The notes: generated by a model from the sequence alone, not told the origin. Numbered from the stretch's first letter, positions 1 through 64,000 are shown. The stretch: DNA of 64,000 nucleotides from Candidatus Marinacidobacterales bacterium (GCA_965226495.1 OZ245365.1:6112001-6176000); one strand, 5' to 3'. Translations and numbers: made by a program.

Positions 1-1811
1 GATCGCCTCATCGAGCGATCCGCGGTGATCCCTTGGCCGCTCCGAACTCCCATTGTCGCCGGGGATGAGCTCCAGACCTACACCATGACCACCGCAACGG
101 CCGCTTTTCAGACATCCTTTCCCTCTTCGGACATTCGTCACATTTTGCTCCGGCCGACCGACGCGTCGGGGGCGGACTTCGAGATCGAATCGGTGCGCCT
201 CATCTTCCGGAGTGAGCATTTGGCCGGCATTCCTTCGGGAGTCAGCTGGCAAGGTTTCGGAGACATCTTCCGCGAAACGATCGTCACGCGCTCACCGGAA
301 AGAGTGCGTTTCACCATGATACTTCCGCAGCAACCCATGCTCGACCTCGCGGTGGGCACGGTGGAAGATGGGCCGATCAGGTTCAGCGTCGCAATAAATC
401 AAGGGGCGAACACGTTCAGCGTACTCGAGCGAACGATTACCACGCCCGATCGTTGGGAGGCGGTGTACGTGGACCTGGGTAAGTTTGCTGGTGACACGGT
501 GACGCTCTCGTTGGGAGTCGACGCGGAGCAAGAAGGTGCCCTCGGATTCTGGGGTGCTCCCGCGGTGCGGAGTAAGGCCGTGCCGCCACCGGCCGCTAAC
601 GGCTTCGCCCGACCTCAGGGAGTCGTCTACATCTTCGTCGATACACTGCGTTCCGATCACCTCGACGCCTACGGCTATGATCGTGAGACGGCTCCCACCG
701 TCTCGCGCCTCGCCGCCGAAGGGACGCTCTTCCGAGACAACATCGCGCAGGGCGCTTGGACGAAAGTGTCGGCGCCCTCGATGTACACGGCGTTTTATCC
801 AAGCACTCTGGGGATCGTGGACTTTACGGATCGGGTGCCGTCGGCCGCGGTAACCATGGCGGAGGCCTACCGCGAGGCGGGCTATGCGACTTGGGCGACG
901 TCTTCGGTGCCGTTCACCGGCCGGCTTGCCAATATGCACCAAGGACTCGAGGTGCTGCACGAGCGCGGCTCGTTCGATTCGCCGGAGGGTCAAAGTGGGA
1001 GTAAGACTGCGAGGGAGTTCGTCGATCGTCTACTTCCCTGGCTCGCGGCGTCGATCCGGACGCGTTCGTCCGAACCGAGCTCGATTGGTACGACGGTTCG
1101 ATCCGCGGTGCCGACGCCGAGCTCGAGCGAGTCATGGAAAAGCTCCGCGAGCTCGGGCTGGATGAAAAAACGCTGGTCGTATTCATCAGCGATCATGGCG
1201 AGGAGTTTTTGGATCACGATGAGCACTTCCACGAGATGGACGTCTACGGTGAGATGATCAATGTCCCACTCATCATGAGGTGGCCTGGCGTGGTGCCGGC
1301 GGGAGCAGTGATCGAGGAGACAGTTCAAAACGTCGACGTCATGCCGACGCTTTTAGAGCTCAGTGGCATTGCGCTTCCGGAGGGAATCCAGGGACGCAGC
1401 CTCGTGCCCCTGTTGAGGAAGTCGTCCGCGAACGGCGAAATGTCCGGTTTCTCACCCGACGCCCGCTGGCAGAAGCGGCCCGCGGTTTCTGAATGGGAGA
1501 GGCGTAAAGACCAACTCGAAATCCGCGACGTGGACGCCTTCTCGATTATCCTCGACGGTTGGAAGCTCATCCACAACGTGGAAAGAAGTGAGGGTCATCC
1601 CGAGTACGAGCTCTACGATCACGGAAAGGATCCTCTCGATCAGAAAGACCTGGCCTCCGAGAACCCGGAGATCGTCGAGCGTCTTGCGGAACAGCTAGAC
1701 CGCTGGCATGAATGGGCACTGGCCGCCCGCCTGCCGTCCGATGCGGAAACGACGGAAGGCTTGCCTGCGGAAGAGCTGGAGCGACTCCGAAGCCTGGGCT
1801 ACGTCCAGTAG
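1..1811 (+). pseudogene. Sulfatase-like hydrolase/transferase (alkaline phosphatase superfamily), 5'-truncated by the window edge, with an apparent internal deletion and frameshift at about 1045
   Basis: Frame 1 is open from base 1 and has VYIFVDTLRSDHL and AWTKVS..SMYT. After ...LLPWL the homologous sequence resumes in another frame (GVDPDAFVRTELDWYDGSIRGAD...FISDHGEEF...ERLRSLGYVQ). Confidence 0.8.
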
Positions 1812-1833
1812 TTTCGTTTACAATGGGGCTCCG

Positions 1834-2493
1834 GTGAGCCCCGTGAAATCCTCTCGGCAATACAAGCGCCCCGCTTTCTTGACTCTCGTCCTCGTCTTGT
1901 TTTTCCCCCTCGGGGTGGGGCATGCGGGCCAGGCAGGCAAAATCAACCTCGACAAGGGCGTGTTTCTCGTCGCCAAGCCCAAGATCAGCGAAGGACCCTT
2001 CAGCGAAAGCGTGGTGCTTCTGCTCATGCATGGGGAAACGGGAACCCTCGGCGTAATCGTGAACCGTCTGACCGAGGTCTCGCTCGATGACGTGCTGCCC
2101 GATCTCGAGAGGGGAAGCAAGGAGACGCACCGCGTGTTTTTCGGGGGGCCGGTGGCATTGAACGGCCTCCTTTTCGTGTTTCGTTCGGCACGTCCGCCCG
2201 AGGGAGCGACGCATGTCATGGGGGACGTTTATTTCAGCGCCGACCTCGAGGTTTTCGAGAAAGTGCTGAAGCGAAAGACGAGCTCGAGCGCGCTCCGTCT
2301 TTTCTTGGGTCACTCCGGCTGGGGGTCGGGACAGCTCAAATGGGAGATTGGTCGCGGCGATTGGGAGCTGGTTCGCGCCGACACAGAGACCGTCTTCGAG
2401 AAGGATCCGGATATGATTTGGCCCGAGTTAATGGGCCCGGTCACGCGGCAGGTGGTGGAAGGTCGAGACGTCAGGGAGTATCGGACACCGTAA
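1834..2493 (+). CDS. YqgE/AlgH (DUF179) family protein with a hydrophobic N-terminal extension; start approximate
   Basis: Motifs FLVAKP..F..SVVLL..H...GTLGVIVNR, VFFGGPV and FLGHSGWGSGQL..EI..GDW. Confidence 0.85.
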   Translation: MSPVKSSRQYKRPAFLTLVLVLFFPLGVGHAGQAGKINLDKGVFLVAKPKISEGPFSESVVLLLMHGETGTLGVIVNRLTEVSLDDVLPDLERGSKETHRVFFGGPVALNGLLFVFRSARPPEGATHVMGDVYFSADLEVFEKVLKRKTSSSALRLFLGHSGWGSGQLKWEIGRGDWELVRADTETVFEKDPDMIWPELMGPVTRQVVEGRDVREYRTP

Positions 2494-4174
2494 ACGACGT
2501 CATCATGCCGGCGTGAAGGTGCTCGGCGATGTGACAGTGAAGCATCCACTCGCCAGGATTCGACATGTCGACCAGAATATCCATCGTCGTGCCAACCGGA
2601 ACGATCGCGGTGTCCTTCCAAACCATGTTTTGGTTGGGGACGGCATCGATGGAAAGTACGAGAAATCGCTGCCCGTGGAGATGAATGGGGTGGTTCATTG
2701 GGTGGATGGTCTGGGGGTCGTTAAATATCCGGATCTTGACGACCTCGCCTTTCTTGAACCCCCAGTGAATGTCCATGTTCTCTTTGCCCGTGTCGGGATC
2801 GCGGAGAATCCAATGCACCTGCTCGGCGCTCGACAGCCAGTTCATCATGGGCATGGCGTCGTTCCATTCCATCGGAGGCGCATACAGGCCGGACTCGAAC
2901 TGCATGGCCCGTACGATGGGAAGAGGCAGGTCCTGGATGCGAAGAATCAGCTCCAGCTGATGGTCGACCTCTTTGTCGAAGTGCTTACGGTAGGCGTCCA
3001 CGTCTTCTTGGACGTCCTTGTTCTCTCGGAGTGTAAAGAAGCTCTCGTGTAGATTCTGCGTCACCGGCTCGTTCGAGACGGTGACCCTTCCGAGTCGGTC
3101 GACCCGAGGCTTGAACTCACCACGGAACTCGTCGATAGCCTGGATCGAATTCGTGATCTCGAGATCGCCCGGCTCATCGAAGTAGACCTCGACCACGTAC
3201 CGTTCCGCAGGTGCGATCACAACGCTATCCACCCAAACCTCACGCTCGTACTTGCTCACGTCGGACGCGATGATTTTGATCTTCGCTCCTCCGAAGACGA
3301 CGTTGAAGGTCCGCGAGTTGGCAACATTGGTTAGGTAGAAGCGAACCACTTCACCCCGTGCCACTGCGAGTTGGTAGTCGGTGGCCCCGTTCACCAGCAT
3401 CACGTTCCCGAATCGTCCCATCAGGGCATGGGTGACCGCCCGGTCGCCGTAGGGGATCAAGCCTAGTTCGTCGATGAGGATGTCGTCGAGGATCAGAAGC
3501 TCTTCTCGATTGACGGGGTTGTAGTAGTCGGCCTCGGGCGGAGCGACCAGCATGTTCCCGTAGAGTCCGAGATCCTGCTGGACGTCCTCTCGCATGTGAG
3601 GGTGATACCAGTAGATACCGGTATCTCGAAAAAAAAGCTCGTAGGTGAAGCTCTCGCCCGGTTTGACGGGCGGTTGGGTAATGTTGGGGACGCCATCGAA
3701 GCGATTATCGAGCCGCAGGCCGTGCCAATGCACGGTGGTGGGCATCTTGATCTCGTTCTTGAACTCGACGATGACCGTCGATCCTTTGGCAGCCTTGATC
3801 AGTGGTCCCGGGTACTGGCCGTTGTAGCCGAACATGAGGAAGGTCTTACCGTTGATGGTGCGCCGCACCAGACTGGCGCTCATCTCCATGGTTTCCCCAT
3901 CCTTCATGTCTACGATTTCGGCCGGTTTTGCCTCGGGAAACATGTCGAGGTGATCCTCATCCATTCCGGGCAGGAACGGCCCCACGATGGGAACCGCATC
4001 TTCCAAACCGGGCATCGGCGGCATAGGGAAGTCGTGAGGAGGCATCCGCCACGCGTTTGGATCGGAACCACCGCCGTGATGCATGTGGCCTTCCTGTTTG
4101 GTTTCTTCCACCGACGGAGCAAAGGCGGCGACAGAGAGGAGAAATGCCGGGGCGAGGAGAGAAACCACCTTCAT
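2471..4174 (-). CDS. Secreted three-domain multicopper oxidase (CueO/CopA-like)
   Basis: All four copper motifs are present: HWH, WYHPH, HPIHLHG, HCHIAEHLHAGM. Signal peptide MKVVSLLAPAFLLSVAAFA is followed by a His/Met-rich segment. Confidence 0.95.
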   Translation of the reverse strand: MKVVSLLAPAFLLSVAAFAPSVEETKQEGHMHHGGGSDPNAWRMPPHDFPMPPMPGLEDAVPIVGPFLPGMDEDHLDMFPEAKPAEIVDMKDGETMEMSASLVRRTINGKTFLMFGYNGQYPGPLIKAAKGSTVIVEFKNEIKMPTTVHWHGLRLDNRFDGVPNITQPPVKPGESFTYELFFRDTGIYWYHPHMREDVQQDLGLYGNMLVAPPEADYYNPVNREELLILDDILIDELGLIPYGDRAVTHALMGRFGNVMLVNGATDYQLAVARGEVVRFYLTNVANSRTFNVVFGGAKIKIIASDVSKYEREVWVDSVVIAPAERYVVEVYFDEPGDLEITNSIQAIDEFRGEFKPRVDRLGRVTVSNEPVTQNLHESFFTLRENKDVQEDVDAYRKHFDKEVDHQLELILRIQDLPLPIVRAMQFESGLYAPPMEWNDAMPMMNWLSSAEQVHWILRDPDTGKENMDIHWGFKKGEVVKIRIFNDPQTIHPMNHPIHLHGQRFLVLSIDAVPNQNMVWKDTAIVPVGTTMDILVDMSNPGEWMLHCHIAEHLHAGMMTSFTVSDTP

Positions 4175-4202
4175 CGTGTCGGTCCGTGGTGTCGCAGCTT
4201 TT

Positions 4203-4790
4203 CTAGAATCCGTATGTGGCGCAGGGCTCCAGCTCGAAAGGACCGTGGCCGGCCATCGTGTGCATGAGTCCGCTCCGTGACATGCCACGTAGGATGATCG
4301 GTCCCTGCCACGTGTCGGTGGGCTCGGTCGAAGGCTCGAGGGTGATGATCACAAGAAACTTGTTCCACTCCACCCGACCGGATGCCGCGAAGCTTTCGTC
4401 CAAGGCTCCGAGTCGCTCTACCTGATCGAGCTCTGGCGTCGAGATCCAGACCGTGTAGACGCCTTTCTTGGATGGCGCTAAGCGCTCGACGCGAAGCTCT
4501 ATTTCGTAGATGTAGCTTCCCTTCGGCGAGACCGAAACGCCGAAGGGGGACGTCGCAAAGTTGATCCGGGCCGTCCCCTTCGCGAGCCCGGTGCCAGCAA
4601 CCCGCTTGGTCGTCACCAGGGGGATCTGGTAGTACGTGGAGCTTCCGATGAGATCCCGAGCCACTCCGCTGCAAGGGCTACGAGGAGCGGATTTTTCCGG
4701 CGCCGGGCTTGCCGCAGTCAAGAGCATGAGGGAGAGCGCAACAGGGAGCGCGAGACCCATGCCGGTCAGCGCCCTCCCGGTTCGCTTCAC
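4203..4790 (-). CDS. Secreted hypothetical protein with a Met/His-rich C-terminus
   Basis: GTG start overlaps the upstream stop (GTGA) with a GGAGG RBS. Signal-peptide-like N-terminus; C-terminus MSRSGLMHTMAGHGPFELEPC. Confidence 0.7.
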   Translation of the reverse strand: MKRTGRALTGMGLALPVALSLMLLTAASPAPEKSAPRSPCSGVARDLIGSSTYYQIPLVTTKRVAGTGLAKGTARINFATSPFGVSVSPKGSYIYEIELRVERLAPSKKGVYTVWISTPELDQVERLGALDESFAASGRVEWNKFLVIITLEPSTEPTDTWQGPIILRGMSRSGLMHTMAGHGPFELEPCATYGF

Positions 4791-6184
4791 TGATCTTTTC
4801 CTCCGGTCGGTCCGTTCTCCCAATCCTGCGCGCTCGAGATGTCGGGGACGCCCCAATCCGCACCGTTCCAGCCTTGGAAACCGTCCATGCGGAAAACCCA
4901 GAAACCGGTGGTCATATCGCTGACGACAATGAGTCCGTCGGCATTACGGATGTCGACACCAAACGCACCGTTGTAGACAGGAGTTCGATCGGAGTTCGGT
5001 GGGCCCAGATAGGTGTCGTAATAGCCGACCGTCACCGGGTTTTTCGGATCCATCAGGCTGAAAATCTGTAGCCCATCGAGATAGCCGGACACGAACACGT
5101 ACGGCCAGCGGATCTCGTGGTTGTGGACGAGATTCTTCCAGTTGGCGGTCCAGGCGCCGATAGGTTGATTGATGTTCTTCACTTCTCCGTCGAGAGCAGG
5201 CTTCAGATCAAAAATGCGAAGCGGCGCGTATTGATACTCGGTCTCCGCCACAACGTACCGCCCATCCGACGTGGGAGTGAAAGTATGGCCGCTGCGAACG
5301 CCTCTGATTCCAGTCAACGAAATGACGAGCTGTGGCTCTTCCAGATCGGTGACGTTGTAGATGTAGTAGCCACCCGTGCCGCCGCCGTAGAACCTATCTT
5401 GGCCGGTATCCTTGTGGTAGCCGACGTAAAAATCGTGGTAGCCCATCCGGCGCGCCAAAAAATTCGCAGCTTCGCCTCCTCCCTCTCGCATCGGCTTGTA
5501 CTGGTCGCCCGATGCGTCCGGCACGGGGACCTTAGCGACCAACATGTCGTCGTGGAATCCCTCGACCACGTACCCTAAGTCGTAGACGTGCGCGAAGGGT
5601 CCACTAACGGTCGTGAAGAGGAGCACGCGACCGTTGGTGTGCTTGTAGACGAAGATGTTGTGGAATCCCTCGGGAGTATCCGGCTCTCGGATACGGGCAA
5701 CTTCCTTGACCTTGGACGGATCGGGGAGGCCGGTTACATCGAGGACGACGGCGCCGAGATCGGCGTCCGGTCCGCCCTGCTTGAACTGCAGTGACTGGAC
5801 GACGTAATAGCGTCCCTTCCACTTGAAGTGCTTGACGTCCATCCCGCCCAGCCCCACATGGAGATCCTGGTTCTCGATCCTCCACTTGTAGATCCGCTTG
5901 GGCTTGGCGGGATCGGAAATGTCGATGATGTCCATCCCCCGCTCGCCCTCGTCACCGTAAACCATGCGGCCCACATAGGCGTAGGGCCGATCGAGCTCCT
6001 GCTCAACGTCGATATCGGAGACGTTGAGTCGGGGCCCGAGTGGCAAGTGGGAGATGACCTTGATGTTGGGGCTCCCCGGGTTGTCGGCCGTCCACTCTTC
6101 GGAGCGGACCGTAGGGGTACCAGGAAGGAAGGCGACGGCTAGCATGAAAATCGCGGACCCTGTAAAAGCACGGCGGAACGTCAT
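4787..6184 (-). CDS. Secreted LVIVD-repeat / beta-propeller protein with His motifs
   Basis: Signal peptide and repeats of IIDISDPAKP, VLDVTGLPDP, IYNVTDLEEP, IFSLMDPKNP. His motifs FHNIF, YHDFY, GHTF, VHNHE. Confidence 0.75.
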   Translation of the reverse strand: MTFRRAFTGSAIFMLAVAFLPGTPTVRSEEWTADNPGSPNIKVISHLPLGPRLNVSDIDVEQELDRPYAYVGRMVYGDEGERGMDIIDISDPAKPKRIYKWRIENQDLHVGLGGMDVKHFKWKGRYYVVQSLQFKQGGPDADLGAVVLDVTGLPDPSKVKEVARIREPDTPEGFHNIFVYKHTNGRVLLFTTVSGPFAHVYDLGYVVEGFHDDMLVAKVPVPDASGDQYKPMREGGGEAANFLARRMGYHDFYVGYHKDTGQDRFYGGGTGGYYIYNVTDLEEPQLVISLTGIRGVRSGHTFTPTSDGRYVVAETEYQYAPLRIFDLKPALDGEVKNINQPIGAWTANWKNLVHNHEIRWPYVFVSGYLDGLQIFSLMDPKNPVTVGYYDTYLGPPNSDRTPVYNGAFGVDIRNADGLIVVSDMTTGFWVFRMDGFQGWNGADWGVPDISSAQDWENGPTGGKDQ

Positions 6185-6308
6185 GATTTACCTCGCTAGA
6201 GAGCAGTTGATGAACTAAGGGCCCCGTTGGAGCGCGAGCCGGCCCCTATTCTATATGACAGATGGCCCCGATCAGAAGTGCCCCAGAAGCCCCCGCCGGC
6301 TAGGGTGT

Positions 6309-7349
6309 CTAGGGGCCAATGGGGCTCGGCGCTGCCGGGCCTTCCAGGCTTGGTCGTGGAGCCGGAGATTCCAGCAGCTCGCCGAGTTTCGGGTACTGAG
6401 TTCCGAAGAAGTGAAGCGCGTAGGCTTGGAAAAAGACCATCGCCGGCGCATAGACGAGCGCCATCAAATAGAGGATCACGAGAACGATGACGCCGCCGAG
6501 CACCGAGACTAGCGCGATGGTGCCGGGGCTCCAGGTGACTCCCGCCGCCTGTCCCACGATGGCGGCGATGATGCCCGGAAGGAGCACAGCGAGGAACAGC
6601 GTCAAGGCCAGGATGACATAGAGGATGGTAAAGAAGATGGCGCTTCCGAGAGCGAGTAAAGCCTTCATCACGACGAACAAGATGTAGGCAGCCTTGTTCA
6701 CATTCACCATCGGCCAGAGTCGGCGCCAGCCTTCCAGCACGCCAATGTTCTCGAGCGCCATCAACGGTACGACCCAATCCCTCACCGCCAAACTTGCGAC
6801 CATCGTCGCGACGAGGAGAGCCAAGAACAGGAAGAAAAGTACGACCCCTCCGATGACTAAGAGCACGACATGCTCTTCGGGCGTGTCGAAGATCCCCGCG
6901 ATCCACGCTAAGCCGGCCGGCACCCCGAAGAACAGCGTGAAGACGAAAATCATGATTGCAGTAAACCCGATCCACCAAAGGAAGAGGCTACGTCCCTGTC
7001 GTTGCCAACGGACCCAACCTTCCGCAATCACGCATCGGTTGTTGAGAACCGAGTCGAACAGAATGAACCGGAAGACGCTCGCCACATAGGTGAGGAACAA
7101 GAGCAGGATCGTCGCCGCGACACTCGCACCGATAACGAGCGGAACGGCTGGCGTTGCCGCCAGAAGCTCTTCGGACGTGTCGCTCGGGATGTCGGGAAAG
7201 TTGAAACCTCCGCCCGAGAACTCCCAGGTCAAAAGAGACACGACGCCGAGGCGAAGCCACTGGCCGAGACGGAAAGGCCTGAAGAGTTGTTTGATGGTTC
7301 GCTCGAAGGCGGGGCCTATCGTATCGACCGCCTGCGAGGATGAGCTCAT
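6309..7349 (-). CDS. Polytopic membrane protein of unknown function
   Basis: 346-aa ORF with about 6-7 hydrophobic helices. Confidence 0.75.
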   Translation of the reverse strand: MSSSSQAVDTIGPAFERTIKQLFRPFRLGQWLRLGVVSLLTWEFSGGGFNFPDIPSDTSEELLAATPAVPLVIGASVAATILLLFLTYVASVFRFILFDSVLNNRCVIAEGWVRWQRQGRSLFLWWIGFTAIMIFVFTLFFGVPAGLAWIAGIFDTPEEHVVLLVIGGVVLFFLFLALLVATMVASLAVRDWVVPLMALENIGVLEGWRRLWPMVNVNKAAYILFVVMKALLALGSAIFFTILYVILALTLFLAVLLPGIIAAIVGQAAGVTWSPGTIALVSVLGGVIVLVILYLMALVYAPAMVFFQAYALHFFGTQYPKLGELLESPAPRPSLEGPAAPSPIGP

Positions 7350-7377
7350 GAAATGATTATCTCATACGCGCCGTTCG

Positions 7378-8706
7378 CTATCTGATCCTCCACCCGCTTT
7401 CCGGCCCGCCATGGAGGAATTTCTCCGGCTCCATCACGCCGTCTCGTTTGAAGACCAGCCCGTCTTTCATCACGAACTGGACATTGCGGAGGGCGTCGAT
7501 GTCCTCCAGCGGGTTTCCCAGCACCGCGATGATATCGGCCGCCAGCCCAGCTTTGATCGGTCCGCGCGCCTTTTCCGTCTGAGAACATTTGTACCCGTTG
7601 ATTGTCATGGCTTTGAGGATCTCAGGAGCGGGAAGCTCGGCGGCCTTCCACGTGAGGAGAAAGTCGATAGCAACTTCCCCTCGACTCATGCCGGGGACGT
7701 AGTAGTCGGCGTCGGTGGAAAACGTGAGCGGTACCTTGTTCTCGTAGGCATTCTTCAGCCCGGCTACAGTCTTCCCGAACTCCTCCTGGCTTCCACGGTA
7801 GGCGGTGAAAGGTGTTTCGGTTCCGGCTCGCCAGATTCCTTTCGCTGCCATTTGCTTGTGGGTCTCGTCGTCGAGAGCCCTTGAGTGCGCGATAGACCAG
7901 ATTCCCGCTTCGATGGCGCGACGAGCCCCATCCGGAGTTTGAACGTGCCCTTCGACCACCATGCCGGACTTCGCCGCTTCCGCGACAAAGAGTTTCATCT
8001 CGTCCACCGTGTATCCGTAGGGTTTGGAGTCCACCATGATCTTGATGACTTTGGCGCCGAAGAGGATGTTTTGACGGACCGCCTTGACGATCTCGTCGTT
8101 GGTGTCCGCGTCGAGGTACTCCGGGTAGACGATGTTGTGGTCGAGCGCCATCTCCGGCGTGGGCCAAAATTGCCCTCCCATTCCACCAATAATGAGGCCG
8201 GAGTTAATGATGGTAGGACCGGGCACCCAGCCTTGCTCGATGGCAACCCTGAGCGCGGTGTCCGCATAGTTCCCGGCGTTTCCCATGTCACGGACGATGG
8301 TGAACCCCGAGGAGAGCATCTGCATCCCGTTCGAAACGGCCTGGATCGCGCGTATGGGGGTCGAGTCGAGAACATAGGTTAAGTAGTAGACGTCATTCTC
8401 GGGAACCTTCTTGTAGGTAAGCGCGAGGTGGTTGTGAGTGTCGACGAGTCCCGGAAGGACGCTCAACCCCGAGAGGTCGATCCATTCGGCTCCTGTGGGG
8501 ACGTTGACGTTCGCACCCACCGCTCGGATCTTTCCGTCTTCGACCAGAATGACCTGGTTTGTGGCCGAAGTTCCGAACTCGGGGTCGATGAGATGGCCGG
8601 CGCGGATAGCGGTGACCTGGGCGAGAAGGAGGGATGGGGCACCCACCAGAAAGATCGACACGGCGGGCGCCAACAAGCGACTGCGGAGCGAAAGTCTATC
8701 TGACAT
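7378..8706 (-). CDS. Secreted metal-dependent amidohydrolase (Xaa-Pro dipeptidase-like)
   Basis: Motifs VLPGLVDTHNHL, GFTIVRDMG, FSTDA and the ADIIAV.GNPLEDI..L..V.FVMKDG C-terminus. Confidence 0.9.
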   Translation of the reverse strand: MSDRLSLRSRLLAPAVSIFLVGAPSLLLAQVTAIRAGHLIDPEFGTSATNQVILVEDGKIRAVGANVNVPTGAEWIDLSGLSVLPGLVDTHNHLALTYKKVPENDVYYLTYVLDSTPIRAIQAVSNGMQMLSSGFTIVRDMGNAGNYADTALRVAIEQGWVPGPTIINSGLIIGGMGGQFWPTPEMALDHNIVYPEYLDADTNDEIVKAVRQNILFGAKVIKIMVDSKPYGYTVDEMKLFVAEAAKSGMVVEGHVQTPDGARRAIEAGIWSIAHSRALDDETHKQMAAKGIWRAGTETPFTAYRGSQEEFGKTVAGLKNAYENKVPLTFSTDADYYVPGMSRGEVAIDFLLTWKAAELPAPEILKAMTINGYKCSQTEKARGPIKAGLAADIIAVLGNPLEDIDALRNVQFVMKDGLVFKRDGVMEPEKFLHGGPESGWRIR

Positions 8707-8791
8707 GAATGATCTCCTATTAATAAGGACGAAGAAACAGAAAGAGACTAGGCGGCGGTCATTATATAGGGGGCTTGTTCGATCGGTGCTG

Positions 8792-9373
8792 CTATGCGGA
8801 AGCGGGTCGACGAGAGCGCCACGCCAGTAGCTTTCGGGTCAGGAGAACGAGGAGAAGCACCACTAACGCGAACGCAATGACCGGCAGAACGACAGCCAAA
8901 ATCGCAAAAACCACCGCCCCCCCGGCTTCGACTGTCGAGACGAGCGGGTTCGCCAGCCCTCCCGTTGTGAGGGTCGACGTGTGGCGGATGGCGGTAGTCG
9001 CGGCCTGCACGATGCCGGCGATTCCGCCACCGCCGATGGCGGCCAAGGTCCATTTGAGGAATGGATCGATGTCGGTCAGGGTGGACGCGGTGACGATGGT
9101 TCCCGCGACAACGGCCGAGGGAGCGGCAAGCGTGTCGAGAAGATTGTCCACCCACGGAATGTAATAAGCCGCGATCTCGAAAAGGGTCGCGGTGGCGAAC
9201 GCCACAAGAGCGGGCGTCGTCGCGATCCACTGGAAGCCGCCGCCGAGTTCTAAATGCCCGCTATGGGCCGCGATGCTCATGACGAGAAAAGGGACGAAGA
9301 TCCGAAAGCCGCATGCGGCAGCGAGGCCCAAGCCCACGAAGAGGCTGGTGAGCGTGGCCATCGAGAATTCCAT
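8792..9373 (-). CDS. DUF4126 family membrane protein
   Basis: Motifs GLGLAAACGFRIFVP, EIAAYYIPWVDNLLD and GGLANPLVSTVE. Start set at the ATG 6 nt downstream of TATAAT. Confidence 0.85.
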   Translation of the reverse strand: MEFSMATLTSLFVGLGLAAACGFRIFVPFLVMSIAAHSGHLELGGGFQWIATTPALVAFATATLFEIAAYYIPWVDNLLDTLAAPSAVVAGTIVTASTLTDIDPFLKWTLAAIGGGGIAGIVQAATTAIRHTSTLTTGGLANPLVSTVEAGGAVVFAILAVVLPVIAFALVVLLLVLLTRKLLAWRSRRPASA

Positions 9374-9489
9374 ACCTTCATTATACAACGGCATATCGGA
9401 ACGGGAGCCATCAGCCCGCGCGCAGTCGCCTGCCTACGTAGCGCGAGGCGTGGGAGTGCGGCCCCGCGCCACTGAGTTAAGATAGCGCC

Positions 9490-10806
9490 ATGAATCGAGT
9501 CGGGGTCATCCTTATTAGTACCGTGATGGTTTCGTGCTCCCCGGGTGAGGAGCAAGCAACGGACCCATCCCCTACAATGGAAGCCATGAATCAGGTTGCG
9601 GAAGACTATGTGAAGCTGGCGCTGGCGATGGGGCCCCACGACGCGGATTACGTGGATGCTTACTATGGACCGGAGGAACTAAAGACGGCCGGCGAGGGCG
9701 AGTACCCCGATTTGGATTCTATTCGCAGCAAGGCAGAGAGTGTGCTCGAAGAGCTCCAGACGACAGGCGTTTCTGGTGAAGGGGAGATGATCGAGCTCCG
9801 GCATCGATTCTTGACGCTTCAGCTGCAGTCTCTCATTGCCCGCGCCCGGATGCTGGGGGGCGAACGGCTGACCTTCGACGAAGAATCGGAGGCGCTCTAC
9901 GATGCTACTGCTCCGACCTATCCGGAGTCCCACTTCCAGGCCACTCTCGATCGGTTGGAAGAAATTCTTCCCGGGAGCGGATCCCTCGTGCAGCGCTATG
10001 ACGCGTTTCGAAGCCAGTTTCTGATCCCATCCGACAAGCTCGATACCGTCTTCCAAGCTGCCATCGAGGAGTGCCGTGCTCGAACCGCGCCTTACATCGA
10101 GCTTCCCGAAGGTGAAAACTTCCGTATCGAGTACGTCAGCGACAAGAGCTGGTCTGGCTACAATTGGTACGAAGGGAATTATCAGAGTCTCATCCAAGTG
10201 AACACCGATCTCCCGATCGCCATCGATCGCGCCGTCGACCTGGCTTGTCACGAGGGCTATCCCGGTCACCACGTCTACAATGTGATGCGAGAAAAGCATC
10301 TGGTGAACGATCGAGGTTGGGTGGAGTTCACCGTTCAACCCCTGTTCTGCCCCATGGGCCTCATTTCGGAAGGCACCGCTAACTATGGGATCGAAGTCGC
10401 CTTTCCCGGCGAGGAGCGGATCGCTTACGAGAAAAAGACGCTCTTTCCACTCGCCGGCCTCGATCCGGGAGAAGCCGAGCTTTTCTATGAAGTCCAGACC
10501 CTCATGGGAGATCTCTCCTATGCTGGAAACGAAGCGGCCCGCCGTTACTTGAACGGTGAAATCGACGCCGGCGAAGCCGCTGAGTGGTTGGTCCGCTATG
10601 CCCTATCGACTCTCCCGCGCGCCGAACAGAGAATTCGCTTCATCGACCAGTACCGGAGCTACGTGATCAACTACAACTTGGGAAAGGACATGGTGGCCGA
10701 TTACATCGAGGGGCGGGGCGGCACGGAAGACAATCCAGAGAAACGGTGGCAAGAGTTCGGGGTGCTGCTCTCCTCGCCGCGAGTGCCCTCGGGGCTGAAG
10801 AAATAG
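9490..10806 (+). CDS. Lipoprotein, DUF885-like putative zinc metallopeptidase
   Basis: Lipobox-like VMVSC, HEGYPGHH motif and downstream ISEGTANYG. Confidence 0.75.
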   Translation: MNRVGVILISTVMVSCSPGEEQATDPSPTMEAMNQVAEDYVKLALAMGPHDADYVDAYYGPEELKTAGEGEYPDLDSIRSKAESVLEELQTTGVSGEGEMIELRHRFLTLQLQSLIARARMLGGERLTFDEESEALYDATAPTYPESHFQATLDRLEEILPGSGSLVQRYDAFRSQFLIPSDKLDTVFQAAIEECRARTAPYIELPEGENFRIEYVSDKSWSGYNWYEGNYQSLIQVNTDLPIAIDRAVDLACHEGYPGHHVYNVMREKHLVNDRGWVEFTVQPLFCPMGLISEGTANYGIEVAFPGEERIAYEKKTLFPLAGLDPGEAELFYEVQTLMGDLSYAGNEAARRYLNGEIDAGEAAEWLVRYALSTLPRAEQRIRFIDQYRSYVINYNLGKDMVADYIEGRGGTEDNPEKRWQEFGVLLSSPRVPSGLKK

Positions 10807-10891
10807 CGCCACCCATTCAACCTCAGAGAGCGCATCAACTCGCTGTTCTTGAACAAGTTAGCAAACCCTACTTCTCCGACTCCGGCCAGGG

Positions 10892-10920
10892 TTGCGTCGG
10901 GCGCTTGGCTGGATTAGAAT
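10892..10920 (+). promoter_or_regulatory. Putative sigma70 promoter for the 11036 small gene
   Basis: TTGCGT-17 nt-TAGAAT. Confidence 0.55.
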
Positions 10921-11035
10921 ACGTTTTCTGGCTCTCGGCAGACCCTCGTGGAGTTCTATCGAGCTGGCCCAAATAGGGGCTCGGCTGTTGCTCCTCGGGC
11001 CATCCTAGCCCGTTCAGATTAAGGGAGGTCAAACT

Positions 11036-11317
11036 TTGTCAAACCGTAGTCGACAAACGTTCCTGAAGCGCCAAAAAGAACTTCAGCGGCAGGATCGACA
11101 GCGGGCAAAGGGCGAAAAGCGTGCCCAGCGTAGATCCGAGGATAAGGACAAGCCGTTGCTAGCGGGCTTCGAAGATCCTGACATCGCTGGAATCGTTCCT
11201 GGACCGCAGCCATTGCCGTGGGATATCGAAGAAGAAGAAGCGGTCGAGGAAGCGACGGAGGAAGCGACGGAGGAAGCCAAAGAGGAAGCCAAAGAGGAAA
11301 CCGCTTCACCGAAATAA
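11036..11317 (+). CDS. Small hypothetical protein with a basic N-half and an acidic C-half
   Basis: GGGAGGT RBS before a TTG start; KRQKELQRQDRQRAK...EDPDIAGIVPGPQP followed by an acidic repeat tail. Confidence 0.75.
   Translation: MSNRSRQTFLKRQKELQRQDRQRAKGEKRAQRRSEDKDKPLLAGFEDPDIAGIVPGPQPLPWDIEEEEAVEEATEEATEEAKEEAKEETASPK
11234..11305 (+). repeat. 12-bp tandem repeat (6 units, EEA[VTK]) in coding sequence
   Basis: GAAGAAGCGGTC, GAGGAAGCGACG x2, GAGGAAGCCAAA x2, GAGGAAACCGCT. Confidence 0.9.
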
Positions 11318-11469
11318 CCTCTTCGCTCTCATATACTCGCCTTAGGCGACCCACCTCCGTTGGGATCGCTCTCTCTGTGACTTCCTCAAAGAGAGAATTT
11401 GCCTGCCCCCATCTATTTGACTAGCTCCTGTTCGTATTAGAATAAGTCGCCCTTTTCAAGGAGGTCGCG

Positions 11470-12267
11470 ATGGCGATTGGGCGGACCGAGCTAGTTCGAC
11501 TGTTAGAGGAAGCCCTCTTCCTAATGCCGACCGATCGCGGCGACATCAGGGAGCTTGGCATTCCCGATGTGCGCGGCCGCATGACCCCCATCTCGCATCC
11601 CATAGCGAATCTCGTGGGGAGCGTCCCTCGAGCCGAAGGGTTATCCGATGCCACGATCCAGGAAGTCGTGGGGCGCTTCCGATCTCAAAACAAAGCCTTT
11701 GGTTGGGTTACGGGCCCGCTGTCGCCCGAAGGGCTGGAGCGCCAGCTTATCGCAAATCGCCTGGTCAAGATCGATGCGTTCAGCGGTATGGTCCTATCCG
11801 ATCTCGCCAGGCCGATCGTAACCCGCCCCGGAGTGCGAGTGGTCGAAGTGCCTGTCGAGGAACGTGACAGGTTTCAATCACTCTTGTCGATGTCATTTCA
11901 GCTTCCCCCCGATGTCGCAGCGTTTATGTCCGATGTCTTGTACTTCAATCCTTCTCATCTCAAAGTGCGGAACTACTTCGCCTTCCTTGTGGGCGTCGAC
12001 GAGCCGGTTGGGCTGGGCAGTATGATGTACATGCCCGAATCGTCAGTCGTTTTGTTGGCAGGCTCGGCAACGCTCACCGAATATCGCCACCGGGGGGTCT
12101 ATCGTGGGTTGGTGGCGCGGCGGGTGGACGATGCCAGGAAAGACGGCGCCGCGGCGGCCATCATCCAGGCGGCGCGAACCACTTCGGCGCCGATCTGCCA
12201 GAAGATGGGTTTCGCCGAGGTCTGCCAGCAGGCGCTCTATATGTGGGAGCCTGACGTGCCCGCTTAA
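11470..12267 (+). CDS. GNAT family N-acetyltransferase
   Basis: Acetyl-CoA motif A (ATLTEYRHRGVYRGLV) and SAPICQKMGF; GGAGG RBS. Confidence 0.85.
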   Translation: MAIGRTELVRLLEEALFLMPTDRGDIRELGIPDVRGRMTPISHPIANLVGSVPRAEGLSDATIQEVVGRFRSQNKAFGWVTGPLSPEGLERQLIANRLVKIDAFSGMVLSDLARPIVTRPGVRVVEVPVEERDRFQSLLSMSFQLPPDVAAFMSDVLYFNPSHLKVRNYFAFLVGVDEPVGLGSMMYMPESSVVLLAGSATLTEYRHRGVYRGLVARRVDDARKDGAAAAIIQAARTTSAPICQKMGFAEVCQQALYMWEPDVPA

Positions 12268-12285
12268 ATTAGTCTCTCCATCCCG

Positions 12286-12322
12286 TAATCCCTCTCCCTT
12301 TGGGAGAGGGCCTGGGTGAGGG
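12286..12322. repeat. REP-like palindromic element, copy 1
   Basis: TAATCCCTCTCCC-TTT-GGGAGAGGGCCTGGGTGAGGG between convergent genes; near-identical copy at 62327-62365. Confidence 0.85.
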
Positions 12323-12328
12323 TATCCT

Positions 12329-14821
12329 TCACTCGTAGCGCAGCGCAGTAACCGGTTCTACTTTGCTAGCTCGGCGTGCGGGAAGGTACGACGCCGCGAG
12401 CGCCACGACCATGAGCAGTAAAGAGATGCCCACGTAGATCAGCGGATCGCTGGGGCTTACTCCGTAAAGGAGCGTCGAGATGAAACGCGTCATCGTGAAT
12501 GCGAGCACCAAGCCGATCGCGAGACCGGCTAGCGTCAGCGTCATGCCTTGACCAACGACGAGTCGCACAACATCCCTGCGCTGGGCGCCGAGAGCGAGTC
12601 GAACGCCTATCTCCCGTGTCCTTTGTGTGACCGTGTAAGCGAGCACGCCGAATATCCCGATCGAGGCCAGGGCCACCGCCAGCGCGGCGAATATCCCGAA
12701 CATCAACATGTTGAATCGCCACGGCGCGAACTCGGTCGCTACGATATCCTCCATGGTCGTGACTTTGCCCACCGGAAGAAGGTCATCCATGGCTTTGATC
12801 TGCGCCCTCACCGCTCCCGCAAGAGTCAGGGGATCGGAGCTGGTTCGCACCACCAGATGCCCGACCGCCAAAGGAGATTGAAGGTAGGGTAAATACAGAT
12901 CCAATCGCGGTGCCTCGAGCTCCCGGAACCTGGCGTCTTCTACGACGCCGACCACCGTCCTCCAAATAATATTGCCCTCGTCATCCCAGTCGGTGGGGTA
13001 CGTGATAAGTCTCTTTCCGATCGCGCTCTCGTCGGGCCACATGCGTTTGGCAACCGTCTCGCCGACGATCACAACCGGAGGAGCTGGGGCAGCGTCCCGC
13101 TCAGTAAAGGTCCGACCCTCTAGAAGCCGCGTTCCCATGGTCCGGAAATAGTCAGGCGTCACCGCCTCGTAGTTCACCATGGGATTCTCGTCGTAGGCCG
13201 CGTCTTCGGGAACCGTATAGACCCGAGTCTTGCCCTCTTCCTCGACGGTGACTTTGTTCCACGCCTTGGGCTGACCTTCTACGACGTACCAGAGGTCCCA
13301 CCCGATGGGGCCAAATGCGAACGGGCGGTTCAGCACTGCCCCCGCGGTGTCGACCCCGGGAAGGGCGCGGACCCGCTCCAAGATGTCATGGACCAGCCGC
13401 CGCTTCTCCTCGATGGTCGGATACTTTTGGTCGCGATGTCCCACGATCATAGTGAGGACACTCTCCGGTCGATAGCCGAGGTTCTGTCGTCTAAGGTTCA
13501 GGAAACTTTCCAGCATGAGTGTGGCGCCGACGAGCAAGACCAACGCCATCGCGATTTCGAGAACGACAAGGAGGTTGCGTAGAAAGCGGCCGCGACGATC
13601 CTCTACCGCGCTCCTCGCACCTTCCCTCAAGGAATCAGAGGCGCTGGATCTCGACATCTCCCAAGCTGGAAGGAGGCCGACCAAGACGGCGGTCAGGAAC
13701 CCAAGTCCGAGCGTAACCGCCAACGCGATCCCGTCGACCGCCACGGCGTCGATTCGCGGCACGTCGCCGGGAGTCAGCTTCAGCAGGATAGCCAGGCTCC
13801 ACGATGCGAGAATTGCGCCGGCTAGGCAAGCCGCCAAGCCCAGTAGCGAGCTCTCGGTCAAGAGCTGTCGAATGATCCGCAACCGACCGGCGCCCATAGC
13901 CAAGCGAACGGCCATCTCCTTTCGACGGGAAACGGCTCGAACCAAGAAGAGGCTAGCCACATTGGAACAAGCCGTGAGGAGAACGAGTCCCACTGCCCCC
14001 CAAAGTGCCAACAGGGCGGGACGCGTGTCGCTCCCAAGGAAGTGATCCCTTAGTGGCGTGATGGCTGCTCCTCTGGCCTCCGGAGCCGTCTTGTATTCCA
14101 CTGCCAACCGGCTCGCGATGCTGGCAATTTCGCTCCTTGCTTGCTCGAGGGCCACGCCCGTCTTCATGCGGCCGATGACATACAAAACACCGAGGTCGCG
14201 TTTTTCGGCAAGCTCGGGTCCCGCCAAACCCCAAATCTCGACTCCCTTCGGATACTGGAAACCGGGGGGCATGATTCCCACGACGGTATGCGGGTCTCCG
14301 GAGAGATTGACGGGCTTGCCGATGATATCGATCTCGCCTTCCAAATGGCGTTGCCAGAAGCCGTGGCTCACCACGATGACCGGAGATGCGCCGCGGACAT
14401 CTTCCTCGGGCCTAAACGTCCGGCCGAGGTGTGGAGCAACACCGAGCGTCTCGAAGAAAGAACTCGAGACGCCGCGGTAGGCTACGGCGATGGGATCGGT
14501 GTCCGCCTGCAGAACCCTCGGCCAATTGCTGGAGCCCAAAGCGGCCATGCCCTCGAAGAGTTGGCTCTGCTCGCGCCAATCGCGGAAGTTTGGATAGGAA
14601 ACTTCGATGAGCGGGTTATCTGGTTCCTCTTCCCAGAGAATGACAAGCCGTTCTTGATTGTGGAAGGGAAGCGGACTGAGGAGCACGGTGTTGACGACGC
14701 TGAATATCGCGGTGTTCGCGCCAATGCCCAGGGCGAGTATCAAGACGGCAAGCGCCGTGAAGCCCGGAGTCTTGAGCAGACTCCGGACTCCGTAGCGGAC
14801 GTCTTGCCAGAGGGTTTCCAT
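12329..14821 (-). CDS. ADOP-family duplicated ABC transporter permease (MacB/FtsX-like x2)
   Basis: Begins [21 protein letters not shown]...[13 protein letters not shown] and ends [19 protein letters not shown]; two FtsX halves. Confidence 0.93.
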
Positions 14822-15264
14822 CACCAGAACCGTTTGTGGATCTCCATGCCTTCGTCTTCGAGAACCGGTCCGCTCACATCGATCTTGGGGAGCATACGAC
14901 CATATGTGTCGCGACTCGAGATGTACCATCCCGCGCCACCCAAATTGGCCACCGACGATCCCCGAACGCCGTAAACGATCCTGGGGATCCCTGCCCAATA
15001 GATCGATCCCTGGCACATGATGCAGGGCTCGGTGCTTGCATAAAGGGTGGACTGAGCCAGGGTTTCGGGGTCGAAGCGCTTGCTCGCCACCCGCACCAAG
15101 TTGAGCTCGGCATGCCCGGTGATGTCCTTCTCGGTGACGACGTTATTCTCGGCCTCGAGAAGGACCTCTCTATCCTTTAATAACAGGGCGCCAAACGGGT
15201 GGTTCCCGTGCTCGATCGCCGTTTCGGCGAGGGCGTAACATCTTCTAATAAGGACGTCGTGCAT
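14821..15264 (-). CDS. Nucleoside deaminase (guanine deaminase / TadA-like zinc deaminase)
   Basis: Motifs [12 protein letters not shown] and [17 protein letters not shown] before MHDVL; stop overlaps the permease start (TGATG). Confidence 0.9.
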
Positions 15265-15468
15265 GCTCTCCTCGATTGTGGGTGAAGGGGAATGGCTGGA
15301 GGCGTGGGTACATGCGGCGATCGCCGTTTCGGCGAACATGAGGATACCCACCAATGGAAGCCCAAAGCGACACCTCCACGGAGAATAGGAACTTAGGCCA
15401 AGCGACCTGCGTATAGTACCGCGAGGGAGGGTGACGGTGATATTCTCCCGTGTTTTTCCCGCGACCGA

Positions 15469-17358
15469 CTAGGTTCGGCCCTTTTGTCGGATCGGTAGTC
15501 GTATGTGGAAGGTTGTTCCCTCGCCGATTTGGCTCGCCACCTTGATGTCGCCACCGTGCTTCTTGATGATGTTGTAGGTGTTGGACAATCCTACACGCAT
15601 CCTCATCCGAGAATCTTTCTGGCTGAATGTGATCTCGAAGGGGTTGGCAAGCTTCTCAGGAGGAATACCTCTCCCGGTGTCGGAGATCTCGATGGTGACG
15701 TGGTCATCACCGGCCGAGGCCTTGATGGTGATCGAGCCCGCGCCGTCGAGTGCGTCGGAAGCGTTGACGAGCAGTGTCATGAAGCACTGGTTGAGCTCAC
15801 CAGCATAGCACTCGATCTTGGGAAGTTCTCCCAGCTCTCTCTTGATGTCCACTCCGGGCGCCAGCTGGTGCCTTAGTAGCATCAGTGTGCTTTCAATCTC
15901 TTCCGTGACATCCGCCATTTGAAGCTCGGCCTCATCGAGGTGGGAGAACTGTCTTAGGCTCGTAACGAGGTTCGAGATTCTTTCGCTTGCCACGATTGTG
16001 GTCCGGAATGAGGCATGGAGGATGTCGAGTGCCTGCGTCCACGCGCCGTTGTTTCTTAGGCGGTCTGTCAGTCCTTCTTTCCAGAGCTCTTGTTGCATAA
16101 GGCCCAGCGCTTGCCCAGAAAGGTTGGCATTGTTTTTGATGACTCCAATCGGCGTGTTGACCTCGTGGGCAATCCCGGCGACCAGGCTACCGAGCGCAGC
16201 CATCTTCTCCGACTGAACGAGCTGCGCCTGCATTTCGGCGAGTTCTACGTAGCGCAGTCGTTGGATCTCGGCTTCTTTCTCAGCGGTCTCCACCTTCACG
16301 CGAATCTGAAGGTTCTTGACCTTGGTCGTGCTCTCGTCATTGAAGATCTCTTCCTTGAGCTCATGAAACCGTTTGTGATGCTCGAGGGCTTTGTCGAGCT
16401 CCCCGGTCGCTTCGTAAAGCGATGCGAGGGCGCCGTGAATCTTCAACTCTGTGGGCTTGGCCTGGGTTTCCTTGATTTCGCGAAGTGACTTCCGAAGTGC
16501 TTCGCAAGCTTTGGTGTAGTCGCCCATTTCCAAGTAGACGTTGCCGAGTGTCAGGAGGGTAATCGCGTTGACCTCTCGATTGGCGATGTTCTTGCCCGAG
16601 TCCAGGCTGCGCAGGCAATAATCCAAGGCCTTGTCGGTATCACCCATCTTCAGGTAGGCCTGACCGACGTTCGCGAGGCCGGCCGTTGCACCGATGTGGA
16701 TCCCTTGTTCTTGCGATTTGCTGACCGCTTGCTGATGGTGCTCCAGAGCTTTATCGTACTCTCCGATTTTTTCGTAGAGAATCCCCAACATGGCTAATGC
16801 TCGACCCTCGCCAACCGGATAGGGAATCTCCCGAAACAAATCTAGCGCCCGGTGATGGTTCTCGAGGGCGAGTTGATGATCCCCGGTCTCGGTATAGATG
16901 AATCCGATGTTGTGCAGCGCCCAAGCCTCGCCCAGATTCGAGCCAATCTCCTTGCTAATAGCCAAGCAAGAGAGTGCTGCTTTCAAGGCTTCATCGTAGC
17001 TGCCGAGCCGAGAGTAGATTAGCGAGAGCGTGTTGACGGCCGACGCCTTCCCGAGCTTCTCGTTGATCTCGTCGAGCTCCCTGATAGCGGTTCGGGAGTA
17101 TTCCGCGGCTTGTTCGAGATTCGAGAATACGAGCTGGCAATAACCGATCGTCCGGTGACCAAGGCCGACGCCTTGCTTGTAATCGACCTGCTCTGATAGA
17201 CGGGATGCTTCCCGGGCAAGTTCCAAGGCCCGTTTGGTCTGCGTAAGGCCGATCTCCCAGGCGAGATTATTGAGAGCATCGATCCGTTCGGTCGATTGCG
17301 GATCGCCCGCAGAAAGCTCCTTCAACCGCGCCTCCAATTTTTCGACGGCCTCGTTCAT
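15469..17358 (-). CDS. TPR-repeat cytoplasmic sensor histidine kinase
   Basis: About 8 TPRs, H-box AGIAHEVNTP, N-box LLVNASDA, G1 DTGRGI, and C-terminal GEGTTF. Confidence 0.9.
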   Translation of the reverse strand: MNEAVEKLEARLKELSAGDPQSTERIDALNNLAWEIGLTQTKRALELAREASRLSEQVDYKQGVGLGHRTIGYCQLVFSNLEQAAEYSRTAIRELDEINEKLGKASAVNTLSLIYSRLGSYDEALKAALSCLAISKEIGSNLGEAWALHNIGFIYTETGDHQLALENHHRALDLFREIPYPVGEGRALAMLGILYEKIGEYDKALEHHQQAVSKSQEQGIHIGATAGLANVGQAYLKMGDTDKALDYCLRSLDSGKNIANREVNAITLLTLGNVYLEMGDYTKACEALRKSLREIKETQAKPTELKIHGALASLYEATGELDKALEHHKRFHELKEEIFNDESTTKVKNLQIRVKVETAEKEAEIQRLRYVELAEMQAQLVQSEKMAALGSLVAGIAHEVNTPIGVIKNNANLSGQALGLMQQELWKEGLTDRLRNNGAWTQALDILHASFRTTIVASERISNLVTSLRQFSHLDEAELQMADVTEEIESTLMLLRHQLAPGVDIKRELGELPKIECYAGELNQCFMTLLVNASDALDGAGSITIKASAGDDHVTIEISDTGRGIPPEKLANPFEITFSQKDSRMRMRVGLSNTYNIIKKHGGDIKVASQIGEGTTFHIRLPIRQKGRT

Positions 17359-18095
17359 GGGGACTTGCCCATCACGTAGAACACGTAGCCGTAGGTGCCG
17401 GAGTAGCGGCGATAGAGGTCGATCTCCTTTTGCTCGCCGTCGAGCACCTCGAGGATAGCCGGTTCCTGAGAATGCTTTTCTCTGAGCTCAGAGATCCGTT
17501 TCTCCATGGGCCCGTAGTAGCCGTCCCACCACGCGGACTCGGGCAGGGTGAAGGTGTCGAGAAGGGAGTAACCGGATTCCCGAATCATCTCCCTGTTCCC
17601 GGGTACGGTCTGCATCGCGGGATAGGCTTCCCCAAAAAAAACCTTCACGTCTTCCGGTGGCGAGTCGACGAGCCAGCTGAGCTCGGTCACCGCCAAAAAC
17701 CCCTTGGGTCCCAGAAACCGCCTCCAAGAGGTGAGCCCATCTTGGAACCCAATGATATAGATAGACCCTTCCGCCCAAACAAGATCGAAGGAAGCATCCT
17801 CGAACCGCATGTCCTCCATGGGACAGCATTTGGCAAGGATCCGCTGGTCGACTCCTTGTTTTTGGGCGCGGATTTGAAGCTCGTCGAGGTAGGGTTGGTG
17901 GTTGTCGACCGCGGTGATCGCTCCGTCAGTCTCCCGTGCCAGGATGAGGGTTTGTCGTCCTGGGCCACATCCAACGTCGAGGATCTTCGGTCGCGCCGGC
18001 AGGCTAGGAACCAGAGAAAGCGCCCTCATCGTCGAGGCTTCAGAGCCTGGTGCCTCTTGGGGGAGCCCTTTGTGAATTTCGAAAAAGACGTCCAT
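17355..18095 (-). CDS. Class I SAM-dependent methyltransferase
   Basis: Motifs ILDVGCGPG and FDLVWAEGSIY; ATGA overlap with the kinase gene. Confidence 0.9.
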   Translation of the reverse strand: MDVFFEIHKGLPQEAPGSEASTMRALSLVPSLPARPKILDVGCGPGRQTLILARETDGAITAVDNHQPYLDELQIRAQKQGVDQRILAKCCPMEDMRFEDASFDLVWAEGSIYIIGFQDGLTSWRRFLGPKGFLAVTELSWLVDSPPEDVKVFFGEAYPAMQTVPGNREMIRESGYSLLDTFTLPESAWWDGYYGPMEKRISELREKHSQEPAILEVLDGEQKEIDLYRRYSGTYGYVFYVMGKSP

Positions 18096-18149
18096 CTCGC
18101 GTTCTACCTTGCCGCTATAATACCGCAGCCAAAATAAGGAGCACTTGCC

Positions 18150-20237
18150 ATGACAAGACTACGGCACGGTCTAGCTTTCGGTATCGCAATCCTTGCGGCG
18201 GCCTGCTTGTCCACATTGGGGCTGGCCTCCGAGGAGACGGAACGATGGGATGATCGTTTCAATCCGCTCGATGTCTTCCAGCTGGAGTGGGCCTCCGATC
18301 CACAGATCTCGCCGGATGGAGAGCGAGTCGTTTATGTAAGGAACTTCATGGACATCATGAAGGATCAGCGACGATCGAATCTGTGGATGGTCGCCGTCGA
18401 CGGGTCAGAGCATCGGCCGGTCACGACTGGCAACGAGAACGATTCTTCGCCCCGATGGTCTCCCGATGGGAAGCGCTTGGTTTTCGTATCGAACACGGAC
18501 GGGTCGGTTCAGCTCTACATGCGCTGGATGGATAGCGGGCAAACGGCCAAGTTGACGGATCTGACGACCGCGCCGAGTGGGCTCTCTTGGTCTCCGGACG
18601 GGGAAAAGATCGCTTTCTCGATGCAGCTGCCAGCCAGTGCCAAGCCTTACGTGAACCTGGAGGCTGGCCCCGAAGGGGCGGATTGGGCGAGCCCACCCAA
18701 GATGATCGACAAACTCATCTATCGTTTCGACGGCCGAGGCTACTTGAGAGACGGCTATCATCATTTGTTCGTTATTCCGGCCGATGGCGGTACGCCTCGA
18801 CAGGTAACCACTGGAGAGTTCAACCACCGAGGCCCGCCGCGCTGGACACCGGACGGAAAGTCTCTGATTTTCTCAGCCAACCGCCACCCCGATTGGGAGT
18901 ACCAGTCTCGAGACTCGGAGCTCCACGAGGTGTCCTTGTCCGATCGCTCCATTCGCGCGTTGACCGATCGGAAGGGACCCGACCACAGTCCCGCTATATC
19001 TCCAGATGGGAAACGAATCGCCTATCTAGGGTACGACGATCACTATCAGGGCTATCAGGTGACGTACCTCTACGTGATGGATCGAGATGGGAGCGGCAGG
19101 CAACGGATCGCCGCCGAGCTAGATCGCAGTATTTCGAGTCCGGCCTGGAGCGACGACGGCAAAGGTCTCTTTTTCCTCTACAACAACGAGGGCAACGGAA
19201 AGATCGGATTCGTCTCACCCGGTGGGAACGTAGAAACGGTGGCGGAGAACGTCGGTGCGAGCATTGGTCGTCCGTACTCCGGCGGAGGGTTCTCGCTGGC
19301 GTCGGGCGGCAAGTTTGCATTTACCGAGACGAGTCCCCATCAGCCTGCAGACGTCGCCGTGGGCAGCAGAACCGCCTCGGCGCAACGCGTGACGTCTTTG
19401 AACGAGGATCTTCTAGGGCACAAGGAGCTAGGTCGTGTGGAAGAGATCTGGTACGAGTCTTCCTTCGATGGTAGGAAAATTCAGGGTTGGCTCGTCGAGC
19501 CACCGGGGTTCGATCCCGCAAAGAAGTACCCGCTCATTTTGGAGATTCACGGAGGCCCCTTCGCCAACTACGGGGATCGTTTCTCGGCCGAGGTGCAGCT
19601 TTTTGCGGCGGCAGGGTACATCGTGCTCTACACCAATCCTCGCGGTAGTTCGAGCTACGGTGAGGAGTTCGGGAACCTCATCCATCACAGCTATCCAGGA
19701 CAGGACTATGACGATCTGATGTCTGGGATCGACGCGTCGTTGGCTCGTGGCTTCGTCGACGAAGACAACCTCTTCGTCACCGGCGGCAGCGGAGGAGGCG
19801 TGTTAACGGCTTGGATCGTTGGAAAGACCGATCGGTTCCGCGCCGCGGTCTCCGCCAAGCCGGTCATCAACTGGTATAGCTGGGTGCTGAACGCGGATAT
19901 ACCGATCATGTACAAGTATTGGTTTCCTGGACTTCCTTGGGAAGAGACCGAACATTACATGAAGCGCTCGCCCATCTCGTTGGTGGGGAACGTCACAACG
20001 CCGACGATGGTTTTGACCGGCGAGGCCGATCACCGGACTCCGATATCAGAGTCGGAGCAATTCTACATGGCACTCAAGCTGCGCAAGGTCGATACTGCGC
20101 TCGTTCGAGTTCCCGATGCCTCGCACGGTATCGTCAATCGCCCGAGCAATCTGATGGCCAAGGTGGCCTATATCCTCAAATGGTTCGAGTCCCATCGGAG
20201 CACCGGCGCGGCCGAAGCGACAACGTCACCGGACTAA
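18150..20237 (+). CDS. Secreted S9 family peptidase (acylaminoacyl peptidase-like)
   Basis: PD40/TolB-like repeats (SPRWSPDG), IHGGP, nucleophile GGSGGG, GEADHRTP and ASHGI. Confidence 0.95.
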   Translation: MTRLRHGLAFGIAILAAACLSTLGLASEETERWDDRFNPLDVFQLEWASDPQISPDGERVVYVRNFMDIMKDQRRSNLWMVAVDGSEHRPVTTGNENDSSPRWSPDGKRLVFVSNTDGSVQLYMRWMDSGQTAKLTDLTTAPSGLSWSPDGEKIAFSMQLPASAKPYVNLEAGPEGADWASPPKMIDKLIYRFDGRGYLRDGYHHLFVIPADGGTPRQVTTGEFNHRGPPRWTPDGKSLIFSANRHPDWEYQSRDSELHEVSLSDRSIRALTDRKGPDHSPAISPDGKRIAYLGYDDHYQGYQVTYLYVMDRDGSGRQRIAAELDRSISSPAWSDDGKGLFFLYNNEGNGKIGFVSPGGNVETVAENVGASIGRPYSGGGFSLASGGKFAFTETSPHQPADVAVGSRTASAQRVTSLNEDLLGHKELGRVEEIWYESSFDGRKIQGWLVEPPGFDPAKKYPLILEIHGGPFANYGDRFSAEVQLFAAAGYIVLYTNPRGSSSYGEEFGNLIHHSYPGQDYDDLMSGIDASLARGFVDEDNLFVTGGSGGGVLTAWIVGKTDRFRAAVSAKPVINWYSWVLNADIPIMYKYWFPGLPWEETEHYMKRSPISLVGNVTTPTMVLTGEADHRTPISESEQFYMALKLRKVDTALVRVPDASHGIVNRPSNLMAKVAYILKWFESHRSTGAAEATTSPD

Positions 20238-20260
20238 AGAGGGGATTGAGAGGGCCCAGC

Positions 20261-20989
20261 TCAATCCAGTTCGTCGGCAAGGGCTCTAATCAGCTCACCG
20301 CCGTTGCCCTTCCAGGCCGAACCGTGCATACAAGCCAGAGTCGTTGGCTCGGTGGCGGCGAGTTTTTCTAGGATCTGCCGCGTGTCCTTGGCATGTGAGT
20401 AATAGTCCATGCCCTCACGCATCGCCTCGCTGGGCCCGAGAATATCGCCATCGGTAAGGGGCTTGTGCTCGTGCCCCCCCTGCGTGAAAAGATCTCCACA
20501 AAGTAGAGTTCGCGTCGACTCTTCGAAGAGGAGGCCGCACTCCCAGGCGTGCGGAACGTGCGGGGTGTACAGCCAGCGCACCTTGTGCTTGCCTAGCGTT
20601 ACCTCGGCACCATCCGCGAGCGCACGAGCCGGCCGGTCGGAGACGTCATCCACCGAGACCATGGCGGCGATATCGCTGCACAGTGGTGCTGCTTGCGGGG
20701 CCACCGCGAGAAAGTCGTTCAACGCTCCACATTCATCCGCTTCGAAGTGAGAGAACGACACGTGGCGCAGCCGCTCGACTGGCATGACACTCTCGATGGC
20801 TTCGCGTACGACGGGAAAGAGCTTCCGTAGACCAGTGTGAAATAGAAGCGGCTCGTCGTCGACGATGAGGTACTGATTGAACGTGAAGCCTACCGGGATG
20901 ACTCCCGGTGGGATCGGCGTGCTAATTCGGTAAATTTGATCGGCGATCTCGTCGACCCGAGTTCCCGAAGTGGAATTGGTGATGCCCAT
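20261..20989 (-). CDS. MBL-fold metallo-protein (FprA N-terminal / ODP-like, no flavodoxin domain)
   Basis: Motifs FNQYLIVDDEPLLFHTG, SHFEADECG, PHVPH, CGDLF and ACMHG. Confidence 0.85.
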   Translation of the reverse strand: MGITNSTSGTRVDEIADQIYRISTPIPPGVIPVGFTFNQYLIVDDEPLLFHTGLRKLFPVVREAIESVMPVERLRHVSFSHFEADECGALNDFLAVAPQAAPLCSDIAAMVSVDDVSDRPARALADGAEVTLGKHKVRWLYTPHVPHAWECGLLFEESTRTLLCGDLFTQGGHEHKPLTDGDILGPSEAMREGMDYYSHAKDTRQILEKLAATEPTTLACMHGSAWKGNGGELIRALADELD

Positions 20990-21078
20990 GTCTGATCTCC
21001 TTTAAGCGGGTGGCGACGAGCATATATTCGAACGGGCCGGAAGTCCACTCTCTCCTCGGTCAGTGCTACAGTACAGGC

Positions 21079-22239
21079 ATGAAGCGTTGGGTCAAGAGGG
21101 GCGCAATCTTTATCGGGTTAATCATTCTTATCGTTGTGCTCCAGTTTACGGTCTTCGCGCCGGAACTGGTGCCGGTGGAAGTCGTTACCGTCGCGCCGGG
21201 CCCGGTCGAAGAAACGGTGACGAACTCTCAGGCAGGGACGGTCCGCGCTCGGAAAAGAGCGAAGCTGTCGCCAGAATTCGGCGGGACGGTGGTCTCGATT
21301 CCCTTTCGGGAGGGCGACCGAGTTTCAAAAGGCGTCGTCGTGCTTCGGCTCGACGATCAGCTGCAGAAGGCCGAGCTGAGTCTCGCAGAACGTGAGCTCG
21401 ATACCGCATCCGCGCAACACGACCAGGCGTGCTTCGCGGCGGAAAGGGCGGCACGAGAGAAAGAGCGAGTCAGCCGGCTCGCCGAGGATGAGATAGCGTC
21501 GCGGTCTTTACTGGACGAAGCGAGCACGGAGGCCGATCGGGCCGCTGCCGCTTGCCGAGCCGCGGCGGCAAGCGTTGAGCGGGCGAGGGCTTCGATCGTA
21601 CTCGCCCGCACGAGAGTGGAGAAGACGGTACTGCGCGCGCCGTTCGACGGGGTGGTCGCGGAGCTGACAACGGAAGTCGGCGAGTGGGTGTCGCCATCGC
21701 CCCCGGCCCTTCCCATACCTCCAGTCGTTGACATCCTCGCTCCCGAGTCCGTCTATATAAGTGCTCCGATGGACGAGGTCGATTCGGCGCAGATCGCTCC
21801 CGACCAGCCGGCGCGGGTGACTATCGACTCTTTTCGGGGAAAGCACTTCTCCGGCCGAGTGAGTCGAGTGGCGCCCTACGTCCTCGACCTCGAAGCGCAG
21901 AATCGTACGATCGAGATAGAGGTAGAGCTCGATGATGTGGACGCTGCTATCTCCCTACGTTTGTTGCCGGGAACGTCGGCAGACGTGGAAGTGATTCTCG
22001 AGGAGCGAACGGGAGTGCTGCGTATCCCGAGTCACGCGCTTCTAGAAGGGGAACAAGTTCTTCTCGTGGAGGACGGTCGGCTGGTAGCACGAGACGTCGA
22101 AGTCGGACTCAGCAACTGGGACTATACGGAGATCGTGAGTGGGCTCAGGGCCGGCGAAGAGGTCGTCGTCTCGCTCGACCGCCCCGAGGTTCAGCCGGGC
22201 GCGTCGGCGGTAGTCGAGAAGAGCCAAGGCGCACCGTGA
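21079..22239 (+). CDS. MacA-like efflux periplasmic adaptor subunit
   Basis: N-terminal TM, lipoyl halves (V..GDRVSKG and LRAPFDGVV) and a coiled-coil hairpin. Confidence 0.9.
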   Translation: MKRWVKRGAIFIGLIILIVVLQFTVFAPELVPVEVVTVAPGPVEETVTNSQAGTVRARKRAKLSPEFGGTVVSIPFREGDRVSKGVVVLRLDDQLQKAELSLAERELDTASAQHDQACFAAERAAREKERVSRLAEDEIASRSLLDEASTEADRAAAACRAAAASVERARASIVLARTRVEKTVLRAPFDGVVAELTTEVGEWVSPSPPALPIPPVVDILAPESVYISAPMDEVDSAQIAPDQPARVTIDSFRGKHFSGRVSRVAPYVLDLEAQNRTIEIEVELDDVDAAISLRLLPGTSADVEVILEERTGVLRIPSHALLEGEQVLLVEDGRLVARDVEVGLSNWDYTEIVSGLRAGEEVVVSLDRPEVQPGASAVVEKSQGAP

Positions 22240-22961
22240 TTCGTCTGGAGGGAATCAGCCGATCTTTCATCGTCGGTGGCCAGCCGGTCCATGCGCTGGT
22301 CGATGTTCACGAGCGAATTGAATCGGGCGAGCACATCGCCATCATGGGGCCTTCCGGCTCCGGAAAGTCGACCCTCCTCAACGTCCTTGGCCTCCTCGAT
22401 CGCCCTTCCTCGGGTTCCTACTGGCTCGACGATCGTGAAGTATCGAAACTCGACGAGCTCGAGCTGACACAAGTTCGACGCCACCGTATCGGATTCGTCT
22501 TCCAGTTCTTTCACCTCGTTGCCCGTCTCACCGCCCTCGAAAACGTGGAGCTTCCCATGATCTTTGCCGGCATCCCTCGTGAGGAGCGAAGGAAGAAGGC
22601 ATCCGAGTTGCTACAAGCAGTTGGGCTAGGCGAACGAATCGATCATCGTCCGGATCAACTCTCTGGTGGAGAGCAGCAGCGCGTCGCGCTCGCTCGTGCC
22701 ACGGTCATGGGACCGGGACTTCTCCTTGCCGATGAACCCACCGGTAACTTGGACACCGCGTCCGGACAACAGGTGCTCGATCTGCTGGACGAAATGAACG
22801 ATAACGGTCTCACCCTGGTGGTGGTGACGCACGATCCTGATGTCGCGCGTCGGGCCGACCGCATTCTCGTGCTCGCCGACGGACGAATCGCCCGCCGTTT
22901 GAGCGGAGCTGAGATCGCACAGGTCGCCGGGTTTACGGATCTGGCAGGCGGACGAACGTGA
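22236..22961 (+). CDS. ABC transporter ATP-binding protein (MacB/LolD type)
   Basis: Motifs [18 protein letters not shown] and [10 protein letters not shown]. Confidence 0.95.
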
Positions 22962-24160
22962 GTTTCCCCGATCTGCTGCGCTATGCTATCCGCGCCCTCG
23001 TGGGGCGTCGCTTGCGTGCCGCATTGAGCCTGCTGGGAATGGCGATCGGCGTCGCGGCGGTGGTGGTGCTGACCGCGTTAGGTCAAGGGGCGCTCACCTA
23101 CGTCTCCGACCAGTTCGGAAACATCGGCACCAATATCCTCATAGTCGTTCCCGGCAAGACCGAGACCACGGGAGGATTTCCAGGGGTGGGTGGCACACCG
23201 AACGACCTGACACTCGACGACTTCGAAGTGCTGGTCCGCAGTATGAGAGAAGTTCAACGGGCCGCACCGATCGCGATGGCCACCGCCGCGGTTTCACATG
23301 GAGCCCTTTCACGGCAGGTGGCGGTCGTCGGCACGACCGATCAGTTTCTGGCGGTTCGCAATCTGGCGCTGGGGCGAGGGCGGTTTCTGCCCGAGGCGGA
23401 GATCGATCGCGGGGCGGCGGTCGCGGTCATCGGGGAGAAAGTAGCCCGGGAGCTCTTCCCCGCACAAGATGCGTTAGGCCAGGTCATTCGAATCGACGAC
23501 GCACGGATGAGGGTGATCGGACTCCTGGCACCGAAAGGAGTGCAGCTCGGTCTCGATCTCGACGACATGGTGGTCATACCGGTTGCTTCGGCGATGCGCC
23601 TGTTCAACCGCAGTTCTCTTTTTCGCATTATCTTGGAGGTTCGGCCTAGCGCCGATCTGGGACTCGCCTGCGATAAGGTCACGCAAATCATGACCGAGCG
23701 CCATGATGAAGAAGACGTCACTTGCATCCGGCAGGACGCGGTGGTCGAGACGTTTTCATCCATTCTCGGAACACTGACCTTGGTGCTGGTTGCGATCGCC
23801 TCGATCTCTCTCACCGTTGCCGGCATCGGGATCATGAACGTCATGCTGGTGTCGGTCTCGGAGCGTACGCCAGAAGTCGGTTTGCTGAAAGCGGTGGGCG
23901 TTGCACCCAAGCAGATTATTGCGGTGTTCGTCACCGAGGCCGCCTTGCTCTCGACGGCGGGCGGGCTAGTCGGTCTCGCAATCGGTTGGCTGGTGGTCAA
24001 AGTACTAGTCGGAATCTATCCTGCTCTGCCGGCGAGCCCGCCGGCTTGGGCGGTGGCTGCTGCGTTGGCGGTCTCCACGGTCGTTGGAATGACCTTCGGC
24101 GTGCTACCCGCTCGGCGCGCCGCTCGCCTCGATCCCATCACCGCGTTGGCCCGCCGGTAG
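22958..24160 (+). CDS. ABC transporter permease (MacB type)
   Basis: Motifs [34 protein letters not shown] and [11 protein letters not shown]. Confidence 0.93.
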
Positions 24161-24169
24161 GAATAGCAC

Positions 24170-25366
24170 GTGCGAGATCTGTTGTTGTTCGCTTTCGGTG
24201 CCCTGGCCCGTTATCGATTGCGCTCGATGCTTTCGATGCTCGGGATTGCCATTGGTATCGGTTCGGTCATTCTGCTGACATCGATCGGCGAAGGGACGCG
24301 GCTCTATGTCCTCGATCAGTTTACTCAGTTCGGCACCAACCTTCTGCAGATCAATCCCGGCAAGGCAGAGACCATGGGTATCCCAGGCGTTTTGGGGGGG
24401 ACAACACATAAACTCTCGATCGACGACTCGCTAGCCATTGCACGGCTGTCGCAGGTCGAGACCGTCGTGCCATTGGCGTTCGGAATGGCACGCGTGGAGG
24501 CGGAGGGGCGAGGTCGTAGCGTGTACATCTACGGTGTCACGCCTGATGTACCCGCGGTTTGGAAATTCCGCGTGAGGCAAGGCTCCTTCTGGCCCACCGG
24601 GGATCCGCGACGTGGCCAATCGATGGCGGTCCTGGGACCCAAGCTCAAGCGGGAACTCTTTGGAAACGCCAACGCGCTCGGTCGTTTCGTTCGCGTCGGA
24701 GGGACCCGATTTCGCATCGTGGGAGTGATGGAGCCCAAGGGGCAGTTTCTAGGCTTCGATATCGATGACGGAGCCTATATCCCGGTGGCCTCCGCGATGC
24801 GGCTCTTCAATCAGGATGAACTTCAGGAGATTGATGTTGTCTTCTCGAGCTCTGCCTCTGTGGACACGATCGTCGATCGCATCACCAGCCTTCTGATCGA
24901 TCGACACCGCGGGAACGAAGATTTCACTATCACCACCCAGGCGGCGATGATGGATGTGTTCGGCAACGTCATGAACATTATTACGATGGCGGTCGGTGCT
25001 ATTGCCGCGATCTCACTGCTCGTCGGGTCCATTGGAATCCTGACCATGATGTGGATCGCAGTAGGAGAGCGCACCGCCGAGATTGGATTGATCCGTGCGA
25101 TCGGCGCTTCACGACGGCAGGTGCAGGTGGTTTTTCTCGTGGAAGCGGGAGCGCTGGCCACAGTTGGAGGCCTCGCAGGTTTGCTCGGGGGGTTGGCGGT
25201 CTGCGCTTTGCTCCGCGGCTTCGTTCCTGGCCTACCGGTTCACACACCGGTGCTCTGGGCAGTCTTGGCGGTGGCGATCAGCTTCGCGACCGGTTTGGTC
25301 TCCGGTGTGGCGCCGGCGCGAAGGGCGGCCTCGCTCGATCCCATCGAGGCGCTCCATACCGAGTAG
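24170..25366 (+). CDS. ABC transporter permease (MacB type), second paralog
   Basis: Motifs LSMLGIAIGIGSV, ERTAEIGLIRAIGA and PARRAASLDPIEAL. Confidence 0.93.
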   Translation: MRDLLLFAFGALARYRLRSMLSMLGIAIGIGSVILLTSIGEGTRLYVLDQFTQFGTNLLQINPGKAETMGIPGVLGGTTHKLSIDDSLAIARLSQVETVVPLAFGMARVEAEGRGRSVYIYGVTPDVPAVWKFRVRQGSFWPTGDPRRGQSMAVLGPKLKRELFGNANALGRFVRVGGTRFRIVGVMEPKGQFLGFDIDDGAYIPVASAMRLFNQDELQEIDVVFSSSASVDTIVDRITSLLIDRHRGNEDFTITTQAAMMDVFGNVMNIITMAVGAIAAISLLVGSIGILTMMWIAVGERTAEIGLIRAIGASRRQVQVVFLVEAGALATVGGLAGLLGGLAVCALLRGFVPGLPVHTPVLWAVLAVAISFATGLVSGVAPARRAASLDPIEALHTE

Positions 25367-25615
25367 CTCATAAGCCTTGAGACGCAAAAAAACAAAAAAA
25401 GACTTGACAGGTTCTGCGAAGCAATTTCGAAGTGTGATTAGTTACTAGCGTAAACACCTCCCTGAAACGCATACACGCGTTCTCGCATATTCCCTCCAAG
25501 GTTTAGATGTTTTCTTGATCTAATCCGTTTTCCTCCCGTCTGGCGACGGCCAAGGCCCCAGAAAAACCCGTGGCTATATTAGAAGAAGCAAGAATCGAAA
25601 GAGGGGGCGAAACTC

Positions 25616-26701
25616 ATGATAGAAAGAGTAAAGAGATACTTGGAGGCACTCGAAAGGCTCTCCACCGAAGAGATCGATCAGTCCGTGGAGAAACTCGTCC
25701 GCACCGAGAAACGAAACGTGGCGCTCGTCATCGCACACATCGCCGAGATGTCGAGAAGAAAAGGCCACCTCGAGCAGGGGTACAAGAATCTCTTTGACTA
25801 TTGCACGAGACGTTTGCGTCTGAGCGAAGGGTCGGTCGCCTTGCGGATTCAGGTCGCCAATGTGTCGAGGCGCTTTCCCCAGCTTCTCATTGCGCTGGCC
25901 GAAAACCGATTGAGTCTCACCGTGGCGGGTCTTCTTGCGCCCGTTCTCACGGAGAGCAATGTCGAGAAGCTCCTCGGGCATTGCGCTGGAATGACCAAGC
26001 GTGAGGCCGAGGAGTACCTGGTCGCGCTCCGGCCAAAGGTCGCCTTCGCTCCCTCGATTCGCAAATCGCCTTCTCCGGCAACCATCCCGCCGAAAGCCAC
26101 TTCACGCTCCATAGCTCAGCTGCCCCAGGAGACGCGTCCAACTCCTCGAGTGTCGCCGAGTATCCTCCAACCGGCGAGGCCGGAGCTCTTCAATTTCCGT
26201 TTTGCCGCCGACCGAAAGTTCAAGGACAGGTTCGAGCGTCTGGCGGAAGTCCTCGGTGTCCAGAATCCTCAACAACACATGGCCGAGATCATGGAGCAGG
26301 CCCTGGAAATTGCTCTGGATAAGAAGGACGTGCAGAGGAAGCGTGCACGCCGACTACAGAGGGTGTCGAAAGGTAACAAAAAATCTCGTCCAGACAAGGT
26401 TTTCGCAAAGTCTCGTTACATCCCGTCAGAGGTTCGTGAGCGCGTCCAAGCACGGGCCGGATACCAGTGCCAATACCGAGGTCCTGACGGAAACCGGTGT
26501 CGGTCACGAACGGGACTTCAGGTTGAGCACCTGCGGCCCTTTGCTTTGTATCGCAGCCACGACGAGAAGTATCTGCGGCTCTATTGCGACCCCCACAATC
26601 GTTTGAGCGCCGAGCGGGTCTATGGGGCCGCGTTCATCCAAGAGAAGATCGAGGCCTCTCGGCGCAGGCGCTCGCCGAACGGCCTCGCCGACTCATCGTA
26701 G
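25616..26701 (+). CDS. DUF222-like N-terminal domain plus C-terminal HNH endonuclease
   Basis: N-terminal GYKNLFDYC...LRLSEG...RI. C-terminal SRYIP..VR..V..RAGYQCQY...RC...LQVEH..PF...LYC..HN. GAGGGG RBS. Confidence 0.8.
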   Translation: MIERVKRYLEALERLSTEEIDQSVEKLVRTEKRNVALVIAHIAEMSRRKGHLEQGYKNLFDYCTRRLRLSEGSVALRIQVANVSRRFPQLLIALAENRLSLTVAGLLAPVLTESNVEKLLGHCAGMTKREAEEYLVALRPKVAFAPSIRKSPSPATIPPKATSRSIAQLPQETRPTPRVSPSILQPARPELFNFRFAADRKFKDRFERLAEVLGVQNPQQHMAEIMEQALEIALDKKDVQRKRARRLQRVSKGNKKSRPDKVFAKSRYIPSEVRERVQARAGYQCQYRGPDGNRCRSRTGLQVEHLRPFALYRSHDEKYLRLYCDPHNRLSAERVYGAAFIQEKIEASRRRRSPNGLADSS

Positions 26702-26860
26702 CCAGCAATATCCCGCATCACACCAGCCGTGAAGCAAGCGAGTGGTAGCAAAAGGCCTGAAGCTCAATCCGAGGAAAGTTAAGGTGCCACGCGGAACGCC
26801 GGCGTGACAGGCCGGGGAAGGCGTCCAAGCGGTACAAAGAGAGGAAGAAGGAGCCTAAGA

Positions 26861-26873
26861 AATCAAGCAGTTA
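26861..26873 (+). promoter_or_regulatory. IHF-consensus site inside an imperfect inverted repeat
   Basis: AATCAAGCAGTTA matches WATCAANNNNTTR and is flanked by AAGGAGCCT / AGGCTCCTT. Confidence 0.4.
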
Positions 26874-27025
26874 GACTTTCGGGTCAGGCTCCTTTGGTAC
26901 CTGTTAGGACAGCTTCACTGCACAATTACCGCACAGGACGAAGACTTCGCGCTTCCCTTGGACACTTTGCCTTTGCCCGACTAGAATCTCCTCCTTGGCT
27001 TGTGCTGATTCCCGAAAGCCAGACC

Positions 27026-29691
27026 ATGCCCCTACAATCCGGAACCAAGCTCGGCACGTACGAGATCATCGCCGCCATCGGTGCGGGTGGCATGGGTGAG
27101 GTCTACCGCGCCAAGGACAGCAAGCTCGGGCGTGAGTTGCGGGAGTCGCCATCAAAGTCCTTCCTGACGCGCTCTCGCAAGACAAGGAACGTCTCGCACG
27201 TTTTGAACGTGAGGCCAAGCTCCTCGCGTCACTGAATCACCCCGGCATCGCTACACTCTTCGGGCTCGAGGAAGACGCTGGCAAACCATTCCTTGTCATG
27301 GAGCTCGTTGAGGGCGAGACTCTCTCGGAGCAAATCGCCCGCGGACCCCTTCCAGTAGAAGTCGCGTTGCCCCTGTTCCAGCAAATCGCAGAGGCACTGG
27401 AAGCCGCGCACGAAAAGGCAGTCATCCATCGCGACTTGAAGCCAGCCAATATCAAAGTCACGCCCGAAGGAAAGGTCAAAGTCCTCGACTTCGGGCTCGC
27501 CAAGGCGTTCGCGCCGCAAGAGTCAGAAGTCGATGATTCATCTCAATCGCCTACTCTAACCAAAGGCACGGCGCTCGGTGCGATAATGGGTACCGCGTCG
27601 TACATGAGTCCCGAGCAAGCGCGCGGCAAGCCCGTCGACAAACGAACCGACGTCTGGGCGTTCGGCTCTTGTCTTTACGAAGCACTCTCCGGCAAGAAAG
27701 CATTCGAAGGCGATACGGTCACCGACACGATCTCCGCAGTCGTGCGAGCCGAGCCGGACTGGAATCCGTTGTCGAAGCATCCGCAACGCGTGCGTCGGCT
27801 TCTCGCCCGGTGCCTGCAGAAAGACCCTCGGGAGCGACTCCGCGATATCGGTGACGCCCGCATCGAAATCCGAGATGCTTTGACCGAGCCCACAACCGTT
27901 CCAGGCGAAACGCAAACTTTGAGTCGGCGAGCGAGCTGGCTCCCCGCAGTCGCAGTGGGTGTGATCTTGTCCGCTTTGTTCTTTGCCGGTTTGAAGCTTG
28001 GGTGGTTCTCTCAGTCAACACCACCCCGGAGCGAGCTGAGCCTCCGCCAGCTCACCGCGAACCCCATCGACTACCCGGTGATGGGCGCCGCCATTTCCGG
28101 GGATGGAAAGTACCTCGCCTACGTCGATCCGAACGGACTCTTCCTTCGTCTGATCGACAGCGGGGAGACTCACAGTTTATCTCTGCCCGAAGCGTTTCGA
28201 GTGAGTGAGATCGATTGGTTCCCGGACGGTACGCACTTGCTTCTCGGGGCGGATGCCGGAGAGGGGCCAAGCCTTTGGAAGATCCCCATTCTGGGTGGTA
28301 CTCCCGCGAAGCTCGCGGACGGCGCACATGAGGCAACCATTTCGCCGGATGGTTCTCACATCGCTTTCTTCAAAGCGGTCTTCCCGGTGCGGGAAATCTA
28401 TCTGATGCGTGCCAGCGGGGAGGCTCTACGCAGTTTAGTGACCGGTGGGGAGGGCGACTCCTTCTCGGAGATGGCGTGGGCACCCGACGGGAAACGCCTA
28501 GCTTTTGGCAAATGGCGTTTAGAAGCGGATGGAAGTCGAGAAATGACCATCGAGAGCATCCATCTCGAAACTAACCAGATCGCTGTGATGGTATCCGGCC
28601 CCAGATTGGTTCAGAAGTGGAGAGGCAGTCTTCCTTTCTGCTGGACGCCGGACGGGCGTCTTCTCTATGCACTGCAAGAACCGTCTCCGAATCAAGACTA
28701 TTCCAATCTCTGGGAAGCGAAGATCGACCTAGCTACCGCAAAAGTGTCGGAGAAGTCGTCGAGACTGACACAACTATCGGGGTACAACTTTCGAGACCTC
28801 CACGTCACGAGTGACGGAAGCCGCCTTACGTTTCTGCTCGAGCGCAATCAATCTGACGTCTATGTTGGTGACATCGAATCCGCTGGCCGTGCTCTGGTCA
28901 ATGTACGCCGTCTCACACTGGATGAACGGGATGACTATCCTGGAGACTGGACGTTAGATGGTAGTGCCGTTCTCTTCTCGTCGAACCGAGGTGGCACTTG
29001 GGACGTCTTCAAACAGGATATCAATCAACGAAACGCCGAAACCGTTCTCGCCGGACCAGAAGACGAGGGCGAGGGGGGCTCGGTTTTCAGCGCCGACGGG
29101 GATTGGATTCTGTACTGGGTGTCAGACAAGTTGATGCGTAAGCCGGTATCCGGAGGACCTCCCGAGCTCATTTTGGCCGTTGGAGAGCAGATTCATTGCG
29201 CCCGTAGCCCCCTAAGAGGTTGCGTGTTGGGAGAGCGCGACCGAGACAAGAACCAATACATTTTCTCTGCGCTAGATCCAATCACAGGCAAAGGAGACGA
29301 GCTCTTGAGGATCGAGGATAACCCTCCTTTCACCAATTGGGACATTTCACCGGACGGCACCCGGATTGCGGTGGTGCACAACGACGATCGAATCCGCATC
29401 TTTGAGCTGTCAAGCGGTGAGGAGAGCGTGATTTCTCAAGAGGAATGGATCTTCGGTGAGTTCGTTGCATGGTCGGTAGATGGAGAAGGGGTATACCTGG
29501 ACGGCGGCCCGAAGACGAGCGACCGCAGGCGGCGCGGGCTCCTCTACGTTAGCTTGAAGGAAGACGTCACCCTTCTGCGACAAACACCACATGACTGGCA
29601 CGTCCAGCCCGTGACATCCCCGGACGGGCGCCACCTGGCCTTCGCTTCCATGTTCTTCTCCGGGAATGCCTGGATGATCGAGGACTTTTGA
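27026..29691 (+). pseudogene. Ser/Thr protein kinase with a TM segment and TolB-like beta-propeller; frameshifted by an apparent 8-nt insertion at about 27137-27144
   Basis: MPLQSGTKLGTYEIIAAIGAGGMGEVYRAKDSKLGRE is in one frame. VAIKVLP...HRDLKPAN...DFGLAK...YMSPEQ is in another, followed by PD40 repeats. Confidence 0.85.
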
Positions 29692-29706
29692 CGATCGAGC
29701 GTTGAC

Positions 29707-29871
29707 ATGACACTCGCTGCGGGCACACATTTCGGAACTTACGAGATCGTCTCCGGTGCGGGAGGAATGGGCGAAGTGTATCGCGCCTGCGCTGGTCTCC
29801 GCGAGCTGACCGAGCCAAACGTCGTCCTCAACTGGTTCGAGGAGCTGAAGCGCCTCGTCCCGACGAAGTAG
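29707..29871 (+). pseudogene. 54-aa in-frame kinase remnant (N-terminus fused to family C-terminus)
   Basis: Manual translation: MTLAAGTHFGTYEIVSGAGGMGEVYRACAGLRELTEPNVVLNWFEELKRLVPTK*. Confidence 0.8.
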
Positions 29872-29884
29872 GACACGAACCCAC

Positions 29885-30802
29885 TCAATGCTCTCCAGCC
29901 GTCGAACGATGGACGGCGAGTGCGACGCCAACAATGACAAGAGCCGCGCCGGCGAGGAGTCGCGGGTGCAGTAGCTCCTCGCCGCGAAGGAGGCCAACCC
30001 CAACCGCGATTAGTGGAATGATGTACGCGGTGAGAGCCAAACGTTTCGCTGGAATAAACGAGAGCAGCCAGTAATAGAGAAAAAACGTCACCGCCGACCC
30101 GCAGATCGCAAGGTAAAGTAGCGCACCGATTGTGTCGGAGTTCCAAACGAGACTCTTTCCACGCTCGAGCCACAGTGCGATGGCTCCCATGACCACTGCG
30201 GTGACGGCCATGGGTCCTCCGGCAAGCGAGAGCGGATGGATATCTGTGCCCCAACGTTTGACGACGATCGTGCCGAAGGCGGCCGATATCGGTGAGAGCA
30301 ACATCACTAGCGCCGCGGCATAGACATTGTGTCCACCTAGTGCGGCGAGGTCTTCGGAGAAGATCACCCCGACCCCGGCAAAGCCGATGACGATGCCGAG
30401 GATCTCGCCGGGAGTTAATCTCTCCCCGGAAAGGACGAAATGGCCCACGCTCGTTACCACGAGTGGATAGATAGCGAACAGGATGGCCGCCAGACCCGAG
30501 GGTACCCACTGTTCGCTCCAATAGACGGCGCCGTAAGCGATGGTGAAAGAGAGAATGCCATTTGCGAACCAGATGGTGATCTCTTTGCGCGTCGTTCCAA
30601 CCTTGATTCCTAGTGCGGCGGCCACCGCGAAAAGAAGTGTCGAGGCGAGTGCGAATCGGATGGCAACGCCGCTGAAGGGTGGGGTGCCGCGGAGCCCCAC
30701 CGCAATGACCGCCCAGGTCGTGCCCCAGATCAGACAAACGACGGTAAAGGCCAGAACAATAAGCAATGTGCTGGGCGGGCGTCTTCCGGTTGCGGCAGGC
30801 AT
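29885..30802 (-). CDS. EamA/DMT family transporter
   Basis: Motifs CLIWGTTW, EQWVPSGLAAIL and LYLAICGSAVTF; about 10 TM helices. Confidence 0.92.
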   Translation of the reverse strand: MPAATGRRPPSTLLIVLAFTVVCLIWGTTWAVIAVGLRGTPPFSGVAIRFALASTLLFAVAAALGIKVGTTRKEITIWFANGILSFTIAYGAVYWSEQWVPSGLAAILFAIYPLVVTSVGHFVLSGERLTPGEILGIVIGFAGVGVIFSEDLAALGGHNVYAAALVMLLSPISAAFGTIVVKRWGTDIHPLSLAGGPMAVTAVVMGAIALWLERGKSLVWNSDTIGALLYLAICGSAVTFFLYYWLLSFIPAKRLALTAYIIPLIAVGVGLLRGEELLHPRLLAGAALVIVGVALAVHRSTAGEH

Positions 30803-31051
30803 GACCCGGCAGTGTAACCATTTCGTTCCGCGGTGGCTCGTGAATGCTCCGGGCAAAAGGCGAAATGACTTGTCCCGATCATATGACCGATGGCGGACAG
30901 GCCGGTCCCAGCGGCGAACAGCCGGACGTCGCCTTCGCGGGCCCGTCTGCCCTATCTCACTGATTTCTAAGGGGGATTTGCCGGGGCCTCATGGCATGAC
31001 CCGTGCATTTGTAGATAATCTACAGGAAGCGTGGACAGGAGGTAGAGACTC

Positions 31052-31762
31052 ATGAAACGAAGAGATTTCATCGCCGGGACCGGCGCCTTAGTTGCGGGGA
31101 TCGCGGCTGCCGGGGCCTCTAGGGCCTACGAGAAGAGAGAGACGGAAGACTTTCCCAGGATCGACCACGCCGCCAGTGAAAAGATCCGTGTCGCGTTCGC
31201 AATGGCAAATGGCCCGACGGTGATCGATTTCGCCGGCCCATGGGAAGTGTTTCAGGACGTCATGATTCCGAGCCCGGGTGGTACGCGCATGCCTTTCGAG
31301 CTCTTCACGGTTGGTGAGAGCCGTGAGACGGTCCGGGCGACCGGCGGCCTCAACATCGTTCCCAATTACACATTCGAGACGGCGCCAACGCCGAACGTCA
31401 TCGTTGTTCCTGCCCTTCGCGGCTCGGAGGCTCTCTTGGAGTGGTTGAGGAGAGCTCACGAGAAGACCGACATCACCACTTCTGTTTGCACCGGTGCGTT
31501 CCAGCTCGCGCGGGCAGGTCTTTTGAACGGTAAGTCTGCGACCACCCACCATGATTTCCTGGACCAACTAGAGAGCAGTTTCCCCGAGATCGATGTGAAA
31601 CGCGGCGTTCGGTTGGTGGACAACGGTGATATCGCTACCGCCGGGGGGCTTACGTCCGGCATCGACATGGCTTTGAGAGTCGTGGCGCGCTACTTTGGCC
31701 CGGAGGTCGCCGAGACGACGGCGTTGTACATGGAGTACGAAGGAAAGGGCTGGAGGTCGTGA
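31052..31762 (+). CDS. Tat-exported DJ-1/PfpI family protein (isonitrile hydratase-like)
   Basis: MKRRDFI twin-arginine signal; [20 protein letters not shown] and [13 protein letters not shown]. Confidence 0.9.
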
Positions 31763-31764
31763 TA

Positions 31765-34197
31765 ATGGGAGCACTCTGGCAGGACGTGCGTTACGGCGCG
31801 CGCGTGCTTGCGTCTAGACCTGGAATCACAGCGATCACCATCGTCACCCTGGCGATCGGAATTGGGGCCAATACGGCGATCTTCAGTGTCGTCCATGGAG
31901 TCTTGCTACAACCCCTTCCCTACGAAGAGCCAGAACGTTTGGTTCTCGTCCGTGCCGATGCCGAGGGACTCGAGTCGATCGCGTCACTATCGGCGCCCGA
32001 GCTCCGAGATCTCGGAGAGCGAAGTCGGCTGTTTGAGGAGTTTGGTGGCGTATGGTCGCAGCAAGCCAGCATCGTCGACGACGAATCCGAGCAGATCTGG
32101 CACGCTTGGGTGACCGCCAACCTCTTCCCGTTACTCGGGGAGGATCCGGTCCTCGGTAGACACTTCTTGCCCGAGGAGGAAGCCGAGAATGGCCCCAATG
32201 TGATGATTCTTGGCTATGGGATCTGGCAACGCCGCTACGGCGGTGATCCGGACATCATCGGGAAACCCATACAGCTCAACGACACCGTTCGTACAGTCGT
32301 GGGAGTGATGCCGGAGCGCTTCCGAATCCTTTTGGGAGATGATACCGGAGTTCCTCCGCGCGTCGATGTCTTCATCCCTCAAAACTTCTGGCAGCAGAGG
32401 AACGTTCGTTGGTTGCGCGTCATCGGTCGGCTGGCTCCTGGCGTAACGCTTGCGCAGGGGCAATCCGAATTGGATAACATCGCCGATAGTCTCGTGGCGG
32501 AATATCAAGAGTACGCCACGACCGGATTCGCGCTACACGCCATTCCTCTTCATGGCGATTTGGTGCGCGACGTTCGCCCTGCTGTTCTAGCTCTCTTGGG
32601 AGCGGTCGGCTTTGTTCTCTTGATTGCGTGTTCGAACGTGGCCAGCCTCTCGCTCGCCCGCACGAAGCTTCGAGAGCAAGAGATCGCCTTGAGGCTGGCC
32701 TTGGGAGCCGGCCAGGGACGCATCCTGCGGCAGGTTTTGACGGAGAATCTCTTACTTGCATTGCTAGGTGGCGCCTTCGGGTTGTTGGTCGCGCAATGGG
32801 GACTCGAGCTCTTACTTGCCTATCGACCGGTGAACCTACCTCGGATCGAAGACATTGGGGTCAATGGAACCGTGTTGGGCTTCACGACCGCGGCTGCTCT
32901 CTTGACGGGCTTGCTCTTTGGGATCGTCCCCGCGTTGCAGGCATCGCGGCTCAGCCTTGGAGAGACACTCAAAGAGGGAGGGCGGGCCACCGGAGCTCAG
33001 GGGGCTCGAAGCCGACAACGACTCCGCAGCGTGCTCGTCGTGTCGCAGGTTGCGTTGTCGTTGGTGCTCTTGATCGGTGCCGGCTTGATGATCCGTACCT
33101 TCACCCGTCTCGCGGAAGTCGATCCCGGCTTCCGTTCCGAGAACCTGTTGACGTTCCACGCGCCGCTGTCCTTCAGTCAGTACTCGACACCGGAGAGTCT
33201 ATGGGGTTTCTATCGAGAGCTCACGGACAGAGTGAAGGTGCTTCCGGGAGTGAAAGCGGCGGGGGCGGTGTCACTTCTGCCGCTCTCTGACCGGCTCTTC
33301 ACCAGCAACTATGCGTATGATCCAGAGACCGAACGGAACTGGGGAACTCTGCCCGCGGACTATCGAGTCATCGTGCCCGGCTACTTCGAAGCCATGGGAA
33401 CAAAACTCGTGTCGGGGCGCTTATTCTCGGACACCGACGCGCAAGTGGAGCGCTCGATCGTCGTCGTCGACGAGACGCTGGCGCATCGGGCCTGGCCGGA
33501 TAGAGATCCGATCCATCAAAAAGTGAAGGTGGATTTTCTCGGACAAAACTCGCCGGAGTGGGCGGAAGTCATCGGGGTCGTCCAACACGTTCGGAACAAC
33601 GAGCTCCGAGAAGACGGGTTGGCCCAGATCTATTTTCCGCTTTGGGCACAGCCGAATTCAGACATGAAGCTGGCGGTCCGTGCCAGTGGCGATCCGATGA
33701 GCCTGATCCCAGCGATACGCCGAGAAGTGAGAGCGATGGACAGCGGCCGTCCCGTCCACACCTTTCGCATGATGGACGGGTACGTGTCAGACGCGATGGC
33801 GGGGACAAGCTTTGCGATGACGCTCCTGGGACTGTTCGCCACGGTCGCATTGGCAATGGCGGCCATCGGACTCTATGGCGTCGTGTCCTATATGGTCAGC
33901 CAACGAACGAACGAAATTGGGATCCGGATGGCGCTCGGCGCCCACCGGCGGGACATCTTTCGAATGGTCCTGGGGCACGGACTGACGTTCGTTCTCTTTG
34001 GCATCGTTCTCGGTCTGGTGGGGGCGCTCGCTTTGACACGCTTTCTTTCTAGTCAGCTCTACGGAGTGGGAGCGACCGATCCTTCCACGTTTGCCGCTAC
34101 TTCTGGGATTCTGGTTGCGGTGGCCCTGTTCGCTTGCTACTTGCCGTCCCGTCGAGCGACCCCTGTCGACCCTATGGTGGTGCTCCGGTATGAGTAG
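31765..34197 (+). CDS. ADOP-family duplicated ABC transporter permease
   Basis: Begins [13 protein letters not shown]...[14 protein letters not shown] and ends [19 protein letters not shown]. Confidence 0.93.
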
Positions 34198-34281
34198 TTC
34201 CACGTGAAGAAACTCACCTGAATCGAGCCCGCTTCGGGACGATCGTTCCCCACCGCGCGGAGGATGATAGAGTGAATCCTC

Positions 34282-35253
34282 ATGGCGCAGTTTGGCGAGC
34301 TCGACGTACGGTTGGAACCGTGGGACGTGGAGTACGGCTCTGAATTTCCTCTGGATGCCCCGGAAGACGTTGGCGACGATGAGGTTTCACTGGATGTCGA
34401 GACGCCCGTCGGTTTATGGGATTCGATCGAGCCTGCGCCCGCGACGATACCGGGGCGTATCCTCTTCGTCGACGGTGTGCGACGGCTAGAGGCGCGGATC
34501 GTCCTGCGCCGCAATGCCAAGCTTTGTCGGGGTGCATTCGGGAGCTATGCGGTGGGCGCGGTCCTCGCAACGCACGGCGATGCGACGATATGTGAAGCGA
34601 GAGCGGATCGGGTGATCGTCGTGGGTTCCGGAGAATCTCTTCCCGAGCCGATCCACCTGATGCCGGCACTGACCTACCGGCCCCTGAGCGTCGTCTCCCA
34701 AGATGTGGACGCGCCGCTTCGAGGCGTCCTCCAGCAAATGCGACTGGCCGAGGAGCGTCTGGCCCGGGAGCTTGCCGACGAGGAGAACACGCTCGTGGTG
34801 GCGGACGGCCCGCTCACGTTCGGAGATCCGCTGCGGGGTGGCGCGGTGGGGTATATCAAGCGCCTTCAGAAACTCTACATTCCCGAGGATAAACTCGATC
34901 TTCTTTCCCGTTTGCCCCCCGGGTCACGGACACCACTTTTCGGTTTGCGATCGAGCAAACGCTTCGCTCGTTACGCTTGGTTTCTTCGATTGGTGGCGCC
35001 TCATCCCGGCGAATCGGAGCTATCGGGTTTGGTTCGCCTCGAAGTCTCCGAATCGGTAGGCGTGCAAGTCGCCAAGGAGCTCGCCGATGCGACCGCCCGA
35101 GCGCTCCCGCGATTCGCGCCGGGTCGTGGTCGCGACCCCCGCGCCCCTCAAAATCTGCTGCCAATCGGCGCTCTGGAATCTCGTCTTCGTCGACACCTCG
35201 GGGACGCCCGGCTCATCCGCCGCCACATTCAAACGCTGCTAGCCCTCAATTGA
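34282..35253 (+). CDS. nurA: NurA-family DNA double-strand-break repair nuclease (bacterial type)
   Basis: Motifs ILFVDGVRR, VVADGPL, VGYIK and DPRAPQNLLPIGALE; co-located with HerA and SbcCD. Confidence 0.8.
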   Translation: MAQFGELDVRLEPWDVEYGSEFPLDAPEDVGDDEVSLDVETPVGLWDSIEPAPATIPGRILFVDGVRRLEARIVLRRNAKLCRGAFGSYAVGAVLATHGDATICEARADRVIVVGSGESLPEPIHLMPALTYRPLSVVSQDVDAPLRGVLQQMRLAEERLARELADEENTLVVADGPLTFGDPLRGGAVGYIKRLQKLYIPEDKLDLLSRLPPGSRTPLFGLRSSKRFARYAWFLRLVAPHPGESELSGLVRLEVSESVGVQVAKELADATARALPRFAPGRGRDPRAPQNLLPIGALESRLRRHLGDARLIRRHIQTLLALN

Positions 35254-36071
35254 TGTCTCTCCGAGTGATTAGTTGGAACGTCAACTCGGTGCGGCTTCGA
35301 TTGCGGGCCCTGCGACGCTTGGTGAAGCGCTACGATCCGCATGTCTTTTGTCTTCAGGAGACAAAAGCAGAGAACGGGTCCTTCCCCTATGAGTTTTTCC
35401 ATCGGCTAGGTTTCGAGTACACGATTGTCCACGGACAGAAGATGCACTACGGGGTGGCCATTTTGTCGAAGCTTCCCTTATCCGATTCTCGGATTAAGAA
35501 TTGGTGCGGCCGGCCCGACTGCCGCCATGTCTATGCCACGCTTCCAGGAGGAATAGAGCTCCATAACTTCTATGTGCCGGCCGGCGGGGACGTTCCCGAT
35601 CCACGAGTGAATCCGAAGTTCGCGCACAAACTGAAGTTCATGGCCGCGATGACGCGGTGGTTCCGCCGGAAGCGCCATCCCGAGAACCGCTACGTTTTAG
35701 TGGGCGATCTGAACGTGGCCCCACACGAGAACGACGTTTGGGATCACAAGAAGCTGAGACGAGTCGTCACTCACACGCCGGTGGAGATAGAGGCCCTTGG
35801 CAAGATGCTCCGCTCGCACGATTGGATCGATGCGGTGCGCCGGTTCGTGCCCGAGGACAAGAAACTCTTCAGCTGGTGGAGCTACCGCGCCGAGAATTGG
35901 AAGGCGGCCGATAAGGGGCGCCGGTTGGATCACGTTTGGGTGACGCCGGCCCTCGGCGATTCACTCAAAGCTGCAGAGGTGCTCAAACGAGCACGCGGAT
36001 GGAGGCCAGCGTCCGACCACGCGCCGGTGATGGTGACGCTCGACCTCGCGTCTCAATCTGGACCGACGTAA
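35253..36071 (+). CDS. xth: Exodeoxyribonuclease III / AP endonuclease
   Basis: Motifs SWNVNS, LQETK, GDLNVAP, FSWWSYR, GRRLDH and ASDHAPV; TGATG overlap with nurA. Confidence 0.95.
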   Translation: MSLRVISWNVNSVRLRLRALRRLVKRYDPHVFCLQETKAENGSFPYEFFHRLGFEYTIVHGQKMHYGVAILSKLPLSDSRIKNWCGRPDCRHVYATLPGGIELHNFYVPAGGDVPDPRVNPKFAHKLKFMAAMTRWFRRKRHPENRYVLVGDLNVAPHENDVWDHKKLRRVVTHTPVEIEALGKMLRSHDWIDAVRRFVPEDKKLFSWWSYRAENWKAADKGRRLDHVWVTPALGDSLKAAEVLKRARGWRPASDHAPVMVTLDLASQSGPT

Positions 36072-36130
36072 GATACGTTCTTGTGGACGCCAAAACGCGA
36101 GGTAGCATAAATCAGGGTGGCCAGGCGCCA

Positions 36131-37843
36131 ATGGCGAAGCCAAAGACCGCTCCAGGCGAAGAGAAGAGGGCCTCGAGGCCGGCGGATAGCGAGCGCGCCG
36201 GGCTTGTGCTCGGCTCGGTGGACGCAACGCCCCTTGAGTTCTGGATTGGTGTCGAGGATGGCCGCCGTGTTCAACTCGACGACCTCGTCGTCGTGGAAAC
36301 GGTGACCCCAGACGGCCAACGCATTCGCTTCTACGGCATGGTCGATGTTGTGAAGAAGCGTTACGAAGGCACGCAGTTCGATTCCGATGCCTTCCGAGCC
36401 GTTGCGGGAACGCTTCCGGTGGAAGTTTCCTATACTGCCCACGTTCAAGTGACTCGCATCGACCCCGAAGTCTTCGTGCCGCCGCACCCCGGCGACGAGG
36501 CCCGGGTCGTCCGGGGAGAGGACTTCCAGCGAGCGCTCTACTTCGATCAGATGGAACGCCGTATCCCGATCGGCATGACGCGGACCAACGAGCCGGTCTT
36601 TGCTAATCTAGAATTCTTGGACGGAACGCGGGGCGCGCATGCCTCGATCAGTGGTGTTTCCGGCGTCGCCACCAAAACCTCCTACGCCACATTCCTCTTG
36701 TACTCTCTCTTTCAGTCGGAGGGACTGGGCGCGGACGCGATCAATTCGAAGGCCCTCATCTTCAACGTAAAGGGTGAGGATCTGCTCTGGCTCGACAAAC
36801 CGAACGTGAGGTTGACCGAGAAGGGGAAATCGGAGTACGAGCGCCTAGGTCTCGAAGCGGGGCCATTTCGCAGCGTCGGTTTCTTCGCCCCCGCCAAGCG
36901 CGCGAGCGTTGTACCGATGCCCGATACCGGAGGAAGACAACAAGGCGTGATGCCCTATCTTTGGACGCTCGGCGAGTTCGCCCGCGAGCGATTGCTCCGT
37001 TTCGTCTTCGCCGAGGGGGAGGACGCTCGGGCGCCGCTTTCCTTCGTCATTTATCGGGTCGAGTCGGCGCTACAGCGCGCGGCTGCCAAAGGCGAGCGCG
37101 ACGATCCGGGGCTCGAACTGGACGGTGTTTCTCTCCGGAGCTTCAGCGAGTTAGTCGATCTTCTCGACGACGAAGCGTTGGATCGCATGGTGCCCCGGAA
37201 CGTCGCCTCCGGCACGCTCGACGCTTTCCGTCGACGACTTCACGCCGCCGCCTCGCACATGGGGCACCTCGTGCGGGGCGATGCGTCTGCCACGGGGTGC
37301 GGGATCAGTTGGGAAGAACAGCAGGTGACGGTGGTGGATATCCATACCCTCCACTCGACGGCGCAGATGTTCGTGGTGGGAGTTTTGCTGAAGCGCATGA
37401 TGGAAAGAAAAGAAGCACAGGGAACTTCGCGCCCATTGGTATTCGTCGTTCTGGACGAAATGAATAAGTATGCGCCGCGTGAAGGGTGGAGCCCCATTCG
37501 CGATGTGCTACTCGACATCGCCGAAAGGGGACGTTCGCTGGGGGTATCTCTCTTCGGCGCGCAGCAGACGGCAAGCGAGGTGGAGCGGCGCGTCATCGCG
37601 AACGCGGCGCTCAAAGTCGTTGGACGTCTCGACCCAGCAGAGGCGGAAAGGGCTCAGTATGGGTTTCTGACCAGCGTGGCTCGCTTGCGTGCGAAGACGC
37701 TGCAGCCGGGAAGTATGATCGTCTCGCAGCCTGAGATCCCCACACCCATTCTTCTTCGGTTCCCTTTTCCCGCTTGGGCCACTCGGCAGAGTGAGGCGGG
37801 TACCGACGAACTAACCGATCCCTTTGCGAGGTTTGAGAATTGA
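36131..37843 (+). CDS. herA: HerA-family ATPase / DNA translocase
   Basis: HAS-barrel-like N-terminus, variant Walker A ISGVSGVATKTSY, Walker B VVLDEMNKYAP, arginine finger ERGRSLG and sensor AQQ. Confidence 0.88.
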   Translation: MAKPKTAPGEEKRASRPADSERAGLVLGSVDATPLEFWIGVEDGRRVQLDDLVVVETVTPDGQRIRFYGMVDVVKKRYEGTQFDSDAFRAVAGTLPVEVSYTAHVQVTRIDPEVFVPPHPGDEARVVRGEDFQRALYFDQMERRIPIGMTRTNEPVFANLEFLDGTRGAHASISGVSGVATKTSYATFLLYSLFQSEGLGADAINSKALIFNVKGEDLLWLDKPNVRLTEKGKSEYERLGLEAGPFRSVGFFAPAKRASVVPMPDTGGRQQGVMPYLWTLGEFARERLLRFVFAEGEDARAPLSFVIYRVESALQRAAAKGERDDPGLELDGVSLRSFSELVDLLDDEALDRMVPRNVASGTLDAFRRRLHAAASHMGHLVRGDASATGCGISWEEQQVTVVDIHTLHSTAQMFVVGVLLKRMMERKEAQGTSRPLVFVVLDEMNKYAPREGWSPIRDVLLDIAERGRSLGVSLFGAQQTASEVERRVIANAALKVVGRLDPAEAERAQYGFLTSVARLRAKTLQPGSMIVSQPEIPTPILLRFPFPAWATRQSEAGTDELTDPFARFEN

Positions 37844-37852
37844 GTACAGGAA

Positions 37853-38719
37853 ATGATTCGACTTTCTTTTCGCCCACCGTATGATTGGGACTCGTTGGTC
37901 GAGTTCCTTTCGGTACGAGCGACCCCTGGCGTCGAGATGGTCGATGAGAGCACCTATCGTCGGACTATTTCACTCGGTGGATATTGGGGTACCTTCGAAG
38001 TCCGCCGGGTTACAAGACGCAACTATCTCGAGCTCGGAATCGACTTTCCCAACCCGCAGAGTTTTCCGTACATCGTTCAAAGGGCGCGTCGACTCTTCGA
38101 CGTCGATACCGACCCGGGGGAAGTTGCACGGCATCTTCGGCAAGACAGGCGGCTCATCGCACTGGTCGATGCGTATCCAGGGCTCCGTGTACCTGGATCG
38201 TGGGATGGTTTCGAGCTCGCGGTGCGAGCCATACTAGGGCAACAAATTTCCGTGAAGGGGGCCACGACGCTTGCCGGCCGACTCGCTCTTGGCTACGGAC
38301 GGAGGTTTCGGAAGGGGGAGTTGGGTGTGTTGTTTCCAACTCCAGAAGTGCTCGCGAAAGCGAATCCAGCCAGGCTCGGACTTCCCCTGGCGAGAGCTCG
38401 TGCCATCCCGCACCTAGCTCGCGCAGTATGTCAGAGGCAGCTTTCCTTTAACGGTGCAGCGGGGCTCCGGCCGTTCGTGGCGCAAATGAAAGACGTGCCG
38501 GGAATCGGTGAGTGGACGGCGCAGTACGTTGCGATGCGTGCGTTGAGTCATCCCGACGCTTTTCCCGCAACGGACCTGGGCCTTTTGCGCGGTGCTTCGA
38601 GTGGAAGCAGGGGACTGAAGCCGAAGACGCTCCTGCAGCGTGCCGAAAAGTGGAGGCCCTTCCGTGCCTACGCGGCCATGTATCTTTGGAAAAACTACGG
38701 AACTCAGAAGAGGAAATAG
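37853..38719 (+). CDS. alkA: DNA-3-methyladenine glycosylase II (AlkA_N + HhH-GPD, no Ada domain)
   Basis: Motifs LSFRPPYDW, PGLRVPGSWDGFELAVRAILGQQIS, HhH VPGIGEWTA, DAFPATDLGL and WRPFRAYA. Confidence 0.93.
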   Translation: MIRLSFRPPYDWDSLVEFLSVRATPGVEMVDESTYRRTISLGGYWGTFEVRRVTRRNYLELGIDFPNPQSFPYIVQRARRLFDVDTDPGEVARHLRQDRRLIALVDAYPGLRVPGSWDGFELAVRAILGQQISVKGATTLAGRLALGYGRRFRKGELGVLFPTPEVLAKANPARLGLPLARARAIPHLARAVCQRQLSFNGAAGLRPFVAQMKDVPGIGEWTAQYVAMRALSHPDAFPATDLGLLRGASSGSRGLKPKTLLQRAEKWRPFRAYAAMYLWKNYGTQKRK

Positions 38720-38722
38720 TCT

Positions 38723-39229
38723 GTGAAGACGCTCCTAGTGCTTCGCCATGCTAAATCGAGTTGGAAGGATCAAGGGCTAGATGACCACGATCGGCCACTC
38801 AACAAGCGGGGAACGAAAGACGCTCCGGTCGTCGGGAAGCTCATCAGCAAGAGGAAACTGACGCCGGATTGGATCCTGAGCTCCACCGCCTTTCGCGCGA
38901 GAAAGACCGTGGAGATGGTGGCCAAGGCCAGCAGGTTCTCGGGGGAGATTGAGTTCGAGGAGGGGCTGTATCTTGCGAGACCGACAACCGTTATCGCAGC
39001 GATTCAAACAGCAGCTCCGCAGTCGGCTGAGACCGTCCTGATCGTTGGGCACAATCCGGGATTCGGAGAGCTGGTCGAGATTCTGACCGGGCAAAAGCAA
39101 CCCTTTCCCACTGCAGCCTTGGCCGAGATAGAGCTTCCCGTCGAGCGCTGGGACGAGCTCACTCCTGAGACGGAAGGAAAGCTGATCGATCTCTGGAGGC
39201 CGAAGGAGCTTGCCGGGGAATCGGAGTAA
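38723..39229 (+). CDS. sixA: SixA-type phosphohistidine phosphatase
   Basis: Motifs LRHAKSSW, DHDRPLNKRG, SSTAFRARKT and VGHNPG. Confidence 0.9.
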   Translation: MKTLLVLRHAKSSWKDQGLDDHDRPLNKRGTKDAPVVGKLISKRKLTPDWILSSTAFRARKTVEMVAKASRFSGEIEFEEGLYLARPTTVIAAIQTAAPQSAETVLIVGHNPGFGELVEILTGQKQPFPTAALAEIELPVERWDELTPETEGKLIDLWRPKELAGESE

Positions 39230-39237
39230 CTGAGCCG

Positions 39238-39597
39238 CTATTCGAGCAAACGTAGTAGGTCCAGAGAACTCACGACACCTACCACCTTGTCTCCGTCGGT
39301 GACCACCATGTGGTGCACGCCGTACTGCCTCATCATTTGGGCGGCGGTGCTCACGTCGGCTTGGGGGGTCACGGTGTAGACGTGGGTGCTCATGACTCGG
39401 GAGATGGGGATCTTCGCTGAGAAGCCCGGGACAAGATCGGTCGAGGTGAGCATGCCTACGAGCTGGTTTTCCTCGTCCACCACTGGCAGGGAGTTGATAT
39501 CGTGAGCCTCCATGAGTTCGCGAACCCCTCCGACGAGGTCGCCCGGCTTGGCCATGATGACATTGGCAGCCATGACATCCGCCACTTTGTGTTTCAA
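39238..39597 (-). CDS. CBS-domain pair protein
   Basis: Two CBS repeats (SLPVVD..LVGMLTSTDL; HHMVVTD..VVGVVSSLDL). TTG start after a GAGGAG RBS. Confidence 0.85.
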   Translation of the reverse strand: MKHKVADVMAANVIMAKPGDLVGGVRELMEAHDINSLPVVDEENQLVGMLTSTDLVPGFSAKIPISRVMSTHVYTVTPQADVSTAAQMMRQYGVHHMVVTDGDKVVGVVSSLDLLRLLE

Positions 39598-39830
39598 GAG
39601 TTGCTCCTCATTGTTGGGCTGGTCTGATGATGGAGCGTAGCCTGAAGGAACTCCCAGAAGCAAATCGAGTCGATTGTCGTGTTCGAACCGCCAGTCTTGC
39701 TGAGGGGGGGGCTCGCCACGGCTTCCCTGAAAACCGTGACGCCGCATAAAGACGCACCCGAAGAGGCGGGTATATGATGCCCCCAGCCTGGGTTTCTGCC
39801 CTGCCTGTTGAAGCCCGGTGAAAAGAAAAT

Positions 39831-41000
39831 ATGCGCATTGTTCACACTAGCGACTGGCATGCCGGGCGGCTCTGGAGGCGCATCGATCGACTTCCCGAAG
39901 TGGCCGATGTTCTAGAAAACTTGGGAGACTTCCTAGAGCGGGAACGGATCGATCTGCTTTTGATGTCCGGGGATGTCTTCGACAGCGGCGCACCCAACCC
40001 GTCCGCCGAGCGGTTGGTCTTCGGCTTCTTCAAACGGATCGGCCGGGCCGGCATCAAGACCGTGGTCATCGCCGGGAACCACGATAGTCCGGCTCGGCTT
40101 CAAGCGTGGGGTACGCTTGCCGAGCTGGTAGATGTGCAGGCGGTCGCTTTTCCGCGGCGCTTGAATGACGGCGGTCTCGTAGAGGTCTCGGCCAGGTCGG
40201 GTGAGAGAGCGCTCGTGGCGGCTGTCCCGTTCGCGGCCCCGCGTCGTCTAATCAGTGCCCTCGACCTTTCCGGTGAAGAGACTCGGGTCAGACAGAAATA
40301 CGACCAGGGAATGAGGCAGATCATCGCGCATTTGGTGAGTGGGTTCGAGCGAGAGACCATCAATCTGGTCATGGCTCACACGCACCTTCAGGGCGCGGTA
40401 TTCTCCGGATCGGAGCGGCAAGTCCACCTCGGAGAAGAGTGGGCGACCACGCCGCAGGCTTTACCTTCGACCGCGCACTACATTGCGCTCGGCCATATCC
40501 ACCGACCGCAGAAGGTAGAGGCCGCACCGGCTCCTGCTTTCTACGCCGGTTCTCCCCTGCAGCTCGATTTCGGCGAGGTCGGTGAGGAGAAAACCTTTGT
40601 TTTGATCGATGCCCGCCCGCGACAGCCGGTTCAAGTCGAGCAAATTCCTTATAAAGGAGGGCTGCCGCTCCGGTCGGTTCGCAAAGGGCTTTTAGAGTTG
40701 GAGCGAGAGGCGGGGAGTTTGTCCGAAAGAGGTTGGTTGCGGGTGAGAGTCCCGCTGAAAGTGGCGGACCCAGACGTCAATGGTAAGGTGCGGCGGTTAC
40801 TTCCGAATGCGGTGTCGGTCGAGATTGAGCTTCCTGAGAAAGCGGAAGAGCAAGACGGTTCGCGTCTCCCGGGCGGCTCCCCGCCGCGGGAGCTCTATCA
40901 AGCCTACTGTCAGAAGGAGCACGGTTCGGAGGGAGAGCCGCAGGTGGTCGAGATCTTCGACAAACTGCTGGCCGACGCGGATCAGGGCGATGCCGGATAA
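39831..41000 (+). CDS. sbcD: SbcD / Mre11 nuclease subunit
   Basis: Phosphoesterase motifs HTSDWH, GDVFD, GNHD, AHTH and LGHIH. Confidence 0.95.
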   Translation: MRIVHTSDWHAGRLWRRIDRLPEVADVLENLGDFLERERIDLLLMSGDVFDSGAPNPSAERLVFGFFKRIGRAGIKTVVIAGNHDSPARLQAWGTLAELVDVQAVAFPRRLNDGGLVEVSARSGERALVAAVPFAAPRRLISALDLSGEETRVRQKYDQGMRQIIAHLVSGFERETINLVMAHTHLQGAVFSGSERQVHLGEEWATTPQALPSTAHYIALGHIHRPQKVEAAPAPAFYAGSPLQLDFGEVGEEKTFVLIDARPRQPVQVEQIPYKGGLPLRSVRKGLLELEREAGSLSERGWLRVRVPLKVADPDVNGKVRRLLPNAVSVEIELPEKAEEQDGSRLPGGSPPRELYQAYCQKEHGSEGEPQVVEIFDKLLADADQGDAG

Positions 41001-41054
41001 CCAAAGCAGTACAAGACCCGCGGTGCCCGTACTCCAACCAGAGGCCCGACGCCT

Positions 41055-44000
41055 GTGAGACCGCGGCGACTTACCGTCGAGGGTTTCACCTGCTTCAAGG
41101 AGCGCCAGGATCCGCTGGATTTCTCCGAGCTCGAGCTCTTTGCCATATCCGGCCCTACTGGTGCGGGTAAGTCGAGCCTACTAGACTCGATCATCTTTGC
41201 CCTCTATGGCCGGGTCCCTCGCATGAGGAAGGGATACTCGGAGCTCATCTCCCTCGGTCTCGATCGCATGTCGGTGATGTTGGACTTCCAAGTTGGACGG
41301 AGGGAGTTTCGAGTTACCCGAACCGGACGTCGAGGGCGTTCGGCCGAGGCTCAACTCGATGAGCTGGTGAACGGGACCGAGCGCTCGGTCGCGGGTGGCG
41401 TTCACAGTGTGGACAAGGAAATCGTTCGACTCCTCGGTCTTCGCTACGAAGCGTTCACGCAGGCGGTCGTTCTCCCCCAAGGCGATTTCGCCCGCTTCCT
41501 GAAGAGTCAACCGCGTGAACGGAGGGAGATCCTGCGCGATCTCCTACGTCTCCAAGTCTACGAGTCGATGAGGAGACGGGCCGCCGAGTGCGCCAAAGAT
41601 CTGGAGCTCAAGCTAAGCGGTGTCCGGGAGCGGCTGAGCGAAGACTTTGGCGAAGTGAAGCCGGAGCGAGCGGCGGAGCTCCGCCGACAAGTCCGAGCAC
41701 TCGAAAAGCAAACTCACAAAGCATCCGAAGAATTGGCTTCGCTTCAGAAGAAGCTCGAAGAGATCCGGGTCCGCTACGCAAAATCTAGAGAACTCGAGGA
41801 GAAGAGGGGCAGGCTCAAGGAGCTGAATAAGCGCGAGTCAAAAATTGAGGCCGATGAGGACAAGCTCGCTGCGGCCAGGGAGGTCGCGCCGCTTGTTCCG
41901 CTTATGGATGCGGCGGCGGCGAGTGAAGGGCGGGCGGAAGCAGAGCGCAAGCGGGCCTTTGAGGCGAGCAGCGAGCTCGGTGAGATTCGTCGCGTGCACG
42001 AGCAATCGAGCCAGAAACTTGCGGAGGCGATTCGACGCGCGGACGAGCTGCCCGCGCTGCAAGAGAGAATCCGAGCGCTCGACGAGCTCAAAGGTCTTCT
42101 CGCCCCAAGAAGGGCTGCCCAGCGCCGAAGAGATGATGCCCGCGGGCAGCAGGAGAAACTGCAGCAGGAGATCCAGCGGGTCGACAAAGACAAGCTGCGA
42201 CTCCGGCAGGGAGCAGAAAGTTTCGAGGGTGAGGTGGAAGTCGCTAGCAAGAACTGCGAGGCCTCGGGGTATGACGAGAGCTTAGATCGGCGATTAGATG
42301 CAGCTCGTGACAGCGCCGCATCGCTTGCTGCCGACCGCAGGACAGCGCGGCAAGTTTTGGCAGAAAAGGAAGAAGCCGAAGAGCGCGTAGCTCGAGCGCG
42401 AGAGAACGCGTCGACACAAAAGACCAGGTTGGATAAGTTGCGCCAATCGTTCCTCAGATGCGAGAGAGCCCGAAAAAAGCTCGAAACCGACCGTCGAAAG
42501 GCGGAAGCAAAACATGCGGCGGCGCATCTTCGCGATGAACTCGAGAAAGGAGGGAAATGTCCGGTCTGTGAGCAGCCGGTGTCGAAGCTTCCTCCGGCGA
42601 TCGAGGTGGCGTTTCTCGACGACACCGCGTCCCGTTTGGACAAAGCGGTTAACTCTGAAGAACAGGCGCGTTCCCTTCTAGAGGAGGGGGCCGAAGCGGA
42701 GGCGGAAGCCCGGGCCGCCGCGATGGCGTTCGAGAAGGAGCTTGCCAAGGCCGACAAAAAGTGTACCCGTCTGGAGCAGGCGATAGAGCTTGCCGAGCGT
42801 GCACTCGAGAAGAAAGTCGGTGATGGAACGACCGGTGATCGAGGGTCCCATGTGGAAGAACGAATCCTTTCCGCGGTTAGCCGGGTTGCGAAGGAGCGCG
42901 AGGCCCATCAAGAGGCGACGAGGGAGCTGGACAAGGCGGAGAAGGAGCTCCTGAGGGCACGGAGTGATCTCGAAGCGTTGACCGAGGAGTCTCGACGGCT
43001 CGAGCAGCAGGTGCGAGACGCTACATCGCGGGCCAAGGAAGCGGAAGAGGAACTCTTCGAGCTCGAGGAAAAGATTGGCAAGGTTGCGGGAGATGCGGAG
43101 CCGGCGCGGGAACGCGATCGTCTAGCGGAAGAGAGAATAGAAATCGAGCGCAACCGCAAGGCAGCCGAGGAAGCCGAGCGACGGACAGGGAACGAGTTTT
43201 CATCCGCTAAGAAGGCGCTCGAAGAGGCGGAGCGCACCGCGCAGGTATCCACTCGAGCCTTGCTGGAAGCTCAGAGGAAGGTCGAAGAAGCACTCCAGTC
43301 TGCGGGGATTAAGAAGGCAGAAACGATTCGGGGTGCGGCTCTTCCGGCGGTGGAGATGAGTCGTTTAGAAGAGGAGATCAGGTCTCATCGTCAAGAGCGC
43401 CATACGACCGAGCAACGAATGTCAGAACTCGAAACGGAGCTCGAGGGTCATGCCGTCACGGAGCATGCCCAGCGTCACGCGGAGGAGGAAGCGGTATTCA
43501 AGCGTCGCGACTACGAGGACGGCATCGAGAAGAAGGCCGAGCTAGAACAGCAGATCAAGGAGATCGAGCGCCGAATGGAGAGAGCGGCCGAGCTTTCCGC
43601 TCAGAAGAAGAGTTTGCAACAAGAGTTTTCCGTTTACCGGCGGCTTGCGACCGATCTTCGAAGCGAGAACTTCCAGGCGTATTTGCTCGAGGAAGCCTTT
43701 CGAGAGTTGGTCAACGGGGCGTCGATGCGGCTCGAGAGCTTGAGCGGACGCTACTCGTTAGAGTATCAGCAAGACGGCTTCCACGTGCTCGACCACGACA
43801 ACGCGCGCGAGCGAAGAAGTGCCGACACGCTTAGCGGTGGCGAAACATTTCTTGCTTCGCTGGCCTTGGCACTCGAGCTCAGCGAGCAAATACAACGCGC
43901 CGCCGGCGCGGTGAATCTGGATAGTCTCTTCATCGACGAAGGTTTCGGGACTCTCGATCCCGAGACCTTGGACACCGTGGCCAGCGCCATCGAGTCTCTA

Positions 44001-44123
44001 CACGTCGGAGGTCGCATGGTCGGCATCATCACTCACATCCCCGAGCTGACTGATCGACTACCGGCCGCTATCCGCATCGAGAAGCACCCTGAAGGCTCCC
44101 GTATCCGACAGGAACTCCTATAG
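41055..44123 (+). CDS. sbcC: SbcC / Rad50 SMC-like ATPase
   Basis: Walker A GPTGAGKSS, Q-loop LPQGDF, long coiled coil with central CPVC zinc hook, LSGGE and FIDEGFG. Confidence 0.95.
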   Translation: MRPRRLTVEGFTCFKERQDPLDFSELELFAISGPTGAGKSSLLDSIIFALYGRVPRMRKGYSELISLGLDRMSVMLDFQVGRREFRVTRTGRRGRSAEAQLDELVNGTERSVAGGVHSVDKEIVRLLGLRYEAFTQAVVLPQGDFARFLKSQPRERREILRDLLRLQVYESMRRRAAECAKDLELKLSGVRERLSEDFGEVKPERAAELRRQVRALEKQTHKASEELASLQKKLEEIRVRYAKSRELEEKRGRLKELNKRESKIEADEDKLAAAREVAPLVPLMDAAAASEGRAEAERKRAFEASSELGEIRRVHEQSSQKLAEAIRRADELPALQERIRALDELKGLLAPRRAAQRRRDDARGQQEKLQQEIQRVDKDKLRLRQGAESFEGEVEVASKNCEASGYDESLDRRLDAARDSAASLAADRRTARQVLAEKEEAEERVARARENASTQKTRLDKLRQSFLRCERARKKLETDRRKAEAKHAAAHLRDELEKGGKCPVCEQPVSKLPPAIEVAFLDDTASRLDKAVNSEEQARSLLEEGAEAEAEARAAAMAFEKELAKADKKCTRLEQAIELAERALEKKVGDGTTGDRGSHVEERILSAVSRVAKEREAHQEATRELDKAEKELLRARSDLEALTEESRRLEQQVRDATSRAKEAEEELFELEEKIGKVAGDAEPARERDRLAEERIEIERNRKAAEEAERRTGNEFSSAKKALEEAERTAQVSTRALLEAQRKVEEALQSAGIKKAETIRGAALPAVEMSRLEEEIRSHRQERHTTEQRMSELETELEGHAVTEHAQRHAEEEAVFKRRDYEDGIEKKAELEQQIKEIERRMERAAELSAQKKSLQQEFSVYRRLATDLRSENFQAYLLEEAFRELVNGASMRLESLSGRYSLEYQQDGFHVLDHDNARERRSADTLSGGETFLASLALALELSEQIQRAAGAVNLDSLFIDEGFGTLDPETLDTVASAIESLHVGGRMVGIITHIPELTDRLPAAIRIEKHPEGSRIRQELL

Positions 44124-44910
44124 TGAGTATCCGGAAACCCGCCGACCTCACGATCGCAGCGACGTTACGCTACCTCGAGGAATACTTACCCGCCGGCTCG
44201 CGGATCCTGGACGCCGGATGCGGGGGGGAGAGCTCGCGCTTAAGTTGAAGGACGCGGGGCATCGCGTGACGGGCTTGGACGTGGACGGGCGAGAAGTGGA
44301 AAAGGCCCTCGCCCTGGGCGTTGAGGCGAGACAAGCGGATTTCCTCCACTTGGAAGGAGAACCCTTCGACGCTATCGTTTTTAGTTTTTCGCTTCATCAC
44401 ATTTTTCCGTTGGCTGATGCGCTGGAGCACGCCGGGCGCCTCCTCGCTCCCGGTGGGCTCGTTCTCGCAGAAGAGTTCTCTTGGGACGAAATCGACGCGG
44501 GTACGGCGCGGTGGTTCTATGAAATGTGGTCTCTGCTCGAGACTTGCGGCGTGCTCTCGGAGGAATACTCGGCAGGAGGCGAGCACCACGGCGATCACGC
44601 CCATGGAGGTTACGCTCACGGCGCGACGCCGGCGGCGCCCCAGACTCCTCTCGAGGAACGGATCGCGGAGCACGACCATGAGCCGCCGCTCCACAAGGGC
44701 CATGAGATGCTGGAGGGAGTCGAGCGCCGCTTCGATATGGTGAGTTCGGAAAGCGTCCCGACTTTGTTTACGGACTTTGCCGCTGCCTTGGAGCCGACCG
44801 AGCGAGGGTACGCAGTTGCCTTTAAGCTCCAGGAGCTCGAGAGAAGCTTGATCGAGGATGAGGCCATCGTGCCTGTGGGGCTCCGCATGGTGGCGAAAAA
44901 GAAGGCCTGA
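44123..44910 (+). CDS. Class I SAM-dependent methyltransferase, frameshifted at a G7 tract (44222-44228)
   Basis: GTG overlapping the sbcC stop reads ...RILDAGCG. One extra G restores G-GELALKL...VTGLD...FDAIVF..SLHH. Confidence 0.8.
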
Positions 44911-45033
44911 CTACCTGTTGACGGCTTGCCAATTTCTGTCGAGCTGGATCCTTCGGTGCACGCCAGAGTGGCTCTTACGGGGGACAGGAAGGAAAGCTAG
45001 AATCCCCAATAAAGATGATAGGGAGGAAAAAAG

Positions 45034-47034
45034 GTGACCACTAAGCTCGTCGATACCACTTGCGCTATGGATTGCCCGGACGCGTGCTCGCTCGAAGTGA
45101 CCGTCAAGGACGACATCATCGAAGGGATTCGGGGTCACGACGACCATCCGACGAGCGGGGGGTTCATTTGCTCCAAGGTTACGCAGTTCTCACGCCGCGT
45201 CTATCATGACTCGCGGCTTCTCCACCCGATGAGGCGTAAGGGTGTAAAGGGCGATGAGGAGTTCGAGCGGATCTCGTGGGAAGCGGCGATCGGCGAGATC
45301 ACGGACCAGTTTCGGAGAATCGCGGGCGAGTGGGGGCCGGAAGCCGTTCTGCCCTATCACTACGGCGGCTCGAACGGCGCGCTCAGCGACGATTTTTCCG
45401 ATAGCTTATACTTCGCGCGCCTGGGCGCCTCCCGGCTCGCGAAGACGATTTGCGCAGCACCGACTTCCGAAGTCGCGCAGGGCATGTACGGCAAGATGCC
45501 GGGAGTGGCCTTCGAGGATTACCGCGAGGCTAAGTGCATCATTATATGGGGTGCGAATCCTAGGGCATCCAATATCCACCTGGTTCCGTTTCTTCAGGAA
45601 GCGAAACGTCGGGGTGCGTTCATCGCGGTCGTCGACCCCAGGAGGAACTTGTCCGCGGGCCTGGTCGATCTGCACCTCCCGATCTTCCCTGGGACAGATC
45701 TCCCGGTAGCACTGGCAATGATCCGCTACTGGAACGAGCAGGGAAGGCTCGACCGGCCGTTTCTCGACGGCCACAGCGTCGGTCTCGACGCACTCTTGGA
45801 GAAGGCGGCTCCATGGACTATCGACCAAGCGGCGGCGGAGGCACGCGTCAATCCGGAAGCGATTCGACGGCTGGCGGATGTGTACGCTGCAACGTCTCCG
45901 GCGGTGATGCGGTGCGGATGGGGCGTCGAGAGGAACCAGAACGGAGGGCAGGCGGTCGCCGCGGTTCTGGCGATGCCGGCGCTACTCGGCAAGTTCGGGC
46001 CTCGCGGTGGCGGCTATACGTTGAGCAATCGAGGCGCGTTAAAGGTGGATTCGAATCAGATATGGGACGAGTCGAGCTGGCAAACCCGTATCATTAATAT
46101 GACCGAGCTCGGCAAGGTCCTCAACGATGACCTTTCACCACCCATCAAGGGCCTCTTCGTGTATAACGCCAATCCCGCTGCAACGGTACCGGATCAAAAC
46201 GCGGTGCTTACCGGTCTCGGCCGCGAAGACTTGTTTACGGTCGTTTTCGATCAGGTCATGACGGATACGGCTCGTTACGCAGACATTCTCCTGCCCGCCA
46301 CGACGTTTCTCGAGCACGAGGATATCCGGGCTGGCTACGGTGCCTATGTTGTCGGCGGTGTTCGGGCCGCCATCACGGCCCGTGGCGAGTCCCGGTCCAA
46401 CCACGACGTCTTCTCGGCGCTCGGTCGCGCGATGGGCTTCGAGGACGAGGCGTTTTCTTGGGACGGCGCCGAAGCGCTCAGAAGAGTCGCCGCCACGATG
46501 CGGTTGAACGGGAAGCAAGCGGACCCCGTCTTGCTCGAAGCGGGCAAGCAGCAGAGGTATAACTTTCCTGGGGATGCACCGGTGCAGTTCGAGTCGGTGT
46601 TCCCGCAGACTTCGGATCAGAAGATCCACCTCACACCCGCAGCACTCGGACCGCGGTCGTACGAATATCGACCGGTCCAAGATCCGGACTACCCGTTGGC
46701 ACTTCTCACTCCGGCAATGGCGAGAATGACGAATAGCACCTTCGGTGAGTGGAGCTATCCCACCTTGGAGGTCACCATCCATCCACAAGACGCCTCGACA
46801 AGGGGTATCGATAGTGGCAATATCGTGCGCGTTCACAATCGGCTAGGAGAAGTACACTGTCGCGCTCGGGTGAGTGATAGCACTAGAGTCGGGGTCGTCA
46901 GCATTCCGAAAGGTGCTTGGATGAAGTCTTCCGAGAACGGCCGCACCGCAACCGCTCTCTGCCCACCGACCGTCGATAACGTAGGCGCGGGTGCCTGCTT
47001 CAACGACGCCCGCGTCGAGGTGGAGGGGATTTAG
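45034..47034 (+). CDS. Molybdopterin-dependent oxidoreductase, catalytic subunit with an N-terminal 4Fe-4S motif
   Basis: Motifs CAMDCPDAC...ICSK, IWGANP, TDTARYADILLPATTFLE and a C-terminal dinucleotide-binding domain. Confidence 0.92.
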   Translation: MTTKLVDTTCAMDCPDACSLEVTVKDDIIEGIRGHDDHPTSGGFICSKVTQFSRRVYHDSRLLHPMRRKGVKGDEEFERISWEAAIGEITDQFRRIAGEWGPEAVLPYHYGGSNGALSDDFSDSLYFARLGASRLAKTICAAPTSEVAQGMYGKMPGVAFEDYREAKCIIIWGANPRASNIHLVPFLQEAKRRGAFIAVVDPRRNLSAGLVDLHLPIFPGTDLPVALAMIRYWNEQGRLDRPFLDGHSVGLDALLEKAAPWTIDQAAAEARVNPEAIRRLADVYAATSPAVMRCGWGVERNQNGGQAVAAVLAMPALLGKFGPRGGGYTLSNRGALKVDSNQIWDESSWQTRIINMTELGKVLNDDLSPPIKGLFVYNANPAATVPDQNAVLTGLGREDLFTVVFDQVMTDTARYADILLPATTFLEHEDIRAGYGAYVVGGVRAAITARGESRSNHDVFSALGRAMGFEDEAFSWDGAEALRRVAATMRLNGKQADPVLLEAGKQQRYNFPGDAPVQFESVFPQTSDQKIHLTPAALGPRSYEYRPVQDPDYPLALLTPAMARMTNSTFGEWSYPTLEVTIHPQDASTRGIDSGNIVRVHNRLGEVHCRARVSDSTRVGVVSIPKGAWMKSSENGRTATALCPPTVDNVGAGACFNDARVEVEGI

Positions 47035-47037
47035 TTT

Positions 47038-47645
47038 GTGAAACTCCCAAGACGTTCTCTGTTAGTGCTAGGTCTTCTCGTCGCGCTCTCGCACTCCGTA
47101 GCCGGCCGCGAGAAGTTTCCCGGCCGTATCGATGGTGAAGACCGCATCGGCGAAGCGGCACCACCCTTCGAGCTCAGTGCGTGGTTGAACTCGGATCCGC
47201 TGGAGCCAGGCGACTTGAACGGCAAGGTGCTACTCGTTCGTTGGTGGACCGACACCTGCCCGTTCTGCTCTACGACGGCGCCGGTGCTGCGGGAGCTCGA
47301 TCGCAAGTACAGGGATCGGGGCCTCCGGGTCATCGGGATCTTCCATCCCAAGCCGCCGGGCGATAGAAGCTTCGAAAGGCTGCGGCGCGCGACGGAGCGT
47401 TTCGGTTTTACTTTCCCAGTTGCGCTCGACTCGGATTGGACGGCTCTACGTCGCTGGTGGCTCGACCGTGAGGAGCAGGCGTGGACCTCCGTTTCCTTCG
47501 TCGTCGACAAACGGGCGTTATCCGCTACGTGCACCCGGGCGGTGAATACCATCTGGGTGAAGCTGGCCTCCATTGGCGGAACCACGAAAGCTGCCATCGC
47601 GAATATCGCGAGATAGAAGACACCATCCTCCAGCTCCTTGATTAA
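47038..47645 (+). CDS. TlpA-like thiol-disulfide redoxin, apparent 1-nt frameshift at about 47513
   Basis: WWTDTCPFC motif. Adding one G to AAACGGGCG gives VVDKRGVIRYVHPGGEY...ILQLLD* ending at 47645. Confidence 0.8.
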
Positions 47646-49316
47646 CTAATTAATATATCCAATCGATTTCAAACGCTCGATCACCTCGTCCGTGTCTTCG
47701 GTGAGGGGTGATTCCTTCCGTTCGGCAATGCCGGTCTCCATATCTAGGTAACGGGGCGTATGCGCCGCGAACCACTCTGTCTCGAAGGCCTGCGCGAGCA
47801 CTTTGCCATCCATCTCGTAGGGAATGGGGGCGCCGAAAAGTTGAAGTATCGTCGGTGCGATGTCTAACACCGTCGCGCCTCTCAACTCGGCATGCCGAAC
47901 AGAAGGTCCGGACGCGACCAAGACCCCGTAGGGAGCGTGGTAGCCGGCGTTGTCAGCGGTTACCATGCCGTGGTCTGAGATCACCATGACGGTTGCATGT
48001 GCGGGAAGCCCCTTGATCAGTTCGCCGATCCATCCGTCGATCCGAGCGTATGTCTTGTCGGCCACGTCTCTTACCGAGTCGGGACAATCGGGAGGAAGCT
48101 CTGCTCCGTGGCGATACGGCAAAAACGTATGGCTTCCCACGTCGATCGACTCGAAGTAGACGGTGAAAAACCCTGCGTCGAGAGTGGGTAGAAGTTTCCG
48201 CGCGATACGGAAGTAGAACTCGTCTTGCCACAATACTTGTTCGAAGACCGAGAGGCTCTTGGGTTTGGCCGGCGCGCAGGAAGGTGGATAGAGGTCGGTG
48301 ACGACCTCTATCATTTCTTCTTCGGTTGGACTTAGCGGTCCGAGCTCGTCGGCGAGCGTGGCTGGCCAGGTAAGGTGTTCTCGGGTGCCCTGTCGTCTTC
48401 CACGCATTCCCATGCGTGAGCTGACGAGAAAGCCGTTCACTTCATAGGCGGGCCAAGTGGACCAATAGCCCACCACCCCGATCCGATGCCCCAGATTGCC
48501 CAAGAGGCTCCAAACCGGTCGTGTCTTGAAGTGTGCGCTCTGCGCTTCGACCAACTCGGCCTCGGGAAGATGAAAACCCTTGCCGAGTGAGAAGCGTTGG
48601 TAGACCGGGTCGAAGGAAGCCACGATCTCTCCCCGCGAATCTTCCACCGCAAGCGAAGCGAAGGCCCCGGCGAGAGAACGGTCATCTTTCGATTTGCCTC
48701 GATCTGATGGCTTGCTCTGTTTGGAGAAAACAAGCTCGACACGATTCTGTGCGGGGCGAAGGAGCTCCTCAGGTAAATCCATGGTGAAGTCCTTCCACTT
48801 GACCGGAACCGTGGCTGCTGCGACGGGAGCCCCGTTCAAGTGCACCTGGACGTCCTGTGGTCCGTTCGCCGGAAACGATCGCAATCGAATGCGCAGAGTG
48901 TACGGTGGACGACCGTTCACCTCGGGCAGTATGAGATCGGCTCGCGGTGGGCCGGCATCGTTTCCAACCCACGCGAACGATGTCCCGGGCATTGGAAGAA
49001 GAAAATCGAGAATCCCGTGTTTCTCGGGAATCATGCCCGTCGCGACGGACGCCCAAATGATCGGAGACCAATAACCCCGTCGGGGCTGAGGCCGTAACAC
49101 CCGCTTGGCTCCTAGCGACTCCAATGGACCCCAGCTACCCGAGCGGATCAGGCGATCGATGTTGGGTAGCTTCCCTTCCGAGCGAAGTTGGTCGAAGGCT
49201 TCGGGGGTGGCGCCGTCGAGGCAGAAGAGTACTACGAAAGGTTCGGGCTTCCGACTCCCGCACGCCGTGAGGAGCAAGAAAAACGGGAGAACGTAGGCGG
49301 CCAGGTTTCTTAGCAT
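47646..49316 (-). CDS. Lipoprotein, alkaline phosphatase / nucleotide pyrophosphatase-phosphodiesterase family
   Basis: Lipobox LTAC; motifs CLDGAT, SPIIWASVATG..PEKHGI, ISDHG, DIAPTIL and ERLKSIGY. Confidence 0.88.
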   Translation of the reverse strand: MLRNLAAYVLPFFLLLTACGSRKPEPFVVLFCLDGATPEAFDQLRSEGKLPNIDRLIRSGSWGPLESLGAKRVLRPQPRRGYWSPIIWASVATGMIPEKHGILDFLLPMPGTSFAWVGNDAGPPRADLILPEVNGRPPYTLRIRLRSFPANGPQDVQVHLNGAPVAAATVPVKWKDFTMDLPEELLRPAQNRVELVFSKQSKPSDRGKSKDDRSLAGAFASLAVEDSRGEIVASFDPVYQRFSLGKGFHLPEAELVEAQSAHFKTRPVWSLLGNLGHRIGVVGYWSTWPAYEVNGFLVSSRMGMRGRRQGTREHLTWPATLADELGPLSPTEEEMIEVVTDLYPPSCAPAKPKSLSVFEQVLWQDEFYFRIARKLLPTLDAGFFTVYFESIDVGSHTFLPYRHGAELPPDCPDSVRDVADKTYARIDGWIGELIKGLPAHATVMVISDHGMVTADNAGYHAPYGVLVASGPSVRHAELRGATVLDIAPTILQLFGAPIPYEMDGKVLAQAFETEWFAAHTPRYLDMETGIAERKESPLTEDTDEVIERLKSIGYIN

Positions 49317-49390
49317 CGCCTTATTGTAGTGGAGCGGGGCTCGCCCCGCCGAAGCCGTGAGTTGCGATCTGCCCCAACGGCGAAGGTAGT

Positions 49391-52300
49391 CTAATCGCTG
49401 GTGTGCTGAGCGGGCTTCAATACTCGCAACGCTTGCGCGCCGAGGTAGGTACGGGCGTCCATCACGAGGCTAAACAACGCAGGGACGAGGAACAGAGTAA
49501 ACACGGTCGACAACACGAGGCCGCCAACCACGACGCTTCCCAGCCCGCGATAGAGCTCGGAGCCGGCGCCGGGGAATAGGATGAGCGGCAACATGCCGCA
49601 GACCGAGGTGCTCACGCTCATAAAGATGGGACGGATCCGTGTCTTCACCGACTCGCCAATCGCGAGGCGTGGCTCCATGGCTTCCTCGCGCATATGGTTC
49701 AGGGTCTGATGCACGATGAGAATCGCATTGTTGACCACAGTGCCGACGAGGATGATGAAGCCCAACATGGTGAGCACATCGAGCGCCTGATAGGTGAAGA
49801 GGTTTACGACCGCGAGCCCGAGGAACCCACCTAGAGCTGCCAGCGGCACACTGAACATGATGACGAATGGGTAGAGAAAACTCTCGAAGAGCGCCGCCAT
49901 CAGCAAATAGGTAATGACGATGGCGAGAAGGAAGTTCCATCTCAAGGCACGGCCGGTTTGGGAGAGTTTGTCGGCGCTTCCGCTCAAGGTAACACGATAG
50001 AGACCACCGAGCTTCCCTTCTTCTTGCATCGGCGCGATGATCTGGGTCTCCACCGCTTCCATGGCGGTCTCCAGCGGCATTTGTTCGTCCGGCGTGATGC
50101 GCAAAGTGATGGCCCGTTCACGCTCGCGGTGATTGATCTGTACTGGCCCGTTTACTTCGACGACCTCGGCCACCGAGCCGATTGTGACGAGTCGGCCATC
50201 GGGTGTGGCGATGGGAAGCTGCTCGAGAAGGTGAGTGCGGTGCTCGTAGCTCTCCTCGGTCATGACCCTGAGGTCGATCTCTCTTCCCTCGAACTGGTAG
50301 TCGCTGGCTTTTGCACCGTCCACCAGCGCACTCACCGCGAAACCCAACTCGCGATTGGAAAGTCCCATTTCGGCAGCGCGTCGACGATGGGTGATCACTT
50401 GAATCTCTGGATTGTCGAGATCGAGTCCCGGTATGGGTCGCCCCTGTGCTCCGGGCAGGACTTGAAAAGCCTTGGCGAACATCTCCCCGCCGAGCTGCAT
50501 GAGCCGCTCGAGATCGGGGCCAGTGATATCGATGTCGATGTTGCGCCCTTCGTCGAAGCCCCCTTGGAAGATGCTAGCCTGATTGACGACCGCGATCACT
50601 CCAGGACTCGAGAAGCCTAATCTTTGGAACTCGGGGATGAGCTCCCGAACGCGCAGAGGATCTCGAGCGCGCGCCCCCATGAAAACACTGCTGTGGAGAC
50701 TCACAAAGAAAAAATTCTTAACCCCGCCTCCAGGCTGTGCCAATGCCTCCGGAGACCCAGGTTCGGACTCCCACAGCGAACGCAGACCCTCCTCGTACAC
50801 CTTGCGGAGCTCGGAGACTTCGTTCAGTGTGTATCCCGGCGGTGGTAATAGGATGCCGAACAGGAAGTTGTTGTTGCCGACGGGGAGATACTCGGCCTTT
50901 GGCATGATGAGAAAGCTCAGGCCGATGGAAACCGTCGTGAGTCCGACAACAACCGCGAGCCGACGTTTGATGGTTGCATTGATCCAGGACACCGTGTCGC
51001 CAACCCAGTGGGAGAAGCCGGCGGCACGATCCACCCCTCCCCAGAGGTTGTGGAATCCCTTGTCCTCGTCTTCCTGATGCGCGGTGCGAAGAATGCGTGC
51101 CGAAAGGCTGGGGATGACGGTGATCGAAACGACCAGACTGAGCGCCACCGCACAGCTGATGGCAATAGCAATATCGGCGAAGAGCTGCCCCGCCTCTTCC
51201 TGGATAAACACCACCGGTACGAAGACTGCGATGGTGGTGAGCGTACTGGCCAGGACGGCTCCCCAGACCTCTCTCGCCCCGTCGTAGGCTGCTGTGAATC
51301 GAGGTTTGCCCATCTGGCTGTGGCGGTAGATGTTCTCGAGCACCACGATGGAGTTGTCGACCACCATGCCCACCGCGAAGGCCATTCCTGCCAGGCTTAC
51401 GACGTTCAACGTGCGCCCGAACAGGTACATCATCAAGAATGTCCCGACGATGCAGATGGGGATGGCGACCCCGATGACCAACGTGCTGGTGCCGCTTCGC
51501 AGGTAAAGCAGTAGGATGGCGACGGCGAGTAGGCCGCCGATCATGAGGCTTTGTCGGACGAGAGCGATGGCGCTATCGATATACTCGGTCTCGTCGTAGG
51601 CCAACCAGAGGTCGAGCCCCCGAGGATGAAGTAGGTCCCGATTCAGTCGGTCGGTGGTTTCCTGGAGCCCCTCCATGACTTGGAGGACATTGGTTCCCGG
51701 CTCCGCGATGGCGTTGATGGCGATCGTCTTTTCATCCCACTCGTAGACCTCGGCCCTAGGTTTTCGGTAACCGAGCTCGGCACGGCCGACGTCACGGACA
51801 TAGATGGGAACACCGTCCCGCAGCGCGATGACGATGTTCTCGATGTCTTCCGTCGATTGATACTCGCCAACCGTTCGCACGACGTAGCGACGTTTACCTT
51901 CGTCGAAGTCGCCACCGCTATAGTTACGGTTCTCTTTTTCGAGGGCATCTCCGAGCTCTTTGAACGTCACACGACGAGCCGCCAGCTTGGCGGGGTCGAC
52001 GACCACCTGCATCTCCCGCTCGCGGCCGCCGAAGAAGTTCGACTGCCCCACGCCCTCGACTCTCTCGAACTCGGGCTTGATGTAGTCGTCGACGAAGTTA
52101 TACAGGGTCGAGATGTCTTCTTGGTAAGGGTTCTCCTTGGCCTTCTTGAGAATGAACCAAGCTACCGCGTTTTCTTCGAGACCGACGGTCGTGATGACCG
52201 GCTTATCCGCGTCGGATGGATACTCTGGAACTTGTTGCAGGCGGTTCGACACCCTGAGAACGGCGGTGTCAAGATCGGTGCCCACCGGGAAGGTCAGCAC

Positions 52301-52573
52301 GATGGAACCGGAGCTGTCGGAGCTCGAGCTCTCCATTTTGACGAGACCCTCGATCGATTTGAGCTGCTCTTCTTGTTCTTCGACGATTTCCCGCTCGATC
52401 TCTTGAGGGCTGGCTCCCGGCCAAAACGTGCTGACGGTGACGTTCGGCTCGTCGACGTCGGGCGTGAGCTGAATGGGGATGCGGAAGAGAGCGATTGCAC
52501 CGAAGAGCACCAAGAACATCACCCCCACCGCGGTCGTTACTGGATAGCGGACGGCTTCGTTGATGATTTTCAT
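49391..52573 (-). CDS. RND efflux transporter permease (AcrB/AcrD/AcrF family)
   Basis: 1060 aa; motifs GMVVDNSIVVLENIYR, GTVVNNAILIV and RIRPIFMS. Confidence 0.95.
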   Translation of the reverse strand: MKIINEAVRYPVTTAVGVMFLVLFGAIALFRIPIQLTPDVDEPNVTVSTFWPGASPQEIEREIVEEQEEQLKSIEGLVKMESSSSDSSGSIVLTFPVGTDLDTAVLRVSNRLQQVPEYPSDADKPVITTVGLEENAVAWFILKKAKENPYQEDISTLYNFVDDYIKPEFERVEGVGQSNFFGGREREMQVVVDPAKLAARRVTFKELGDALEKENRNYSGGDFDEGKRRYVVRTVGEYQSTEDIENIVIALRDGVPIYVRDVGRAELGYRKPRAEVYEWDEKTIAINAIAEPGTNVLQVMEGLQETTDRLNRDLLHPRGLDLWLAYDETEYIDSAIALVRQSLMIGGLLAVAILLLYLRSGTSTLVIGVAIPICIVGTFLMMYLFGRTLNVVSLAGMAFAVGMVVDNSIVVLENIYRHSQMGKPRFTAAYDGAREVWGAVLASTLTTIAVFVPVVFIQEEAGQLFADIAIAISCAVALSLVVSITVIPSLSARILRTAHQEDEDKGFHNLWGGVDRAAGFSHWVGDTVSWINATIKRRLAVVVGLTTVSIGLSFLIMPKAEYLPVGNNNFLFGILLPPPGYTLNEVSELRKVYEEGLRSLWESEPGSPEALAQPGGGVKNFFFVSLHSSVFMGARARDPLRVRELIPEFQRLGFSSPGVIAVVNQASIFQGGFDEGRNIDIDITGPDLERLMQLGGEMFAKAFQVLPGAQGRPIPGLDLDNPEIQVITHRRRAAEMGLSNRELGFAVSALVDGAKASDYQFEGREIDLRVMTEESYEHRTHLLEQLPIATPDGRLVTIGSVAEVVEVNGPVQINHRERERAITLRITPDEQMPLETAMEAVETQIIAPMQEEGKLGGLYRVTLSGSADKLSQTGRALRWNFLLAIVITYLLMAALFESFLYPFVIMFSVPLAALGGFLGLAVVNLFTYQALDVLTMLGFIILVGTVVNNAILIVHQTLNHMREEAMEPRLAIGESVKTRIRPIFMSVSTSVCGMLPLILFPGAGSELYRGLGSVVVGGLVLSTVFTLFLVPALFSLVMDARTYLGAQALRVLKPAQHTSD

Positions 52574-52586
52574 GGCATCATCTTTA

Positions 52587-53669
52587 TTAGGGCAGGGCGT
52601 ACTCTAGCGGCTCGCCTTGCACCCTTTGGCCGGGCTGCAAGCGTTCGTTCCCGCGGGTGACGACCTTTGCACCCGGCTTCAACTCGCTTTGAACCTCGAC
52701 CCAGGCGCCCATTGCGACACCGGTCTCGACGGATACCTGACTCACTGTGCTGTCTTCGTTGATGAGGTAGATGTGGCGCTCTGCTCCCCGTCTGATAACC
52801 GCATCTTTGGGGACGACGGTGGCGGAATAGGACTCGCCGGCGGGAAAGGACACTTTGGCCAGCATCCCCGCGCCCACCTGCCCATCCTTATTGTCAATGC
52901 GAATCTTGAGCGGGAAGGTGCGGGACTGGGCGTTGGCCCTAGGGACAATGGCGCTCACTTTTCCTGTCAATTCGTATCCTGGTAACGATTCGAAGCGGAC
53001 GGTTGCCTCGGCGCCCCGTTTCATGTTGCGGAAGTAACGCTCCGGAATATCGACACGTACTTCGAGATCGTAGAGAGAAATGAGCTCAACGACCGGATCA
53101 CCCTTGTCGATCCATTCTCCGACCTCGCACCGCTCGGCGACGACGACTCCCGCGAAGGGCGCCCGCACGGCCGAACGCTCGATGTCGAGCTTGATGCGGG
53201 CAATCATGGCTTGGAGTCGGTCCGTCCGCCCCCGCCATGCATCGTATTCAGACATGGCTTCGTCGAGCTGTCGCATGGAGAGGACTTCGGAGTTGAAGAG
53301 ATCCTTGGACCGATCCAGATTACTCTCCGCTTGCGTCAGGCGGGCCTCGGCCTCGCGGAGCTCGGCCTTCGCGGCTTCGAGCTGAAGCTCGAGCTGATCG
53401 CTTCGGAGCCTGGCAATGGTCTCACCTTTGCGCACCGTTTGTCCTTCCCGTGCAGCAAGGTCAACGACGAGGCCGGCTACTTCGCTCGCCACCAGGCTTT
53501 CGGTACGCGACTCGACCGAGCCGGGGAGCTCGATCAGGCGATGGATCGGAAGCTCCTTGGCTTCCGTGTAGCGGACAGGGCTGGCCGGCCACTCTTGAGC
53601 GGCTACGGAGAGCGGATGAGACAGCACGATGCCTACGAGCGCCGACAAGGCAAGAGCACGGAAAGTCAT
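52587..53669 (-). CDS. RND efflux periplasmic adaptor (MFP)
   Basis: Motifs VASEVAGLV..EGQTVRKG and VRAPFAGVV; adjacent to the RND permease. Confidence 0.92.
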   Translation of the reverse strand: MTFRALALSALVGIVLSHPLSVAAQEWPASPVRYTEAKELPIHRLIELPGSVESRTESLVASEVAGLVVDLAAREGQTVRKGETIARLRSDQLELQLEAAKAELREAEARLTQAESNLDRSKDLFNSEVLSMRQLDEAMSEYDAWRGRTDRLQAMIARIKLDIERSAVRAPFAGVVVAERCEVGEWIDKGDPVVELISLYDLEVRVDIPERYFRNMKRGAEATVRFESLPGYELTGKVSAIVPRANAQSRTFPLKIRIDNKDGQVGAGMLAKVSFPAGESYSATVVPKDAVIRRGAERHIYLINEDSTVSQVSVETGVAMGAWVEVQSELKPGAKVVTRGNERLQPGQRVQGEPLEYALP

Positions 53670-53977
53670 GGGGTTTTCTTTACGAACGGAGCGTTGAATT
53701 CGTCCTGGGCTGACTCAGCCTTTTGAACCCACTATCGTATCTTGAAACTGTGTGCAGTCCAAACTATACCGCGAGGGTTCATGGGAGGAGATGGCGTTTC
53801 CGGGGATTGTAGTGAATTTCCCATACAGTTTCGGGGGGTTTTCCGTGTGATTTTGCCCATTTCATAGAGAGCAACTATCTGAAAAACTGACCGCGTAATC
53901 GAGATTCCCCACAGCCCGGACGAGCGACGGGGAGTCCGGGGACCCCAACCCCGGACATGTTTCACGGGAGGTGCTCC

Positions 53978-55030
53978 ATGAAATCGGTCCGAAACGACTT
54001 TTCGATGACCGACCACGGATTCACTCTGGTGGAAGTGATGATCGCGCTCTTGCTCACGGTGAGCGTGATGGCGTCTGTTTTTGGTCTGCTGCAACGTGGT
54101 CAAGCAAGCTTCCGACGTGAGCCCGAGATCAGCGATATGAACCACAACACCCGCTCGGGGGTGGACAGTATCAGCCGTGACCTGCTCATGGCAGGCTACA
54201 AGACGCCGGCACAGTCGGCGGTCCTCTGGACTGACGGTGGCGCGATCGCCCCAGACGAGATAACCATCATCTTCGCCGATCCCGACGTCCCGACCTCGGA
54301 GCCGCTGAAGTGCGGCGTGGCGGGAGCCGGTGGAGGTGGCGGTCCCTGCAACACCATCGACCAATCCTCTACGCTCAACATCGATCCGGGTACGCTCGAT
54401 CCCTATCAGACGTACGCGGAGAATGCGTATTCCGAAGGGATGATCCTCTTCGCGCTCGAGACCGGGGACTGCAACGGGGATAGTGAGTATGGGATTTATC
54501 CCTTCGAGGTTAGCCTCCCGCCGACGATGACCAGCGCCGGGGGCGCGCCTACTCTGAAGATCACCCACAATCCCGGCCAGACCGCCACGGGCATGAACCT
54601 GCCCGGAGGGTTCAATAGTGAGGTGCATCCGGACTGCGCGGTCATCGGAAGGTTCAAAGTGATTCAGTATCGTGTCAGCCCGCTGCCGCCGTCGGCCAAC
54701 CCGACACTCGAGCGCCGCGACCTCAGCAACGGAGAACCCTGGATTCCAGTGGCTATTAACATCGAGAACTTGCAATTACAGTACGCGTTGGGGAGTTCGA
54801 CGAATTTCGTGGACGCGCCTGCGGTACCCAATCCGGACGACCCGAACAGTTGGATTACCAAGGTGCGACTATCTGTCGTGGGACGGAGCGAAAGCACCAA
54901 CCTTCGGGGAGCGTCGGAGGGCGTTTTCGCGGCCGAGGACACGCACATTCGAAAGACCTTCGCTACGACCGTCAGCCTGCGCAACATGGCGTTGGCCGCG
55001 AACCAAATTGGCGCCCAGTACTACAACTAA
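53978..55030 (+). CDS. Prepilin-type N-terminal cleavage/methylation protein (PilW-like minor pilin)
   Basis: Class III signal G|FTLVEVMIALLL, GGGAGGT RBS, four Cys, and a C-terminal TTVSLRN. Confidence 0.85.
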   Translation: MKSVRNDFSMTDHGFTLVEVMIALLLTVSVMASVFGLLQRGQASFRREPEISDMNHNTRSGVDSISRDLLMAGYKTPAQSAVLWTDGGAIAPDEITIIFADPDVPTSEPLKCGVAGAGGGGGPCNTIDQSSTLNIDPGTLDPYQTYAENAYSEGMILFALETGDCNGDSEYGIYPFEVSLPPTMTSAGGAPTLKITHNPGQTATGMNLPGGFNSEVHPDCAVIGRFKVIQYRVSPLPPSANPTLERRDLSNGEPWIPVAINIENLQLQYALGSSTNFVDAPAVPNPDDPNSWITKVRLSVVGRSESTNLRGASEGVFAAEDTHIRKTFATTVSLRNMALAANQIGAQYYN

Positions 55031-55047
55031 TTCAGACCGCCGGTTAA

Positions 55048-55110
55048 GGAGGAGGGCTCCCGGGATTTCCCGCCCAATCTGTTACGGGTAACCCTCCTCC
55101 GGTTTTTCTT
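55048..55110 (+). terminator. Putative intrinsic terminator hairpin
   Basis: GGAGGAGGG...CCCTCCTCC followed by GGTTTTTCTT. Confidence 0.5.
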
Positions 55111-55162
55111 GAGGGCGGATTCTGCGGGGAGACAAGGCGGAGTAGCCCGGGTGGAAGCTGGT

Positions 55163-55250
55163 TGGTGCCGGAGAAGGGAGTCGAACCCTTACAGAGCTAA
55201 GCCCCGCGGGATTTTGAATCCCGTGCGTCTACCAGTTCCGCCACTCCGGC
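55163..55250 (-). tRNA. tRNA-Leu (anticodon CAA)
   Basis: Reverse complement is GCCGGAGTGGCGGAACTGGTAGACGCACGGGATTCAAAATCCCG...GGTTCGACTCCCTTCTCCGGCACCA, with a long variable arm and encoded CCA. Confidence 0.96.
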
Positions 55251-55687
55251 TATCCCGACCGAGCATTCGGCGTAGGAGATGGGGCCGGAGCAGAGTCTAC
55301 CACGGAATCTTCTTTCGCCCCGCACACGGGTGACCCTGTTTTATGACGAACAAAAAAAGAAAATACAAAAATGGCCTTAAGAGATCGCCTCGGGGCCCGG
55401 GGAGTGGCGAGCTGCAGATTTATACACATTTTAACCCATTGACTGTTTTGTAGTTATAGACCAAGAAACCTTGTTGTTTCATTTCACCACCCGTCTTAAT
55501 AAGGGGCATTTCTTTTGGAACCTAGAAATAGTAGGTAATGATTGATTTTAGCCTTATGTTTGTCTTTGGCCCGGCAGAGTCCCTCTAAACTAACAAGAAG
55601 AAAAGACTTCTAGGCACAATAATTGGTTGCTATTCCCGCCTGGATATGATAAACTTGCCGCACTTTTTATTAGAAAGTGAGGTGTTA

Positions 55688-56365
55688 ATGGCCTTTCAAA
55701 TCGGGGACAAGGTCGTATATCCCAATCATGGGATTGGCGTTGTTGAGGACATTCTTGACCCAGCGAAAAACTCACCTTTTTACAAACTTCGCATTCTCTC
55801 GAACGCCACCAAAGTCATGGTGCCGGTGGCAAATGTAGATGGTGTTGGGTTGAGGAGGGTCATCAGTAACCGGGATGTCGACCGCATTTTCGATCAGCTC
55901 GAGAACAAAAGGGTCGACCAGCACGCCAACTGGAAGGGGCGCTACAAAGATAACTCCGACAAGATGCGGAGTGGCTCCATCTACGATGTGGCAGGGGTTC
56001 TGAAGAGCCTCTCGTTTTTGAGCAAACGCAAAAGCCTTTCGTTTCGCGAGAAGAGGATGCTCGATCGAGCTCGGTTCCTCATCGTGAGCGAAGTAGCCGA
56101 GGTTGCCGGCGAGTCGCAGGATCTCGTCGAGACCAAGATCGACCTGGCTCTGTCCCGCGGGATGGATTCCAAGAGGAAGGGCCGGATCAGCTTGAAGACC
56201 CTGCTCCGAAAAACAACCCTTGCGGCGGCGAAGGCTGAGGGAACCTATGTCGCCAAACCCAAGTCCACCCGGACGCCCAAGAGTCGGGCGAGCGGTACCG
56301 GACAAACCAAAGGCAAGGTACGTCCACGGAGTCCGATCTCGATTTCCATTAATCGCTTTTGCTAA
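55688..56365 (+). CDS. carD: CarD/CdnL family RNA polymerase-binding regulator with a basic C-terminal tail
   Basis: Motifs FQIGDKVVYPNHGIG, VMVPV..VGLR, NWKGRYK and LSFREKRMLDRAR. Confidence 0.92.
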   Translation: MAFQIGDKVVYPNHGIGVVEDILDPAKNSPFYKLRILSNATKVMVPVANVDGVGLRRVISNRDVDRIFDQLENKRVDQHANWKGRYKDNSDKMRSGSIYDVAGVLKSLSFLSKRKSLSFREKRMLDRARFLIVSEVAEVAGESQDLVETKIDLALSRGMDSKRKGRISLKTLLRKTTLAAAKAEGTYVAKPKSTRTPKSRASGTGQTKGKVRPRSPISISINRFC

Positions 56366-56382
56366 TCACCTGAATGACGATT

Positions 56383-56430
56383 ACCTCCCGGCTCCCCGAT
56401 GTTAAAGATGGGAGGCCGGGAGGTTTTTTT
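56383..56430 (+). terminator. Rho-independent terminator
   Basis: ACCTCCCGGCTCCC...GGGAGGCCGGGAGGT followed by a T-run. Confidence 0.8.
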
Positions 56431-56513
56431 GTCTACCGTACCGATTGCAAAGTTCACAAGACTGTTCTATATAGTGGATAAAGAATAACCGCGTGCCGGT
56501 TAGGAGGTATCTC

Positions 56514-56888
56514 ATGCGACAATTTGCCAAGCCCCTCGCTCTTACCCTGATGCTCCTCTTCTGCGCTGTTGCTACGGCACAAGATGCGAACGTCCTCTTC
56601 AAGGGCAACGTTCGTCTCCCTCGCGACGTCGACTTCGGCGATCACACGCTAGCTCGAGGGAGCTACCAACTCGCTCTTACCGAGGCGGAAGGCGAGGCCT
56701 GGTTCTTGCTCAGCAAATCGGGCAAGGAAGTATCCAAGGACATCGCCATTGAATGGCCTGCCAAGGAGCTCCCCACCCAGGGCATGCAGTCAGAGATTCT
56801 CCCTGGCGATAGTGGCAGTGAGTATTTCAGAGTGAGAGTGCGGAAGGGCGACTCTGTTTACTTCATCCACTACCTGATCGAAGCCTGA
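56514..56888 (+). CDS. Small secreted hypothetical protein
   Basis: AGGAGG RBS and signal peptide MRQFAKPLALTLMLLFCAVATA. Confidence 0.75.
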   Translation: MRQFAKPLALTLMLLFCAVATAQDANVLFKGNVRLPRDVDFGDHTLARGSYQLALTEAEGEAWFLLSKSGKEVSKDIAIEWPAKELPTQGMQSEILPGDSGSEYFRVRVRKGDSVYFIHYLIEA

Positions 56889-56995
56889 GTCGGCCAAAGA
56901 GCCTGCCCAAGCACTGCGCATCTCGGGTGTGACCGTCTGAGTGGAGCCGTGCCCGTTCGAACCGAGGTATACCGTCTGGTGACTTCGTCGATCCT

Positions 56996-57709
56996 ATGCT
57001 CCGGTCGCTGATCCTGCTGGCCGTCCTTCCGGTATACACGCTCCTCGCGGGCGTGATTGCAATCCCTGTCGCCGCCCTCACGGGCTCGAGCTTCCTTCTC
57101 TACAGTTTGGGGCGGCTTGGCGTCCGGATCGGGTTCTTTCTCGCGGGGATTCGTTTGGTCGTTCGCGGCCAAGAGAGACTGCCCGGAAACCCCCACTTTA
57201 TCTACATGATGAACCACTCCAGCAATCTCGACGTTCCGGCGGTTTTCCTCGTCCTTCCCGGGGAGGTCCGGGCGCTCGGAAAAAAGGAGCTTTTCAAGCT
57301 GCCGGTGCTCGCCACCGCCATGAGGATGGGCGGATTTATTCCCATCGATCGCAGCAATCGCGAGAAGGCCGTCGAGAGTATGCGGTTGGCGGGCCGAATC
57401 GCGCGTGATGGGGCATCGTTTCTCCTGGCACCCGAAGGAACCCGGAGCCGAACCGGTGAACTTCTCCCCTTCAAAAAGGGGGGGTTCTATCTCGCCATCG
57501 ACTCCGAGGTCCCAATAGTACCCATTACGGTGAGCGGAGCGTACGAGCTCATGCCGCCGGGGACCTTCGCGATTCGCCCCGGTACCATCGACATCTTCTT
57601 TCACGACCCCGTGCCCACTGCGGGACTCAACCGCAAGGATCGGCAAAGGTTGGCGGAAGAGGTGCGGAGGCAGATCGGGGAGCAGTTGGCCGCCGGGGTT
57701 GGCGTTTAA
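56996..57709 (+). CDS. plsC: 1-acyl-sn-glycerol-3-phosphate acyltransferase
   Basis: Motifs NHSSNLD, FIPIDR, PEGTRS and PFKKG. Confidence 0.92.
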   Translation: MLRSLILLAVLPVYTLLAGVIAIPVAALTGSSFLLYSLGRLGVRIGFFLAGIRLVVRGQERLPGNPHFIYMMNHSSNLDVPAVFLVLPGEVRALGKKELFKLPVLATAMRMGGFIPIDRSNREKAVESMRLAGRIARDGASFLLAPEGTRSRTGELLPFKKGGFYLAIDSEVPIVPITVSGAYELMPPGTFAIRPGTIDIFFHDPVPTAGLNRKDRQRLAEEVRRQIGEQLAAGVGV

Positions 57710-57786
57710 CCCTATGCCACCAAGTGGGTTATAATGCCTTAAACAGTCTATTCTCGATCGCTTGGGTTACCTCCAGAAAATTATCT

Positions 57787-59115
57787 ATGCGAGTCCGCGC
57801 AGAAATCCCTCTTCAGGGGGAGTTCGAGAGTTCGACCGCAGACTACGATCTGCCCGATATCCTCCTAGCCGTCTGTGGGACGAAAGGGACGGGTCTATTG
57901 ACCTTTTCCAATTCGCAGGCAGAAAAGACTTTGTTCGTTCGGGACGGCAGTTTTATTTTCGCCAAGTCCTCTGCCATCGATGATCGCCTGGGCGAGTATT
58001 TGCTGCGGAGTGGGCGCGTCGGACTCAAGGATATCGAAGGCGCTAGCAAACTAGTCAAGCCGGGCAAGCGGCTTGGCGCGCTGCTGGTCGAGAGCGGAGT
58101 CTTGGATCCGAAGGAGCTCGTTCAGTCGGTTGTCGGCCAGGTGCGCTCCATCATCTTGAGTCTTTTCAAATGGACCCAGGCGCGATACGAGTTCGTTGTT
58201 CAAGACCTGCCGAGCAAGGAGACGATCACCTTGGATATGCCCACCCCCCAGCTCATCGTGGACGGAATCCGTGGGATCGATAGTTGGTGGCGCATCTCGA
58301 GGGGCATCGGCGATCTGGACTCCACGTACCAGGCAGTTTCCGGGACCGAAGCATCTTTTCGTTCCGTCGAGCTGGAAACTCCGGCGCTCGAGCTCCTCGG
58401 CATGCTCAGCCGGCCCAAGCGCGTGACGGAAGCTTGCACCGATTCGTCGCTCAAAGAGTTGGATGTGTGCAAGATATTGTGGGCGTTTCGGTCGTTGGGT
58501 TGGGTCGGGACGGTCGAGGACGACGGCACTTCGTTGCTGGATCAGTGGGACCTGACCGAAGACGCTCCCTCCCAAGCGGAGTCTCCGCAGGAAACGCCAG
58601 CAGATCCGGTGAGTCCGGTGAGTCCGGAGGGCCCGGGGCCAGCGGGCCCGGAGGGTCCGTGGAATGACGCTGAGCCCGCTCCCCTTCCTGCGATGGCCGC
58701 GACGGTCGAGCCGATCGTGGAAACGATGCCAGAGAACGAGGTCGACGGGGCTCCGAGCTTCGATAGCCACCCCGCGTTCCCCCAAGTCGGCGATCAGACT
58801 GTCGCGATCCCGTCACCGGAGCCGGGTTTGGCGTCGATTCAGGTGGAGCCGATCGTACCCTCGGACGCCGTCGAGGAGGCTCCGCCGACGGGGCCCATTG
58901 AGTCTACGGGGCTCGCCGGGACGGCTGGTCAGGACGAGCCACTCGAGCCGGTCCAGCAGCCGGTGGGGGCTGACGACCCTATTCCGGGGTTGGGCCCGGA
59001 GACCGAGAAACCCGTGCCTGAGGCCAAAACGCCGGCCATGGTGGAGACTGACATGGATATGGATCTGGACATGGATGGTTTAGGGGAGGTCCTAAGAGGA
59101 GGGGAGTCTGAGTAG
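57787..59115 (+). CDS. DUF4388 (PATAN-like) domain protein with a long acidic/Pro-rich disordered tail
   Basis: Motifs LQGEF...LPDIL....TGLL, DRLGEYLLRSG, GKRLGALLVESG and LFKW...YEF. Confidence 0.8.
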   Translation: MRVRAEIPLQGEFESSTADYDLPDILLAVCGTKGTGLLTFSNSQAEKTLFVRDGSFIFAKSSAIDDRLGEYLLRSGRVGLKDIEGASKLVKPGKRLGALLVESGVLDPKELVQSVVGQVRSIILSLFKWTQARYEFVVQDLPSKETITLDMPTPQLIVDGIRGIDSWWRISRGIGDLDSTYQAVSGTEASFRSVELETPALELLGMLSRPKRVTEACTDSSLKELDVCKILWAFRSLGWVGTVEDDGTSLLDQWDLTEDAPSQAESPQETPADPVSPVSPEGPGPAGPEGPWNDAEPAPLPAMAATVEPIVETMPENEVDGAPSFDSHPAFPQVGDQTVAIPSPEPGLASIQVEPIVPSDAVEEAPPTGPIESTGLAGTAGQDEPLEPVQQPVGADDPIPGLGPETEKPVPEAKTPAMVETDMDMDLDMDGLGEVLRGGESE

Positions 59116-59312
59116 CCGCCTGGCACGTCTGGCGAAAGCAACTTCCTCGTTTGGCGGCCAGCAGTGGGGTCTGCGGCCCTAGCCGCAGACTCCCCGAAAA
59201 GTCTACCACGACGCTCTTCGCTCCTCGTGCGGCCCGCCGCATCGCGTTGACACAACACGGTTACGCCTGCTACCATGAAAAAAGGCGCGTCTAGTTTCTT
59301 CTTAGAGGCAAA

Positions 59313-60644
59313 ATGGATCCCATTGTTCCCCCCCTCGCTGCAAGTCCCGGTGCCCCAGAGGCACAGGCACCCGCGGAGGATCTATCTTTCAGTGCGACAG
59401 CAAGCCGGCTACCTACCTACCGGGACCACCTCGAAGAGCTCAAGAAACGGCTGGCCGACTCTGGTTTCCTAGCCCTCCTGCTGATCGACGTCTCCGACAT
59501 CAACAAGATCGAGCGAGACTACGGCAGCAGCGTCTACGACGGCCTCATGAAATTGGTGCGCGATGTCGTGTTCGAGCTCAAGGGAAAGCAGCTTCGCTCC
59601 GGCGACGTCGTGGCGTTGAACGAGAAGGCAGGAGATGTATTCCTTATCTTCCTCATGCCACGTAATGCACAGGAGCTCTTGTTGGCGGAGGATCTCGAGA
59701 AGATCGGCAGCCGTATCCAAGCTTTTCTGACGCGCAAGATCTCGAAGACCGCCTTACCGTACCTGCACCACCGCCCAGAGATTAGCGTGGGCACATCCCT
59801 TGCGCTCCGTAACCCGCTGATTCGGGAGGAGCGTCTCATCCTCAGAGCCATCGAGGAGTCTCGTCACGCCGCTCACGTCAACCGGCAGCGGCGCCAACTG
59901 GCGAACAAGCAGCTTCTGCAGCGGATCATTCTCAAAGGGCAGATCGACACCGTCTTCCAGCCTATCGTCGACATACGAACCGGCCGGCCGCATGGGTTCG
60001 AAGCGCTTGCCCGTGGACCAAAGGGAACGCCACTCGAAACGCCGATGTCGCTCTTCGACGTGGCCACCAAGACCGACCTGCTCTTCGAGCTCGATCATCT
60101 TTGCCGGCGCCAGGCGCTTAAGGCGGGTGGCAATCTGGAACGGCAATACAAGCTGTTCATCAACACCTTGCCCTTTTCGGTGCGCGATCCGAGCTTTCAG
60201 GGTAAGTACTTGATCGACCTTTTCGAAGGAACGGATTTGGCTCCTGAGCAAATCGTGCTCGAAGTGACGGAGCGCCTGGCCATTGAGAACTACGCCTTAT
60301 TCGTAGACGCGATGAAGTATTTCTCGGACATGCGGTGCCTCATCGCCATCGATGACATGGGGGCCGGCTATTCCGGGCTCGAGAAGATCGTGCATCTCCG
60401 ACCCAACTACGTGAAGCTGGACATGTACATGGTGCGCGATATCGACACCAGCTTCGTCAAGCAGCAAATGCTACACGCCTTCCGTGTCATGGCGGAGAAG
60501 ATTGATGCTCGTCTCATCGCCGAGGGTGTCGAGACCCGCGAGGAGCTCGAGACCGTTCGCGAGATAGGCGTCCACTACGTCCAGGGCCACCTTCTGGCCA
60601 AACCTTCGGCCGCCTTTCAACTCACTCCCAATATCAAGCTCTAA
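59313..60644 (+). CDS. EAL-domain c-di-GMP phosphodiesterase with a degenerate GGDEF domain
   Basis: Motifs FQPIV, EALARG, LFIN, EVTE, IDDMGAGYS, KLD, EGVET and QG. The GGDEF position reads AGDVF. Confidence 0.9.
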   Translation: MDPIVPPLAASPGAPEAQAPAEDLSFSATASRLPTYRDHLEELKKRLADSGFLALLLIDVSDINKIERDYGSSVYDGLMKLVRDVVFELKGKQLRSGDVVALNEKAGDVFLIFLMPRNAQELLLAEDLEKIGSRIQAFLTRKISKTALPYLHHRPEISVGTSLALRNPLIREERLILRAIEESRHAAHVNRQRRQLANKQLLQRIILKGQIDTVFQPIVDIRTGRPHGFEALARGPKGTPLETPMSLFDVATKTDLLFELDHLCRRQALKAGGNLERQYKLFINTLPFSVRDPSFQGKYLIDLFEGTDLAPEQIVLEVTERLAIENYALFVDAMKYFSDMRCLIAIDDMGAGYSGLEKIVHLRPNYVKLDMYMVRDIDTSFVKQQMLHAFRVMAEKIDARLIAEGVETREELETVREIGVHYVQGHLLAKPSAAFQLTPNIKL

Positions 60645-60811
60645 GAGTCCCGGTTTTACGGGTTCTTGGAGTGCTAGACTCATCATTTTCTATTTTTGTT
60701 TGCTGTTATATCAGGATGACACGATTAGCGGCCGAATCAATACGATTCTGCAATTTTAATCAGTTAAATAGGCCAAAACAGGATCCACAATGCTAATTGT
60801 GCGAAATTGTG

Positions 60812-60840
60812 TTGACAATGGGCCGGCCGCTGTGTACTCT
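60812..60840 (+). promoter_or_regulatory. Putative sigma70 promoter of glnA
   Basis: TTGACA-17 nt-TACTCT. Confidence 0.6.
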
Positions 60841-60900
60841 TACCGCTGGGGAGTGTATAACCCCTTCTTTTTTCACCCACAACCGAAAGGAGAAAATCAT

Positions 60901-62310
60901 ATGGTGACTTCCGCCCCGCCGAGAACCGTAGAGTACGAGCCCAAGTCGGATTGGACGAAGCAAGAGATTCTCGAGACGACCCGCGCGTTAGGGGTTCGAT
61001 TTATGAGGCTCCAGTTCACCGACATTCTTGGCGTGAACAAGAACGTGGAGGTCCCCTTTCAGCAATTCGAAAAGGCCCTCGATGGCGAGATAGCGTTCGA
61101 CGGTTCGTCGATCGAAGGCTTCGTGCGCATCGAGGAGTCGGACATGGTGTTGCGTCCGGATCTCCGGACCTTCCGAGTCCTCCCTTTTTCGGGTACCAGC
61201 GCGTCCTCCAATAGGGCCGATTCGTTAGATGGGTCTACCAATCGAGTGGCCCGTCTCATTTGCGACATCTACCACCCCGATGGCACTCCGTTCGAGGGTT
61301 GTCCCCGCCTGGCGTTGCAAAGAGTGACCGAGGAGGCCAAGGCCTTGGGTTTCACAATGATGGCGGGGCCGGAAGCCGAGTTCTTCCTATTTCAGAGAGG
61401 GGCGAATGGTCCCACCACCGAGTCGCATGATGCGGGGAGCTACTTCGACCTCACTCCCGTTGACCGGGGTGAGGATGCGCGGCGGGACATCGTGAACGCT
61501 CTCGAAGCGACCGGTTTCGAGGTCGAGGCCGCCCATCACGAGGTGGCTCCTGCCCAGCACGAGATCGATTTTAAGTATGCCGACGCTCTTACGACTGCCG
61601 ACAATATCGCTACGTTTCGCTTCATTGTGAGACATGTGGCCCTCGAGCATGGGCTCCACGCGACCTTCATGCCCAAGCCGATTTTCGGAATCAATGGCTC
61701 CGGCATGCATACCCACCAGTCGCTGTTCACTGGGGCGGAAAATGCCTTCTACGACCCACATGGGGAGCACGGGCTTTCCGACACGGCACTCCACTACATC
61801 GGCGGCATCCTTCGTCACGCGCGAGGTTTTTGCGCCATCACCAACCCGTTAGTCAATTCATACAAACGGCTGGTTCCGGGCTTCGAAGCGCCCACCAACG
61901 TGGCTTGGTCTATGCGCAACCGAAGCCCATTGGTGAGGGTCCCCGAGAAACGGGGGTCGAGCACCCGCATCGAGGTGCGCATGCCGGATCCTTCGGCGAA
62001 TCCGTATCTAGCGTTGGCGGCGATGTTGAAGTCCGGGTTGGACGGGATCAAGAACAAGATCGACCCCGGCCCCCCGGTGAACAAGAACATATACAACATG
62101 AGTCATCGAGAGAGGCGTCGGTTAAAGATCGACGAGCTGCCCGGTGATCTCCGAGAGGCGGTGGACGCCCTCGAGAAGGACAAGGTCGTTCAGGAAGCAT
62201 TGACTCCCCACATCCTGACCAACTTCATCGACGCCAAACGGGCGGAGTGGCACGACTACATTGCCCAAGTCCATGAGTGGGAGTTGGACCGTTACTTGTC
62301 CGTGTATTAG
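60901..62310 (+). CDS. glnA: Glutamine synthetase type I (GSI-alpha-like)
   Basis: Motifs FDGSSIEGF, HHEVAPAQHEIDF, ATFMPKPIFGINGSGMHTHQS, NSYKRLVPGFEAP and EVRMPDPSANPYL. Confidence 0.97.
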   Translation: MVTSAPPRTVEYEPKSDWTKQEILETTRALGVRFMRLQFTDILGVNKNVEVPFQQFEKALDGEIAFDGSSIEGFVRIEESDMVLRPDLRTFRVLPFSGTSASSNRADSLDGSTNRVARLICDIYHPDGTPFEGCPRLALQRVTEEAKALGFTMMAGPEAEFFLFQRGANGPTTESHDAGSYFDLTPVDRGEDARRDIVNALEATGFEVEAAHHEVAPAQHEIDFKYADALTTADNIATFRFIVRHVALEHGLHATFMPKPIFGINGSGMHTHQSLFTGAENAFYDPHGEHGLSDTALHYIGGILRHARGFCAITNPLVNSYKRLVPGFEAPTNVAWSMRNRSPLVRVPEKRGSSTRIEVRMPDPSANPYLALAAMLKSGLDGIKNKIDPGPPVNKNIYNMSHRERRRLKIDELPGDLREAVDALEKDKVVQEALTPHILTNFIDAKRAEWHDYIAQVHEWELDRYLSVY

Positions 62311-62326
62311 AAGACTCTTAGTCCTT

Positions 62327-62365
62327 TAATCCCTCTCCCTTCTAGGGAGAGGGCCTGGGTGAGGG
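62327..62365. repeat. REP-like palindromic element, copy 2
   Basis: TAATCCCTCTCCC-TTCTA-GGGAGAGGGCCTGGGTGAGGG between convergent genes. Confidence 0.85.
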
Positions 62366-62386
62366 CAAGAGACTCTTCGCCTTCGA

Positions 62387-62936
62387 TTACTCGACCACCA
62401 TGCTGACGAACAAGATGCGCCCTTGTCGGTCTATCTGAAGCACGACCGGATCCCCGGATCGGAGCCTCGCGAGAGACGCCCGCAACTCGGACAGGGTGGC
62501 AACCGATAGGCGATTTACCGCTTGGATCACATCGCCGGGCAGTAAACCGCTATCTTGGAAAGACACGGTCTCGACGGACCGGGCGGCCACGACGACACCC
62601 GATCGCCTTCGCAGACGAGGAAGTTTAGAGGCGAGCGCCCGCTCGTAGTCGACTCCGAGGATCCCGAGCTCGTCGACCAGATTTCGATCGGGGTGAACCA
62701 TGTCACGGAATCGGTCCGGATCATCAGGACGCTCAACGACTTTGACTTCGAAATCGGTAACCTCCGCCCCACGCTGTACGCGAAGGGTGATGCTTTCTCC
62801 GACGGTTCGCCGATAGAGGTTGACCTGGAACTGGCGTCCGTTCTCCATCGCCTTGCCATCGAGCGTCAAGACGACGTCTCCTATTTCGAGGCCCGCATCG
62901 GCTCCCGGTCCCCCGGGGTAGACATCGCCCAAGATA
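62387..62936 (-). pseudogene. C-terminal PDZ domains of an HtrA/DegP-like protease; 5' part missing
   Basis: LGDVYPGGPGADAGLEIGDVV...DGK and SGLLPGDVIQAVN. No protease domain or start context upstream. Confidence 0.75.
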
Positions 62937-64000
62937 GATCTTCAAGAGGCGCGCGAATACGACCGGGAGACGTTGCGGCTGGATATCCTGAACAACACGG
63001 CCTTTGCCTACCTCAATGTCCTGCGGGCAAAGACCATCGAGCGAATTCGAAAAAACAATCTTGACGTAACCCGATCCAACCTCGAGCTCGCCAAAGTACG
63101 AGAGACCATAGGGTTTTCTGGGCCGGCGGAAGTCTATCGTTGGGAGAGCCAGTTAGCGACCGATCAGAGCGCGGTCATTGCGGCCGCGGCGGCGCGAAAC
63201 GTGCCCCCACTATTGCGGAGTTGGCGGTGAATCAACTCTTGAATCGGCCCTTGGAGGAGCCTTTCCTAACCGAAGAGATCGGCTTGGAAGATCCTTCATT
63301 GGACTACATTGAGACCGAGATCAAACTTTACCTGTCGAATATGTGGTACTTCGACATCTTCCGGGATTTCATGTCGCAGTTGAGCTCCTTGCTGGCACCG
63401 GAGCTTCGCGCTTTCGACGCTGCGATTTCGGCACAGCAGAGAAGTCTAACCGCCTCCGGACGCGCTTTCTTCGTCCCCGAGATCTTGTTTCAAGGTGAGC
63501 TGGCGCGGACGTTTCTCGGCGGGACAGGGAGCAGTGGGCTGGGCATCTTGGAAGGGTTGATACCGCCCGATGCCGATATTTCTGGACCGGACCAGACCAA
63601 TTGGAGCTTAGCCCTCGATATCTCGTTGCCACTTTTCACCAGCGGCCGACGTCTGGCGGTCAAGAGTCAGGATTTCGAGCTGTTGTCGGAGCTGAAGCTA
63701 GACCGCGAGCTCACGAGCCAACGTATCCGAGCAGCGCGTTCGTTCGGCGCTTCACACCGCCGGTGCCTCCTACGCCGGTATCGGTCTGGCCCAGGATGCT
63801 GCTACGGCGGCGGGGCGAAACCTGGAACTCGTTACCGACTCTTACTCCCGCGGTGTCGTCTCTATCCTGGATTTGTTGGATGCCCAGAACGCCTCCTTGT
63901 CGGCTGACGAGGACGCGGCGAATGCAATCTACGACTTTCTCATCGATTTCTTGGAGGTTGAACGCTCGGTAGGCAAGTTCTACATGCTGGCGACGCCACA
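62937..64000 (+). pseudogene. TolC-family outer membrane efflux protein fragment; 5' part missing, two frameshifts, runs off the window
   Basis: AYLNVLRA...NLELAKVR...G....EVYRWESQ, then IAELAVNQLL...WSLALDISLPLF, then IEQRVRSA...NLELVTDSYSRGVVSILDLLDAQ, with frame changes at about 63205 and about 63727. Confidence 0.8.

Follow-up and report, generated by a model that had tools for sequence, protein, structure and literature searches.

Gene content and layout of the locus

The window analysed here is a stretch of 64,000 nucleotides from a Candidatus Marinacidobacterales bacterium. Using ORF calling and family searches we found nine genes within positions 34282-44910, all at or near the coordinates proposed in a first-pass annotation of the sequence. 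The nine-gene cluster and the probable acidobacterial origin put forward there are both borne out, with a corrected herA start and a frameshifted methyltransferase. The genes are:

34282..35253, + strand: nurA, predicted bacterial (Deinococcus-type) NurA nuclease, 323 aa
35253..36071, + strand: xth2, a diverged second gene for exodeoxyribonuclease III whose start overlaps the nurA stop
36131..37843, + strand: herA, predicted bacterial HerA hexameric translocase/ATPase, 570 aa
37853..38719, + strand: alkA, DNA-3-methyladenine glycosylase II
38723..39229, + strand: sixA-like, SixA-like histidine phosphatase (His_Phos_1, E 3e-9)
39238..39747, − strand: CBS-pair protein (Pfam CBS, E 2.8e-27, two stretches)
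39831..41000, + strand: sbcD, Mre11-type nuclease, the only sbcD of the genome
41055..44123, + strand: sbcC, Rad50-type SMC ATPase, 1022 aa
44124..44910, + strand: SAM-dependent methyltransferase, frameshifted (Methyltransf_11)

Direct reading of the sequence confirmed each of the tight junctions reported earlier. The nurA stop TGA (35251-35253) overlaps the xth2 ATG (35253-35255) by 1 nt to give TGATG, the herA stop (37841-37843) lies 9 nt before the alkA ATG at 37853, and the alkA stop (38717-38719) lies 3 nt before the sixA GTG at 38723. From the ORF coordinates, the CBS gene is convergent with sixA across a gap of 8 nt and divergent from sbcD across one of 83 nt. Since it is on the opposite strand, the locus is divided into at least two transcription units; probably nurA-xth-herA-alkA-sixA form one and sbcD-sbcC another. 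Transcription of the four core genes (nurA, herA, sbcD and sbcC) as one unit can be rejected here, as the CBS gene (39238-39747, − strand) and the 83-nt divergent spacer intervene.

The flanking genes are of housekeeping type (DJ-1/PfpI, MacB permease, molybdopterin oxidoreductase) and syntenic in the sister species, and G+C content is flat. Contigs of three other public runs carry the same arrangement; over 34180-38515 and 37406-45100 they show 0 differences.

NurA and HerA resemble the Deinococcus proteins

Pfam gives neither protein a match; we identified NurA and HerA through solved structures and the fold of NurA. Both show full-length homology to the Deinococcus radiodurans NurA-HerA complex (PDB 7F6D, 7WRW/7WRX): residues 7-320 of NurA match 7f6d_H at E 1e-31, and the protein also matches TM1739 (1zup) at E 6.7e-11, while HerA matches 7f6d_B at E 1.1e-150, with residues 20-556 aligned against 12-601. 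An AF2 model of NurA (pLDDT 89.2, pTM 0.87) gave 7f6d_G as its top Foldseek match (E 3.3e-20, TM 0.72), with further matches to 1zup (TM 0.64-0.70), a TdpAB chain (8wfd_G, E 1e-4) and, as a distant fold match, Sulfolobus solfataricus NurA (2ygk, E 7e-5, TM 0.43). The RNase H-like fold of NurA is thus present.

Key residues are kept as well. D64 of NurA, in FVDGVRR, aligns with D. radiodurans D53, whose substitution in the D53A mutant yields a catalytically inactive enzyme (PMC4663267); D175-G176, in VVADGPL, is invariant across 34 homologues and E254 is also kept. The protein therefore carries the acidic residues of motif I and of the motif II 'DG', as these are defined in PMC13748450. In HerA, the unusual Walker A common to both proteins (SGVATKT) lies within GVSGVATKTS, which is that of D. 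radiodurans HerA, ISGISGVATKTS (with K175/T176), except for one V/I change. The shared Walker B LDE (VVLDEMNKYAP) aligns with the D487/E488 region, and SGVATKTSY with that of K175/T176, these Walker residues being taken from PMC9960219, so that the Lys/Thr of Walker A and the Asp/Glu of Walker B are all present. The most likely herA start is ATG 36131 (570 aa) rather than TTG 35936 of the longest ORF, because in the 570-aa form the D. radiodurans HerA match already sets in at residue 20, and because a sister genome has retained the 45 nt around this start.

Family models largely miss these proteins. NurA had no Pfam match even at E 10, PF09376 (NurA) included, and no NCBIfam match either; PF09376 is carried by only 6 of the 120 homologues listed, and does not reach the NurA branch of this locus. 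HerA had no Pfam match, and its matches to PADLOC and NCBIfam HerA models are weak and C-terminal (NF040937, NF040819, NF042943 and NF042944 gave 10-15 bits against cut-offs of 800-970).

SbcD and SbcC are bacterial in type

SbcD scores 180 bits against TIGR00619 (cut-off 77.65) and is the single match genome-wide. SbcC matches TIGR00618 at E 6e-95, although its 319 bits fall below the cut-off of 478.5, and carries Pfam AAA_23 and SbcC_Walker_B. It has GPTGAGKS at residues 33-40, CPVC at 502-505 of 1022 aa, and LSGGE and LFIDEGFG near the C-terminus, motifs that we take to represent the split ABC-type ATPase head and central CxxC zinc hook. Split head, long coiled coil and central hook, by which we recognise SbcC, are all found.

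In thermophilic archaea, the herA-mre11-rad50-nurA operon encodes four functions together (PMC2288612, PMC13748450), and all four are shared with this locus. The proteins, however, are bacterial: sbcD fits the bacterial model at E 1e-54 versus E 1e-13 for archaeal Mre11, and sbcC at E 6e-95 versus E 7e-36 for archaeal Rad50, a preference of at least 40 orders of magnitude in E-value. Archaeal-type sequences, which would have pointed to transfer from archaea, are thus not what the locus encodes, the nearest solved HerA and NurA also being bacterial. The earlier description of the locus as 'archaeal-style' is therefore apt for its gene content and not for its proteins. The layout differs too, with nurA placed first and the core split by the opposite-strand gene and base-excision repair genes.

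Unlike the D. radiodurans pair, nurA and herA are here linked to sbcD-sbcC, with xth between them. The Deinococcus pair is not known to adjoin sbcCD. According to PMC4663267, a link to sbcCD 'remained to be uncovered'.

The four core genes are linked in many bacteria

We surveyed 80 herA loci from genome contigs, 73 of which were informative, with 1500 nt or more of sequence following herA. In 64 of the 73, sbcD lies on the same strand within 500 nt downstream of herA; it lies further downstream in four and is absent from five. Among relatives outside the genus, herA and sbcD are linked in 11 of 12 informative loci. The linkage of the four core genes is thus no chance juxtaposition. Across the 80 loci, nurA was upstream of herA in 26, as in this locus, downstream in 33, where it follows sbcC, and unseen in 21, mostly on cut contigs. 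The core genes derive from an operon, nurA-herA-sbcD-sbcC, that is widely conserved in bacteria, with a second form, herA-sbcD-sbcC-nurA, elsewhere (Acidimicrobiia and others); this second order is presumably that of Sulfolobus. No fifth gene is conserved alongside the four: glucose/sorbosone dehydrogenase, the next commonest family, occurs in 9/91 loci.

Although the gene set had been described as unfamiliar from any characterised system, the core layout is already in print. In Oceanithermus profundus, Blesa et al. (2017, PMC5448004) report nurA-hepA-sbcD-sbcC, with sbcD and sbcC directly downstream of the gene for HepA, a bacterial HerA, and read it as akin to the archaeal break-repair system. 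They treat it as a single case explained by secondary recruitment of SbcDC, whereas we find the linkage in 64/73 informative loci under the labels of many phyla. A 2026 review describes bacterial nurA as without such synteny, which the survey contradicts for a large bacterial branch. Characterisation of bacterial NurA-HerA is limited to Deinococcus and Thermus (PMC4663267); the survey lends genomic support to the idea that SbcCD and HerA-NurA cooperate in bacteria as in archaea.

HerA is nevertheless patchily distributed, as would be expected of an accessory function no less than of a repair function. A strong match was found in about 15 of 60 relatives (a row count), and at E ≤ 1e-30 in 10 of 401 genomes of the phylum, the present one included. 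Closely similar HerA proteins (70-76% identical) are labelled with several phyla. The same cluster occurs on a Streptomyces linear plasmid and a cyanobacterial conjugative plasmid, but only 6 of 72,556 plasmid records and two weak phage records match. Cultured carriers are Salinilacustrithrix flava (locus L073) and Thermoflexus hugenholtzii.

Inserted genes and the history of the locus in its genus

The remaining genes are a mixed group. The product of xth2 is an Xth equivalog by TIGR00633 (180.8 bits, cut-off 99.05) and falls slightly under the cut-off of TIGR00195 (175.4 against 182.55 bits), with Pfam Exo_endo_phos at E 7e-32; the other xth of the genome, at C1:3846931, scores 264.9 bits. 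AlkA matches AlkA_N (E 8.5e-36) and HhH-GPD (E 1.9e-6), and scores 192.5 bits against PRK10308, below the cut-off of 229. The assignment of the phosphatase as a SixA equivalog was rejected (TIGR00249, 59.1 bits, cut-off 74.5), leaving membership of the His_Phos_1 superfamily. The methyltransferase ORF at 44218-44910 is only the 3' part of a gene whose frame is broken within a G7 run (44222-44228): further upstream, SAM motif I is read in a different frame, and the Methyltransf_11 match begins at profile position 8. The orthologue in sister species G002 is intact, and contigs of three other runs carry identical letters at the G7 run, with no indel. This gene is probably a pseudogene and outside any machine encoded here.

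Xth, alkA, sixA, CBS and methyltransferase genes occur in none of the 80 loci from other bacteria and in none of the 13 from relatives outside the genus, and alkA lies beside sbcDC in its own genus and family only. Within the genus, deletions separate the genes. Species G001 has lost nurA-xth-herA and retained alkA-sixA-CBS-sbcDC, the scar being a 45-nt remnant of the herA start, 93% identical, which is now joined to alkA. G002 has lost xth and retained nurA and herA, its scar being 53 nt of the xth 3' end. In G005 the xth2 orthologue (64% identical) lies 1.3 Mb from sbcD. The extra genes are thus recent local insertions, passengers that are probably co-transcribed, rather than the 'additional partners' of the first-pass annotation.

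Xth and AlkA are both enzymes of damaged DNA and catalyse successive steps of base excision. If xth2, AlkA and the SixA-like phosphatase were working partners, the locus would encode an expanded machine coupling base excision to end resection. The close spacing of the genes (an overlap of 1 nt and gaps of 9 and 3 nt) implies co-translation or co-transcription, the two inserted enzymes serve successive steps, xth2 is an extra divergent paralogue distinct from the housekeeping copy, and the ancestor of the genus already had xth. Such coupling is nonetheless quite improbable in our judgement, given the absence of the extras from all 93 homologous loci outside the genus, the purifying selection on nurA and herA in G002 without xth, the retention of alkA-sixA-CBS-sbcDC in G001 without nurA-herA, and the distant xth2 orthologue of G005. 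For two base-excision repair genes to land by chance within a break-repair operon is somewhat unlikely, so a local functional link may exist.

The history of the core was followed in an SbcD tree of 89 rows (quick IQ-TREE; midpoint rooting for drawing only), in which SbcD of this locus groups among those of nurA-herA-sbcD-sbcC loci. The six SbcD proteins of its own family, four from HerA-less genomes, form one clade (99), nested in a 20-row clade (99) otherwise made up of 12 loci in which nurA precedes herA and two cut loci in which nurA is unplaceable. For this order, repeated loss of herA and nurA seems to explain the pattern better than gain does; HerA-NurA is evidently dispensable, having disappeared several times from genomes that retain sbcDC. 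In this family the operon was broken up, with alkA, the SixA-like phosphatase gene and the opposite-strand CBS gene coming to lie between herA and sbcD, and a second xth copy was inserted between nurA and herA.

An alternative reading is that the locus is itself a decaying remnant, with HerA-NurA on its way out of the genus and without a current role. The deletions in G001 and G002 and the frameshifted adjoining methyltransferase would fit, as would herA and sbcC of G002, which read in several frames. However, the frame breaks may stem from assembly errors (the G002 assembly has 3 contigs and 9% contamination). In the present genome nurA, herA, sbcD and sbcC are intact with all key residues kept, dN/dS values of 0.05-0.21 indicate ongoing constraint (0.11 for nurA and 0.05 for herA, between this genome and G002), and the sequence is identical in contigs of three other runs. 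We regard decay as highly improbable.

A proposed role in DNA-end processing

Like other bacterial NurA of the Deinococcus/Thermotoga type, the protein here would be a Mn-dependent 5'-3' exo/endonuclease forming a dimer bound to the HerA hexamer. From its homology to the Deinococcus and archaeal complexes that have been solved and assayed, we consider it fairly probable that the core of the locus encodes a bacterial four-protein DNA-end-processing machine, with the extra genes as passengers. SbcD-SbcC, of Mre11-Rad50 type, would recognise blocked or hairpin DNA ends and then open or clean them; the HerA hexamer would next pump the duplex into the NurA dimer, which would degrade mainly the 5' strand to leave a 3' tail for RecA. 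The lineage had been proposed to be RecBCD/AddAB-independent, but its genome encodes two AddB-like/AddA-like pairs. The machine would therefore add to AddAB, working beside it rather than replacing it. RecJ was not found in the genome, nor across the whole class sample.

Resection for repair is, however, insecure even in characterised relatives: PMC4663267 reports faster growth and better resistance to mitomycin C for nurA mutants of D. radiodurans, and only a small contribution of NurA-HerA to radioresistance. The four-gene module might instead act mainly against foreign DNA, as a phage or plasmid defence in which SbcCD and HerA-NurA degrade linear or unprotected incoming DNA, in the manner of other HerA-nuclease pairs. 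This agrees with the lack of repair deficiency in the Deinococcus mutants, with a statement in a 2026 review that bacterial NurA-HerA mainly degrade viral DNA (PMC13748450), with the patchy distribution and repeated loss, with 70-76% identical HerA under labels of several phyla, with carriage on two large plasmids, and with the match of the NurA model to the TdpAB complex. In addition, the Streptomyces plasmid copy adjoins TIGR02680/TIGR02678/DUF2397 genes and an ImmA/IrrE peptidase. These three families belong to the Wadjet defence system.

Comparison with known anti-phage systems (PADLOC HerA-effector, Lamassu LmuB and MADS mad2/3/8) gave no full-length match at the locus. Like HerA-effector systems (Sir2-HerA, DUF4297-HerA) and TdpAB, it combines a HerA-family hexameric ATPase with a nuclease or other effector, but the similarity to their HerA is weak and C-terminal only, the effector is a true NurA and the partners are SbcCD. 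The PADLOC matches were partial, with mad8 at E 1.5e-12 and the best named HerA model at E 1.5e-5; NurA and Xth had no match. SbcC matched LmuB (2.6e-21) and mad3 (6e-20), which reflects generic SMC-head similarity. NCBIfam anti-phage HerA models gave 12-15 bits against cut-offs of 800-850. Given also the syntenic housekeeping flanks, the flat G+C content, the linkage to the genome's only SbcD and the scarcity of plasmid and phage matches, we think a mainly defensive module unlikely, and retain DNA-end processing beside AddAB as the preferred role.

More broadly, we tentatively suggest that NurA-HerA-SbcD-SbcC, rather than being special to archaea with occasional bacterial copies, is a widespread, probably old bacterial operon with two stable orders, one presumably matching the archaeal order. 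It would be an accessory cassette around sbcDC, repeatedly lost and sometimes plasmid-borne. Most copies would have escaped notice, since bacterial NurA and HerA are missed by Pfam and NCBI models and go under labels such as 'hypothetical' or 'ATP-binding protein'. In this acidobacterial class, where RecJ was not found, the module would be the sole source, AddAB apart, of a dedicated nuclease for 5'-3' resection. In this genus it would have served as a landing site for base-excision genes and become a composite repair island. The locus itself adds little beyond the survey, its extras being local insertions; S. flava, T. hugenholtzii and the Streptomyces and cyanobacterial plasmids are the carriers suited to testing.

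Gene content of the cluster and identity of its core proteins

The ORF listing and family scans gave the following genes for the cluster, in window positions:

34282-35253, + strand, nurA
35253-36071, + strand, xth
36131-37843, + strand, herA
37853-38719, + strand, alkA
38723-39229, + strand, SixA-like histidine phosphatase
39238-39747, - strand, CBS-pair protein
39831-41000, + strand, sbcD
41055-44123, + strand, sbcC
44218-44910, + strand, methyltransferase ORF

The gene cluster described in the first-pass annotation is thus confirmed, except that the herA start and the methyltransferase needed correcting, and reading of the sequence bore out its junctions: nurA and xth overlap in TGATG, herA ends 9 nt before alkA, and alkA ends 3 nt before sixA. 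By family scan the cluster is flanked by a DJ-1/PfpI gene and a MacB-type permease on its 5' side and by a molybdopterin oxidoreductase on its 3' side, and G+C is flat over the region. Two ORFs flanking the region, at 30540-31055 (+, 171 aa) and 47031-47597 (-, 188 aa), have no Pfam match. A promoter and terminator scan of 33900-45200 returned one promoter-like and 11 terminator-like sites, no more than shuffled sequences give. The genome itself is a single contig of 6.34 Mb. Contigs from three other public runs, belonging to three studies, cover 34180-38515, 34000-37894 and 37406-45100 with 0 differences and 0 gaps, so an assembly error does not account for the order nurA-xth-herA. The only RNA run (X20) yielded just 7 contigs, 151-238 nt long, that match sbcD and sbcC; each has 0-8 differences and may stem from DNA carry-over, so they do not serve as evidence of expression.

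Neither NurA nor HerA has any match in Pfam, even at E 10; NurA has none in NCBIfam or PADLOC, and HerA has weak C-terminal matches in both. For NurA this is a gap in the models and not a missing fold. Among solved structures, the 323-aa NurA matches D. radiodurans NurA (DrNurA, chain 7f6d_H of the HerA-NurA complex) over residues 7-320 at E 1e-31 and the Thermotoga RNase H-like protein TM1739 at E 7e-11, and the 570-aa HerA matches DrHerA (7f6d_B) at E 1.1e-150. An AlphaFold2 model of NurA, with a 34-sequence alignment as input, reached pLDDT 89.2, and Foldseek placed DrNurA at the top (E 3e-20, TM 0.72), followed by TM1739, S. solfataricus NurA and TdpAB. Absence of the NurA fold had been named in advance as evidence against the locus; the structure matches and the Foldseek search both show that the fold is present. 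Residues D175-G176, R68, K193 and E254 do not vary across the 34-sequence alignment. SbcC has its P-loop, a CPVC hook at mid-protein and ABC motifs near the C-terminus, and SbcD has phosphoesterase motifs. NurA D64 is the aligned partner of DrNurA D53, and the D53A mutant is described as catalytically inactive in excerpts of PMC4663267. The HerA Walker A (SGVATKT) and Walker B (LDE) motifs both agree with DrHerA as given in excerpts of PMC9960219. The NurA-HerA-SbcD-SbcC module of this locus is genuine and intact, and its proteins are of bacterial type.

Two arrangements of the four-gene core across bacteria

Three sets of loci were compared: 20 kb around herA in 14 relatives, 80 loci across bacteria with one genome per species, and 10 sbcD loci from relatives without herA. 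At least 1500 nt downstream of herA were available in 73 of the 80 loci, and here sbcD lay within 500 nt of herA on the same strand in 64, further downstream in 4, and was absent in 5. Among relatives outside the genus the linkage is seen in 11 of 12 informative loci. The linkage of the core is thus conserved and not a chance juxtaposition, an outcome that the first-pass annotation had named as refuting. The nurA gene lies upstream of herA in 26 of the 80 loci and downstream of sbcC in 33; it was not seen in the other 21, mostly truncated contigs. From these counts we conclude that the core exists in two stable forms. The form nurA-herA-sbcD-sbcC, with an SbcC of ~1020 aa, is found in Vicinamibacteria-type acidobacteria, Solirubrobacterales, Chloroflexota, genomes labelled Myxococcota and a cyanobacterial plasmid. 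The form herA-sbcD-sbcC-nurA, with an SbcC of ~790 aa, is found in Acidimicrobiia, Nitriliruptorales, Saprospiraceae, some acidobacteria and a Streptomyces plasmid.

Clustering of ORFs from 91 loci, with L014 (own genus) and L033 (same record as L012) set aside, revealed no conserved fifth neighbour of the core. The two clusters next in size, from 33 and 14 loci, consist of long frames antisense to sbcD and sbcC, as judged from the coordinates of example ORFs, and the next real neighbour family, a glucose/sorbosone dehydrogenase, reaches 9 of the 91 loci.

In the parts of the literature covered (excerpts of PMC13748450, PMC9960219 and PMC4663267), characterised bacterial NurA-HerA comes only from D. 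radiodurans and T. thermophilus. In Oceanithermus profundus, according to an excerpt of Blesa et al. 2017 (PMC5448004), hepA is followed downstream by sbcD and sbcC, which the authors read as an archaea-like architecture; the four-gene bacterial layout has therefore already been published, as a single case. A 2026 review, as excerpted, describes bacterial nurA as lacking such synteny, and our survey contradicts this statement for a large branch of bacterial NurA. Apart from the Oceanithermus remark, full-text searching brought up no paper that describes a herA-nurA-sbcCD operon as conserved in bacteria; bacterial cases may be mentioned in Iyer 2004 and Constantinesco 2004. The most useful by-product of the analysis is the evidence that the bacterial four-gene operon is common and poorly annotated.

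The additional genes are local insertions

The first-pass annotation had presented the additional repair genes as partners of the module. The 80 loci contain none of xth, alkA, sixA, the CBS gene and the methyltransferase, and neither do the 13 loci of relatives outside the genus. In one sister species (G001) the order is DJ-1, MacB, a scar, alkA, sixA, CBS (-), sbcD and sbcC. The scar retains the MacB end through the nurA ATG and, joined to the start of alkA, 45 nt that span the ribosome-binding region and first codons of herA at 93% identity; nurA-xth-herA has therefore been deleted in this species. In another sister species (G002) the order is nurA, herA, alkA, sixA, CBS, sbcD, sbcC, methyltransferase and oxidoreductase, and 53 nt from the 3' end of xth are left between nurA and herA. 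The ancestor of the genus therefore had xth, and G002 deleted it. The xth of the cluster is the second and more divergent copy of its genome (it scores 180 bits, the copy at 3.85 Mb 265 bits), and its orthologue in a further relative (G005), 64% identical, lies 1.3 Mb away from sbcD. Their absence from the loci outside the genus and these three histories thus mark the additional genes, not as conserved partners, but as family- or genus-level insertions, gained and lost independently of nurA-herA. They are likely to be co-transcribed, given their tight spacing.

The methyltransferase gene (44124-44910) has a frameshift within a run of seven G at 44222-44228. SAM motif I and the rest of its first ~35 codons lie in a frame that begins right after sbcC and ends near 44246, and the annotated ORF uses a different frame, with its start at 44218. 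In G002 the orthologue is intact. Since the three other runs have the same letters, the frameshift is not an assembly artefact.

History and distribution of the module

The sbcD of the cluster is the only one in its genome. We built a quick maximum-likelihood tree of 89 SbcD sequences (midpoint for drawing only) from matches free of stops and covering at least ~300 query residues. The six SbcD from the genome's own family group in a single clade with support 99, and four of them come from genomes that lack herA. This clade is nested in one of 20 rows (support 99), whose other members are 12 loci in which nurA precedes herA and 2 cut loci where the position of nurA could not be told. The neighbouring family has stand-alone SbcD, and these fall within the SbcD of herA-sbcD-sbcC-nurA loci. 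Because the tree is unrooted and quickly built, we infer, as the simplest reading, that herA and nurA would have been lost repeatedly from around a retained sbcDC. Where kept, all four genes are constrained: dN/dS between the genome of the window and G002 is 0.11 for nurA, 0.05 for herA (the lowest in the cluster), 0.15 for sbcD and 0.21 for sbcC. At the G002 locus (L014) herA and sbcC are each spread over two or three frames, by real decay or by assembly indels (the assembly has 3 contigs and 9% contamination); constraint is still visible in dN/dS. Six loci (L032, L034, L035, L036, L037 and L040) from MAGs labelled Spirochaetia, Gammaproteobacteria, Planctomycetia and Alphaproteobacteria have HerA 67-74% identical to that of the window, and SbcD within the 20-row clade of Vicinamibacteria-type loci; either horizontal transfer or mislabelled bins would explain this.

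A strong HerA match is present in about 15 of 60 relatives, and at E <= 1e-30 in 10 of 401 sampled genomes of the phylum, including this one. In metagenomes the HerA family is very large, 7982 of 8000 scored candidates being at E <= 1e-50, and NurA has 1292 matches; the source names of close homologues include Binataceae, Armatimonadota, Planctomycetota and Sorangiineae. Matches occur in 6 of 72,556 plasmid records; four of these records have 44-51% identity, and among those four is a chromosome-sized one. The four-gene cluster is present on large plasmids of Streptomyces sp. BB1-1-1 (L127) and Sphaerospermopsis (L128), where HerA and NurA are labelled merely 'ATP-binding protein' or 'hypothetical protein'. 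The neighbours of the cluster on the Streptomyces plasmid are TIGR02680, TIGR02678 and DUF2397 genes and an ImmA/IrrE peptidase. Phage records gave two weak partial matches.

By analogy with the Deinococcus and archaeal complexes, the module most likely functions in DNA-end processing and resection. Action against foreign DNA is still a serious rival, given that the module has a patchy distribution, has apparently been lost several times and is carried on plasmids in some cases, and that mutants of the characterised relatives show no repair deficiency.

Other resection systems in the genome

The first-pass annotation had proposed a RecBCD/AddAB-independent machine. This does not hold, as two pairs of an AddB-like (PD-(D/E)XK) and an AddA-like (UvrD/RecB) gene coexist with the module on the same contig:

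about 2,937,600-2,944,400, AddB-like/AddA-like pair L125
about 3,779,300-3,785,500, AddB-like/AddA-like pair L126

AddA and AddB models match these genes best, with scores under the equivalog cut-offs. After the second pair comes a 1005-aa ORF that matches nothing in NCBIfam. RecC was not found in the genome, nor were RecJ (TIGR00644) or any DHH domain in this single contig, 94.8% complete by markers. RecJ was found in 4 of 61 sampled genomes of the class and is missing from the other 57, herA present or not, which points to a lineage-wide lack of this nearly universal bacterial exonuclease in the class. Loss of RecJ as an explanation of HerA-NurA was rejected, since RecJ is missing with and without HerA alike. 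Given the AddAB-like pairs and the lack of RecJ in most sampled genomes of the class, HerA-NurA-SbcCD adds to AddAB-type resection, and is neither its replacement nor a specific stand-in for RecJ.
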